This document shows, in pieces, positions 1-64,000 of a DNA stretch of 64,000 bases. The notes below the pieces were generated by a model, which saw only the letters and a program-made list of their open reading frames with translations, made no database searches and had not been told where the DNA came from. Within the stretch, counting starts at the first letter, position 1, and each line of letters opens with the position of its first letter. The DNA comes from Mobula hypostoma. Lineage: Eukaryota. The position numbers and the translations under genes were made by a program. The stretch is taken from NCBI RefSeq assembly GCF_963921235.1, contig NC_086124.1, forward strand, positions 24,490,001 to 24,554,000. The letters are read 5' to 3'.

Positions 1-933
1 AAAGGCTCCCGCTCTCTGCCTCCGGCTAAGCAGCCACTGCTTTATCCATGCTGGAATATTTCCGGTAAATCCATGGGGTCGTAGTTTATTAAGTAACCTC
101 AGGTGTGGCACCTTCACAAAAGACTTCTGAAAATCCAAGTACACAACATCAACCGATTCTCTTTTGGCTATCCTTCTTGCCATTTCGTCAGATAATGCCT
201 TCAAAACCTCTTCAGCCATCTCTTTCAGAACCCTGGGGTGTACACCATCGGGTCCAGATGACTAATCCACCTTCAGGCTTTCAGATTCCGAAGAATCTTC
301 TCAGGTAATGGTGACCTTACACACTTCATGACCTCTGACATGCTGAACCTCCACCGTACTGCTAGTGTCTTGCAGAGGGAAGACTGATGGAAAACAGTTA
401 TTCAGTTTGTCCATCATATCTTTATCCTCCTCTACTACCTCTCCAACATCATTTACCAGTAGCCCAATATCGATTCTTGGCTCTGTTTCACACTTTATGT
501 ATCTCAAGAAACTTTTGGTATCCTCCTTAATACTGTTGACTAGCTTAGTTTTGTCTTGAATCCGTGCATTAATGACTTTTGGAGATGTTCAGGATGTCAG
601 AGGTCATGAAGTGTGTAAGGTCACCATTACCTGAGAAGATTCTTCGAAAGCTAAAAGCCTGAAGGTAGATTAGTCATCTGGACCCGATGGTGTACACCCC
701 AGGGTTCTGAAAGAGATGGCTGAAGAGGTTTTGAAGGCATTAACTGACGAAATGGCAAGAAGGATAGCCAAAAGAGAATCGGTTGATGTTGTGTACTTGG
801 ATTTCCAGAAGTCTTTTGTGAAGGTACCACACCTGAGGTTACTTAATAAACTACGACCCCATGGATTTACCGGAAATATTCCAGCATGGATAAAGCAGTG
901 GCTGCTTAGCCGGAGGCAGGGAGCGGGAGCTTT
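1..933. repeat. Fold-back inverted repeat (arms ~1-352 and ~583-933, ~230 bp spacer) inside a CR1 remnant; inversion junction of the segmental-duplication array
   Basis: 1-584 is the reverse complement of ~13776-14358; from ~585 the sequence runs as a direct copy of ~14011 onward. TGGAG is shared at the junction (580-584). ORF pairs 105..308(+)/14051..14254(-) and 365..559(+)/13800..13994(-) are near-identical. Confidence 0.85.
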
Positions 934-1775
934 TCTGGCTGGTTGCCGGTGACAAGTTGTTTACCTCAGGGGTCTCTGATTAGTCCGATTCTTTTTACAT
1001 GATATGACAATTTGAGTGACGGAATTGATGGCTATGTTGCTAATTGTGCAGACGGTACAGATGGATTAGAAGTTAGCTTTGATGGAGTAGTGAGGCTACA
1101 AAAGATCAGACAGATAAGGAGAATGGGCAAAAAGTATCAGATGCAATACAGTGTCGGGAAATATCTGGTCATGCACGTTGGTAGAAGAACTGGAAGTGTT
1201 GACTATTTTCAGAATGGATAGAATTTTTTTCATGAGGTGTAAAAGGATTTGGGTTTCCTCGTGCACTACACCCTGAAGGTTAATTTGCAGGTTGATATTG
1301 TGGTGAGGGAAGCAGACGCGATGTTAACATTCATTTCAAGAGGATACAGAATCTAAAAACAAAGATGTGATGTTTAGAATTAATGAAGCAATGCAGGGGT
1401 CTGATTTGCACTATTGTGAGCAGATTTGGGCCCGTTATCTCAGAACGAATGTGCTGTAACTGGAAAGTGTTCACAGGAGATGTACGGAAATCTTTCCAGG
1501 GTTGAAAGACTTGTCATGCGAAAAGCGTTTGATGGCTCTGGACCTGTAATCACTGGGATGAGCGTAGGCTAATTGAACTCTATCGGACAGTGAAAGGCCT
1601 GTAAAGGGTCGATATAGAGAGAAGGTTTCCTTTGGTGGAACAGTCTAATACCACGGAACATAGTCTCGGGGTAGAGGAGAGGCCTTATTAGAACGGAGAT
1701 AAGGAAGAATGTCCTTAGCCAGAAAGAAATGAATCTGTGGAATTCGTTGACGCGGGCAGCTGTGGAGGACAAGTC
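585..1775 (+). mobile_element. Degenerate CR1 LINE ORF2 (RT region) remnant
   Basis: Translates as VDVVYLDFQKSFVKVPHLRLLNKL, followed by the PQGS region and CR1 3' segments; many stops and deletions. Confidence 0.85.
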
Positions 1776-1859
1776 TCTTCATGGCAACTTTATTTGATAC
1801 GTGAGATACCTAATGAAATAGCTGCTGAGTGTTAGTCAAAAATACTGATGGTCCACTCG

Positions 1860-2410
1860 ATTAGATTATGAGGACACTCAGTCCTCGTTTATTGTCATTT
1901 AGAAATGCATGCATTAAAAAGTGCTACAATGTTCCTCCAGAATGATATCACAAGAAACACAGGACAAACCAAGACTGAAACAGACAAAAACACATAATTA
2001 TAACATATAGTTACAACAGTGCAAAGCCATACCGTAATTTGATAAAGAGCAGACCATGGGTACGGTAAAAAAAAATGGAAAATAAAATAACAATAAAGAA
2101 ATAAAAATAAATATTGACAACTTGAGTATAGAGATCTTGAAAATGAGTCGGTAGGTTGTGAGATCTGTTCAGTGTTGGGGTGAGAGAAGTTATCTGTTCT
2201 GGTTCAGCAGCCGGGGATGGTCGACGGGTAATAACTGTTCCTGAACCTGGTGGTGTTGCTACCGAAGACACTGATGCCTCCTGCCCGATGGCTGCAGAGG
2301 GAAGGGAGCAGGCCTGGATGGCAAGGTGCTTGCTGATGGATGCTGCTGTCCTGTGATGGCTCTCCTCGCAGATGTGCTCGGGTGGTGGCAAGGTCTTTAC
2401 CTGTAATGGA
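1860..2410 (-). mobile_element. LINE 3' remnants (Rex1/Babar-like)
   Basis: Rex1-like C-terminal coding remnants and AT-rich tail on the minus strand; duplicated at ~15290-15850. Family assignment by eye only. Confidence 0.5.
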
Positions 2411-2809
2411 GTGCTAAAGCCCTCCCGAGACGCCGTGAATCCCGTACATACTGTACAGTGAATGCGATACAACAGAAATTGCTGTAGTGCAGTATTTTGG
2501 AATTTGACCTTGTAATGAACTTTTCAAATAACTCGGTTTCCTCGGCGGCTTAAGTCCAGGGAATTCAATCTCCGGCCCCGCCAAACCCGCGCAATCCCAC
2601 CCAAAATCCCTTGTTTCCGTGGATGCTGTGTAATTCACTACCCTATTAAACATTGGTGTGACGACATAACAGACAGTCCACCGCACACGATCAAAAGATT
2701 TAACTTTGCACTTCCTAATTTGATGAAAGGGTTAATAAAGAAAATGACAAAATAAGGAGAGGGCCCATTTTAATGTAACAGTGTAATATGCACCAGTTGG
2801 AGCAGTTCG

Positions 2810-2999
2810 GAGGAGCGACATTTCGGCAAGAGCAATTTATTAAAAAGAGCCAGTAACAATAATTGAAGTACAACCTGAGCGGCCATTCTTTTGAGTGAGC
2901 CAGTCTTTAGAGTGGCTTTGGATAATTAGGTTTCGGCGAGAATTGACTTCGGAGAAGTATGTCTTTTATCTTATTCTCCCTCTCTCTCCCTCTCTCTGT

Positions 3000-3044
<45 letters not shown>

Positions 3045-5150
3045 AGTGTGTGTGCGTTCTTATTTCTTCATTTCTTATACTTTAGTGAGAACAGCTTCAA
3101 GAGCAGTGTTTTGTACTCTGTGTGGTATGCGGGATGTCTGTGAGACCTCCGGAGGCCCAGATAAACACATCCGAGCCAGGTGCACCGAGTTGCAGTCCTG
3201 ACATTAACGTATTAATGAACTGGAGCTGCTGCTCCACGACCTTCGACACATACGGTAAAATAACGAGGTGATTACAGCAGCAATTGGGAGGTAGTCAACT
3301 CTAGAATTCATGACACAGGTAACTGGGTGACTGTCAGGACAAGGATGGGAAATACACGGCCAGTGCAGAGTATACCTGCAGCTATTCCCCTCAATAATCA
3401 GCATACAACTTTAAGTACTGTTGAGGGGGACGAATTACCGGGGGAGGGAAGGGCACAGTGACCGGTTCTCTCGCAGAGCAGAGAGGTGAAGACAACTGCA
3501 GTGTTGACAGACAAAGAAATGGAGATGATGTTCTGTGGGCGCGGTAATGGCACCAGAATGGTACGTTGCCTCCCTGGTGCCAGGATCAGTGATGTCTCTG
3601 AACGGACACACGGCATTCCCAAAAGCGGGAGTGAACAGCCAGAAGTCTTAGTACTCATTGGCACCAATGAACTAGGGAGACAAAGTGAGGAAGTCCCGAA
3701 GAGATGTTAGGGAGCCCGGTAGAAAGCTGAGAATCAACACCACCAGGGTAGTAATCCCTGGACTGCTGCCGGTGGCATGTCCCTGTGATGGTAAGGATAG
3801 GAAAAATTGCCAGGTAAATGAGTGGCTGATGAGCTGGTGTAGGGGGCACACACGGGTTCAGATTTAGAGATCACCGGGATCTCCTCTGGGGAAGCTATGT
3901 CCTGCCCAAAAGGGACGGATTACATCTGAACGCAAGGATGTCTAATATTCTTGTGGGCAGGTTCGCTGAAGCTGTTCGGGAATGTATTTGGCAGGGTAGT
4001 GGGAACAAGAGTGATAGTGCTGAATATGAGGCAGCTGGTTTACAAACAGAAACAATGTGTAGTGAGACTACTAGCTAGGAAAGGCTAATGACAGGAAAAA
4101 TTGCAGTCAACAGGATGAGTCGCAAAGTAAAAGGCGGACAAAATCGAAAAGGGCGACCGGAGGACTGAGGGTGTTGAATTTTAATTCACACAGCATACAG
4201 CATCAGAGAGATGAATTGGTATTGTAGCAAAGCTGCAGATTTCCATGCATAATGGAGAGGGCATTCCTGAATCGTGTCTGAATGAAGATTGTAGCTGGGA
4301 GCTTAATGTCAAGGGATGCACAATGCATGAAAAGTCAAGCAGGAAAGTACAGGGCAGGCGTGACTCTGTTGGTAAAATACAAATGAAATGAAATCATTGC
4401 GGATAGAACTAAAGAACTGCAACTGCAAGAAGCCCCGGATGAAGTTATTGTTATTGTGGAATTGAGTAGAAAGCTTTAGCTAAAAAAACCCCAAAGGGGA
4501 AGTGATGATAATATGAACGAATCTACTTTGAGAAGGAGAAGCTAAAAGCAGATATATCAGTGTCACAGCAGAGTAAAGTGAATTAGAGTCATGAGAGAGG
4601 AGCAGGCCAGAATTGATTGGAAAAGAACACTGGAAGGGATGACGTCAGAGCATCAATGGCTGGAATTTCTGGAAACAATTCAGGAGGCACAGCATATGTA
4701 GATCCCAAATAGAAGAAGTATTCTAAAGGCAAATTGAAACGATCATGGCCAAGAAGATAAGTTAAAACCAACGTAAACCCAAACAAGGGTTATATATTAG
4801 CTAGAAAGGCTAGATATTTAGGGGATTAACAAGCTTTTAAAACCCAAATGGAAAAACTAAAAAGTTATTAAAAAGCTCATGATGGAATAGGAAGGTAAGC
4901 TAGCCAATAACATTAAAGAGGATACTAAATGTTTCTTTAGAGACGTAAAGTTCAAAAGAGAAGCGAGAGAGGTGATATTGGACGGCTGTAAAAAGGTACT
5001 GGAGAGATAATAATGGGGGACACAGAAACGGCGGACCACCTTAATAACTATTTTACATCAGTGCTCATTGTGGGAAACACCAGCATGAAGTGTGTGAATT
5101 CACTACCCCTCGGGATAAAGTTTTAGGGAACGTCAAAGGTCTGTCATGGA
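2810..5150 (+). mobile_element. Degenerate CR1 LINE 5' part: ORF1 with SGNH-esterase domain and start of ORF2 (endonuclease)
   Basis: MVRCLPGARISDVSER...QPEVLVLIGTNE resembles the CR1 ORF1 esterase; the paralogous copies (17760, 26280) give GITESWLNEDCSWELNVQGY, an AP-endonuclease motif. Copies at ~16250-18670 and ~25412-27140. Confidence 0.8.
2980..3054 (+). repeat. (CT)n/(TG)n microsatellite
   Basis: Visible directly; the homologous position in unit B falls in the N gap. Confidence 0.95.
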
Positions 5151-5154
5151 CCAG

Positions 5155-5534
5155 AGGGGGGTTAATATCAGAAATTAACCACGTGGCCTCTTTATCTACT
5201 TTGCTCATCGAAAATAAAAGGAAATGTTTTGTTCTTCAGAGCTTTCTGAGCAAATTGTTATCTCCTGATGTCAACACCTCAGCTTCCTCATATTGAGCTT
5301 CTTGGAACTTCAAACCCACAGAGTCTCTACCGAAGTGGACTAACTCATCTCTTCGGCTCATTCGGAACCAAGGACCCACCTTAGTAAATCAGCATCCAAA
5401 TTCCGCACAAGACACAACTCCTCAATATATCTCGAGCACCCGAAGAAACCCACCGTCGAATTTAACGTCTGAGTGCAAGTATACAAAACTGCTGAGGACC
5501 GGGACACAGTCGGAGACTCCACGGACAGGTGAGA
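5155..5534 (+). promoter_or_regulatory. Candidate promoter and non-coding first exon of GPCR copy A (donor CAG|GTGAGA at 5529)
   Basis: Block with no recognisable repeat origin, conserved in all three units (donors also at 19048 and 27506); contains a CACGTG E-box and GGAA ETS cores. It pairs logically with the strong acceptor 8 nt before the receptor ATG. No transcript evidence. Confidence 0.4.
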
Positions 5535-7927
5535 TGCATTTCCACCGGGTTCATATTAATTTGGAAATGTGGCGACTGATCAGGGAACATCGGCGTGTCT
5601 GTGTTGCGCAAGAAACCTTGTCTTCCTGCATTCGGGAGGTTTTTCAGGAGATAACTCAGTTAGCTAGTGAAGGCAGGACAGTGGGTTTCTCAACATGCAC
5701 TTCAATGAGGAGAACATTAGAGATTACAGAGTCTGGGCTTGTTTTCCATGCGGTCGAAGAACGCTGACGGATGACCTGACAAAATAAATTAAGATAACAG
5801 ATACAGAGACAGTGTAGACAGAATCGCTTTCCCATGGTAGGAGCAAAATTGAGAGGAAGGCTTATATTTATACCGAGGAATGGAGATTTAAGTCGAATAT
5901 AAGGGATTTTTTTTTAGAATTTGTTTTAATTCTCAATTCGATTTCGAGATACAGCGCGGTAACAAGCCCTTCCGGCCCTACGAGACCGCCCCGCCCAATT
6001 ACACCCATGTGATCAATTAACCTATTAGAGTCTCCAGCCTTCTGGGCTTGAAAGGCTTATCATGTGAGGAAGGTGTTTTGGTCCTGGGCTTCTATTCACT
6101 GGAATTTAGAAGAATGAAACGGGACTTCGTTGAAACCTGTGGAATGTTGAAAAGCCTCGACACAGTCGATGTGGAGTAGATATTTCCTATGTTGTGGGAA
6201 GCTAAGAGCAGCCGACACAGTCTCAGAAGGGAAGGCCGTCCTTTTAGAAGGGAGATTCTGATTAATTTCTGAAGCCAGAGAGTGGTGAATCTGTGAAATT
6301 CATTGCCACAGGGAGCTCCATGTTTCTGTATTTTTAAGACAGAGGTGATTGATTCTTGATTGGACAAGACATGCCCGGAAACAGGGGGAAGGCAAGAGGT
6401 TGGTGCTGAAAAGGAATATGGCGGAACAGACTCTGTGAGCCAAATGCTGGTAGTGGTCGAGGTCGTTTATACGCTGATGAGAGGCAGAAATGGAGTAGAC
6501 AGACAGTATCTTTATTTTTCAAGTGTTGAAATGGCCAGTACCAGAGGGCGTGCCTTTAGCGTGAGTGGGGGTAAGATGAAAGGAGATGTGAAGGGTAAGT
6601 TATGTTTTCACAGAGAGCGGTGGGGGCCTGGAATGCGCTGAAAGAGTGGTGGTGGAGGCAGATACATTGCGACTGTTAAAAGTCTTTTGAATAGGAACAT
6701 GAATGTGAAGGAAATGGACATTTTGTCAGCAGTCGCGATTAGTTACGTTGGCCGTGTGATTACTAATTTAATTGGTTCGGTATAATATCGTGCACTATTC
6801 CTGTGCTGGGTGATTCTGTGCTCTTGCAGGACTCTGCAAAGCGTCCTGGGCACATTTCTGTAGTGAGGGTGACTTCGACTTTTGCACAGTATTGTATTTG
6901 TCAACGAAGACCGGAGAGCGTCGGGCGGAAGCAAATGATGATGGGAATGGCGAAGGTGAAGCGCCTCGGGAGGGATGAGGGACAGGTACCAGAGAAGGAG
7001 AGCCAGGGACGGTGCTGGAGGCGGTTGCTGGCTCGGATGCAGACACGCGCGGACCTGGGACACCAGGGAAGGTCATTTGATTCTAAACAATTCGTTTAGT
7101 GATTATTACAGAATGACCCTCTGGTGCTTCCCGCTTCCTCCCATCTCGCTTCCCGCTTTCCCAATCATGATTCCCTTCTCCCAGCCCCCTTACCACTCTC
7201 AGTCCACAACAAATACACATGTCAGAATCTGGTCACTCACATACATCATGAAATTTGGTGACAGTGCAATCCATCAAATTAATAAAGTGCTGTTTAGTGA
7301 TAGTAACCGGCCCAACGAGCCGCACTGCCCATCAACCTACCTGGTTAACCACAGAAAAGATCATGAAGGTCAATCAACCTAAGTACCAGAACGTTTTTGG
7401 AATGTGGGAGGAATGCAGAGTACCCAGGGGAATCCCCCACGGTCACGGGAGTGAGTATTAGTGGTGGTAGTCGCTTGATCGCTCGAGTCCAGTATGATGT
7501 TCTTCTAAGGGATTGTCATCCGCGGGTCCTCGGCTGGCTGTAGAGGCCGATCCAGGATCAACATAACGGCAGTGTTCGGGTGCATTCCCTTAATGGAGAT
7601 CGGCTGTGCGTGACTTTGTCTAACGTGGGGAAGCTAATATACGGGCTGACATCACATGGTCGTTGACAGGTCGGGGACATGCCGGGGGGACGGTGCGGTC
7701 AGGGTCCAGTGGCTTGGAATGCAAGACGACTGTGGTCTCTGCGCTGACGCAGACATCCGCCGCCTTGACGGCCGTTGTGGTGTATCAGGTTTCTGCTCCG
7801 TATTGCACCGCATCTCTGCCCGCCTTCCTCTCTTTCCCTCATCGCTCTCGCCTGTCCTCCTGAATTCGCCGTCTCTCCATTCTGCACCGCTCTCACTTCC
7901 ACAATATCTCCCCCACCAGATCCGACA

Positions 7928-8884
7928 ATGTCGTTCTCCGAAGGAGTGTCCAGTTCGACGCTCGCTGGGAATCTCTCCTCCCACAATTCCACGGCCGATG
8001 GAAACAGAATGGAGTGGGGAGCACCTTCCGTCATATCAATGGTCATCTTCACCCTCACCTTCCTACTGGGCGTCCCGGGCAACGGCGCAGTCATCTGGGT
8101 GACCGGCTTCAAGATGAAGAGTAAGATCCACACGGTGTGTTTCCTGAACCTGGCTCTGGCTGACCTAATCTATTGCCTGACCCTTCCCTTCCGCATGACC
8201 AACATCATCCTGAGCTACTCTGGGCACAAAACCTACTTTCCCTGGAAGTTTTCTGGAACCTTGATGTTCCTCAACGCCTCCGCCAGCATATATCTGTTAT
8301 GTCTGATCAGCATCTGCCGCTGCCTGGCTATTACTCGGTCCACCTGGTTGCAGCAGCATCCGAGCCTCACATGGGTTCGTGGGGCCTGCTTCGGAGTCTG
8401 GATCCTAGCCTTCGTCATGTGCCTGCCTATCCTCCTGCTTCAGGATTTCAAGAAGCAATTGGCCGTGTTGGAGCCATTTTGGTTTGTTTGCATCTTCTGC
8501 CTCCCCATGGTTATTATGATCACCTGCTACTCCCTGATTGGCTGGAAGCTGCAAGGGAACAAGTTCGTCAAATCTAAGAAACCTGTACACCTCATCATCA
8601 CCGTTGTCGTCACCTTTATGATCTGTTGGTACCCCAATGCTGTCTGCGACCTCGTTTCAACCTTCTCCACACCGATTCCCGGAGACTGGTGGTTATTCAC
8701 TGTAGCCTTGGCCTCCTTCAACAGCGCCCTCAACCCCCTTCTCTATGTCTTCGCTGGCCGCGAATTCCACCAGGCCTTCAGGCGCTCTTTTGTCACGTCG
8801 CTCCGTCTGACCCTCGCCGAGCAGAGGCTAGAATTGCAGACCCAGACCCAGACCGGGAACCTCACCTCAAATAGAAATGTCTGA
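7928..8884 (+). CDS. Class A GPCR, chemoattractant receptor-like (C3aR/CMKLR1/FPR family), copy A, 318 aa, single coding exon
   Basis: 7 hydrophobic helices with LGVPGN (TM1), FLNLALAD (TM2), ISICRC (TM3), W4.50, CWYP (TM6), [13 protein letters not shown] (TM7); N-terminal NLS/NST glycosylation sites; polypyrimidine-CAG acceptor at 7917-7919 just before ATG 7928. Confidence 0.92.
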   Translation: MSFSEGVSSSTLAGNLSSHNSTADGNRMEWGAPSVISMVIFTLTFLLGVPGNGAVIWVTGFKMKSKIHTVCFLNLALADLIYCLTLPFRMTNIILSYSGHKTYFPWKFSGTLMFLNASASIYLLCLISICRCLAITRSTWLQQHPSLTWVRGACFGVWILAFVMCLPILLLQDFKKQLAVLEPFWFVCIFCLPMVIMITCYSLIGWKLQGNKFVKSKKPVHLIITVVVTFMICWYPNAVCDLVSTFSTPIPGDWWLFTVALASFNSALNPLLYVFAGREFHQAFRRSFVTSLRLTLAEQRLELQTQTQTGNLTSNRNV

Positions 8885-9799
8885 GGGAGTTCGTAGGGAC
8901 AGACATCCGACCGATATCCCCTGAATACAGACACAGTGGACAGTCCGAAGCAATTGTGCTCGGCAGTGCAATCTTTCAGAACATGGAACATAGAACAATC
9001 GGCCTACAATGTATCGTATCAATTCAATCAGTCGATAAATGCCCAATTAACCTCATCCTCTCTGCCTACACAAAGGCGATATCCTTCCCTTTTACACATT
9101 CGACCTATCTAAACATCTCTTAAAGGCCTCTAACCATTCTACTCTCACCATTTCAGCAGCGTATACCAGGCACACACCACTGTCTGTGTAAATAACTTGC
9201 CCCTCGCATTTCCTTTGCAATGACGCCCTCTCACTTTAAATGCACGTCCGCTGGTATTAGACATTTCAAGCCTGGGAAGCATACTGAATATCCATGCCTT
9301 TCATGATCTTCTATACCTTATCCCGCCACCCCAGTGAAAATAACCCAAGTGTGTTCAACCTCCCGTAGTCGACGATGCTCTCTAATCCAGGCAGCATCCT
9401 GGTGCACCCTCTGCACCCTCTGCAAAGCCTCGACATCTTTCCTGCAATGGGCGACCAGAACTGTATACACCTCTTTCACCAAGTAGTCTCCATCTTCCTA
9501 TGACCTCTCGCCTTACAAGTCATTTTCACCCTCAGAACAGGATGTATTTTTTCGCTGCCTTCCCTGTAAACTCCACAGAAATCAGAAGTTACTGAAATAT
9601 TCAAAACAATCTGTCTGGCGTGAACTATCATCCGCCATCAAACTCACTTAGATCACATTTCTTCCCCATTCTGATGTTTGGTCTGAACAACAACTGAATC
9701 TCTTGATCATGTCTGCAAGTTTATACGCATTGCGCTGCTGCCACATGATTGGCTGAATAGATGTTTGCATTGACGAGCAGGTATTCAGGTCGACCTAAT

Positions 9800-10270
9800 A
9801 AAGTGGCCTAATGTATTGTAAAGGTTCTGAATATCAAAATAATAGTATAAAGAGCAGTAAATTGTAAAACAAAAAAACAAAATCAGATCAATATGTGCTG
9901 TTACCACCCTCTGCCTTTAAAGCTCCATCACTTCTCTTACTTCCACTGTCGTGTAGTTTTATACGAGAATCGGCTGGATCCTGGAGCATCCTGGAGAACT
10001 TGCCACGGTCCTTCAGCACACCTTGGCTCACTCGCTTGCTCCTGTTTCTCCAGGTGATCCCAGGCAGCCTCGATGATGTTGTGGTCAGGTCCCCCTGGAC
10101 ACCATGCCACTTAAATCCACACATAAAAAATCTAGCGGACCCAGGACATTGGCACAGTATTAGCTGGATCCTTTGATAGACATCTTCACGGTGCACAGCT
10201 CAACCAAACCCTTGTGTCGATAACCCATCTATTTGCATCTCCATCCATGTTATTAATATCTATTACAAAC
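9800..10270 (-). mobile_element. Old Tc1-like transposase C-terminal remnant
   Basis: KLHDSGSKRSDGALKAEGGNSTY resembles the Tc1 C-terminus (...AVxKAKGGxTKY); copies at ~23330-23700 and ~34480-34950. Confidence 0.65.
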
Positions 10271-10559
10271 AGCTGAAATTCCTGGCACTTCTCTGTGACG
10301 AAAACCGCTGGACCTGCCTTACACTCAGAATAATACCCACCACCGCCCCCCCCCCCCCCCTTCTTTGGACATGCCAAATTTGAATCCAGGGAACAAAGAC
10401 GCCGTGGATTCCGTCCATAATGCACATTCAGTACTATCACCTCAGTGTTTCGGCCCGGTTGTGGTTGAAAGATTGGCGCCCTCTAGAGGCGCTGTCCACT
10501 GTATACCACTTCCTGCAAGCAGGGTGATTTTTCCTTTCTCTCTGATATGAAGCACACCA

Positions 10560-11500
10560 GAGACAAGATCTCAGTTCATTCTTTGGCTTTGTACAGCAAT
10601 ACATGTGAGTCTTAAGCTTTTAGCAATTTTAATAAAAGTTTCGTGGACATATTTTGAACAAAATTCGTGATTATACTCCTGTAGACTGTATAGATATTGT
10701 GTACATGTACCGTGTCCTGCTAAAACTACCCGACTTGTATGCGATAAAAACAGTGTTATAGGGTTGTGATTATCTTAAGACAACAGCAATTCTTTAGAGA
10801 TCAATCAATTTCCATGCCACATTCCCGTCAACTGCAATTAAATTCTGAAAGTTACAGGTGTGTATGACGTCACTGCAGTTTTCCAGGATGGCATTGGGAT
10901 CCTCAGACTTGTCAACGATAAAATACTATTAAATGAAAATAACACGCCCGCCTTTTAGAAATCCGATCTGCTTCCTTATACCATCCGGGACATAGTAGCC
11001 GGTCTGCGAGATTATAGGGACGGCTTTCCGCTCAAGTTGGAATGGAGCCTACGGACAAGACCAGTAGTCCCAAGTGCCAAGAAAATTCGTCCTGCAGGAT
11101 CTGTGCTGACTTTAAGGTCACCATCGATTCAATACTCAAAGTAGATCAATCCCATTGACCAGGATAGAGAATATCTTTGCAAACCGTTCTGAAGGAAAAG
11201 ACCTCAGCAAAATGGTCTTAGCTGAGCCCTACATACAGATAGAGAGGGAAGAAGAGTCCAATCTGTTTCTCAGTCCTTATCGCTTAATAGGCTTGTTTTT
11301 AGAGTTGCATTTGCACCTGCAGTCTGTCAGAAAGCTACGGACCAGGTTCTGGAAAGCTGCCGGGGAACCTAGATTACATCATTGTTACCGGTAAGGCTGA
11401 CAAGGAACATCTTCAAAGTCTCATGACAGCGTTAAAAAGATGAATAGATTGGGGGTTCTGAACACGACGCAAGTGCGAATTCCTTACGCCAAGCATCCTT
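10560..11500 (+). mobile_element. Gypsy LTR-retrotransposon pol (RT) remnant
   Basis: RICADFKVTI..ILKVDQ and RIENIFANRSEGKDLSKMVLAEPYIQ resemble Gypsy RT motifs; partial copies at ~24000-24540, 35570-35720 and 36880-37250. Confidence 0.75.
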
Positions 11501-11549
11501 ACAAAGGTGGCTGCGGTTGTCTGTAGAATCAGCCCGCACCGTCACGGGC

Positions 11550-13520
11550 AGAAATGCGGCCGCCATCAAGGAAATCTTCAAGAGGACTGCATGCATCATT
11601 AAAAACTCTAACCACCTGGGGACAAGCCCTCATCCCGTTACAATCACGGGAGAGGAGGTACAGGAGCCCGAAGATCCACACTCAGTGATTCAGGAAACAT
11701 TTCTTCCTGACCGTCATCTGAACAGCCCATGAACATGACCACACGACTGCTTTTTATTCTACAAACTCATTATGTATTTTGCAATTTGTAGTAATTTTTA
11801 GTATTTTGCTCCAACAAATCAACAAATTTCACGCCAACTATATTGCGATGATAATAAGCCAGATAAAACGATACGCTCGACTTTTATTGTGTCAACACCG
11901 ACCATTAAAATTCCCCATGTCAACAAATCGCGTTACAATTTCACGCGGGGCAACCCTTGCCGTCCGTTCAGGGGGAGCACAGGGCAAGGACCTGGGTCCA
12001 CGAGCATCTGAAGCCACGACCCACCCGAATCCGCTTTTTAAAGTGATTTCTTCTTCCTCCAGTCTGTCCTTTCGCTCCTCGGTGGGAAGTCCAAAGAGCA
12101 CCCCTCCGCTCAATGTATCTCCCGCCACCGCGCCCTCCCCTCTCCCCGGCTCCTGGCTCAATCGACCCAAACATGACGGCGGGAGCAGAGGCAGCGGCCA
12201 ACGGCGACGACCAACTGCGTTTCTATCCATTGGTTGCTGCACCTCGACCGGATGCCTCGGGACGGAGGAGGACATAAAAGAGCTGAGGCGCAGGGTGAGA
12301 CAAAGGCAGATCCGCACGCCGGGAAAACAGACAGCAGACACAAACACGGAGCAGCGGCGTAATTCTTCGTGGTCTACGCATGCGCGCTGCCATGGAGGTT
12401 CCTGGGGAATGTAGTCAAAAAAGGCTCCATCTTCAAATAATTTGAATGCGCTTTTTGTGATTCAACTTCTTGTCCGTCCTGTTCTGCTATGAATGACAGC
12501 ATGTTCGGGGAACATGGAAAGCGTGATGGACCGAGACACTGGCATTTAGGGCGGTAATGATGGTCTTCCGTCTCTGGCGGAGTTCATCATCGTGTCAGTA
12601 GCTTCGTCTCTGTCTTCACTACTGTTAGACATCCGGGGTGAAGACTCAGGAATATCATCGCACTCAGATGTAGAAGGATGCTTCATTGCTGTTTCCATAA
12701 CAGTTTTGTTTTGCTAGTCAGGGTTAGCCCTGTGCTGAAACCCCGAGCCTGGAGGACTAGTGGATCACTCCTAACCTGGGGCCTATCCTGAGATTTCTTC
12801 GGCACAGGTGACCCTATCAAGAGAGAAGGCATGAAGGCCTAACTCTAGCCAACATTGTTCTTCGGGCCATTGAGACACACAAGCCTCCAAACCCCACGAC
12901 GAGGTTGTCGTCCTTTTGAAGGAATGAGGAGATTAAAAGAAAAGGCGGCAGGCGGTAGAGTAAATCCTTCCCCACTGGGCTTAGGTCAAATCTTAAGAGT
13001 CATCCGTGGTGCTTAAAAGTTCTAGAGAGACGGGAACTGCCGCCAGTGAGGGCAGAGCAACTGCGACTCGCAAAACAAAAGAAACGCGAGGTAGGCAGCT
13101 CGAGAATCCTAATGCTCGAGACCCCCCACCCTCCCACACCCCCACACATTCCAGTCACCTCAGGTACTACTTTCCTGCTCTCATGCACACAGTGCGGAGG
13201 GTGAGAATACAGCCCCGTACCGCCCATGAACGATAGCGCGCCCGGGTAACGGGAGAGCGAGGCGTACAGGAACACTGGCCTGGGAGAAAGTTCCGAAAAC
13301 AGACGGATGCAGGAAGGGAGAAGTCAGAGATCTGTACACATGACCCCACCCTCCGCAGCAACCTCAAGCAAATAACACAAAAACTAAAGACGGCGGATAT
13401 GCAAAGCAGACGGGGAAGAGAGATCCACAGGGCCGGTGGGAAGACAACATCCTTTTGCGATAAGGGAGAGACTTGTTACTTCCACCAGCAACGAGCTTCC
13501 TCACACAAACTACAGCGCAG
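11550..13520 (+). pseudogene. Decayed partial duplicate of the LAGE3 locus (promoter, exon 1 at 12173-12222, intronic pieces) plus a RAB7-like 3'UTR fragment
   Basis: ATGACGGCGGGAGCAGAGGCAGCGGCCAACGGCGACGACCAACTGCGTTT aligns gap-free with LAGE3 exon 1 (39873-39922); the donor GTATCCTT has become CTATCCAT. 12580-13140 matches ~41820-42360 and 13277-13515 matches ~43829-44070. Exons 2 and 3 are absent. Confidence 0.85.
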
Positions 13521-16390
13521 ACTCTCCATGCACCTGTCTCGCCAAATCTGGCAGGGATGAAGGTAGAGCAGCGGTGGCTGAAATTTCTGGCAGCCATCAG
13601 AAGACAAGCGATCGATACAGCCCAATGCGGATGTAGACTAACGGCAAGATGACGCAACCATGGCTATAAAGGGAAGTCAGCGCCAACATAAAAAAACAAA
13701 GTGAGGGCATATCATAGAGCAAATTTGTGGAATGCTAGAGGATTGCTAAGCTTTTACAAACCAACAGCAAGCAGCTCCAAAAGTCATTAATGCACGGATT
13801 CAAGACAAAACTAAGCTAGTCAACAGTATTAAGGAGGATACCAAATGTTTCTTCAGATGCATAAAGTGTGAAACAGAGCCAAGAATCGATATTGGGCCAC
13901 TGGTAAATGATGTTGGAGAGGTAGTAGAGGAGGATAAAGATATGATGGACGAACTGAATAACTGTTTTCCATCAGTCTTCCCTCTGCAAGACACTAGCAG
14001 TACGGTGGAGGTTCAGCATGTCAGAGGTCATGAAGTGTGTAAGGTCACCATTACCTGAGAAGATTCTTCGGAATCTGAAAGCCTGAAGGTGGATTAGTCA
14101 TCTGGACCCGATGGTGTACACCCCAGGGTTCTGAAAGAGATGGCTGAAGAGGTTTTGAAGGCATTAACTGACGAAATGGCAAGAAGGATAGCCAAAAGAG
14201 AATCGGTTGATGTTGTGTACTTGGATTTCCAGAAGTCTTTTGTGAAGGTGCCACACCTGAGGTTACTTAATAAACTACGACCCCATGGATTTACCGGAAA
14301 TATTCCAGTATGGATAAAGCAGTGGCTGCTTAGCCGGAGGCAGAGAGCGGGAGCCTTTTCTGGCTGGTTGCCGGTGACAAGTTGTTTACCTCAGGGGTCT
14401 CTGATTAGTCCGATTCTTTTTACATGATATGACAATTTGAGTGACGGAATTGATGGCTATGTTGCTAATTCTGCAGACGGTACAGATGGATTAGAAGTTA
14501 GTTTTGATGGAGTAGTGAGGCTACAAAAGATCAGAAAGATAAGGAGAATGGGCAAAGAAGTACAGGATGCAATACAGTGTCGGGAAATATATGGTCATGC
14601 ACGTTGGTAGAAGAACTGGAAGTGTTGACTATTTTCAGAATGGATAGAATTTTTTTCATGAGGTGTAAAAGGATTTGGGTTTCCTCGTGCACTACACCCT
14701 GAAGGTTAATTTGCATGTTGATATTGTGGTGAGGAAAGCAGACGCGATGTTAACATTCATTTCAAAAGGATACAGAATCTAAAAACAAAGAAGTGATGTT
14801 CAGAATTAATGAAGCAATGCAGGGGTCTGATTTGCACTATTGTGAGCAGATTTGGGCCCGTTTTCTCAGAACGAATGTGCTGTAACTGGAAAGTGTTCAC
14901 AGGAGATGTACGGAAATCTTTCCAGGGTTGAAAGACTTGTCATGTGAAAAGCGTTTGATGGCTCTGGACCTGTAATCACTGGGATGAGCGTAGGCTAATT
15001 GAACTCTATCGGACAGTGAAAGGCCTGTATAGGGTCGATATGGAGAAAAGGTTTCCTTTGGTGGAACAGTCTAATACCACGGAACATAGTCTCGGGGTAG
15101 AGGAGAGGCCTTATTAGAACGGAGATAAGGAAGAATGTCCTTAGCCAGAAAGAAATGAATCTGTGGAATTCGTTGACGCGGGCAGCTGTGGAGGACAAGT
15201 CTCTTCATGGCAACTTTATTTGATACTTGAGATACCTAATCAAATAGCCGCTGAGTGTATGTCAAAAATACTGATGATCCACTCGATTAGATTATGAGGT
15301 CACTCAGTCCTCGTTTATTGTCATTTAGAAATGCATGCATTAAAAAGTGCTACAATGTTCCTCCAGAATGATATCACAAGAAACACAGGACAAACCAAGA
15401 CTGAAACAGACAAAAACACATAATTACAACATATAGTTACAACAGTGCAAAGCAATACCGTAATTTGATAAAGAGCAGAGCATGGGTACGGTAAAAAAAA
15501 AAGGAAAATAAAATAACAATAAAGAAATAAAAATAAATATTGACAACTTGAGTATTGAGCTCTTGAAAATGAGTCGGTAGGTTGTGAGATCTGTTCAGTG
15601 TTGGGGTGAGAGAAGTTATCTGTTCTGGTTCAGCAGCCGGGGATGGTCGACGGGTAATAACTGTTCCTGAACCTGGTGCTGTTGCTACCGAAGACACTGA
15701 TGCCTCCTGCCCGATGGCTGCAGAGGGAAGGGAGCAGGCCTGGATGGCAAGGTGCTTGCTGATGGATGCTACTGTCCTGTGACGGCTCTCCTCGCAGATG
15801 TGCTCGGGTGGTGGCGAGGTCTTTACCTGTAATGGAGTGCTAAAGCCCTCCCGAGACGCCGTGAATCCGTACATACTGCACAGTGAATGCGATACAGCAG
15901 AAATTGCTGTAGTGCAGTATTTTGGAATTTGACCTTGTAATGAACTTTTGAAATAACTCAGTTTCCTCGGCGGCTTAAGTCCAGAGAATTCAATCTCCGG
16001 CCCCGCCAAACCCGTGATATTGAGGCGCAATCCCACCCAAAATCCCTTGTTTCTGTGGATGTTGTATAATTCACTACCCTATTAAACATTGGTGTGACGA
16101 CATAACAGACTGTCCACCGTACACGATCAAAAGATTTAACTTTGCACTTCCTAATTTGACGAAAGGGTTAATAAAGAAAATAACAAAATAAGGAAAGGGC
16201 CCATTTTAATGTAACAGTCTAATATGCACCAGTTGGAGCAGTTCGGAGCAGCGACATTTCGGCAAAAGCAATTTATTAAAAAGAGCCAGTAACAATAATT
16301 CAAGTACAACCTGAGCGGCCATTCTTTTGAGTGAGCCGGTCTTTAGAGTCGCTTTGGATAATTAGGTATCGGCGAGATCAGGCTTGGGAG

Positions 16391-16559
16391 NNNNNNNNNN
16401 NNNNNNNNNNNNNNNNNNNNNNNNNNNNNNNNNNNNNNNNNNNNNNNNNNNNNNNNNNNNNNNNNNNNNNNNNNNNNNNNNNNNNNNNNNNNNNNNNNNN
16501 NNNNNNNNNNNNNNNNNNNNNNNNNNNNNNNNNNNNNNNNNNNNNNNNNNNNNNNNNNN
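16391..16559. other. Assembly gap (169 N)
   Basis: Run of N at the position homologous to the microsatellite of unit A. Confidence 1.
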
Positions 16560-19500
16560 ATTTCTTATACTTTAGTGAGAACAGCTTCAAGAGCAGTGTT
16601 TTGTACTCTGTGTGGCATGCGGGATGTCTGTGAGACCTCCGGAGGCCCAGATAAACACATGCGAGCCAGGTGCACCGAGTTGCAGTCCTGACATTAACGT
16701 ATTAATGAACTGGAGCTGCTGCTCCACGACCTTCGACACATACGGTAAAATAACGAGGTGATTACAGCAGCTATCGGGAGGTAGTCAACTCTAGAATTCA
16801 TGACACAGGTAACTGGGTGACTGTCAGGACAAGGATGGGAAATACACGGCCAGTGCAGAGTATACCTGCAGCTATTCCCCTCAATAATTAGTAAACAACT
16901 TTAAGAACTGTTGAGGGGGACAAATTACCAGGCATGGGAAAGCACAGTGACCGGGCCTCAGGCACTGTGTCTGGTGCTGTGCCTCACCAGAGCAGAGAGG
17001 TAAAGACGACTGCAGTGTTGACAGTCAAAGAAACGGAGATGATGTTCTGTGGGCTCGGTAATGACACTAGATTGGTACGTGGCCTCCCTGATGCCAAGAT
17101 CAGTGATGTATCTGAACGGATCCATGGCATTCCTCAAGGCGAGGGTGAACAGCCAGAAGTCTTAGTATGCATTGGCACCAATGAACCAGAGACACAAAGT
17201 GAGGAAGACTTGAAGAGATTTTTGGGAGCTCGGTAGAAAGCTGAGAATCAAGACGACCGGGGTACTAATCGATAGACTGCTGCCTGTGCCATGTGACATT
17301 GATCGTAAGCATTGGAAGAATTGCCAGGTAAACGAGTGGCTGATGAGCTGGTGTAGGGGGCACACACGGGTTCAGATTTAGAGATCACCGGGATCTCCCC
17401 TGGGGAAGCTATGTCCTGCACAAAAGGGACGGATTACACCTGAACGCGACGATGTCTAATATCCTTGTGGGCGGGTTCGCTGAAGTTGTTCGGGAATGTT
17501 TTTGGCAGGGTAGTGGGAACAAGAGAGATAGTACTGAATATGAGGCAGCTGGTTTACAAACAGAGACAATGTGTAGTGAGACTATTAGCAAGGAAAGGCT
17601 AATGACAGGAGAAATTTCAGTCAACAGGATGAGTCGCAACGTAAAAGCCGGACAAAATCGAAAAGGGCGACCAGTGGACTGAGGGTGTTGCATTTTAATT
17701 CACACAGCATACGGCATCAGAGAGATGAACTTGTATTGTAGCACAGTTACAGATTTCCATGCATGATAGCGAGGGCATTACTGAATCGTGGCTGAATGAA
17801 GATTGTATCTGGGAGCTTAATGTCCAAGGATACACACTGTATCGAAAGGTCAGGCAGGAAAGTAGAGGGGAGGCGTGACTCTGATGGTAAAATACAAATG
17901 AAATGAAATAATTGCGAATAGAACTAAAGAACTGCAACTGCAAGAAGCCCCAGATGAAGTTTTTGTTATTGTGGAATTGAGTAGAAAGCTTTATGTAAAA
18001 AAAAACCCAAAGGGGAAGTGATCATAATATAAACGAATTTACTTTGAGAAGGAGAAGCTAAAAGCAGGTATATTAGTTTTACAGCAGTTAAAGTGTTTAG
18101 AGTCATGAGAGCGGAGCAGGCCAGAATTGATTGGAAAATAACACTGGAAGGGATGACGTCAGAGCAGCAATGGTTGGAATTTCTGGAAACAATTCAGAAG
18201 GCAACACATGTACAGATCTCAAACAGGAAGAAGTATTCTACAGGCAAATTGAAACGATCATGGGCAAGAAGAGAAGTTAAGACCAACATAAACCCAAATA
18301 TGGGTTATAGAATGGCTAGATATTTAGGGGATTAACAAGCTTTTAAATAGCAACTGGAAAAACTAAGAAGATAATAAAAAGCTCCAGATGGAATAGGAAG
18401 GTAAGCTCGCCAAAAATATTAAAGAGATACAAAATGTTTCTTTAGAGACGTAAAGTGTGAAAGAGAAACGAGAGAGGTGATACTGGACCGCTGTAATAAG
18501 GTGCTGGAGAGATACTACTGGGGGACACGGAAACGGCGGACCACCGGAACAACTATTTTACATCAGTGTTCATTGTGGGAGACACCAGCATGAAGTCTGT
18601 GAATTCACTATTCCTAGGGAGAAAGTTTTGGGGAACCTCAAAGGTCTGAACGTAGATAGATCACATGGACTAGAGGGGGTTAATTTCAGAAATTAACCAC
18701 GTGGCCTCTTTATCTGCTTTACTTCTCCAAAATAAAAGGAAATGTTTTGTTCTTGAGAGCTTGCTGAGTAAAGTATTATCTCCTGATGTCAACACCTCAG
18801 CTTCCTCATATTGAGCTTCTTGGAACTTCAAACCCAAAGAATCTCTACCGAGGTGCACTAACTCATCTCGTCGGTGCATTCCGAATTAAGACCCTACTTT
18901 TGCTAAATCAGCATCCAAGTTCCGCATAAGACACAACTCCTCAATATATCTCGAGCACCCGAAGAAACCCACCGTCGAATTTAACGTTTGAGTGCAAGTA
19001 TACAAAACTGCTGAGGACCGGGACACAGCCGGAGACTCCACGGACAGGTGAGATGCATTTCCACCGGGTTTATATTAATTTGGAAATGTGGTGACCGATC
19101 AGGGAACATCGGCGTGGCTGTGTTGCGTAAGAAACCGTGTCTTCCTGCTTTCGGGAGGTTTTTCAGGAGATAACTCAGTTAGCCAGTGAAGGCAGGACAG
19201 TGGGTTTCTCAACATGCAGTTCAATGAGAAGAACTTTAGAGATTACAGAGGTTGGGCTTGTTTTCCATGCGGTCGAAGATCGCTGACGGATGACCTGACA
19301 AAATAAATTAAGATAACAGATACAGAGCCAGTGTAGACAGAATCGCTTCCCGTGGTAGAAGCAAAATTGAGAGGAAGGCTTATATTTATCCCGAGGAAAG
19401 GAGATTTAAGACGAATATAAGGGATTTTTTTTTTAGAATTTGTTTTAATTCTCAATTCGATTTCGAGATACAGCGCGGTAACAAGCCCTTCCGGCCCTAC

Positions 19501-21401
19501 GAGACCGCCCCGCCCAATTACACCCATGTGATCAATTAACCTATTAGAGTCTCCAGCCTTCTGGGCTTGAAAGGCTTATCATGTGAGGAAGGTGTTTTGG
19601 TCCTGGGCTTCTATTCACTGGAATTTAGAAGAATGAAACGGGACTTCGTTGAAACCTGTGGAATGTTGAAAAGCCTCGACACAGTCGATGTGGAGTAGAT
19701 ATTTCCTATGTTGTGGGAAGCTAAGAGCAGCCGACACAGTCTCAGAAGGGAAGGCCGTCCTTTTAGAAGGGAGATTCTGATTAATTTCTGAAGCCAGAGA
19801 GTGGTGAATCTGTGAAATTCATTGCCACAGGGAGCTCCATGTTTCTGTATTTTTAAGACAGAGGTGATTGATTCTTGATTGGTCAGGACATGCCCGGAAA
19901 CAGGGGGAAGGCAAGAGGTTGGTGCTGAAAAGGAATATTGCGGAACGGACTCAATGAGCCAAATACTGGCAGTGGTAGAAGTCGTTTATACGCTGATGAG
20001 AGACAGAGATGGAGTAGTCAGACAGTATCTTTATTTTTCTGGTGTTGAAATGGCCAGTACCAGACGGCGTGCCTTTAAGGTGAGAGAGGGTAAGATCAAA
20101 GGAGATGTGAAGGGTAAGTTACGTTTTCACAGAGAGCGGTGGGGGCCTGGAATGCGCTGAAATAATGTTGGTGGAGGCAGATAAATTGAGACCGTTTAGA
20201 GTCGCTTGGATAGGAACATGAATGTGAGGAAAATGGACATTGCGTCAGCAGTCACAATTAGTTACCTTGGCCGTCTGAATACTAATTTAATTGGCTCGGT
20301 ATAATATTGTGGACTATTCCTGGGCTGGGTGATTCTGTGTTCTTGCAGGACTCTGCAAAGCGTCCTGGGCACATTTCTGTAGAGAGGGTGACTTCGACTT
20401 TTGCACAGTATTGTATTTGTCAACGAAGACCGGAGAGCGTCGGGCGGAAGCAAAGGATGATGGGAATGGCGAAGGTGAAGCGCCTCGGGAGGGATGAGGG
20501 ACAGGTACCAGAGAAGGAGAGCCAGGGACGGTGCTGGAGGCGGTTGCTGGCGCGGATGCAGACACGCGCGGACCTGGGACACCAGGGAAGGTCATTTGAT
20601 TCTAAACAATTCGTTTAGTGATTATTACAGAATGACCGTCTGGTGCTTCCCGCTTCCTCCCATCTCCCTTCCCCTTTCCCCAACCATGATTCCCTTCTCC
20701 CAGCCCCCTTACCACTCTCAGTCCACAACAAAGACCCATATCAGAATCTGGTCACTCACATACATCATGAAATTTGCTGACATTGCAATGCATCAAATTA
20801 ATAAAGTAATTTTTTGTGATAGTAACTGGCCCAACGAGCCGCACTGCCCATCAACCTACCTGGTTAGCCACGGGGAAGTTCACAAAGGTCAATTAACCTG
20901 AGTACCAGAACTTTTTTGGAATGTAGGAGCAAAGCAGAGTACCCAGGGGAATCCCCCACGGTCACGGGAGTTAGTGTTATTGGTGGTAGTCGCTTGATCG
21001 CTCGAGTCCAGTATGATGTTCTCCTAAGGGATTGTCATCCGCGGGTCCTCGACTGGCTGTAGAGGCCGATCCAGGATCCACATAACGGCAGTGTTCGGGT
21101 GCATTCCCTTAATGGAGATCGGCTGTGCGTGACTTTGTCTAACGTGGGGAAGCTAATACACGGGCAGACATCACATGGTCGTTGACAGATCGGGGACATG
21201 CCGGGGGGACGGTGCGGTCAGGGTCCAGTGGCTTGGAATGCAACCCTAATGTGGTGTGTCAGCCTTCTGTTCCATGTTACACCGCATCTCTATTCGCCTT
21301 CCTCTCCTTCCCTCTTTCCTCTCGCCTCTCCTCCTGAATTCGCGGTCTCTCCATTCTACACCCCTCTCACTTACACAATATCTCCCCCACCAGATCCGAC
21401 A

Positions 21402-22343
21402 ATGTCGTCCAGTTCGAAGCTCGCTGGGAATCTCTCCTCCCACAATTCCACGGCCGATGGAAACAGAATGGAGTGGGGAGCACCTTCCGTCATATCAATG
21501 GTCATCTTCACCCTCACCTTCCTACTGGGCGTCCCGGGCAACGGCGCAGTCATCTGGGTGACCGGCTTCAAGATGAAGAGTAAGATCCACACGGTGTGTT
21601 TCCTGAATCTGGCTCTGGCTGACCTGATCTATTACCTGAACCTTCCCTTCCGCATGACTAACATCTTCCTGAGCTACTCTGGGCACAAAACCTACTTTCC
21701 CTGGAAGTTTTCTGGAACCTTGATGTTCCTCAACGCCGCCGCCAGCATATATCTGTTATGTCTGATCAGCATCTGCCGCTGCCTGGCTATTACTCGGCCC
21801 ACTTGGTTCCAGCAGCATCCGAGCCTCACATGGGTTCGTGGGGCCTGCTTCGGAGTCTGGATCCTAGCCTTCGTCATGTGCCTGCCCGTCCTCTTGCTTC
21901 AGGATTTAGAGAAGGAATTGACCGTGTTAGAGCCAATTTGGTTTGTTTTCATCTTCGGCCTTCCCTTTGTAATTATGATCACCTGCTACTGCCTGGTTGG
22001 CTGGAGGCTGCAAGGGGACAGGTTCTTCGAATATACGAAACCTGTCCGCCTCATCATCACCGTTGTCGTCGTCTTTATGATCTGTTGGATCCCCAACACT
22101 GTCTGCGACCTCGTATCAACCTTCTCCACACCGATTCCCCGGGACTGGTCGTTATTCACTGTAGCCCTGGCCTCATTCAACAGCGCCCTCAACCCCCTTC
22201 TCTATATCTTCGCTGGCCGCGAATTCCGCCAGGTCCTCAAGCGCTCCCTTCTCGCCTTGCTCCGTCTAGCTTTCGCCGAGCACAGTCTAGAACTGGAGAG
22301 CCAGGCAGAAACCCGCAACCTCATCTCAAATACAAATGTCTGA
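21402..22343 (+). CDS. Chemoattractant receptor-like class A GPCR, copy B, 313 aa
   Basis: Intact ORF with the same motifs as copy A ([37 protein letters not shown]); acceptor CAG at 21391-21393; 15 bp shorter N-terminus. Confidence 0.92.
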   Translation: MSSSSKLAGNLSSHNSTADGNRMEWGAPSVISMVIFTLTFLLGVPGNGAVIWVTGFKMKSKIHTVCFLNLALADLIYYLNLPFRMTNIFLSYSGHKTYFPWKFSGTLMFLNAAASIYLLCLISICRCLAITRPTWFQQHPSLTWVRGACFGVWILAFVMCLPVLLLQDLEKELTVLEPIWFVFIFGLPFVIMITCYCLVGWRLQGDRFFEYTKPVRLIITVVVVFMICWIPNTVCDLVSTFSTPIPRDWSLFTVALASFNSALNPLLYIFAGREFRQVLKRSLLALLRLAFAEHSLELESQAETRNLISNTNV

Positions 22344-24723
22344 GGGAGTTCCTCGTGGACAGACATCCGACCGATATCCCCTGACTACAAACACAGTGGA
22401 CAGTCGGACGCAATTGTGGTCGGCAGTGGAGGCTTTGCTACACTCCTATTTTCATCTCTCAGAATGTAAAACATAGACCATTCAGCCTACAATGTACCGT
22501 ATCAATTCAATCAGTCGATAAATGGCAATTAACCTCATCTCCTCTGCCTACACAATGGCGATATCCTTTCTTTTTACTTATTCTACCTATCTAAACATCG
22601 CTTAACCTATCTCTAACCTCTAACCTACCTCTAACCTATCTGCTCTCACCACCATTTCAGCAGTGTATACCAGGCACACACCACTGTTTGTGTAATTAAC
22701 TTGCCCCTCGCATTTCCTTTGGAATGACGCCCTCTAACTTTAAATGCACGTCCTCTGGTGTTACACATGTCAACCCTGCGAAGCATACTGAATATCCATG
22801 CCTTTCATGATCTTCTAAACCTCATCCCGCCACCCCAGTGAAAATAACCCAAGTGTGTTCAACCTCCCGTAGTCGACGATGCTCTCTAATCCAGGCAGCA
22901 TCCTGGTAAACCTCTGCACTCTCTGCAAAGCCTCGACATCTTTCCTGAAATGGGCGACCAGAACTGTATAAACATCTTTCACCTAGTAGTCTCCATCTTC
23001 CTATGACCTCTCGCCTTACAAGTCATTTTCACCCTCACAACAGGATGTATTTTTTCGCACCCTTCTCTGTAAACACTACAGACTGTCGTACGTGAAAATC
23101 CCATTTAATCAGCAGTTTCTGAAATACTCTAAACAATCTGTCCGCCGTGAACTATCATCCGCGGTCAAAGTCACTTAGATCACATTTCTTCCCCATTCTG
23201 ATGTTTGGTCTGAACAACAACTGAATCTCTTGACCATGTCTATATGTTATTATACATTGCGTTTCTGCCATATGATTGGCTGATTAGTTGTTTGCTTTGA
23301 CGAGCAGGTATTCAGGAGTCCATTATAAAGTGGCCTAATGAATTGTAAAGGTTCTCAATGTCAAAATAATACCATAAAGAGCAGTAAATTGTAAAACAAA
23401 AAAACAAAATCAGATCAATATGTGCTGTTACCACCCTCTGCCTTTAAAGCTCCATCACTTCTCTTACTTCCACTGTCGTGTAGTTTTATACGAGAATCAG
23501 CTGGTAGGTTATCCCAAGCGTCCTGGAGAACTTGCCACGGTCCTTCAGCACACCTTGGCTCACTCGCTTGCTCCTGTTTCTCCAGGTGATCCCAGGCAGC
23601 CTCGATGATGTTGTGGTCAGGTCCCTCTGGACACCATCAAACCCTTGTGTCGATAACCCATCTATTTGCATCTCCATCCATGTTATTAATATCTATCACA
23701 AACAACTGAAATTCCTGGCACTGCTCTGTGCGGAAAACCGCTAGACCTGCCTTACACTCAGAATAATACCCACCGCCTTCCCCCCCCCCCCCCCACCTTC
23801 AATGGACATGCCAAACTTGAATGGAGGGAACAAAGACGCCGTGGATTCCGTCCATAATGCACATTCAGTACTATCACCTCAGTGTTTCGGCCCGGTTGTG
23901 GTTGAAAGATTGGCGCCCTCTAGAGGCGCTGTCCACTGTATACCACTTCCTGCAAGCAGGGTGATTTTTCCTTTCTCTCTGATATGAAGCGCACAAGAGA
24001 CAAGATCTCAGTTCATTCTTTATTTGCCTTTGAACAGCAGTACCCGTGAGTCTTAAGCTTTTAGCAGTTTTAATAAAAGTTTCGTGGACATATTTTAAAG
24101 AAAATTCATGTTTATGCTCCTTTAGACAATATAGATATAGAGAACATATAAAAATTACTTGATCCTTTCTGCAGTAAAACAAGAAGGGCTAGCATTGTAG
24201 GGGGCCGATTGGCTAAGATAACTATTTTGGAGATCAATCAATTTGCATGCCACATTCCCATCAAGTGAATGCAAATTAAGAAAATTACAGCAGTGTTCAG
24301 GGATGGCATTGGGAAACGCAAACATGTCAAGGGTAAATCGTGTTAAGTAAAAATGCCGCACCCACGTTTTACAAATCTGGTCTAGATCCTTATCTTATAC
24401 TATCCATGACAAAGTAGCCAGTGAGCTAGACCATATAGAGACTGAAGACATTCGACCAAGGTTGAGTGGAGCCTGTGAGCAATACCAGCGGTCCCAAGAG
24501 TCAAGGGATTTGAGCCTGCCAAGATCTGTGGTGATTTCACCACTTTCTGGCTGAAAAAAAAAATTCTCCGCATCTCTGTTTTAAAAGGATGCCTTTCTAC
24601 CCTGAGATTGTGCCCTCTTGTCCTAGACTCCAGCACCATGCGAAACATCCTATCAACGCACACAAAATGCTGGAGGAACTCAGCAGGCCAGGCGGCACCT
24701 ATGGAAAAAAGAACAGTCGAACA

Positions 24724-25072
24724 TTCGGTCCTCCCCTTTCCAATTATGATCACCTGCTATTCCCTGGCTGGCTGGAGGTTCGCCAAATTTAACAAACCTG
24801 TCCGCCTCATCATGACCGTAGTCATCACCTTTATGATCTGTTGGAAGCCCAACGCTGTCTGCAACCTCCTATCAATCTTCTCCATACCGATTCTCACGGA
24901 TTGGTCATTATTCAATGTGGCCCTAGCCTCCTTCTCTATGTCTTCGCTGGCCGCGAATTCCACAAGGTTTTCAGGCGCTCCCTCCTCACCTCGCACCGTC
25001 TGGACTTCGCCGAGCGAAGAATTGGCGAGCCAGACCCAGACCCGCAACCTCACCCCAAATACAAATGTCTGA
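24724..25072 (+). pseudogene. 5'-truncated GPCR copy (TM5 to C-terminus only)
   Basis: LPFPIMITCYSLAGWR...FMICWKPNAVC...; 15-bp and 22-bp internal deletions, the latter removing NSALNP and shifting the frame; fused to a Penelope-derived repeat at TTCGG. Confidence 0.9.
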
Positions 25073-28000
25073 GGGAGTTCCTCGTGGACAGACTTCCGAC
25101 CGATATCCCCTGACTACAGACACAGTGGACAGTCGGATGCATTTGTGGTCAGCAGGGGCTTTTCTACTCTCTTATTTTAATCTCTCAGAACATAGAACAT
25201 AGACAATTCGGCCTACAGTGTACCGTATCAAATCAATCAGTCGCTAAATTGCCAATCAACCTAATTCCCTCTGCCTAAACAATGTCGATACCCTCCCATT
25301 ATGCTCATTCTACCTATCTAAACATCTCTTAAAGGTCTCTAACCTATCTACACTCACCACCATTCCAGGAAGCGCATACCAGGTACACAGCACTGTCAGT
25401 GTAAATAGCCTGGACGAATTACCGGGGGATGGAGGGAAAGCACAGTAACCGGGTCTCTGGCACTGAGTCTGGAGCTGTACTCAGCAGAGCAGAGAGGTGA
25501 AGACGACTGCAGTGTTGACAGTCAAAGAAATGGAGATGATGTTCTGTGGGCGCGGTAATGACACCAGAATGGTACGTGGCCTCCCTGATGCCAGGATCAG
25601 TGATGTATCTGAACGGATCCATGGCATTCCTCAAGGCGAGGGTGAACAGCCAGAAGTCTTAGTATGCATTGGCACCAATGAACTAGAGACACAAAGTGAG
25701 GAAGACCTGAAGAGATTTTAGGGAGCTCGGTAGAAAGCTGAGAATCAAGACGACCGGGGTACTAATCGATAGACTGCTGCCTGTGCCATGTGACAGTGAT
25801 CGTAAGCATTGGAAGAATTGCCAGGTAAATGAGTGGCTGATGAGCTGTTGTAGAGGGCAGGCAGGGGGTCAGATTTAGAGAATACCAGGGTCTCCTCTGG
25901 GGAAGCTATGGCCTGCACAAATTGGACGGATTACACCTGTACGCGAGGGTGTCCAATATCCTTGTGGGCGGGTTCGCTGAAGTTGTTCGGGAATGTTTTT
26001 TTACGTACGGAGGTGAGAACAAAAGAGATAGTACTGAATATGAGGCAGCTGGTTTACAAACAGAGACAACGTGTAGTGAGACTCCTAGCAAGGAAAGGCT
26101 AATGACAGGAAAAATTGCAGTCAACAGGATGAGTCGCAAAGTAAAACCCGGACAAAATCGAAAAGGCCGACCAGAGGACTGAGGGTGTTGCATTTTAATT
26201 CACACAGCATACGGCATCAGAGAGATGAACTTGTATTGTAGCACAGTTACAGATTTCCATGCATGATAGAGAGGGCATTACTGAATCGTGGCTGAATGAA
26301 GATTGCAGCTGGGAGCTTAATGTCCAAGGATACACAATGTATCGAAAGGTCAGGCAGAAAAGCAGAGGGGAGGCGTTACTCCGTTGTTTAAAAAAAACCA
26401 CAAATGAAATGAAATCATTTCTGATAGAACTAAGGAAATGCAAGTGCAAGAAGTCCTGGTTGAAGTTATTGTGGAATTGATTAAAAAGCTTAAGGGAAAA
26501 GACCCCAAAGTGGAAGAGATCATAATATAAACGAATTTACTCTGACAAGGAGAAGCTAAACGCTCATATATTAGTTTTACAGCAGAGTAAAGGGAATTAG
26601 AGTCACGACAGATGAGTTGGCCAGAATTGCTTGGAAAAGAACACTGGCAGGGATGATGTCAGAGCATCAATGGCTGGAATTTCTGGAGCAATTCGGAAGG
26701 CAACACATATATAGATCCCAAACAGGATGAAGTATTCTAAAGGCAAAGTGAAACAATCATGGCCAAGATGAGGAGTTAAAACCAACATAAACCCAAACAT
26801 TACAGCAAGAATCGCTAGATATCTAGGGGATTAACAAGCTTTTAAAAGCTCCAGATGGAATAGGAAGGTAAACTAGCTAATAATATTAAAGAGGATAATA
26901 AATGTTTCTTTAGAGACGTAAAGTGTGAAAGAGAAACGAGAGAGGTGATACTGGACGGCTGTAAAAAGGTGCTGGAGAGATACTAATGGGGGACACGGAA
27001 ACGGCGGACCACCTGAATAACTACTTTACATCAGTGTTCATTGTGGGAGACACCAGCATGAAGTCTGTGAATTCACTATTCCTAGGGAGAAAGTTTTGGG
27101 GAACCTCAAAGGTCTGAACGTAGATAGATCACATGGACTAGAGGGGGTTAATTTCAGAAATTAACCACGTGGCCTCTTTATCTGCTTTACTTCTCCAAAA
27201 TAAAAGGAAATGTTTTGTTCTTGAGAGCTTGCTGAGTAAAGTATTATCTCCTGATGTCAACACCTCAGCTTCCTCATATTGAGCTTCTTGGAACTTCAAA
27301 CCCAAAGAATCTCTACCGAGGTGCACTAACGGTGCATTCCGAATTAAGAGCCTACATTTGCTAAATCAGCATCCAAATTCCGCACAAGACACAACTCCTC
27401 AATACATCCCGAGCACCCGAAGAAACCCACCGTCGAATTTAACGTCTGAGTGCAAGTATACAAAACTGCTGAGGACCGGGACACAGCCGGAGACTCCACG
27501 GACAGGTGAGATGCATTTCCACCGGGTTTATATTAATTTGGAAATGTGGCGACTGATCAGGGAACATCAGCGTGGCTGCGTTGCGCAAGAAACGTTGTCT
27601 TCCTGCTTTCGGGAGGTTTTTCAGGAGATAACTCAGTTAGCCAGTGAAGGCAGGACAGTGGGTTTGGCAACATGCAGTTCAATGAGGAGAACATTAGAGA
27701 TTACAGAGTCTGGGCTTGTTTTCCATGCGGTCGAAGAACGCTGACGGATGACCTGAGAAAATAAATTAAGATAACAGATACAGACACAGGGTAGACAGAA
27801 TCGCTTTCCCCTGGTTGGAGCAAAATTGAGAGAAAGGCTTATATTTATCTTGAGGAAAGGAGATTTAAGTCGAATATAAGGGATAGTTTTTTTTTAAGTT
27901 TGTTTTAATTCTCAATTCGATTTCGAGATACAGCGCGGTAACAAGCCCTTCCGCCCCGCCCAATTTCACCCATGTGATGAATTAACCTATTAGTGTCTCC

Positions 28001-28449
28001 AGCCTTCTGGGCTTGAAAGCCTTATCATGTGAGGAAGGTGTTTTGGTCCTGGGCTTCTACTCACTGGAATTCAGAAGAATGAAAGAGGACTTCGTTGAAA
28101 CCTGTGGAATGTTGAAAGGCCTCGACACAGTCGATGTGGAGTAGATGTTTCCTATGTTGTGGGAGGCTAAGAGCAGACGACACAGTCTCAGAAGGGAGGA
28201 CCGTCCTTTTAGAAAGAAGATTCTGATTAATTTCTGAAGCCAGAGAGTGGTGAATCTGTGAAATTCATTGACACGGGGAGGTGCATGTTTCTGTATTTTT
28301 AAGACAGAGGTGATAGATTCGTGATTGGTCAGGGCATGCTCGGAAACAGGGGGAAGGCAGGAGGTTGGTGCTGAAAAGGAATATGGCGGAACAGACTCGA
28401 TGAGCTAAATGGTCCAATTCTGCTCCTATATCCGATGGACTTATCATCT

Positions 28450-28592
28450 TATGTGTGAGGAAACTGGAGCACCCAGAGAAACTCGCGATTGCGGGGACAA
28501 ATTCTAAACTGTCTCCAGAGAGCGGCGGGAGTTCAACCCGGTTCGTTGGCGCTGGAGCAGAGTTGTGCGAATCACAGCGCTACCATGCCGTC
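28450..28592 (-). mobile_element. tRNA-derived V-SINE fragment
   Basis: Minus strand shows a tRNA-like head and the central GGGTGCTCCAGTTTCCTC domain. Confidence 0.6.
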
Positions 28593-30290
28593 CATGATGA
28601 ATTGACACATTGAACGTGGCTGCCGGAGGAGGTGACAGACATCATATGCAATCAGTACGTTTAAGAGATACTTAGGCAGGCACGTCAACAGATGAGACAT
28701 ACGCGGTCACGGTTCCAAAGGGTTGCAAGATGGATTGGTGTAAATGGGGAAATGGCAGGCATGGCCTGCTAGGCCAAGGACCTGTTTCTGTAGTGTACTT
28801 GTAGCAATAGTAATAGTAGTAATATTAGAGGTGCTAGTGATGGTCGTAATGGTGGTAGTGGTAGAAGTAGCTTATAAGGTGATGCGCGGCAGAGATGAAG
28901 TAGACAGACGGTATCTGTTTCGCCAGTGTTGAAATGGCCAGTACCTGAGGGCGTGCCTTTAGCGTGAGTGGGGGTAAGATGAAAGGAGATGTGAAGGGTA
29001 AGTTATGTTTTCACAGAGAGCGGTGGGGGCCTGGAATGCGCTGAAAGAGTGGTGGTGGAGGCAGATACATTGCGACTGTTAAAAGTCTTTTGAATGGGAA
29101 CATGAATGTGAGGGAAATGGACATTTTGTCAGCAGTCACGATTAGTTACGTTGGCCGTGTGATTACTAATTTAATAGGTTCGGTATAATATCGTGCACTA
29201 TTCCTGCGCTGGGTGATTCTGTGCTCTTGCAGGACTCTGCAAAGCGTCCTGGGCACATTTCTGTAGAGAGGGTGACTTCGACTTTTGCACAGTAATGTAT
29301 TTGTCAACGAAGACCGGAGAGCGTCGGGCGGAAGCAAAGGATGATGGGAATGTCGAAGGTGAAGCGCCTCGGGAGGGATGAGGGACAGGTACCAGAGAAG
29401 GAGAGCCAGGGACGGTGCTGGAGGCGGTTGCTGGCTCGGATGCAGACACGCGCGGACCTGGGACACCAGGGAAGGTCATTTGATTCTCAACAATTCGTTT
29501 AGTGATTATTACAGAATGACCGTCTGGTGCTTCCCGCTCCCTCCCATCTCCCTTCCCCTTTCCCCAATCAAGATTCCCTTCTCCCAGCCCCCTTCCCACT
29601 CTCAGTCCACAACAAAGACCCATATCAGAATCAGGTTTATTGTCACTCACATATGTCATGAAATTTGTTTCTCTTTTGCTGACAGTGCAATGCATCAAAT
29701 TAATAAAGACCTTTTTAGTAATAGTAACCGGCCCAACGAGCCGCACTGCCCATCAACCTACCTGGTTAACCACAGGAAAGTTCACAAAGGTCAATTAACC
29801 TAAGTACCAGAACGTTTTTGGAATGTGGGAGGAAAGCAGAGTACCCACGGTCACGGGAGTGAGTATTAGTGGTGGTAGTCGCTTGATCGCTCGAGTCCAG
29901 TATGATGTTCTTCTAAGGGATTGTCATCCGCGGGTCCTCGACTGGCTGTAGAGGCCGATCCAGGATCCACATAACGGCAGTGTTCGGGTGCATTCCCTTA
30001 ATGGAGATCGGCTGTGCGTGACTTTGTCTAACGTGGGGAAGCTAATACACGGGCTGACATCACATGGTCGTTGACAGGTCGGGGACATGCCGGGGGGACG
30101 GTGCGGTCAGGGTCCAGTGGCTTGGAATGCAACCCTAATGTGGTGTGTCAGGCTTCTGTTCCATGTTACACAGCATCTCTACTCGCCTTCCTCTCCTTCC
30201 CTCTTCCCTCTCGCCTCTCCTCCTGAATTCGCGGTCTCTCCATTCTACACCCCTCTCACCTACACAATATCTCCCCCACCAGATCCGACA

Positions 30291-31232
30291 ATGTCGTCCA
30301 GTTCGACACTCGCTGGGAATCCCTCCTCCCACAATTCCACGGCCGATGGAAACAGAATGGAGTGGGGAGCACCTTCCGTCATATCAATGGTCATCTTCAC
30401 CCTCACCTTCCTACTGGGCGTCCCGGGCAACGGCGCAGTCATCTGGGTGACCGGCTTCAAGATGAAGAGTAAGATCCACACGGTGTGTTTCCTGAACCTG
30501 GCTCTGGCTGACCTAATCTATTGCCTGACCCTTCCCTTCCGCATGGCCAACACCTCCCTGAGCTACTCTGGGCACGAAGCCTACTTCTCCTGGAAGTTTC
30601 TTGGAACCTTGATATTCCTCAACGCCGCCGCCAGCATATATCTGTTATCGCTGATCAGCATCTGCCGCTGCCTGGCTATTACTCGGCCCACTTGGTTCCA
30701 GCAGCATCCGAGCCTCACATGGGTTCGTGCGGCCTGCTTCGGAGTCTGGATCCTAGCCTTCGTCATGTGCCTGCCCGTCCTCCTGCTTCAGGATTTCGAG
30801 AAGGAAATGGCCGTGTTGAATCCATTTTGGTTTGTTTTCATCTTCTGCCTCCCCTTTGTAATTATGATCTCCTGCTACTCCCTGGTTGGCTGGAGGCTGA
30901 GAGGGAACAAGTTCGTCAAATCTAAGAAACCTGTACACCTCATCATCACCGTTGTCGTCACCTTTATGATCTGTTGGATCCCCAAAAGTTGTCCGCGACC
31001 TCGTATCAACCCCCTCCACACCGATTCCCCAGGATTGGTCGTTATTCACTGTTGCCCTGGCCTCCTTCAACAGCGCCCTCAACCCCCTTCTCTATGTCTT
31101 CGCTGGCCGCGAATTCCGCCAGGTCTTCAGGCACTCCCTTCTCGCCTCGCTCCGTCTGGCCTTAGCCGAGCAGAGGCTAGAATTGGAGACCCTGGCCCGG
31201 AACGCAAACTCACCTCAAATGCAAATTTCTGA
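30291..31232 (+). pseudogene. GPCR copy C with compensating frameshifts (+1 at ~30984-30990, -1 at ~31201); probable pseudogene, a TM7-less variant, or an assembly error
   Basis: Normal receptor sequence up to CWIP, then ~70 codons in the alternative frame (Pro-rich), returning to ...RKLTSNANF*; the [13 protein letters not shown] segment is still readable in the other frame. Confidence 0.8.
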
Positions 31233-31780
31233 CGGAGTTCCTCGTGGCTAGACATCCGACCGATATCCCCTGACTACAGACACAGTGGGCAGTCGGATGC
31301 AATTGTAGTCAGCAGTGAAGGCTTTCCTACACTATTTTAAGCTCTCAGAACATAGAACATAGACCATTCAGCCTACAAGGTACCGTATCAATTTAATTAG
31401 TCCCTAAATGGCCAATTAACCTAATCCCCTCCGCCTACACAATAGCGATATCCTTCCTTAATGCTCATTCTACCTATCTAAACATCTCCTAAAAGTCTCT
31501 AACCTATCTACACTTACCACCATTTCAGGCAGCGCATACCAGGTACACGGCACTGTCTGTTTAAACAACCTGGCCCTCGTATCTCCTTCGGAATGACGCC
31601 CTCTGACTTTAAGTGCACGTCTTCTAGTGTTAGACGTTTCAACCCTGGGAAACACACTGAATATCCGTGCCTTTCATGATCTTCTAAACCTCACCCCGCC
31701 ACCCCAGTGAAAATAACCCAAGTGTTTTCAACCTCTCGTAGTAGAGGATGCTCTCCAATCCAGGCAGCTTCCTGGTAAAT

Positions 31781-34163
31781 ACATAGAGGTACATAGAGCA
31801 ATACATAGAGGTACCAACTAGAGAAGGGGCAGTGTTGGATCTCCTGTTAGAGAATGAGATCGGGCAGGTGACGGAGGTATGCATTGGGGAGCACTTCGGG
31901 TTCATTGATCACTATACCATTAGTTTCAATATAATTATGGAGAAGGACAGGATTGGACCCAGGGTTGAGATTTTTGATTGGAGAAAGGCTAACTTTGAGG
32001 AGATGCGAAAGGATTTAGAAGGAGTGGATTGGGACAATTTTATTTAATGGGAAGGATGTAACAGAGAAATAGGGGTCATTTAAAGGTGAAATTTTGAGGG
32101 TACAGTATCTTTGTGTTCCTGTTAGGTTGAAAGGAAAGGTTAAAAGTTTGAGAAAACCATGGTTTTCAAGGGATATTGGAAACTTGGTTGGGAAAAAGAG
32201 AGGGATCTACAATAAATATCGGCAGCTTGGAGTAAATGAGGTGCTCGAGGAATATAAAAATGTAAAAAGAATCTTAAGAAAGAAATTAGAAAAGCTAAAA
32301 GAAGATACGAGGCTGCTTTGGAAAGTAAGGTGAAAATAAATCCAAAGGGTTTCTACAGTTACATTAATAGCAGAAGGATAGTGAGGGATAAAATTGGTCC
32401 CTTAGAGAATCAGAGTGGACGGCTATATGCGGAGCCAAAAGAGATGGGGGAGATTTTGAACAATTTCTCGTCGTCGGTATTCACTAAGGAGAAGGATTTT
32501 GAATTGTGTAAGGTAAAGGAAACAAGAAGGGTAGTTATGGAAAGTATGATGATTAAAGAAGAGGAAGTACTGGCGCTTTTAAGGAATATAAAAGTGGATA
32601 AATCTTCGGGTCCGGACAAGATATTTCCTAGGACCTTGAGGGAAGTTAGTGTGGAAATAGCAGGGGCTCTGACAGAGATATTTCAAATGTCATTAGAAAC
32701 GGGGATGGTGCCGGAGGATTGGCGTATTGTTCATGTGGTTCCATTGTTTAAAAAGGGTTCTAAGGGTAAACTAGCAATTATTGGCCTGTTGGTTTGACGT
32801 CAGTGGTGGGTAAATTGAAGGAAAATATCTTTAGAGATGGTATATATAATTATCTGGATAGACAGGGTCTGATTAGGAACAGTCAACATGGATTTATGCG
32901 TGGAAGGTCATGTTTGAAAAATCTTATTGAATTTTTTGATGAGGTTACTAGGAAAGTTGACGAGGGTAAAGCGGTGGATGTTGTCTGTATGGACTTCAGT
33001 AAGGCCTTTGACAAGGTTCCACATGGAAGGTTAGTTAGGAAGGTTAAATCGTTAGGCATTAATATCGAAGTAGTAAAGTGGATTCAGCAGTGGCTGGATG
33101 GGAGACGCCAGAGAGTAGTGGTGGATAACTGTGTGTCAGATTGGAGGACGGTGTCTAGCGGTGTGCCTCAGGGATCTGTACTGGGTCCAATGGTGTTTGT
33201 CATATATATTAATAATCTGGATGTTGGGGTGGTAAATTGGATTAGTAAGTATGCAGATGATACGAAGATAGGTGGCATTGTGGATAATGAAGTAGGTTTT
33301 CAAAACTTGCAGAGAGATTTAGGCCAGTTAGAAGAGTGGGCTGAAAGAGTGGGCAGATGGAGTTTAATGCTGAAAAATGTGAGGTGTTACATTTTGGCAG
33401 GACTAATCAAAATAGGACATACATGGTAAATGGTAGGGCATTGAAGAATGCAGTAGAACAGAGGGATCTAGGAATAATGGTGCATAATTCCCTAAAGATG
33501 GAATCTCATGTGGATAGGGTGGTGAAGAAATCTTTTGGTATACTGGCCTTTATAAATCAGAGCATTGAGCATAGGAGTTGGGATGTAATGTTGAAATTGT
33601 ATAAGGCATTGGTGAGGCCAAATTTGGAGTATTGTGTACAGTTCTGGTCACCGAATTATAGGAAAGATGTCAATAAAATTGAGAGAGTACAGAGGAGATT
33701 TACTAAAATGTTGTCCGGGTTTCATCTCCTAAGTTACAGAGAAAGGTCGAACAAGTTAGGTCTTTATTCTTTGGAGCGTAGAAGGTTGAGGGGGGACTTG
33801 ATAGAGGTATTTAAAATTATGAGGGAGATAGATAGAGTTGACATGGATAGGCTTTTTCCATTGAGAGTGGGGGAGATTCAAACAAGAGGACATGAGTGGA
33901 GAGTTAAAGAGCAAAAGTTTAGGGGTAGCATGAGGGGGAACTTCTTTACTCAGAGAGTGGTAGCTGTGTGGAACGAGCTTCCAGCAGAAGTCGTTGATGT
34001 TGTCATTTAAAGTTAACTTGGATAGCTATATGGACAAGAAAGGAATAGAGGGTTATGGGTTGAGTGCAGGTCGGTGGGACTAGGTGAGAGTAAGAGTTTG
34101 GCACGGACTAGAAGGGCCGAGATGGCCTGTTTCCGTGCTGTAATTGTTATATGGTTATATATG
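31781..34163 (+). mobile_element. Relatively young 5'-truncated CR1 LINE (ORF2 RT), specific to unit C
   Basis: Long ORF2 pieces with [32 protein letters not shown]; microsatellite-like 3' tail; absent at the homologous sites 9404 and 22910; possible 3-bp target duplication AAT. Confidence 0.95.
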
Positions 34164-34951
34164 AATCTCCTCTGCACCCTCTGCAAAGCCTTGACATCTT
34201 TCCTGCAATAGGCGACCAGAACTGTATACACCTCTTTCACCAAGTAGTCTCCATGTTCCTGTGACCTCTCTCCTTACAAGTCATTTTCACCCACAGAACA
34301 GGACTTTTTTTTTCACACCCTTCTCTGTAAACTCTACAGAAATCAGCAGTTTCTGAAATACTCAAAACAATCTGTCTGGCGTGAACTATCATCCGCCATC
34401 AAAGTCACTTAGATCACATTCCTTCCCCATTCTGATGTTTGGTCTGAACAACGAGCAGGTATTCAGGTGTACCTTATGAAGTGCCTAATGAAATGTCAAG
34501 CTTCTAAATACCAAAATAATACTATAAAGAGCAGTAAATACTAAAAAAAACAAAATCAGATCAATATTTGCTGTTACCACCCTCTGCCTTTGAAGCTCCA
34601 TCACTTCTCTTACTTCCACTGTCGTGCAGTTTTATAAGAGAATCGGCTGGTAGGTTGTCCCAAGCATCCTGGAGAACTTGCCATGGTCCTTCAGCACACC
34701 TTGGCTCTCTCGTTTGCTCCTGTTTCTCCAGGTGATCCCAGACAGCCTCGATGATGTTGCGGTCAGGTCCCTCTGGAGACCATGCCTCTTAAAACCACAC
34801 ATAAAAAAATCTAGCGTGCCGAGGATATTGGCACAGTATTAGTTGGATCCTTTGATCGACATCTTCACAGTGCACAGCTCAACCAAACCCATGTGTCATT
34901 TACAAACCTGATAACCCACCTATTTGCATATCCATCCACGTTATTGATATA

Positions 34952-35566
34952 CAGTGGCATGCAAAAGTTTGGACACCCCTGGTCGAAATTTATGTTACTG
35001 TGAATAGCTAAGCGAGTAAAAGATGAACTGATTTCCAAAAGGCATAAAGTTAAAGATGATACATTTCTTTTAAATTTTCAGCAAGATTGCTTTTTTTCAT
35101 TTCCATCCTTTACAGTTTCAAAATAACAAAAAAGGAAAAGGGCCCGAAACAAAAGTTTGGGCACCCTGCATGGTAGTAACACTTGAATTTTAGTCTATTA
35201 TAAACCAAATCCGCCTGTACATACACAGGTATACCTCATTGTATATAGTTCATGATTATTTGCACTATTGTTTTGTTTGCTTTGGATTCTGTACAGCGAG
35301 AGCTCAGGGAAACCGGAATCAAATTCCCTGTATGTGTCCACATACTTGGCGACAATAAAGGATTCTGATTCTGATTTGGCAAGTATCACAACTTGTAAAC
35401 GCTTTCTATAGCCAGCTAAGAGTCTTTCGATTCTTGTTTGGGGGATTTTCGCCCATTCTTTCTTGCAAAAGGCTTCTAGTTCTGTGAGATTCTTGGGCCA
35501 TCTTGCATGCACTGCTCTTTTGAGGTCTATCCACAGATTTTCGATGATGTTTAGGTTGGGGACTGT
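34952..35566 (-). mobile_element. Truncated Tc1-family DNA transposon (one IR/DR-type end plus transposase C-terminus) with a nested LINE tail (~35183-35376)
   Basis: TA|CAGTG end; repeated AAAAGTTTGG(A/G)CACCC motif at ~34963 and ~35151; PNLNIIENLWIDLKRAVHARWPKNLTELEAFCKKEWAKIP; nested piece ends in AATAAA and (GATTCT)n. Confidence 0.9.
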
Positions 35567-35729
35567 CAGTTCATTCTTTATTTGCCTTTGAAACAGCAAT
35601 ACCTGTGAGTCTTAAGCTTTTAGCAGTTTTAATAAAAGGTCCGTGGACATATTTTGAAGAAAATTCGTGTTTATGCTCCTTTAGAATGTATCGGTATAGA
35701 GTACATGTACCATATACTGTAAAAAGTTC

Positions 35730-36875
35730 TTAGAAACATAGAAAACCTACAGCACAATACAGGCCCTTCAGCCCACAAAGTTGTGCCTAGCACGTCCCTA
35801 TCTTAGAAATTACTAGGGTTACCCATAGCCCTCATTTTTCTAAGCTCCATGTACCTATCCAAAAGTATCTCAAAAGACCCTATCCTTTCCGCCTCTATCA
35901 TCGTTGCCCGCAGCCCATTCCACACACTCGCCACTCTCTGCATAAAAAAACTTACCTCTGACATCTCCTCTGTACCTACTCCCAAGCACCTTAAAACTGT
36001 GCCCTCTTGTGGCAGCCATTTCAGCCCTGGAAAAAAGCCTTGACTATCCACACAATCAATGCCTCTCATCATCTTATACACCTCTATCAGGTCACCTCTC
36101 ATCCTGCATCGCTCCAAGAAGAAAAAGGCCGAGTTCACTCAACCTGTTTTCATCAGGCATTCTCCCTAATCCAGGCAACATCCTTGTAAATCTCCTCTGC
36201 ACCCTTTCTATGGTTTCCACAACATTCCTCTAGTGAGGTGACCAGAACTGAGCACAGTACTCCAAGTGGGGTCTGACCAGGGTCCGATATAGCTGCAACA
36301 TTACCTCTCGGCTGCTAAATTCAATCCCATGATTGATGAAGGCCAATGCATCATATGTTTTCTTATGTTTTCATAACCACAGGGTCAACCTGCACAGCTG
36401 CTTTGAGCGTCCTGTGGACTCGGACCCCAAGATCCCTCTGATCTTCCACACTGCCAAGAGCTTTGTCATTAACACTATATTCTGCCATCATATTTGACCT
36501 ACCAAAATGAACCACTTCACGCTTATCTTGGTTGAACTCCATCTGCCACTTCTCAGCCCAGTTTTGCATCCTATCAATGTCCCACTGTAACCTCTGACAG
36601 CCCTCCACACTATCCAAACACCTCAACCTTTGTGTCATCAGCAAACTTACTAACCCACCCCTCCACTTGCTCATTCAGGTCCATTTATAAAAATCACGAA
36701 GAGTAAGGGTCCCAGAACAGATCCCTGAGGCACACCACTGGTCACTGACCTCCATGCAGAATATGACCCGTCTACAACCACTCTTTGCCTACTGTGGGCA
36801 AGCCAGTTCTGGATCCACAAAGCGATGTCCCCTTGGATCCCATGCCTCCTTACTTTCTCAATAAGCCTTACTTCT
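35730..36875 (-). mobile_element. 5'-truncated CR1 LINE, specific to unit C
   Basis: [19 protein letters not shown] and WAEKWQMEFN on the minus strand; CR1 3' tail; splits the Gypsy remnant. Confidence 0.9.
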
Positions 36876-37463
36876 GTCTGTAGTAAAACCAGAAGGGCCA
36901 GCATTGTAGGGGGCTGATTGGCTAAGACAACTATTTTGGAGATCAGTCAATTGGCATGCCACATTCCCATCAACTAAAAGTGAATTACTGTACGATGCCA
37001 CAGCAGTGTGCAGGGATGGCATTGAGAAACGCAAACATGTCAAGGGTAAAATATTGTTAAATGAAAATGCCATACCCAAGTTTTACAAATCCCATCTGGT
37101 TCCTTATTCTATCCATGACAAAGTAGCCAGTGGGCTCGATCATTTGGAGGCTGAAGACATTCGACTAAGGTTGAGTGGAGCCTGTGAGCAACACCAGCGG
37201 TCCCGAGAGTCAAGAGATTTGAGCCTGCCAGGTTCTGTGGTGATTTGAAGACCAGGTGACCATAAGGCATAGGAGCAGAATTAGCTCACTTGGCCCGTCA
37301 ACTCTGCTCCACTATTCAATCATGCTGGTCCCTTTTTCCCCTCCTCGGCCCCTCTCCCCGGCCTCCTCCCCATAACCTTTGATGCCGTGTCCAATCAAGA
37401 ACCTAGCAAGTTCCACCTTAAATGCACCCAACGACCTGGCCTCCACAGCTGCTTGTGGTAATA

Positions 37464-38225
37464 CAAGGGGTGATTGAGAGGTACATGGCCTAAGGTAGAA
37501 GGAGTCAATTTTAGAAAACCTAACACATTTATTTTTCAAGATAGTCCCCTCCTACATTTACACACTCAGTCCAGCGGTCGTGGAGCATACAGATCTAGGA
37601 CCTCCAGAAAGTGCCCACAGCAGGGGTGATTGATAAGTTCGTGCCCTAACATAGAAGGAGGTGAGTTATACATCTCTCGTTACATGCACATGCAGTTCAA
37701 CTTTTTCAGTGATTGTGCAGAAAGTTTGAAGTTAATAACTCATCTCCTTCTACCTTAGGCCACGAACCTCTCAATCACCCCTTGTATTACCACAGGCAGC
37801 TGTGGAGGCCAAGTTGTTTAGGAGCCGAGAGGTAATATTGCAGCTATATAGGACCCTGGTCAGACCCCACTTGGAGTACTGTGCTCAGTTCTGGTCGCCT
37901 CACTACAGGAAGGATGTGGAAACTCTAGAAAGGGTGCAGAGGAGATTTACAAGGACGTTGTCTGGATTGGGGAGAATTCCTTATGAAAACAGGTTGATTA
38001 TGAAGAAAATTTGAAGTTAATAACTTATCTCCTTCTACCTCAGGCCACGAACTTATCAATCACCCCTGCTGTGGGCACTTTCTGGAGGTTCAAGATCCGT
38101 ATGCTCCATGACCGCTGGACTAAGTGTGTAAATGTAGGAGGGGGCTATCTTGAAAAATAAATGAGCTAGGTTTTCTAAAATTGACTCCTTCTAGCTTAGG
38201 CCACAAATTTATCAGTCACCCCTGG
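37464..38225. mobile_element. Mariner-derived palindromic MITE, rearranged, with an internal CR1 piece (~37810-37995)
   Basis: TA|CAAGGGGTGATTGA ... TCAATCACCCCTTG|TA; four TIR-like copies; 37470-37650 is the reverse complement of ~38035-38225. Confidence 0.7.
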
Positions 38226-38354
38226 AAAGTTCCAAAACTTCACCACCTTCTGGATGAAAAAATATTCTCCGCATCTCTGCTTTAAATTGATGCCCTTCTA
38301 CCCTAAGGTTGTGCCCTGTTGTCCTAGACTCCCCCACCATGCGAAATATCCTAG

Positions 38355-39000
38355 CAACGCACACAAAATGCTGGAGGAACTCAGCAGGCCAGACAGCATC
38401 TATGGAAAAAAGAACCGTCGAAGTTTCGGGCCGACACCCTTCGGCGGGACTGGAGAAAAGAAAAAGATGAGGAGTAGATTTAAAAGGTGGGGGAGAGGAG
38501 AGAGAGACATCAGATGATAGGTGAAACTGAGAGAGGCAGGAATGATTGGTGAATGAGATACAGGGCTGAAGAAGGGGAGGAGGGAGTCGGATAGGAGAGG
38601 GCAGAAGGCAATGGAAGAGAGAAAAGAGTGGAGCACCAGAGGGAGGCAATTGGCTGGTGCGAGAGGGAAAGGGGGATGGGGAATGGTGAAAGGGGGGTGC
38701 ATTACCATAAGGGGGCAGGGGCTGGTTGGGGGCATGACATCAGGTTGGAGGTTACCCAGGCAGAATGCAAGGTATTTCTCCAACCTGAGTGTGCCCTTAT
38801 CGCGACAGTATAGGAGGCCATGGACTGACATATCAGAATGGAAATGGAAAGCGGAATTAAAGTGGGTGGCCACTGGGGAATACCACTTTGTCTGGCGGTC
38901 GGAGCGTAGGTGAGGAGCTGCTTCACCTGTGAATCTGTTGGGGTTATATACTGTACTATACCCAGTGCTCCCAGTGTGGCCTCCTGTATATCGGTGAGAC
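38355..39000 (-). mobile_element. Penelope-like element fragment with an inverted GIY-YIG piece (38910-39000, +)
   Basis: Minus strand PVATHFNSAFHFHSDMSVHGLLYC; plus strand FTCESVGVIYC...GLLYIGET; same family as 54620-56100. Confidence 0.85.
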
Positions 39001-39649
39001 CTGGCAGTGCTGGGGGAATTCAGTGCCACTGTCCCTGTTCTTTTCTGCAAGTGAGGGTTCAAAATGTTATGTGTAGGGGGACTTTGGTTGTTACTGTGGC
39101 TGTTTTTTTTACTGCGGACGAGGGGGAATTTTGGGGTCTGTGAGTTTTGTTTCTTTTCTTTTTCGTGCCGGTTGGGGTGGGGGGAGTTGATGTGTTTTCT
39201 TTCATCAACACCCATGGTCTTCCGGTATTTAATGGCTATCTGGAGTAGACAAATATTAAAGTCGTATCATACATGCACACTTTGACAATAAAAATTAACC
39301 TTTGAACCCTCCCCGCCATCAAGGACATCTTCGAGAGGGCGGGATTCATCATTAAAAACGGGAGGGGATTTACAGGAACCTGAAAATCCACAATCATTCA
39401 GGAAGTGCCTCCGCCACCACATTTTTTATTGTTCCATAAACGCGACCTCACTATTTTTGTTACACAATATTTATTGATTTTGTAATTCATTGTAATTTTA
39501 TGACATTGGCAGAGTAGCGTTGCCAGAAAGCAACAAATGTCACGACAGCTATAATGCGGTGATAATAAGACAAATGACGAAGGTAGGCTTATACTAGGTC
39601 AATACCCAGCATTGAATTTCTCTGTGTCAACAAGTCACGTCGCAATTTC

Positions 39650-40325
39650 ACGCGGGGCGGCCTGGGGAAGAGGGCGGGGCCACGAGCAGCTGAAGCCCCA
39701 CCCACCCCACACAGCTTTGCAAAGTACTTGGCTTCTTCCTGCAGTCCGCCCCTCCTCTCCGTAGTGGCAGGTCCCAACAACACCCCTCCCCCTCCGCTCA
39801 TTGGTATCTCCCGCCTTCCCACCCCCCCCACCGCTTCTACTCAGTGGTTGCGCCTGCGCTTCCAACACAAACATGGCGGCGGGAGAGGAGGCGGTTGCCA
39901 ACGGCGACAACCGGCTGCACTTGTATCCTTTGATTGATGGACTTCGACCGGGTGCGCCGGGACGACGGAGGAGATGAAGTAGCTGAGGGGTACGGCGGGG
40001 TAAAGGCCGATCCACCCCGCCGGGAAAACAGACGGTAGACACCAGTATGGTGGGAGCCGCTCCGTCTTTCGTGAAGTACGCATTCGCTAAGCGTGGAGGC
40101 TCCTGGGGAATGTAGTCGTGTGCTATACATCCCCCTGTGGCGCATGCGCCTACCCTTTTGAGGACCAGATGAAAGATTTCATTTCTGCGCGCACGTTGCC
40201 GCGGAAGCTCCTGGGGAATGCAGTCTAAAGCTTATTGCTAACAGGGCATGCGCTCCGTTGCGAAGGCTCTTGGGTGAATGAGCGCCTTGTGAGTGCTGCA
40301 GCCTGCTGGGAGTTGTAGTCTCTAC
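39650..40325 (+). promoter_or_regulatory. CpG-rich housekeeping promoter region of LAGE3 (GC box, YY1, NRF1, three ZNF143/Staf-type sites)
   Basis: GGGCGGGG at ~39672; AACATGGCGGC over the ATG; GCGCATGCGC 40140-40149; CTGGG(G)AnTG(T/C)AGTC at 40103-40117, 40211-40225 and 40306-40320. Confidence 0.7.
39873..39922 (+). CDS. LAGE3: LAGE3 coding exon 1
   Basis: Good Kozak context (AACATGG); ends at the U12-type donor GTATCCTT; in phase with exon 2. Confidence 0.85.
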
Positions 40326-42734
40326 AATGTTGCAAGGGTCTCGATGATTTCTGTACGTTAAACCAGAGATGCCCAGTAATCCTTCAAAATTGCCTTTCAT
40401 TTCTTTGTCAGATCCAACAAGGCCAGTTTATGTTCCCCATCCCTAATTGCCCTCAAAAAAATGGGGGGTGGTCATGCCACACCCTTGAATCTCCACAGTC
40501 TGTTGAAGGGGGCTGCAGGGTTTAGACCCTGTGACGGTGGTCGTGATCAAATAGCAGAGCAGACTCGATGGGCCGAATGGCCTAATTCTCTCATACTTTA
40601 CGGTCTCATAGATTTGGGACAGCAGGCTGATGGGAGCGTGGAGATTATGGGTAACGGTGGTCCCTGCTACCCCTCGCTGGAGAGGCACTGCAGTTGGAAG
40701 GAGATATAGTGAAAGTTGCCCGAGCGAGAAAACGATGTGAACTCTGCGGACACACACTGCCCACCAGTGGTGGGGAGAGATGTCCAGGGGCATGGATAGG
40801 ATGCCAAACAAGTGGGCTGGATGGTGTTGGCCTTCTCTACAGTTGTTGGACCTCAGCAGGTGGGGATTGTCCTATCACACTCCTGAGCCGTAGAGCAGGG
40901 AGAAGGTAATGTGGCGGATGCAGAGTGCATGGACTAACTCCAGCCAGGGAAGTTAACATCACACTTGTGACCCGTGGGAAGGCCCGGGAGGTGAGTCACC
41001 TACATGAGGACACCTCCCCCTCCGCAGCCATCCTGCTTTTACAGTGGCATGGAGGTTCCAGTCAGCTTCAGAGAGGCACGGGGTACGTGCGCGTGGGGTG
41101 GTTGGCACAGGAACAGGGCCCCGTTTCCCTCGCCATTTCTGTTATCACTCCTTAGCGAGGGGCCGCAGTAATCTGACTGTCCCTTTCCCATCGGCGAGGG
41201 AGGCACAGATCGCCTTGGGATCCCTCAGCCCGGACGCCGAGCCCAGGAAAGGAGGAATCAGCAAAACTTTAACCGTACAAGGCTGCACACTTCAGGGGTG
41301 AGTGCGTGGAGTGGTATCTTTCTATTTCCTCCCATGCCCCATCCCACCACACCACCAATTTATTTATTTCTTTACAATCCGTGTTTCACACGCGTTCCTT
41401 GTCCGTCCCTATCTGCCCCTTAAGAAACGTGCAAGACTCCAGTTCGGAGCCAGGATGTGCAGTATGGGGCTGCTGGAGGACCTTCTCTAGGGCCCTCAAT
41501 GCCGGGGTCATACAGGCACTTCTTGGTTGCTTGTCCCCCTCCCTCACTTTGAAAGTTCAAAGTAACTTTATTATCAAAGCACATATATACGTCAGCATCT
41601 GCAACCCTGAGATTCATTATCTTGCGGGCGTACTCAACAAATCTACAGAATAGCAGCCACCACAGAATCGATGAAAGGCCGCCGAATTGCGTTTTCAACC
41701 AGTGAGCAGAAGACAAGCCTAGTTTTAGCCCCCCCACCACCACCACCCCTAACTTACTGACTGCCCGTTACGCCACTGGTCTTTAATGCAGCAGTGAGGG
41801 TCCTCTGTCTCTGGCAGTGTTCTTCATCGTGTCAATAGCTTCAGCTGGGTTTTCGCTACTGTCCGTCATGCAAATCCCAGGTGGAGGCTCAGGAATAGTC
41901 ACATTCAGATGTAGAAGGATTCTTCACTGCTTGATCCGTAACTGTTCTGTTTGACCAGTCAGGGTTGTTAGCCCTGAGCTGAACCTCCGAACCCAGAGGA
42001 CCACACTTAGCCTGACCTCTACCCTTTGACCTGCTTGGCATGGGTGACCCTACCGGGAGCCAAAGCACAAAGCCCTGACTCCAGCCGACCTGGCTCTCCG
42101 GGTCATTGAGCCTCCAAACCCTACGACGAGGTTGGGGTCCTCTTGGAGGGAGCGAGGAGGAGGGCAAGAGTAAAGGTGGGGCAGTGGGCAAGCCCACCTC
42201 CATCGGGTTTCGGTGAATGTGCAGAGCCAGCTGAGGGCTTTAAAGGCACCAGAGAGATGAGAACTGCCGCCAGTGACTCGCAAAACTCGTGAAAAGGCAG
42301 GGATGGGCGGCTCGGGTGTCGTGATGCTTTGGAGCACCCACCCTTCCACACTCCCACCCTTTCTAGTGAGCTCAGCCACCAGATTTTTGCCCCCACACAC
42401 TCAGTGGGGGGGGTGACAATAATGCCTCCCTCCTTGCTTCATGTCAACCCCCCCGCCCACTCTCCCCATCATCTCTCTCCGCCATCTCTTGCCACCGTCT
42501 TCCCCCACTCTCTCTCTCTCCCCCCCCCATTTCCCACCCACTCCCTCCCTCACCCACGCCAAACACCTCGCTGCCTGCCGCATCTCACCCACCCTCCCCT
42601 CTCTCTCCTCTCTCCACAGCCACTGGGAGGCAGAGGAGGCCCGAATCCTCCGGGTGTCCGTCAGCTCCTTCCTGGACCACCTCACCCTGGTGCTGGAGAC
42701 CATGGACAGATTCGGGCCGGCCGGCTCGAGCTAG
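39873..42734 (+). CDS. LAGE3: EKC/KEOPS complex subunit LAGE3 (Pcc1 family), join(39873..39922,41169..41297,42620..42734), 97 aa
   Basis: Spliced product MAAGEEAVANGDNRLHFNLTVPFPSAREAQIALGSLSPDAEPRKGGISKTLTVQGCTLQGHWEAEEARILRVSVSSFLDHLTLVLETMDRFGPAGSS matches the Pcc1/LAGE3 pattern (LxVPFP..EA.IA.GSL.PD.EP; W.AE..R.LR.SV..FLD.L.LV..TM.RFGP); intron phases are consistent (2,2). Confidence 0.93.
39923..41168 (+). other. U12-type (minor spliceosome) GT-AG intron
   Basis: 5' site GTATCCTTT; branch-like TCCTTAGC at 41149-41156 with the A 14 nt from the 3' end; no polypyrimidine tract between branch and CAG. Confidence 0.85.
41169..41297 (+). CDS. LAGE3: LAGE3 coding exon 2 (129 bp)
   Basis: NLTVPFPSAREAQIALGSLSPDAEPRKGGISKTLTVQGCTLQ; flanked by CAG and GTGAGT. 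Confidence 0.92.
42620..42734 (+). CDS. LAGE3: LAGE3 coding exon 3
   Basis: Long pyrimidine tract plus CAG; HWEAEEARILRVSVSSFLDHLTLVLETMDRFGPAGSS*. Confidence 0.93.
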
Positions 42735-42887
42735 GGGTGGGGTGCTGCGGGCCACCAGTCCAGCGGTGGCCAGCTCCCAGGGGTGCTGTCAGTGGGTGAT
42801 TCGGGACGTGTGTGTGCGCGCGGCTGCCTCCCAAGCTGGAAGTGCAGACTGATCTGCGGAGACGGCGGGGACTGGGCGGACTGCGGG

Positions 42888-42893
42888 AATAAA
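42888..42893 (+). terminator. Probable LAGE3 polyadenylation signal AATAAA
   Basis: 154 nt after the stop codon and followed by a GT/T-rich stretch. Confidence 0.7.
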
Positions 42894-42989
42894 CGGCAGA
42901 GTGTCGACGGCCGTGGTTCCTGTTTCTTACCGTTGGGGTGGGGGGGTGGGCAGGGACAGGCACTGGCACTGGTACAGTTCACTTTTCTT

Positions 42990-43262
42990 TACTGATTTAT
43001 TGAGATACATCACAGAGTCGCCACCCCCCCCCCCGGCCCTTCCAGTCGTGCCGCCCAATTTAACAGCACCCTTATCACCATGACCAACTAACCTGCCAAC
43101 CGGTACGCCTTTGGACTGTGGGAGGAAACCAGAGCACCCGGAGGAAACCCGCGCGGTCCGTGGGGGAGGAGGTAGAAACTCCTCCCCGAGGGGACGCCGG
43201 AATTGAACTCCGAACCCCCGCGATGTGATCGCGCCGTGCTAACCCTTTATGCTCCGCGGACC
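42990..43262 (-). mobile_element. V-SINE (tRNA-derived)
   Basis: Minus strand GGGTTTCCTCCGGGTGCTCTGGTTTCCTCCCACAGTCCAAAG central domain and B-box GTTCAATTCC. Confidence 0.75.
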
Positions 43263-43746
43263 CTCCTGACAAACCTATCCCGCGCACGCGCACACACACA
43301 CACTTCAGTCGCTGCTCCTGCACGGGAGGCGACTGTACCGTCTGCAGTCCAAATCCGGACGTCGGCAGCGGGACCCGGGACCAAGTGTCCGGGGAAGTTT
43401 TCAACTCCCCACTGGAGGGATCTGCTCTGCCTCAGCCAGAGGGGCTCGGGTAAACCGGTGGGGGGGGGGTCAATATGGGAGCAGTACACAGAGGGACATG
43501 TGGCGAGGGTGGGAACAGACACGCAGAAACACAAGAGAAGACGGGCACTATCTTGGGTCGAGGAACCCATTTCCGTGCCGCGCCACCCCAGCACAACGAA
43601 ACCTCTGAGGACCGAGGAGTGTTTGACGGGGACGGGGAGTTCGACTCCAGCCCCCAACACCCACCCCAGGGTGGAGGGGCGAGTGCCGACTGACACCAGA
43701 CTCAAGAGTGGGGGAGGACCATTCCAGAAGGAACCTCAGATCAGTT

Positions 43747-43752
43747 TTTATT
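43747..43752 (-). terminator. Candidate polyadenylation signal of the RAB7-like gene
   Basis: AATAAA on the minus strand ~1.28 kb downstream of the stop at 45029. Confidence 0.5.
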
Positions 43753-45028
43753 AACCTGCTGTCCGTTCCGGTCCACCTTCAGTGGCAGCGGGCGTGGGTA
43801 ACTGGAAACTGTGGAGTTCGGGGACTCTGGCCTGGGAGAAAGTTGTGGGGGGAGCAATACAGAAAGGGAAAAGTCAGAAATCTGTAAACATCACCCCACC
43901 CTCCACACCAACCCCTCCCAAAGAACACAAACACTAAAGGCGGCCGATAGGCGAAGCAGATGGGGAGGAGAGCCGGACAGGGCTGGTGGGGAGACCCCAG
44001 CCTTTACCTGGGAGGCGGGGGGCAGGGCGTCCCCACTTGTTGCTTCCACCGACCTCACACAAACTACGGTGTGGCCTCCCTCTGCACCCGTCCCGCAATC
44101 TGGGACAGGAGGGCAGGGATTTGGGGGAGATCACTGTCCAACCATTCCTGATCATCCTCTCCTGCCCCCTCTCAAACCCCATTCCCAGAAAGGGGACAGG
44201 ATTGGGGTATGACTACCTTCTCCACTGCCCAGCGCCAGAGGGTTCTGGCCCCTCCCTCCACCCAGGTGACAGCCCTTCCCCTCCTCTTCCTGCGGCAGGG
44301 TCACTGATGCCCATCCCTAACTCTCCCTTGCCTGCTGCCCAGCCCAGAGGTCATGAGGCCTTCCCTTGTCCCGGGACAGTTGCGAAGGTGACACAGGCTG
44401 GAGATGGCCCCTGAATCCTCTTCTGGGCCGGGGAGTGGTGTCACTGGCGCCCAGTTCTCTTTCTACTCTGTCTGCTACCCAGCCCGGTAGGGTCAGACCA
44501 CTCCCTTGCCTGGGACGGGGTGAGAGAGTCACAAAAGATGGAGACAGCACCCCCCCCACCCTCTCCTGTGGGCCAGGGGGTGGGAGTGTCACTGGGCTCC
44601 AACCTCTCTCTGTCTGCCTTGTCTACTATCCAGCCCAGAGGAGACGGATTCCTGCCTCGTCCTGAGATGGTGACGCTGGTTGGAGACAGCCCCCTCCCTC
44701 TCCTATCCTGGGCCAGGGAGGTCACTGAGGGCTTGACGGGACAAACCAGCTTGGGGTCAGGGGTCCCGCCGTTCAGTTTCCCCATTTCACGTGGGGTACA
44801 TGCTTGGTTTAACAAATAATCCAGGTGGAAAGAGTTTCTCGGGAGCAGGACTCAGCCCCACCCAGATGGCAGGGAGTTGGCCCCACACCAGAGGGAGGCG
44901 GCGGCCGGGAGGGTTACTAGAGTGAAGGTGAGCATTCCTCTTCCTGAACGAGGTGAGGGGGTGCACAGAGTGCGGTAAATAACCGGATCTCACCGCTTAG
45001 CCCCCACCATCCCCCTCCCCTCCGATGG

Positions 45029-45124
45029 TCAGCACTGGCAGCTGTCTGCATCCGCTGCCGCCCTGTCGGCCTGGTCCAGCCGAATCTGATCGGGGACATC
45101 ACTGTAGAGATCAATCTCAGACTC
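45029..45124 (-). CDS. RAB7A: RAB7-like last coding exon (96 bp)
   Basis: [31 protein letters not shown], ending in a CxC prenylation motif; strong pyrimidine tract plus CAG. Confidence 0.9.
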   Translation of the reverse strand, partial: ESEIDLYSDVPDQIRLDQADRAAADADSCQC

Positions 45125-48100
45125 CTGTGGGGTGAGGGGAGAGAGAGAGACCATCACTCAATGCGTCCAGTCCAGCCCAGCCCAGCCAAGGGACAGGAGA
45201 TCGCACCCAACCCCACCCCCCCACCCAGACAATCTTCCTACACGCAGCAAACCGCTGAACCCCACAGGGATTTGAGCCGCACTCCAACGCCTGCAGGAGG
45301 CCAGCGGGCCGGGCAGACTCTGCGGAGGGACATGGAGAGGCAAAGGCTTTTCTCCTGGACTGGAAAGGAAGAGGGAGGTGAGGGGAAGGAGTGGAGACTG
45401 ATAGCGCCAAGTGAGGGGTCAGGGTAGTGAGCAGATAGGGGTAGGGGAGATGTGGGTATAATATCTGAGCTGAAGATGACAGAGGAAGGTGGAACGTGAA
45501 ATAAAGTTGCGGGGGGGTGGGGGAGGGTTGTGGAATTCATGGAAACCCAAGTGAATATTGAAAGGCCTGAATGGAGTGGACACGGAGAGGATGTTTCCTA
45601 TAGTGGGGGAGTCGAGGATCAGAGGACACACCCTCAGAACAGGACGTAGCATTATTAATCAGGGACCCCCGCCCACCACACAGGATGTGCTCTCATCTCA
45701 CTGTTGCCATCGGGAAGAAGGTACAGGAGCCTCAGGACTCACACCACCCGGTTCCAGAACAGTTATTACCCCTCAACCATCAGACTCCTAAACCAGAGAG
45801 GGTAATTTCACTAGCCCCAACACTGAACTGTTTCCACAACCTATGGACTCACCTTCAAGGACTTGTCATCTGAAGTCCTCGATTTGTTTTGCTTATTTGT
45901 TTATTATTATTTCTTTTGTATTTCCACAGTTTATTGTCTTTTGTACACTAGTTGTCCAAAGTAAAATTTATCATAATACCTATATGTCACTTGAGATTCA
46001 TTTTCCTGTGGGCATACTCTGCAAATCTATAGAGTAGTAACTATAACAGGATCAATGAAAGATCAACCAGAGTGCAGAAGGCAACTAACTATGCAAATGC
46101 AAATATAAATAAATACGAATAGATAATTGTGGTTCTGCGGAATGCTCTGCCTCAGAAGGCAGTGGAGGCCAATTCTCTGGATTCTTTCAAAAAAGAGTTA
46201 GACAGAGCTCTTAAAGATAGCGGAGTGAAGGGATATGGGGAGAGGGCAGGAAAAGGGTACTGATTGTGGTTGATCAGCTGTGATCACAGTGAATGGTAGT
46301 GCTGGCTCGAGGGGCTGAATGGCCTACTCCTGCACCTATTGTCTATAATGAGAACATCTGATAATGAGCTAAAGCGTCCTTAAAGTGAGAATCATTGGTT
46401 GTGGGAACATCTCAATCGATGGATGACTACACTTATTCCCTTTGTTCAAGAGCCTTTTGGTTGAGGGGTAGTAGCTGTTACTGAATCTAGTGTTGTGAGT
46501 CTGGAGGGCTCTTGCACCTTCTACCTGATGGCAGCAGCAAGAGCTTGGTCTGAATGGTGGGGATCTCTGATGATGGATGCTGCTTTCCTACGACAGCGTT
46601 TCATGTAGATGTGCTCAGTAGTTGAAAGGCTTTACCCATGATGTGTGTGATGTCTGCCCTGTTCGATGTGGCCTTTGATTGTGTTATGGTTATTGGAATT
46701 ATTGAGTATGCCTGCAAGAAAACAAATTTCAGGGTAGTATATGGTGACGTACATGTACTTCGGATGTTTTTAGCCAGAGGGTGGTGAGTCTGTGGAATTC
46801 GTTGCCACAGGCAGATGTGGAGGACAAGCCATTGGGTATATTTAGAGTGGAGGTTGATAGGTTCTTGATCAGTTGGAGGTCAAATGTTATGGGGATAATA
46901 ACGCTGCCATAAAGGAATGGCGGAGCAGACTTAATGGGCCAAAAGGTCTAATTCTGTTCAATGTCTTATGGTCTAAAGCAGTGGTCCCCAACCTCTGGGC
47001 CACAGACTGATACCAGGAAGCGTGCAGTGGTGCGTAGCCCAGGCGCACCCAGCACATCTTTAAGAAAAAAGCCGAAATAAACAAGCTAATTAATTAGGTG
47101 CCATCCAGAAGCCAGTCTTCATTAGAGGAACTGAGGTGGAGAAAGTCAATAAATTCTTCGGCATTAAGGATCGACGTTTCTCTCTGTCAAAAGTGTCAGA
47201 GGATCTGTCTTGGGACCAGCACGTAACTGTCATCACAAAGAAAGCACGGCAATGCCTGTACTTTATTAGAAGTTTGTGCAGATTCAACATGTCACCTCGG
47301 TCCTGACAGCCCTGTCTTTTCAGCCCGTCTGGGCTGGAGTTTAAATTGACCAAACAATGGAACAGCTTAAGGCTCCATCACCCTGGAAAGAGGAGAGAAC
47401 ATCGCATAGAGCAAGTGAAATCGGCAATCGCCTCTGATCTGGGCAGCACCTAATTAACTAGCTTGTTTATTTCGACTTTTTTCTTAAAGATGTGCTGGGT
47501 GCACTCTGGCTACCGCTGCACCCCTGCATGCTTCGCAGCCCGGAGGTTGGGGACCACCGGTCTAAAGGAGGTGGGGAGGAGAGAGGAACCAGGGTGAGGA
47601 GAGTATGTGTGTGTGTGGGAGGAGTGTTGGGTGACGGACTGATCAAGAGGGTAAGGGAGCTGCTGGGGGCAGAGGTAGGTGGTGACCAGAAGTTAGGGAA
47701 GTCGATGTCTGTGCCATCAGGTTGGAGGTGGAACATGAGGTGCTGCTTCTCCAAACTGGGTGTGGCCCCAACGTGGCGATAGGGGAGGCCATGGATTGTC
47801 GTGTTGGAACGGGAAGTCAAATTGGAATGGGTGGCCACCTGGAGATCCGGCCTCTCGCAGTGGAATCAAAATGGGCCGTCACCGGGAAAACCCAAACACG
47901 AGGAAACCTGCAGATGCTGGAATTTCAAGCAACACACATAAAAGTTGCTGGTGAACGCAGCAGGCCAGGCAGCATCTCTTGATCCGAGACCCTTTGTCAG
48001 GACTAACTGAAAGAAGAGCTAGTTTCCAAGAGGAGGAATTTTCTAGAATACCTACGAGCACCTTTTTTAAAGCAGCTCATGACTGAACCCCCGGGGGATC

Positions 48101-51100
48101 AGCTATTCTCGACTGGGCGTTATACAATGAACCAGAAAGGAGTTGAAAGCTTAAGGTAAAACAACCTTAGGGGCAGGTGATCACACTATAATTGAATTTA
48201 CCCTGAAATTTGAGAAGAGCTAAAGACAGATGTATCAGTATTACAGTGGAGTAAAGGGAATGACAGAGGCATGAGAGAGGAGTTGGCCAGAATTGATTGG
48301 AAAAGAACGCTGGCAAGGCAGAAGGCGTAGCTGCAGTGGCTGGAATTTCCGGAAGCAATTGGGAAGGCACAGGATCTATACATCCCAAAGCGGAAGTATT
48401 CTAAAGGCAAGATAGCACAACGATGGCTAACAGAAGTCGTCGAAGCCAACATAAAACCCAAAGACAGGGCATATGGTAAAGAAAAAAAAGTTAGAGGATT
48501 AGGAAGATTTTAAAAACCAACAAAGGCAGTTAAGTCCTGACGAAGGGTCTCGGCCTGAAACATCGACTGCGCCTCTTCCTATAGATGCTGCTTGGCCTGC
48601 TGCGTTCACCAGCAACTTTGATGTATAAAGGCAGTTAAGAGTCATTAAGATAAAGATTCAATACAAAAGTAAGCTTGCCAACAATATTAAAGAGGGTGCC
48701 AAAAGTTTCTTGAAATACAGTGTAAAAAGAGAGACAAGAGTGAATATCAGACTGCTGGAAAACAATGCTGGGGAGGCAGTAACGGGGGACAAGGAAATGG
48801 CAGTTGAGCTGAATAAGTATTTGCATCAGTCTTCATTGTCGATTACACTAGCAGTATGGTGGAAGGTCCAGGTGTCGGGGGTTCATGAAGTGTGTGAAGT
48901 TACCATTACTAGAGAGAAGGTTCGTGCGACACTGAAAGGTCTGAAGGTAGATAAGTCACCTGGATGGGATGGTGTACACCTCAGGGTTCTGAAAGAGGTA
49001 GCTTAAGAGATTGTGGCGGCATTAGTAATAATCTTTCAAGAATCACTAGATCCTGGAATGGTTCTGGAAGACTGGAAAATTGCAAATGTCACTCCACTCT
49101 TCAAGAAGAGAGTGAGGCAGAAGAAAACAAATTATAGGACATTTAGTCTGAACTCAGCAGTTGGGAAGATGTTGGAATCAATTAGGGATGTGGTTTCAGG
49201 GTATTTGGGTGCACATGATAAAATGGGTTACAGTCAGCGTGGTTTCCTCAAGGGAAAATCTTGCCTGACAAATCTGTTGGAATTCTTTGAAGAAATAACA
49301 AGCAGGATAAATGAGGGAGAATCAGTTGATGCTGTGCACTTCAGAAAGCATTTGACAAGGTGCCACACATGAGGCTGCTTAACAGGCAACTGCAAAAGAT
49401 TCTAACATGAATAAAGCAGTGGCTGATTAGCAGGAGGCAAAGAGAGGGAATAAAGGGAGCCTTTTCTGGTTGGCTGCTGGTGACTAGTGGTATTCCACTG
49501 GGGTCAGTGTTGGGACTGATTCTTTTTACATTATATGTCAATGATTTGGATGATGGAATTGATGGCTTTGTTGCAAAGTTTGCAGGTGATATGAAGATAG
49601 GTGGAGGGGGCGGGTTGTTTTGAGGAAGTAGCGAGGCTACGTTAGGATTTAGACAGATTAGGAGAATGGGCAAAGATATGGCAGATGGAATACAGTGTTG
49701 GGAAATGTATGGTCCTGCACTTTGGAGTTTACTATTTTCTAAATGGAGAGAGAATACAAAAAAACTGAGGTGCAAAGGGACTTGGGAGTCATGTACAGGA
49801 TTCTCTGAAGGTTAATTTGCAGGTTGAGTCTGTGGTGAGGAAGACAAATGTGATGTTAGCATTCATTTCAAGAGAACCAGAATATAAAAATAAGGATGTA
49901 ACGTTGAGACTTTATGAAGCACTGTGAGACCTCACTTGGAGTACTGTGAGCAGGTTTGGATCCTTTATCTTAGGAAGGATGTGCTGAAACTGGAGAGGGT
50001 TTCAAAGGAGATTCATCAAAATTATTCCAGGAGTGAAGGCTTGTCATATGAAGGGCAGTTGATAGCTCTGGGCTGTATTCTCTGGAATTTAGAAGGATGA
50101 GGGTGGCCCAATTGAAACCTATTGAATGGAGAAAGGCCTTGATAGAGTGGATATGTAAAGGATGTTTCCTATGGAGGGAGAGTCAAAGAGGACACCAGCT
50201 CAGAATAGAGGGGTGTCCTGTTAGAACAGAGATGAGGAGGTATTCCTTCAGCCAGAGAATGGTGAATCTATTGAATTTGTCATCATGAGGAGCTGTGGAG
50301 GCCGAGTCTTTATGTATATTTAAGGAAAAGGCTGACAGATTTTTGATTGGTCAGGGCATGAAGGATACAGGGTGAAGCCAAGAGAATGGGGCTGAGAGGA
50401 AAATTGGATCAGCCATGATGAGATGGTGGAGCAGACTTGATGGACTGAATCCTCAGATTCTGCTCCTATACCTTATGGTCTCACAGCCCTACCAGGACTG
50501 GAAAGAAAAGGGAAGAAGGTGGGGAAGGAGGACAGGCTGGGAGGTGATAGGTGGAGCCAGGTATGTGGGGGAAAGGGCAAGCTGAGAAGCTGAGAGGTGA
50601 TGGGTGGAAAAGTTAAAGGGATAAAGAAGGCTGAACTCCCTCTCCAAAACCCTCCTGTAGTGCGTGCTCAGATACCTGCTTCAGAACGTTGAGGACAATG
50701 GTCTGGAAGGCCTGATCCACGTTGATGGCTTCCTTGGCGCTAGTCTCAAAGTAGGGGATGTTGTTTTTACTTTGGCACCAGACCAGCGCCTGCTTGCTGG
50801 GCACCAGACGAGCCTCCAGGTCGATCTTGTTGGCCAGGACAACAAAGGGGAAGTTCTTGGGGTCCCGCGGGCTGACCTGGATCAAGAACTCGTCCCACCA
50901 GCTGTCCAGCGCCTTGAAGGTGTTGGGTGCGGTGACATCGAACACCAGTACGCAGCAGTCGGCGCCGCGGTAGAAGGCCACGCCCAGGGATTGGAACCGT
51001 TCCTGGCCGGCCGTGTCCCAGATCTGTAGGATGGAGCATGATACAGTCACACCACAACTCTTAGGGTCAGGCACACCACACCGTCCCATCACACACTCCC

Positions 51101-52696
51101 AGGGTCAGGCACAGAGTGAAGCTCCCTCCACACCGTCCCATCACACACTCCCGGGGTCAGACACAGAGTGAAGTTCCCTCCACACCATCCCATCACCCAC
51201 TCCCGGGGTCAGACACAGAGTAAAGCTCCCCCCTGCCCCACACCATCCCACCACACACTCCTGGGGTCAGACACAGAGTGAAGCTCCCCCCTGCCCCACA
51301 CAATCCCACCACACACTCCTGGGGTCAGACACAGAGTGAAGCTCCCCCCTGCCCCACACCATCCCACCACACACTCCTGGGGTCAGACACAGTGAGGAGA
51401 GGTGTTGGGTATTGAGAAAGAACCGGGGAGCCAGAGAGAAGGAAAAAGAGCACCGAGGACAGGCAGCACCAAGTGATGGAGGAGAGGCATTCACCTGCAT
51501 GGTGACCAGCCGGTCACCCAGCATCACTTCCTTGGTGAGGAAGTCGGCGCCGATACTCGCTTTGTACTGGTTACTGAACCTCTTGTTCACATACTGATTC
51601 ATCAGCGAGGTCTTCCCCACCCTGGGGAGTGGAGAGGGGGAAGAAATGTCAGCACCAAATTGGCACCCCACCCCATCCACCCACCCCCTCCCGAACACCA
51701 GACCCCTGCCTCCCTCGGAGACAGCCCAAGATCCCCACCACCCATCTTCCCTCATCTCCCATCGGGCAGGATGTACAGGAGCCTTGAGTCCCGCACCTCC
51801 AGGCTCAGGGACAGTGACTTCCCTTCAACTGCACGTCCATCGCCGGCTCAGTCTGGCAGCTGCTCCGACCCCGGCCGCAGGAATCCGCAGACAGTTACGG
51901 ATGCAGTCCGGCACCTCGCAGGAAGCAGCCTCCCCTCCGCGAACTCTAACCGCGCCATCTCACTGCCTCAGCAGAGCAGCCGGGTCATCAAAGAGATCAC
52001 ACAGCCCGGCCCCAGCAAGGACACAGATACGGAACAGTACAGGCCCTTCGGCCCACAAAGTCCTGCTGAGCCAAGTGAATTACTGATCAAATGGCCAACT
52101 AAACTGATCTCATCTGCCTACACAACATCCATATTCTTCCACGTTCGTCACAGCCAGACGTATCTGCCTCTACCACCGCGCCAGGCACCGACCATACTCT
52201 GTAAAAACTTTGCTCCTCACATCTCCCTCGGATCTACAGCCTCTCAACTTGAATGCATGCCCACACAACAGGAATTCTGCAGATGCTGGAAATTCAAGCA
52301 ACACACATCAAAGTTGCTGGTGAATGCAGCAGGCCAGGCAGCATCTCTAGGAAGAGGTGCAGTCGACGTTTCAGGCCGAGACCCTTCGTCAGGACTATGC
52401 GGCAGAATGCATGCCCTCTGGTTTCGGATATTCTGACCCTGTGAAAAAGATACTGCCTGTCTACACTATGCCTCTCATAATCTTATAAACAAACCCCTGC
52501 CAGAGCTCCCCTCCAGCACTCCAAAGAAAACTCATGCCCTCTAATCCAGAGAGGAAGGGGCTATTCCCAACCCAACCCTGGTCTGCAGGACCACACACTC
52601 CCCAACTGCCACCATGTTTCCGAAGTTCTGACGTGCTGCTCACCCGGAGTCTCCCAGGATGATCACTTTCAATAATACCTTCTTCCGCAAGGCCAT
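45029..52696 (-). CDS. RAB7A: Ras-related protein Rab-7a-like, complement(join(45029..45124,50676..51023,51495..51621,52644..52696)), 207 aa
   Basis: Exons 53+127+348+96=624 nt, all GT-AG; [29 protein letters not shown]...[24 protein letters not shown]...NKID...ETSAK...SCQC*. The symbol names the family; this is probably a paralog rather than the ortholog. Confidence 0.93.
46979..47559. mobile_element. Non-autonomous hAT (Charlie-like) element
   Basis: TIRs CAGTGGTCCCCAACCTC / GAGGTTGGGGACCACCG; perfect 8-bp TSD GTCTAAAG (46971-46978, 47560-47567); ~57-bp subterminal inverted repeats. Confidence 0.92.
48030..50480 (+). mobile_element. Degenerate CR1 LINE ORF2 in a RAB7-like intron
   Basis: [45 protein letters not shown]; CR1 3' end near 50470. 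Confidence 0.9.
48535..48626 (+). mobile_element. Short Penelope-derived insertion with a hammerhead-like motif
   Basis: 13-bp TSD AAAGGCAGTTAAG (48522-48534, 48627-48639); AGTC-CTGACGA-AGG...CCT-GAAACATC-GACT at 48533-48568. Confidence 0.85.
50676..51023 (-). CDS. RAB7A: RAB7-like coding exon 3 (348 bp)
   Basis: [10 protein letters not shown]...NVLKQ, bounded by CAG and GTATCT. Confidence 0.95.
51045..51395. repeat. Minisatellite, ~52-58 bp unit, about 6 copies
   Basis: Repeats of CACACC(G/A)TCCCA(T/C)CACACACTCC(C/T)GGGGTCAGACACAGAGTGAAGCTCCC fill most of the intron. Confidence 0.95.
51495..51621 (-). CDS. RAB7A: RAB7-like coding exon 2 (127 bp)
   Basis: [42 protein letters not shown]; CAG/GTGAAT boundaries. 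Confidence 0.95.
52263..52404 (-). mobile_element. Short Penelope-derived insertion
   Basis: 12-bp TSD GAATGCATGCCC (52251-52262, 52405-52416); same family as 48535-48626 and ~47895-48010. Confidence 0.85.
52361..52396 (-). ncRNA. Minimal type I hammerhead ribozyme motif (Penelope-associated)
   Basis: Minus strand AGTC CTGACGA AGG-GTCTCGG-CCT GAAACGTC GACT: stem I AGTC/GACT, intact CUGANGA and GAAA core, stem II, palindromic ACGT in place of stem III, GUC cleavage triplet. Confidence 0.75.
52644..52696 (-). CDS. RAB7A: RAB7-like coding exon 1 (53 bp coding)
   Basis: [18 protein letters not shown]; donor GTGAGC; upstream acceptor CTTCTGCAG at 52708 implies a further non-coding exon. Confidence 0.92.
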
Positions 52697-52979
52697 CGTG
52701 CCGTCAGCTGCAGAAGGGACAGGTATAGGCAGAGGGGTGAGTTCTTGCCCCGGGGACAGGGAACACGAGGTACCGACGCATGCACAAACCCTGGCTCGTC
52801 ATTCACACACCCTCTCCACTGACCTCTTCCCCTTCTCCCACTAGCCCCAGCTCAACTGCTCCCATTCTCCTCCCACTTGGAGCTCTTGAACCGGGGGATG
52901 GGGGGTGTCCATGGGGGAGGAGATCCTGGGATCTGCATGGAAAGGGGGAGATCCTGGATCTCATCCCTTCCTTCTCCGC

Positions 52980-54140
52980 ACTCTTCTCGAAAAACCCACC
53001 CACTTCACCACCCCTCTCCAACACCCAACTTCTCCTCCCATACTCTCACCTGTACTCTCTCCCTCCCCACCAACCCACATTGCCTCCCCTCACCCCCAGC
53101 CCCCCAAATTCCCTTGGGCAATGGCCTTCTCCCTCCCATCGGACATGGAACCCGGACACACACCTCAAGAACCTCAAGTCACAGCCCCAATAGCTTCCTC
53201 ACCAGACACTCCAGACTCCCAAAAACCCCTCCTTTGCCTGCAAGCCCCAGGGCTCCCTCCTCTGCCAGGACATAACACCCTGCCCCTCACCACTTCACTA
53301 CCGGCAAGACACTCCCCACACCACCTACACCACATATTCCCATCCCCAACCAGGACACTCCCCCCTCCCTCATCATCCACACTCCCCTCAGGAAGCTCTC
53401 CCCCCCCCCCGCCGCCTACTCCAGATTCCCCCCTGGGATGCTCCCCCACACCCCGGCCTACCCCACACACCCCCAAGGCACTCACCCCCCACCTACCCCA
53501 CACTCCCCCCGCAGGATTCTCGCCTCCCACCTATCCCACATTGCCCCCGGGATGCTTCCCCCTCCACCACACTGCCCCGGGATTCTCCCTACCCCACACT
53601 GCAGTAGGGACACTCCCTCACCCACCTACCCCACACTCTTTCCGGATTCTCAACCCCTTCCCCCAGGACACTCCCTCCCCCTACCTATCCCACACTCCGC
53701 CTGGGAAGCTTCCCCGCCACCTATCCCACATTCTTCTCGAGATACTCTCCCCGCACTCCTCCTTCCCCACAGCCCCCCCCCACCCGGATGTTCCCTATCC
53801 GCACCTTCCCCCACTCACAACTACCACAAATCCCCCCCTCCCCACGTAACCCGGGATTCTCCATCCCCAACCGACCACACAGGACGCCCTCCCACCTCCC
53901 TCACATTTCCCCCGGGACGCTCCCCTCCCCACATTGTCCCCGGGACGCTACCCCACCCCACCTCCACCACACAGCTCGGGATTCCCCCTACCCCACACTC
54001 CATTCCCTCACCAACCTACCCCACTCTCCCCCTGGACGCTCCCTCCCTCAGCTACCCGACCCTCTTCCCGGGACGTCGTCCCCCTCCCCCTCACACCTAA
54101 CCACATTCGCCCCGAGACTCTCCCACCTACCCCACAGTAC
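52980..54140. repeat. C-rich low-complexity degenerate minisatellite
   Basis: Recurrent CCCACCTACCCCACACTCCC-type units with a strong C skew. Confidence 0.85.
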
Positions 54141-54340
54141 CCCCGGGACGCTCCTTCCGAACCCGAGTGCCAGCTCCGCTGCAGCGAACGAGTTTCAGGT
54201 TCCGGTCACGGGCCGTAACATCATCGAGTAAGAAGCCGTGATTTGAGGACCGGGTAACTTTATGATGAATAATTTAGCGCCATGCTGAATATTAATGAGG
54301 ATGGCCGTCCTCTCATTGGCCCGCGAGGTTTTGTGGATCC
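54140..54340 (-). promoter_or_regulatory. Candidate promoter and non-coding first exon of the RAB7-like gene
   Basis: CpG-rich patch with ETS-like CCGGAA (minus, ~54200), CCAAT (minus, ~54315) and donor-like GTAGGT at ~54130. Position is inferred. Confidence 0.4.
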
Positions 54341-54619
54341 TTGCTGGGGAAACGAACCAATTTTCCGGGAAATTTGTAGAACTGAAGTATTTCCCCACAC
54401 TTCAAATGTTCAGAGAAAAACAAGGGAGCGTCTCACTGTGGGAGGGGCTGTGAGTGGAGTTATCTCCGCATTGTGGGAAGGGCATTGAGGGATCTCTGCC
54501 TGGGGTGGGGGGTGGTGGGAGGCGGTGATGAAGGAGCTTTGCACTGAAGGAGAGGTGGTGAGGAATCTCCGCATTGTGTGAGGGGCGTTCTCCTCTGACC
54601 TCTCTGACTAACAGCACGC

Positions 54620-56100
54620 ACAAACACCTTTTCCTACGCTACATCGACGGCTGTGTTGGTGCTGCTTCCAGCACCCGTGATGAACTCGTCAACTTCATCC
54701 ACTTTACCTCCAGCTTCCACTCTGCCCTCAAATTCAGCAACGCACATGAAATTCCAGCATCTGCAGATTTCCTCGTGTTTGCGTTCTCAAGTTCACCAGG
54801 TCCATTTCGACATCTCCCTTCCCTTTTTCGATCTTAGTGTCTGTCTCCGGAGACAGCTTATCCACTGACGTCTATAAAAACCCGTGGACTCTCACAGCTA
54901 TCTGGACTATACCTCGTCCCACCCTGCTACTTGTAAAATGCCATCCCCTTTTCTCAATTCCTCCGTCTCCGCCGCATCTGCTCTCAGAATGAGGCTTTTC
55001 ATTCTAGAACGAAGGAGGTGTCCTCCTTTTTCAAAGAGGACATCTCCTTCAACGCTGCCCTCAAACGCATCTCTTCCATTTCACTCACGTCTGCTCTCAC
55101 CCCATCCTCCAGCCACCCTACCAGGGATAGGGTTCCTCTTGTCCTCACCTACCACCCCACCAGCTTCCAGCACATAATTCTTCGAAACCTTCTCCACCTC
55201 CAACTGGATTCCACCGCCAAGCACGTCTTCCCCACCCCCACTTTCTGCTTTCCGCCGGGTCCGCTCCCTACGCGGCTCCCTTGTCCATTCGTAACTCTCC
55301 ACTAATCTCCCTTCTGGCACTTATCCTTGCAAGTGGAACATGTGCTAAGCCTCCCCCATACACCTCCCTCACTACCATCAGGGTCCGAAACAGTCCTTCC
55401 AGGTGAGGCGACACTTCACCTGTGGGACTGTTGGGGTCATTCACTGTGTTCAGTGCTCCCAGTGTGGCCTCCTATGTCTTGGTGAGACCCGACGTAGATT
55501 GGGAGACCACTTCGCCGAGCAGCTACGCTCCATCCATCAGAACAAGCGGGATCTCCCAGTGGCCACCTATTTTAATTCAACTTCCCATTCCCATTCGGAT
55601 ATGTTCATCCACAGCCTCCTCCACTGTCGTGATGACTTAGGTTGAAGGAACAACGCCATATATTCCGTTTGGGTAGCATAAACACCGATTTTTCTAACTT
55701 CCGGTTATGCCCCCAACCACTCCCCACTCCCTTCACCATTTCCGATCTCCTTTTCCCATCCTCACCTTATCTCCTCGCCCGCCCATCGCCTCCCTCTGGT
55801 GCTCCTCCCTGCCTTTTTCCTTCCTTCCATGTCCTTCTGTCTCTTTCACCAATCAACTTCCCAGCTCTTTACTTCATCCCTCCCCCTCCACCTATCACCG
55901 GGTTGTTCTCCCTCCCCTTCCTCCGCCTTTTAAATCTACTCCTCAGCTTTTTTTCCCCCTCCAGTCCCGCCAAAGGGTTTTGGCCCGAAACGTCGGCTGT
56001 ACTCTTTTCCATCGATGCTGCCTGGCCTGCTGAGTTCCTCCAGCATTTTGTGTGTGTTGTTGGATTTCCAGCATCTGCGGATTTTCTCTCGCTTGTGATT
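54620..56100 (+). mobile_element. Penelope-like retroelement 3' part (RT thumb, GIY-YIG endonuclease, pLTR)
   Basis: LFLRYIDGC (YIDD box), DSHSYLDYTSSHP, FTCGTVGVIHCVQCSQCGLLCLGETRRRLGDHFAEQLRS; degenerate hammerhead at ~55962-55999. Confidence 0.9.
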
Positions 56101-56399
56101 TCACACACACACACAATGCTGGAGGAACTCAGCGGGTGAGGCAGCATCTGCGTTAAAGAGTAATGAGTCGAATTACTCGTCAGACCCGACACCCTTCATC
56201 AGGACCTGAAACGGCTTAGCTCAAAACGTCAGCTGCTTAATCTGTCCCTCAGATACTGACTCGCCTGCTGGGTTCCTCCAACATTGTGCGAGTGTGTTAC
56301 TTGAACTTCCAGATCTGCAGAATTTCTCTTGTCTGGCTCTCATTGGCAAGCAGTTTTCGCCCAAAGACCTGTGGCTCACTAGATGCGTGTGTGTGAGAG

Positions 56400-56675
56400 A
56401 GAGAGATCGTTTGATTTTCACACTCAAGAGACTGTTGAAAATGGCATATCAGCAATCTCTGGGATACTCGAACCACCCCATCTGGCACGAACAATCACCC
56501 CGTGGTCAATGACACTTTGATCACATCTCTTCCCCATTCTGATGTTGGTCTGAACAACTGAACCTCTTGACCATGTCGGCATGCTTTAATGCATCGAGTT
56601 GTCGCCACCTGATTGGCTGATTAGATATTTGCACCAACGAGCAAGTGTACCCAATAACGTGGCCTCTGAGTGTAG
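56400..56675. mobile_element. Tc1-derived MITE fragment
   Basis: Same family as ~9570-9810 and ~23100-23340 (GATCACAT..CTTCCCCATTCTGATGTT...TAATAAAGTGGCC). Confidence 0.6.
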
Positions 56676-57439
56676 ATAGATGGGGGCGGGGTTGCCAACT
56701 AGAATCATTCTAATTGTGTTTGCTTGTTTAAAAATGTGTGAAATTTGTGTTCACCTTGAATCTGCTATTGTCACAAGTAAGTGTGTCAGTGCCCCTCTGC
56801 AGCCGTGTGCGTGTTCCGATGACAATAAACTCGACTTGGAAAGATTTATCATTCCCTTTATTAACACATTCATCGGTCAAAGGAAAGTCAGTATAAAACG
56901 CACATTCTCGGGGGAGGGGCAGGTTGCAGAATACGTTGAGTTACATTATCACTCTCCTCTCCTGTCTCTGCCAGCTCTCTTCCCCTTCTCGGGGGAGGGG
57001 GGGAGAAAGAGGTAGGAGAATAAGATTCTCTCCTTCTCCCGATTCCGCTTCTCCCTTTCTCATGGGGGAGGGGGGTGCTGAAGACGGCAGGGTACATCTA
57101 GTTACAGAATCTCCCTCCTTTCCTGTCCTCCTCCGTCTCTCCCTCCCTTGCTGGGTGGGGGGACAGGTTGCAGAATACGTTCAGTCACATTATCACCCTC
57201 CTCTTCCGGCTCCCCGTCCCTTTCTTGGGGGGGTGGGGGTGGGGGGAGCGGTCAGGTAGCAGAAACCAATTCTCTCCTTGATTCCCGCTCTCCCGGAGCG
57301 ACAGGCACTTCTCCGCTTCGGGCCACCGCACATTCCCACTTCTGCCTCCGCTGCAAAGCTCAAGGAGTTACGAGGCCCGAGGGAGAGGGGCAAGGATTGG
57401 GGCAGAGCGAAAAGAGGAAGGTTAGAGTGACAGATGAGT

Positions 57440-60400
57440 GTGAGGAAGGAGTCTCCACCATCCCACAGAGCAGGGGAACCTAAAACTAAAGGGCACAGGT
57501 TTCCAGTAAGATGGAACACACTTAAGGCCGAAAGATTTTCCCACGGGGAGTGGCTCATATAAAGCCCACGCTGACGCTTTATAAGGCGTTGGTCAGACCA
57601 CACCGATTATTGCGCCGTTGGCGAGAATGATCACGGGAATGAAGGAGTTAACATACGAGGAGCAATTGATGGCTGCGGGCCTGAGCTCGCTGGAGTTTAG
57701 AAGAATGGTGGTGGTGGTGTTGGGAAGGTGGATCTCACTGAAACGTATCGAATATTGAACGGCTTGGATACAGTGGACGTGGAGAGGATATCGTGGGGGA
57801 GTCTAGGACCAGACGGCACAGCCTGAGAATAAGATCATAAAACATAGGAGCAGAATTAGGCCATTTGGCCCAGCGAATGTGCTCAGCAAAGTTGTTGGCA
57901 AGGATGGGGCAGGTCCGGGCTGGTTTTTAATTAGGCATACACTGATTAGAAGGATGTCCCTTTGGAATAGGGATGAGGAATTCATTTAGCCAGAGGGTGG
58001 TGAATCTGTGGAATTCATTGCCACAGACGGCCGTGGAGGCCAAGTCATTGCGTAGATTTAAAGCGGAGGTTGACAGGTTCTTGATCAGTGAGGGGGTCGT
58101 AGTTTATGGGGGAAGGCAGGAGAAGCGGGTTGAGCGAGATAATAGGAGAGAGAAAATGTGCAGATGCTGGAAATCCAAGCAGCACACACACAACATACTG
58201 GAGGAACTCATCAGGCCGGGCAGCGTCTATGGAAAGGAGTACAACTGACGATTCAGGGCAAGGCCCTTCAGCGTGACGCCTTGGTTGGGATTTCTGCTGC
58301 TGTGCTCGGGGTGTTCTGTAAGAGCAGTCCGTTCTGATGTCAGCCAGTTTGGGTTTCAGCTGAGATAAGGGGTTTTGTTGTTCAACTTAGGAATGTGGTG
58401 TCAGCCAGTCAGGATGGTGGAATGGGGAGAAGGTGCTAGAGAGCACTGGTGTGGGTCAGGGTTTTTTTTTGGCAGGAACTGGGGGAAGACGGGAGGGAAA
58501 ATAGCTGAGGATGCCGCCCCCTGTTACACGCGTGCATTGTGCAGATAAATGGCTTCAAGGAGGAAGGACCGGTACTCCTGTGGGGCGCCCGTTTGTTCGC
58601 GCTGGATTTCGGGTGACATTCGGAGGGTGGTTTGTGCTTCCACGCAGACTGCGGGTCCAGCCGGCGGGTTAAAGACCGCTTCAAGATTAGCTCCAACCTT
58701 TGCCCGTTTAATTATGATGGGCCCCTTTTTGGTCTTTTAAACTTTCTTTTCTTTAACTCTTTGGTTAACATTCAAATACTTTATTTATAATTGTATGCAG
58801 TCTACGGTCTGTTATTTTTCTTGCCAATGGGCGATTGCAGCGGGGCAGGATACTACACAGATCGAGGTTCGTGTGGGCAGGACACCCCATCTTCACAGGT
58901 TTGACGGGACCCAAGTCATACCGACCCTCGTCATATGGAGTCCGAGAAAGGTGGTTTTCTCACTGCCGAGTCCGGTGGCTGCTGCCGAGGGACTAACGAG
59001 CCAGCTCTCAATTAAAAAGGGAGTTTCGTGTGTGTTGAGCGAGGCAATAAGTCAGCTATGGTGAAAATGGTGCAGCAAACGATGGGCTGAATGGCCTAAT
59101 TCTTGTCTATATCTTATAGTCTTCATGAGGTGTGGAGGGGAACTGGAGTGAGAGTAAGCGTGTGTGTGCGACAGACTGATCGAGAGGGTGAAAGAGGTGA
59201 ACTAGGAGGTGATTTGGGTGGGGGGGGATTTGGGGCAGAGGTGGATGGTCACCAGATGGAGAAATCATTGTAAATACCATCTGATTGAAGGATACCTATT
59301 GAGCTTTTTAAAGTGGAGGTTGATAGGTTCTTGGTAAGGGTGCCAACGGTTATGGGGACTAGGCAGGAAAATTGGGTTAAGAGAGATAGTAAATCAGCCA
59401 TGATAGAATGGTGGAGCAAACTCGATGGGCCGAGTAGCCTAATTCTGTTCCTATGCCATCTGGTCTTGTCGTATATGGAACGAGCTACTATGGACAGTGG
59501 TTGAGGCCCGAACATTAACAATGTTTGAAACACACTTGGACAGGTACATGGATGGGCAAGTTTCAGAGGGACACAGGCCATGAATTTGAGTTCAAGAGCC
59601 ATGAGGTAATGTTGCAGCTCTATATAACCCCTGGTTAGACCACACTTGGACTATTCTGGTTCAGTTCAGGTCACCTTATTATAGGAAGGATGTGGAAGCC
59701 TTAGAGGGTGTAGAAGAGATTCACTAGGATTCTGCCTGGATTAGAGAGGGTGCAGAGGAGATTCACTAGGATGCTGCCTGGATTAGAGAGGGTGTCTAAT
59801 GAGGAAAGGTTGAGCGAGCCAGGGCTTTTCTCTTTGGAGCAGAGGATGAGGAGTGACTTGGCAGAAATGGCAAATACAAGAGGAAAATAATTTTATGATG
59901 AGTGGAGGAAAGCGTAAGGGAGATGTCAGAGAAGTTTTATACACAGAGCATGGTGTTATGTGCTGTCAGGGGTGATTGTAAAAGCAGAGGTGGAAGGCCT
60001 TGATAGAGTGGATATTTCCAAAGGTGGAAGAGTCTAAGTCCTGAGGACACAGCCTCAGAATAGAGGGCATCCTTTTAGAACGGAGATGAGGAGGAATTTC
60101 TTTAGCCAGAGAGTGGTGAAGCTGTGGAATTCGTTGCCTGTGGAGGCCAAGTCTTTAGGTAAATTTAAGGCAAGAGATTGATAGATTTTTGATTAGTCAG
60201 GGCATGAAGGGATACAGGGAGAAGGTAGGAGAATGGGATTGAGAAGGTAAATGGACTAGCCATGATGAAATAGCAGAAGCCGACTCGATAGGCCAAATGG
60301 CCTAATTCTATTCCTATATCTTCTGGTCATACATTGGAGCATTTGAGGAACCCTTTGAAAGGCACACGGATGATAGAAAAATGGGGAGTTATGTGGGAGG

Positions 60401-62410
60401 AGAGGGGAGAGAGAGGGGAGAGAGAGGGGAGGAGAGGGAAGGGTAGATTCATCTTGGAGTAGATTGAAAGGTCAGCACAACATCGTGGGCCAAAGGGCCT
60501 GTAATGTGCTGGAACATTCAAATGGATGTTCTCAATGTAGAACATCAGGAGGGCACCATGGTCAGCACAGACAATGAAGGGCAGAAGGGACTGTTTCCAT
60601 TCTGACCCCACCTCCTCCCAGAGGCAGGGGATTACAAATGGAGGGGAGAGAGCGCATGGCGCTAGATAGACCCAAAACCCCGTCCCAGAGAGAAAGGTGT
60701 TCAAATCTGACATTGGGGTCTTACTGAGAACAGACTGTGAAGCACTCCTGAGCGAGAGGGGGTGAGGGATTATCGCCGTGGGTATGCCAAGGGGAATTGG
60801 GGCATGCAGGCGGAGTGGCTGAGTGGAATGGAGGCAGGTGAAGCCTCGTGTCATACAGTAGTCAGCCCCCTTGCTCACAGTCCACGCCCCTGGGACGTGC
60901 ATGGGCCATTCCCCCCCCCACAAACACACACACACAATCAAACCCCACCCCTTTCTGAGTGGTCGGCAAGCTGTTAAATTCACTGATCTAGCACAGACTA
61001 GATGGGCCGAATGGCCTGCTGTAGTGCTCTGCGACGCTCCTCAGCCCACGTCCCCTCGGGCTCCCCGCTCACCCGGTGATCTACTGGTTCCGGGATTGAA
61101 CGCACTCAGCTACTGAGGGTCCCAACAGGGAGTGTGGGGGTGGGGGAATTGTGAAGATTTCCCCTCCCCTCACGGGTGAGGGAGCTTGTCCCACCCCCAC
61201 CCCCTTCCCGGCGTTCCATGTCCGTCCCATCTACTATCGAGCCCCTGCAATACGTCTAGAATAGGGGAGGTCTCTCTCTGCCTGGGATCCAGGGCACAGA
61301 GCAGTGCTGTGCGACAGGCCCCTCAGTTGGTTCACAAACAGCCCTCTCCCTTCCCCTCCCACACCTGGAGGACTCCCTGCTCAGTGTAGGTATGGAATAT
61401 GCGAGGCAACGCACTTCACTGTTATGTTTCGATGCACAGAGACCAATTGAGGGCTATGTAGGAGGGATGTGTGGTGGGGTGGAGATACGTCTCTACCAGA
61501 GGATGTGCAAGGCACTCCTTCCCTCCGCTAGCCTGCAGGCCACCCTTGGGCAAGGTGTAGCACCCGCTTAGCCCCCGATCAGAGTCATGGGAACCACGGG
61601 AGCAGATGGTGGACGATCATGAGTAGCTGGTGTATAATCACAAGTCCTGGTTATGCGACCGGTGACGCCAGGCAGACTATCTCTGAAGAGTATTGATAAT
61701 GGCTGGGGGTCACCTATCTTGTAAAGACACTGCCCAGAAGGCAGCAATGGCAAACCACTTCTGTAGAAAGATTTGCCGAGAATAATTGTGGTCATGGATA
61801 AACCATGATCGCCCATGTCATACGACACAGCGCCTAATGATTTCATGTGACACAGCAAATAATGATGATGTCATACTATACATCACATAATGATGACATC
61901 ATACACATAATGATGGCGATGATGTAGGAGGGGAGGGTCAAATTGATCTCAAAGAGTACTGTTCTATGTTAAAAATTTAGAAGATAATTGTTGGGACTTG
62001 AGAACCTGAGTTACAGAGAAATAGGTTAGGACTTTATTCTCTGGAGGGTAGGAGATTGAGGGGAGATTGATAGAGGTGTACAAAATTATGAGGGGTACAA
62101 AATTATAGGGTAAATGCAAGCAGGCTTTTTCCCCTGAGGTTAGGTGAGACTACAACTAGAGGTCACAGGTTTAGGGTGAAAGGTGAAATATTTAAGGGGA
62201 ACCTGAGGCAGAAACGGCTTAACTCAGTGTGGAACGAGCTGCCAGCAGAAGTGGTGGATGCAACACAGGGGAGAAGTTTGGACAGGTACGGATGGAGGGG
62301 TATGGAAGCTTGTGGTATAGGTGTGCTTCAATGGGTCCAGGCAGAATAAAAGTTCAGCACAGATTAGAGGGGCCAAAGGGCCTGTTTCTGTGCTGTAGTG
62401 CTCTGTGAGA
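57440..62410 (+). mobile_element. Cluster of nested CR1 3' fragments with an RTE-like element (~61475-61925) and unclassified repeats
   Basis: Repeated CR1 3' motifs (AGCCAGAGAGTGGTGAA, GGCCTAATTCT) at 57440-58150, 59280-60330 and 61990-62410; (ATG)n-type tail at 61830-61925. Confidence 0.65.
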
Positions 62411-62437
62411 CAAGTTTAATCTCCTAATCCTCCAGTT

Positions 62438-64000
62438 GAGGCTTCCGGTGACACCATGATTCAGTATTGCCCTGCCTCGCATTCCCTCCCATGAAACTCC
62501 AGGAATAATAGCTGTTACATTACTTTTGACCATCTATGAAAGACATTTTTTCCAAGTAAATGGTACAGGAACACGAGTATGGCATCTCGGACTTCAAAAC
62601 ACACTGGAAAACAGGAAATACAAAGAGAAAGCAAAGACAAAAAGATACAGCGAGCTCCAGAACAGGCCGAAGCTAGCAAAGACGCCGAGGAGAAAGATAT
62701 GGCCGTGATACTGCGCCAGTTGAAAGAGCTGAGAAAAGAAAATCGAGAGTCATTTTCAGACACCAAGGCATCCCTATCTAGACTGGAGACCTCGGTGATA
62801 GACCTGAAGGAACGACTGGACCTACTTGAGCAGAAATCTGCCGAGTCTGAGTCCAGAATTAGGGCTAATGAGGACGCATGTTTCCGGCATGAGAGAGCAC
62901 TTAAATACCTGTTGAAGTGAGAAGCTGCTCTCACCGCGGCTTGCGATGATCTCCAGAACCGCTTACGAAGAAATAACCTAAGAATTTATCAGATACCCGA
63001 GGGAAGTGAGAAAGGAGACATGGTGGGGTTTGTCAAACAGTTAATTAAAATGACGCTTCGGCTTGCAGAGGACTTAAATTTACACATTGAGAGAGGCCAC
63101 TGATCCCTGATCACAGAGCCGGTGCCCTCTGCACCACCGCACTCCGTCATTGTGTGATTATACTGTAATAGAGGCAGTACCGCGTCAGGTGTGGGCTCAG
63201 AAACAAGTCACCTTTCAAGGCAGAGTCATCTATTTTGATCAGGACGACTCTCCCGAGGTCCAGGAGAGAAGAGCAGCAAAAGGCCGCGCGCCGTGATCAA
63301 ACAGCGAAAGGAGAAAGGTGCGCAGGCAAGTTGTCGCTTCCCAGCGCAGCTGAGAGTAAACTCGGATGCTGGAGTGAAGACCTTTCCTTCCCTGACTGAA
63401 GCTTTACCCACACTGAACGACCCGGGCGTGTCCGTGCCGGTGAGTGGGAGGGAGAAGCTGGAGCAGCGGCTCATCAGCGAGGTGTGGCGGGTACAGCGGA
63501 GGGGGCGAGGAGGAGGGAGCGCTGCGTCAGAGGCAGACATGACAGCTTTCCTGACATAGGAAGAGGCCGATTACATCCTTTCTTTCAAAGGAGGAGGTAT
63601 TATGAACAGTGTCTTCTTTGGACTGATTAATAATTTCTGGGCGTGAGTGATATTTAACTATCTTCGCCAACATGCACAGCTACTTACCAGCGTAACTGGC
63701 ATATTTTGATATACAATGTAGTTTCGTGGTGCTGGGGGGAGGCGAGTTAAATTTTATTAAGCAGACAGAAAAGGAAAAGGAATCGCCAAGGGAGGGCAAC
63801 AACTCAACCGGGGGATATGTTTTCCCCGTGGTTTGTAGGTATGACAGCACTGCGTGTGTGTTCCCCACAGAGAAGCATGTGCCATTATTCTCTGCCTAAT
63901 TATCATCGGGGGTGGTCTTGATAGGAGAAAAAGCAGTCATAATAATTTGTTTTATCAGGAATTTTAAAAGGCCAACTGGGTTTCTGGAAGTCTTGTTTGG
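62438..64000 (+). mobile_element. L1-type LINE 5' region with disrupted ORF1 (62579-~63559)
   Basis: Coiled-coil segment, then after the stop at 62918 DDLQNRLRRNNLRIYQIPEGSE...IERGH and IYFDQD..., typical of L1 ORF1p; several stops and frameshifts. Confidence 0.85.

Follow-up and report, generated by a model that had tools for sequence, protein, structure and literature searches.

What kind of receptor is encoded by a gene that resembles the C3a anaphylatoxin receptor (C3aR) and lacks both the TM3–ECL2 disulfide and nearly all of ECL2? Such genes occur in a 64,000-nucleotide stretch of DNA from the devil ray Mobula hypostoma (the window, to whose positions all coordinates below refer). We found two intact receptor genes there (copies A and B), one with two frameshifts (copy C) and one 3′ fragment (copy D), arranged as follows.

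1–31776, forward strand: tandem segmental duplication bearing the receptor array (self-blastn).
7886–7919, forward strand: polypyrimidine tract with a terminal AG, 8 nt ahead of the ATG of copy A (sequence).
7928–8884, forward strand: copy A, intact single-exon class A GPCR of 318 amino acids (open reading frame).
16391–16559, no strand: assembly gap (N), intergenic, between copies A and B (sequence).
21402–22343, forward strand: copy B, intact single-exon GPCR of 313 amino acids, with W3.25, ICRC and a 25-residue span as in copy A (open reading frame).
22627–23187, forward strand: stretch 3′ of copy B, probably its 3′ UTR (exact contigs in run X1).
24731–25072, forward strand: copy D, pseudogene running from TM5 to the C terminus only (DNA alignment, tblastn).
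30291–31232, forward strand: copy C, full-length and frameshifted (DNA alignment columns 711 and 931, tblastn, Pfam).

Self-blastn resolved the duplication, with a unit size of roughly 9–13 kb, into unit 1 (about 1–13500), unit 2 (about 13772–24138) and unit 3 (about 25480–31776), which are 86–98% identical to each other depending on the segment. Open reading frames upstream of the receptors recur at 6743–7382, 20262–20901 and 29198–29746. The assembly gap lies 7.5 kb past the stop of copy A and 4.8 kb ahead of the ATG of copy B, and no receptor reading frame crosses it; because both flanks are collinear with their counterparts in the paralogous unit (unit-A positions 2941 and 3070), order and orientation across the gap look continuous. 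Copies A and B match Pfam 7tm_1 (E 1.2e-32 and 1.9e-32), the best solved relative of copy A is human C3aR (E 1.7e-53), and their orthologs in Mobula birostris are P0002 (90.6% identical to copy A) and P0005 (92.3% identical to copy B). In copy C, one base too many near 30984, past CWIP, and one too few near 31203/31204 put TM7 and helix 8 out of frame, as a preliminary description of this DNA had said of TM7, with the last ten codons back in frame; tblastn places the frame switch at 30982–30989, and the Pfam match ends at profile position 218 of 260. Copy D, which is absent from that description, carries internal deletions of 15 nt and 22 nt, is 52% identical to residues 192–318 of copy A by tblastn and gave no match in a Pfam search. 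Copies A to D form one birth-and-death array, in which C and D are dead.

The intact copies share an unusual architecture. Counting from R131 as 3.50, position 3.25 of copy A is W106 (in YFPWKF), and all window copies readable at this position have Trp in place of Cys. Residues 3.49–3.51 of copy A are C130-R131-C132, so that ISICRC places Cys at 3.49, and ICRC is also found in copies B and C. Exactly 25 residues separate P4.59 from P5.50 in all three copies (P167 to P193 in copy A). Each of these features had been read correctly in the preliminary description, which had also proposed an ECL2 of about seven residues without Cys. The lack of Cys held: the only two span cysteines of copy A, C188 (5.45) and C191 (5.48), sit inside TM5, and the P4.59–P5.50 span of copy B has none. 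The length is shorter in the AlphaFold2 model of copy A (pLDDT 79), which has TM4 at 147–170 and TM5 at 174–207, reducing ECL2 to a 3-residue turn predicted with moderate local confidence (pLDDT ~74). Aligning copy A to human C3aR sets Trp opposite C95(3.25) and ICR opposite DRC, and the alignment leaps from 173 to 352, bypassing the large ECL2 of C3aR. We found no replacement extracellular Cys pair in the ray family; a Cys has been gained and conserved at 2.42, close to the cytoplasmic interface where 3.49 lies.

This architecture extends well beyond the window. The derived family comprises at least 82 annotated proteins from five batoid species (Hemitrygon, 26; Hypanus, 23; Pristis, 13; M. 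birostris, 11; M. hypostoma, 9), with nearly all members in each species on one or two contigs; the public protein sets contain intact models only, and these counts carry no pseudogenes. D3.49 is present in none of the 82, being replaced by C, Y, F, V, S, L or H, whereas it is found in 113/113 other chemoattractant-type receptors readable at that position, all of which also keep C3.25, and this argues that the combination of W3.25, ICRC and a short span reflects shared ancestry, not chance. In our tree, the 73 full-length derived members form one clade (SH-aLRT 99) that branches from within the canonical anaphylatoxin-type receptors of elasmobranchs, and the clade is still recovered when the trait columns are removed, in which case the tree requires one state change only. 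A single branch carries the loss of C3.25, the ECL2 Cys, D3.49, 16 ECL2 residues, R5.42, Y6.51 and D7.35. Canonical elasmobranch copies have C3.25 and D3.49, and their span is 46 residues long and contains one Cys; C3.25, DR, the ECL2 Cys and R5.42 are kept in all 79 additional chemoattractant-type receptors that we compared (from sharks, chimaera, teleosts and tetrapods). Two canonical M. hypostoma receptors, P0072 and P0097, share a chromosome with the derived copies and keep the canonical features. The family is a ray-specific clade, in line with the lineage specificity first suggested for it, and the anticipated mislabelling is real, its members being named publicly 'C3a anaphylatoxin chemotactic receptor-like' or 'N-formyl peptide receptor-like'. 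We found no paper describing this ray family in the literature.

N1.50, D2.50, CWxP and NPxxY are unbroken in copies A and B, as previously noted for the TM1, TM2 and TM6 motifs, and the derived clade retains all core activation switches except D3.49 (N1.50, D2.50, S3.39, R3.50, W4.50, P5.50, Y5.58, F6.44, CWxP, N7.45 and NPxxY), with microswitch residues 90–100% conserved within the derived classes. Human C3aR contacts R77 of C3a through D417(7.35), Y393(6.51), R340(5.42) and Y174(ECL2) (PMC10518620). The canonical clade shows no variation at these contact positions, which are substituted in the derived clade (W185 at 5.42, N237 at 6.51 and W255 at 7.35 in copy A), where R4.64 is also replaced. 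Entropy was higher in the extracellular than in the intracellular half of the bundle, both in the 25-residue class to which the window copies belong (0.76 versus 0.43, p 2e-5) and in the 30-residue class (1.76 versus 0.89, p 4e-13), and higher in the classic pocket than at other TM positions (0.87 versus 0.52, p 0.002, and 2.02 versus 1.13, p 5e-7, respectively), whereas the canonical clade showed no such contrast (0.57 versus 0.56). The most variable single site in the 25-residue class is position 3.25.

Copy B may be transcribed, as it has exact contigs in two probable RNA runs: a 748-nt contig without differences in run X1 (21486–22233) and a 189-nt contig in run X14 (22156–22344), the RNA nature of runs X1, X14 and X23, for which tissues are given as codes, being a guess. 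The exact copy-B contigs in run X1 have a depth of ~7 in a run that totals only 143 Mb of contigs, and the unique upstream sequence 20842–21483 has a depth of 0–2. Further 3′, segments 22627–22877 and 22890–23187 are matched in run X1 without differences. A run from organism B, likewise guessed to be RNA, has contigs with two differences that distinguish P0005 from copy B (K6T and N10S), and one contig of organism B, probably RNA, begins to match at 21391 after 78 unmatched letters. The polypyrimidine–AG tract ahead of copy A, with its equivalent ahead of copy B at 21360–21393, hints at a candidate 3′ splice acceptor of a non-coding 5′ exon.

The explanation that we favour is that copies A and B belong to a ray-specific, tandemly expanding class A GPCR offshoot of the C3aR/C5aR-like lineage. 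The subfamily split from canonical elasmobranch anaphylatoxin-type receptors, losing on its stem branch the TM3–ECL2 disulfide, 16 ECL2 residues, the acid of DRY and the Arg/Asp/Tyr triad that holds the C-terminal Arg of C3a, after which ECL2 shortened again to the 3-residue turn of the model. Because the TM activation machinery and the intracellular half are retained, the receptor should remain able to switch and to couple. Its orthosteric pocket is lidless, aromatic and hydrophobic (W3.25, W5.42 and W7.35 in copy A), and varies more among paralogs than any other part. As a working model, the likeliest is a sensor repertoire, each member tuned to a different non-C3a ligand entering the open pocket, with a weaker inactive-state lock that may allow easy or partly constitutive activation, like that of MRGPR receptors. 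Mutating D3.49 increases basal activity in several GPCRs (PMC9287403). The data demonstrate the architecture, its single origin, the retained switches, the loss of the C3a contacts, the pocket-centred variability and the open frames; the ligand class, a raised basal activity and an immune or sensory cell type we infer. Taken as a whole, sensor repertoire included, we regard this explanation as reasonably probable.

The rates of evolution in the window speak against it. Nei–Gojobori dN/dS is 0.71 for A–B, 1.28 for A–C and 1.03 for B–C, and by rate the window copies evolve nearly neutrally (omega ~0.5–1.3), with no regional contrast between extracellular and intracellular parts in the window pairs (0.46 versus 0.99 for A–B). 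Divergence of copy B from its ortholog in M. birostris amounts to 4.0% over the coding sequence and 3.4% over the flanks, and 4 of the 24 amino-acid differences in this pair strike family-conserved positions, about the chance expectation of ~4.2; extracellular enrichment of differences is significant for the A pair only (p 0.02; combined p 0.12). Together with the two clearly dead copies among the four, these values suit a reading in which A and B were inactivated not long ago or are drifting, their frames still open by luck, and the architecture reflects relaxed constraint in a decaying array. We nevertheless consider this improbable: the architecture is old, occurring in 82 intact proteins from sawfish to devil rays with conserved microswitches; copies A and B are open, as are their two M. 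birostris orthologs, whereas in simulations of neutral drift over the A/B divergence a frame survives in 0.1–4% of trials per lineage; no invariant motif residue is altered in A, B, P0002 or P0005; and exact copy-B contigs are present in the probable RNA runs. The proposal that a coordinated loss remodelled the pocket and left it lidless, and that this is not decay, is supported at the level of the family, where the losses fall on one branch, and fits less well the near-neutral and half-broken set in the window. The accompanying suggestion of a different ligand class or altered basal signalling likewise holds for the family as a probable reading.

A somewhat more credible alternative, though still an unlikely one, is that these are ligand-independent or non-canonical receptors (constitutive, arrestin-biased or 'atypical' decoys comparable to C5aR2 or the atypical chemokine receptors) and not tuned sensors. 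The substitution of D3.49 in every member, the conserved Cys gained at 2.42 by the same interface and the higher basal activity of D3.49 mutants of other GPCRs (PMC9287403) would all fit, as would the altered DRY (DLC) of C5aR2, a member of the same receptor group (PMC10518620). However, C5aR2 has lost R3.50, whereas the ray receptors keep R3.50, Y5.58 and NPxxY for G-protein engagement, variability concentrated in the pocket is hard to square with the lack of a ligand, and a decoy would not be expected to have dozens of diversified paralogs. That the automatic names are right, and the family still consists of anaphylatoxin (C3a/C5a) or formyl-peptide receptors, is very improbable. The top sequence and fold matches are indeed C3aR, followed by FPR, CMKLR1 and C5aR1, and the family descends from the canonical C3aR-like clade; yet all four contacts of the terminal Arg of C3a (D7.35, Y6.51, R5.42 and the ECL2 Tyr) are gone, the ECL2 hairpin with its acidic or sulfated binding site is absent, R5.42 is lost here and invariant in 79/79 other chemoattractant receptors, and the fully canonical P0072 and P0097 are present on the same M. 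hypostoma chromosome. The ray family looks like a new, fast-evolving sensor family, neither decay nor true C3a receptors.

Such a sensor family can be compared with several known systems. Its closest relatives are C3AR1 (human C3aR, E 1.7e-53; fold TM-score 0.72–0.74) and canonical elasmobranch 'C3aR-like' genes (P0072 and P0097 of M. hypostoma, P0088 of Scyliorhinus canicula), with which it shares a chromosome cluster, a single coding exon, the TM1, TM2, TM6 and TM7 motifs and xRC at 3.50–3.51. The P4.59–P5.50 span is 20–30 residues in the ray family versus 46 in canonical elasmobranch receptors and ~170–190 in tetrapod C3aR, and, unlike C3AR1, the ray family lacks the C3.25–ECL2 disulfide, D3.49, R5.42, Y6.51, D7.35 and R4.64; because of the lost disulfide, ECL2, D3.49 and contact residues, it is not a C3a receptor by ligand-contact criteria. 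Rodent vomeronasal FPRs retain the canonical disulfide, ECL2 and DRY, having changed in expression and not in architecture. They are a precedent for an immune chemoattractant lineage giving rise to a tandemly expanded chemosensory family (PMC7873101). MCR and CB1 are absent from the top sequence and fold matches. The melanocortin and cannabinoid/lipid receptors are unrelated lineages that keep the DRY aspartate. These class A receptors also lack C3.25 and C45.50, and in MCRs ECL2 is very short and the vestibule wide open (PMC9287403). No MRGPR is among the best 60 sequence matches or the best 50 fold matches; the MRGPR-defining C4.64–C5.33 disulfide is absent from the ray family, which keeps W6.48 and the sodium-site residues that are absent in MrgD. 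The MRGPRs form a lineage-specific family that evolves fast and has expanded in tandem. In common with the ray family they lack C3.25 and C45.50, and MrgD combines a very short ECL2 of 8 residues, which leaves its pocket solvent-exposed, with a non-acidic 3.49 (Q-R-C) and high basal activity (PMC9287403). The ECL2 of the ray family is shorter still, and MrgD and the MRGPRs are probably its closest functional analogue, by convergence and not by descent.

The following features of the receptor array, among them four related receptor sequences (copies A to D), were located in the window, the four copies by ORF listing, Pfam and tblastn:

7928-8884, + strand: copy A, intact class A GPCR of 318 amino acids
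21402-22343, + strand: copy B, intact class A GPCR of 313 amino acids
24731-25072, + strand: copy D, TM5 to C-terminus only, carrying 15-nt and 22-nt deletions
30291-31232, + strand: copy C, frameshifted by an extra base near 30984 and a missing base near 31203/31204
about 1-13500, 13772-24138 and 25480-31776: tandem duplication units, mutual identity 86-98% by segment
16391-16559: N gap, intergenic, inside unit 2

Copies A and B match Pfam PF00001 (7tm_1) with E values of 1.2e-32 and 1.9e-32. The extra base in copy C falls directly 3′ of its CWIP codons and, because of this single-base gain and the later single-base loss, TM7 and helix 8 are off-frame, with the final ten codons back in frame. 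The flanks of the N gap are collinear with unit 1 positions 2941 and 3070, and order and orientation therefore look continuous; no receptor ORF lies across the gap. Copies A, B and C are near-identical over their first ~100 codons (7928-8230, 21402-21690 and 30291-30580; dS 0-0.07) and have diverged in the 3′ third (dS 0.16-0.26), a mosaic that suggests gene conversion among the tandem copies. Short stretches flanking copy B (20521-20841, 22875-22981 and 23089-23302) are high-copy interspersed repeats, with contig depths from the thousands to above 100,000 in all runs compared. A frame-broken LINE-type reverse transcriptase in three successive ORFs lies directly 3′ of copy C (32318-34010, + strand), and RAB7-like GTPase exons fall within ORFs 50613-51092 and 51267-51755 (- strand).

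Residue counting in copy A, with R131 as 3.50, confirmed the tryptophan at 3.25 (W106, in YFPWKF), the cysteine at 3.49 (C130, in ISICRC) and the P4.59-P5.50 span of exactly 25 residues (between P167 and P193) that the preliminary description had reported, all common to copies B and C. The copies were also said to lack a cysteine in ECL2, and this holds: the only cysteines in the span of copy A are at 5.45 and 5.48, both in TM5. Aligning copy A to human C3aR with phmmer (E 1.7e-53) paired the tryptophan with C3.25 and ICR with DRC; the alignment runs in two pieces and skips from C3aR residue 173 to 352, the giant ECL2. An AlphaFold2 model of copy A, with an 81-sequence family alignment as input (mean pLDDT 79, pTM 0.73), has seven TM helices and helix 8. 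As modelled TM4 (147-170) ends at 170 and TM5 (174-207) starts at 174, ECL2 is predicted to be a turn of three residues, shorter than the roughly seven first estimated.

The 7tm_1 match and the seven-helix fold place the receptors in class A. The TM motifs described as clean are indeed so, apart from the off-frame TM7 of copy C: copies A and B have N1.50, D2.50, CWxP and NPxxY unaltered, together with the other activation microswitches R3.50, W4.50 and P5.50. Absent from A, B and C are the usual C3.25-C45.50 disulfide and the acidic residue at 3.49, which are typical of class A (conserved in more than 90% of it; PMC9287403) and not obligatory.

Protein searches returned more than 100 proteins of 300-350 amino acids from M. 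hypostoma, M. birostris, Hemitrygon akajei, Hypanus sabinus and Pristis pectinata, almost all of them on one or two contigs per species. Their automatic names are 'C3a anaphylatoxin chemotactic receptor-like' or 'formyl peptide receptor-like', the mislabelling that had been anticipated. A canonical kind, which sharks and Narcine share, has C3.25, (I/V)DR and a P4.59-P5.50 span of 46 residues (44 in Narcine) with one cysteine. In the derived kind (82 proteins), neither D3.49 nor the ECL2 cysteine occurs in any member; in place of the aspartate stand Y (27 proteins), C (24), F (13), V (8), S (7), L (2) and H (1), position 3.25 varies widely (W in 30 members, C in just 6), and the span is 30, 25 or 20-22 residues (the last called the 21-residue class).

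In a maximum-likelihood tree, all 73 full-length derived proteins form one clade (SH-aLRT 99) inside the canonical elasmobranch clade; the phylogeny, proposed as a check, shows a family of single origin. Rerunning the tree with more outgroups and without columns 3.25, 3.49, 6.51, 7.35 and the ECL2 region with the first TM5 residues (among them 5.42) left the outcome unchanged, with one change of state (support 99). The 30-residue class, which holds all Pristis members, is basal within the derived clade, and a 42-member subclade of Myliobatiformes only (support 100) splits into the 21-residue (IYR) and 25-residue (ICR) classes, the window copies belonging to the latter. Copy A is orthologous to P0002 and copy B to P0005, both from M. 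birostris (support 99). Position 1.48 (P50 of copy A) is Leu in both P0002 and P0005, where Pro stands in copies A and B and in over 90% of the family; the change arose either in parallel or by paralog conversion within M. birostris.

In all of 79 additional receptors of the chemoattractant type, drawn from sharks, chimaera, teleosts (expanded short cyprinid genes among them), amphibians, reptiles and mammals, C3.25, D3.49-R3.50, the ECL2 cysteine and R5.42 are kept. Parallel loss in the cyprinid 'C3aR-like' genes (313-318 amino acids) was considered and rejected, with C3.25, DRF, the ECL2 cysteine and R5.42 all present. Word-indexed protein searches found no derived member beyond Rhinopristiformes and Myliobatiformes, and only a canonical homolog in the electric ray Narcine. 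The same searches returned neither canonical nor derived homologs from skates (Rajiformes), a result that does not by itself prove absence: skates may have lost them, or word-indexed searching may have missed them.

Conserved at 90-100% in all derived classes are N1.50, L2.46, D2.50, S3.39, L3.43, R3.50, C3.51, W4.50, P5.50, Y5.58, F6.44, C6.47-W6.48-x-P6.50, N7.45 and N7.49-P-x-x-Y7.53. The positions that are invariant in canonical and variable in derived receptors (the ECL1 W-P pair, 3.25-3.33, 4.60, 4.64, 5.39, 5.42, 6.51, 6.52, 6.58, 6.59, 7.31 and 7.35) are nearly all extracellular or in the pocket. In human C3aR, the terminal Arg77 of C3a is held by D417(7.35) through a salt bridge, by Y393(6.51) through a cation-pi contact and by R340(5.42) and Y174 of ECL2 through hydrogen bonds, and the receptor disulfide joins C95(3.25) to C172 (PMC10518620). 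The canonical elasmobranch clade has D7.35 in 13 of 13, Y6.51 in 12 of 13 and R5.42 in 13 of 13 members; copy A has W255, N237 and W185 at 7.35, 6.51 and 5.42, and its ECL2 tyrosine is lacking along with ECL2. A search of the derived family for a conserved extracellular cysteine pair, of MRGPR type or joining the N-terminus to ECL3, found none. Its conserved cysteines are at 2.42, 2.54, 3.44, 3.49, 3.51, 4.46, 4.57, 5.57, 6.47 and 6.54, of which 2.42 (C71 of copy A) was gained by the derived clade (88-100% versus 8% in canonical receptors) and 3.44 (C125) in the 21- and 25-residue classes. Both gained cysteines are near the altered 3.49, which may point to remodelling of the cytoplasmic TM2-TM3 interface.

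Column entropy in derived and canonical receptors.
25-residue class: extracellular versus intracellular helix half, 0.76 versus 0.43 (p 2e-5); classic pocket versus other TM positions, 0.87 versus 0.52 (p 0.002)
30-residue class: extracellular versus intracellular helix half, 1.76 versus 0.89 (p 4e-13); classic pocket versus other TM positions, 2.02 versus 1.13 (p 5e-7)
Canonical clade: extracellular versus intracellular helix half, 0.65 versus 0.51 (p 0.085); classic pocket versus other TM positions, 0.57 versus 0.56 (p 0.52)

Judged from the alignments, the family as a whole does not show the pattern of decay. In the 25-residue class, no site varies more than 3.25. Six Hypanus and Hemitrygon proteins of one 25-residue sub-branch (P0017, P0018, P0021, P0022, P0023 and P0029) have regained a cysteine at 3.25, which is the most variable site of the family; the cysteine is unpaired, with no ECL2 cysteine as partner. 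The earlier proposal of remodelling rather than decay stands at the level of the family; for the copies in the window the rate data are weak. Nei-Gojobori dN/dS was 0.71 for A-B, 1.28 for A-C and 1.03 for B-C. The three pairs gave no signal of positive selection on the pocket and no contrast between the two halves, with omega of 0.46, 1.18 and 0.97 in the extracellular half and 0.99, 1.16 and 1.15 in the intracellular half.

The M. birostris ortholog of copy B was read over ~650 coding bases from DNA-run contigs of a second organism (organism B) aligned to copy B, an identity assigned because 10 of the 24 amino-acid differences that mark P0005 recur in the contigs. Copy B differs from them at 26 of 645 coding positions (4.0%) and 29 of 857 flanking positions (3.4%), and one fully listed piece of 357 nt has about 8 non-synonymous and 5 synonymous changes, giving a rough ortholog omega of ~0.5-1.1 over those ~650 bases. 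A recent rate of 0.5-1.1 times neutral is therefore as consistent with relaxed constraint as with diversifying and purifying selection acting together. The ortholog proteins differ at 24 of 313 residues for B and 30 of 318 for A, with differences enriched on the extracellular side for the A pair (p 0.02), not for the B pair (p 0.78), and p 0.12 combined. When copy B was evolved neutrally in simulation over the per-lineage A/B divergence, the ORF stayed open in 0.1-4% of trials; A, B and both M. birostris orthologs are open, with invariant motif residues unhit. This survival argues against pure drift.

None of the genes was found in runs recorded as RNA. Of the words sampled from copy B, 61% occur in a run guessed to be RNA (X1, organism A, only 143 Mb of contigs). 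This run has a 748-nt contig equal to 21486-22233 and two more that match 22627-22877 and 22890-23187 exactly; depth is ~6-8 in all three and 0-2 over the unique upstream stretch 20842-21483. DNA runs X6-X13 assembled 1.7-2.8 Gb of contigs. X1 is most simply a transcriptome, because a whole-genome run at such depth would assemble gigabases; most simply, and suggestively only, copy B and a long 3′ UTR are expressed in it at a low level. An exact 189-nt contig (22156-22344) occurs in run X14, which belongs to the same study, and none in run X4. A guessed RNA run of organism B (X23) has contigs with P0005-specific letters, one of which matches from 21391 on and is preceded by 78 unmatched letters. 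Its match begins at a polypyrimidine-AG motif that lies 8 nt 5′ of the ATG in both copies (7886-7919 in A, 21360-21393 in B), which may, again suggestively only, be the splice acceptor of a non-coding 5′ exon.

In the derived receptors the cytoplasmic half and all transmembrane switches are conserved, residue 3.49 is neutral in every member, charged anaphylatoxin contacts have become aromatic and aliphatic residues, and paralog pocket positions are hypervariable. We infer, as the likeliest mode of action, that the pocket would be open to solvent, with each paralog reading its own non-C3a ligand, and that loss of the D3.49-R3.50 lock would leave the inactive state less stable and activation easy or partly constitutive. 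Our tentative proposal is that rays may have independently evolved, from an anaphylatoxin receptor, a previously unrecognised MRGPR-like class that is disulfide-free, lidless and constitutively primed, with dozens of genes in Rhinopristiformes and Myliobatiformes serving as a chemosensory or granulocyte/mast-cell-type xenobiotic-sensing repertoire. The DRY change would suit constitutive or decoy receptors with no tuned ligands, an unlikely reading with which the pocket-focused variability and the kept R3.50, Y5.58 and NPxxY do not fit. Drift of copies A and B toward pseudogenes agrees with their rates and with the dead copies C and D next to them; it does not agree with ORF survival, with how old the family is or with the probable transcripts, and we regard it as quite improbable. 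The lost contacts contradict a true C3a or formyl-peptide receptor, a reading that is very improbable indeed.

Few features of class A are as conserved as the TM3-ECL2 disulfide and the DRY aspartate, and in the chemoattractant group ECL2 forms part of the ligand site. A clade of at least 82 genes shed all three at one time, and the anaphylatoxin contacts with them, and then diversified at length with the other activation machinery kept, and canonical sisters in the same genomes make it a clean, phylogenetically polarised natural experiment on the need for the lost elements. The family reached the open-pocket design of MRGPR type by a second route, independent of the first. If our proposal of an MRGPR-like class is true, that experiment is one in which a peptide GPCR works with a three-residue ECL2 and without the DRY aspartate. 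Classical odorant receptors are very few in cartilaginous fishes, and the family could then be their missing sensory receptor family; if sensory, it would be a new vertebrate chemoreceptor class. A large ray repertoire misnamed as C3a or formyl-peptide receptors would also mislead comparative complement immunology of cartilaginous fishes. No account of the family or its architecture was found in open-access papers or preprints, including the river stingray genome paper. The proteins are already public under misleading automatic names; what is new is a structural variant within chemoattractant-type class A GPCRs, not a new type of system.

Among known systems, descent from the C3aR/anaphylatoxin lineage is borne out by C3aR as the best PDB match and by the nesting of the derived clade in canonical elasmobranch C3aR-like receptors; deep nodes bearing on orthology of the elasmobranch clade to C3aR versus C5aR have support of 0-24. 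Despite this descent, the derived family fails as a C3aR in its ligand contacts because the contact residues have been replaced: copy A has none of D7.35, Y6.51, R5.42 and the ECL2 tyrosine, and the C3.25-ECL2 disulfide, the ECL2 beta-hairpin and the acidic/sulfated secondary site are missing (three-residue turn in the model, no loop cysteine in the 25-residue span). The top sequence and fold matches are all C3aR, FPR, CMKLR1, C5aR and relatives. Identity as a formyl peptide receptor is rejected by the E values (human C3aR 1.7e-53 versus FPR2 3.7e-43) and by the tree, which places FPR2-like proteins of monotremes and marsupials outside the group of anaphylatoxin and elasmobranch receptors. C5aR2 has lost R3.50 (DLC), whereas the derived family keeps R3.50 in 63 of 64 aligned members and loses D3.49.

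Descent from MRGPRs is likewise rejected, with no MRGPR among the 60 best sequence or 50 best fold matches, and the conserved C4.64-C5.33 disulfide of MRGPRs (PMC9287403) is lacking in the derived family. The likeness, in absent C3.25 and C45.50 and a short ECL2, is convergent. MrgD has an eight-residue ECL2, neither C3.25 nor C45.50, a ligand in a shallow exposed pocket, and Q3.49-R-C with high basal activity; mutations of D3.49 raise basal activity in several GPCRs (PMC9287403). MrgD is, by analogy and through convergence, the closest worked example for the derived family; it is without W6.48 and the sodium-site residues that the derived family has.
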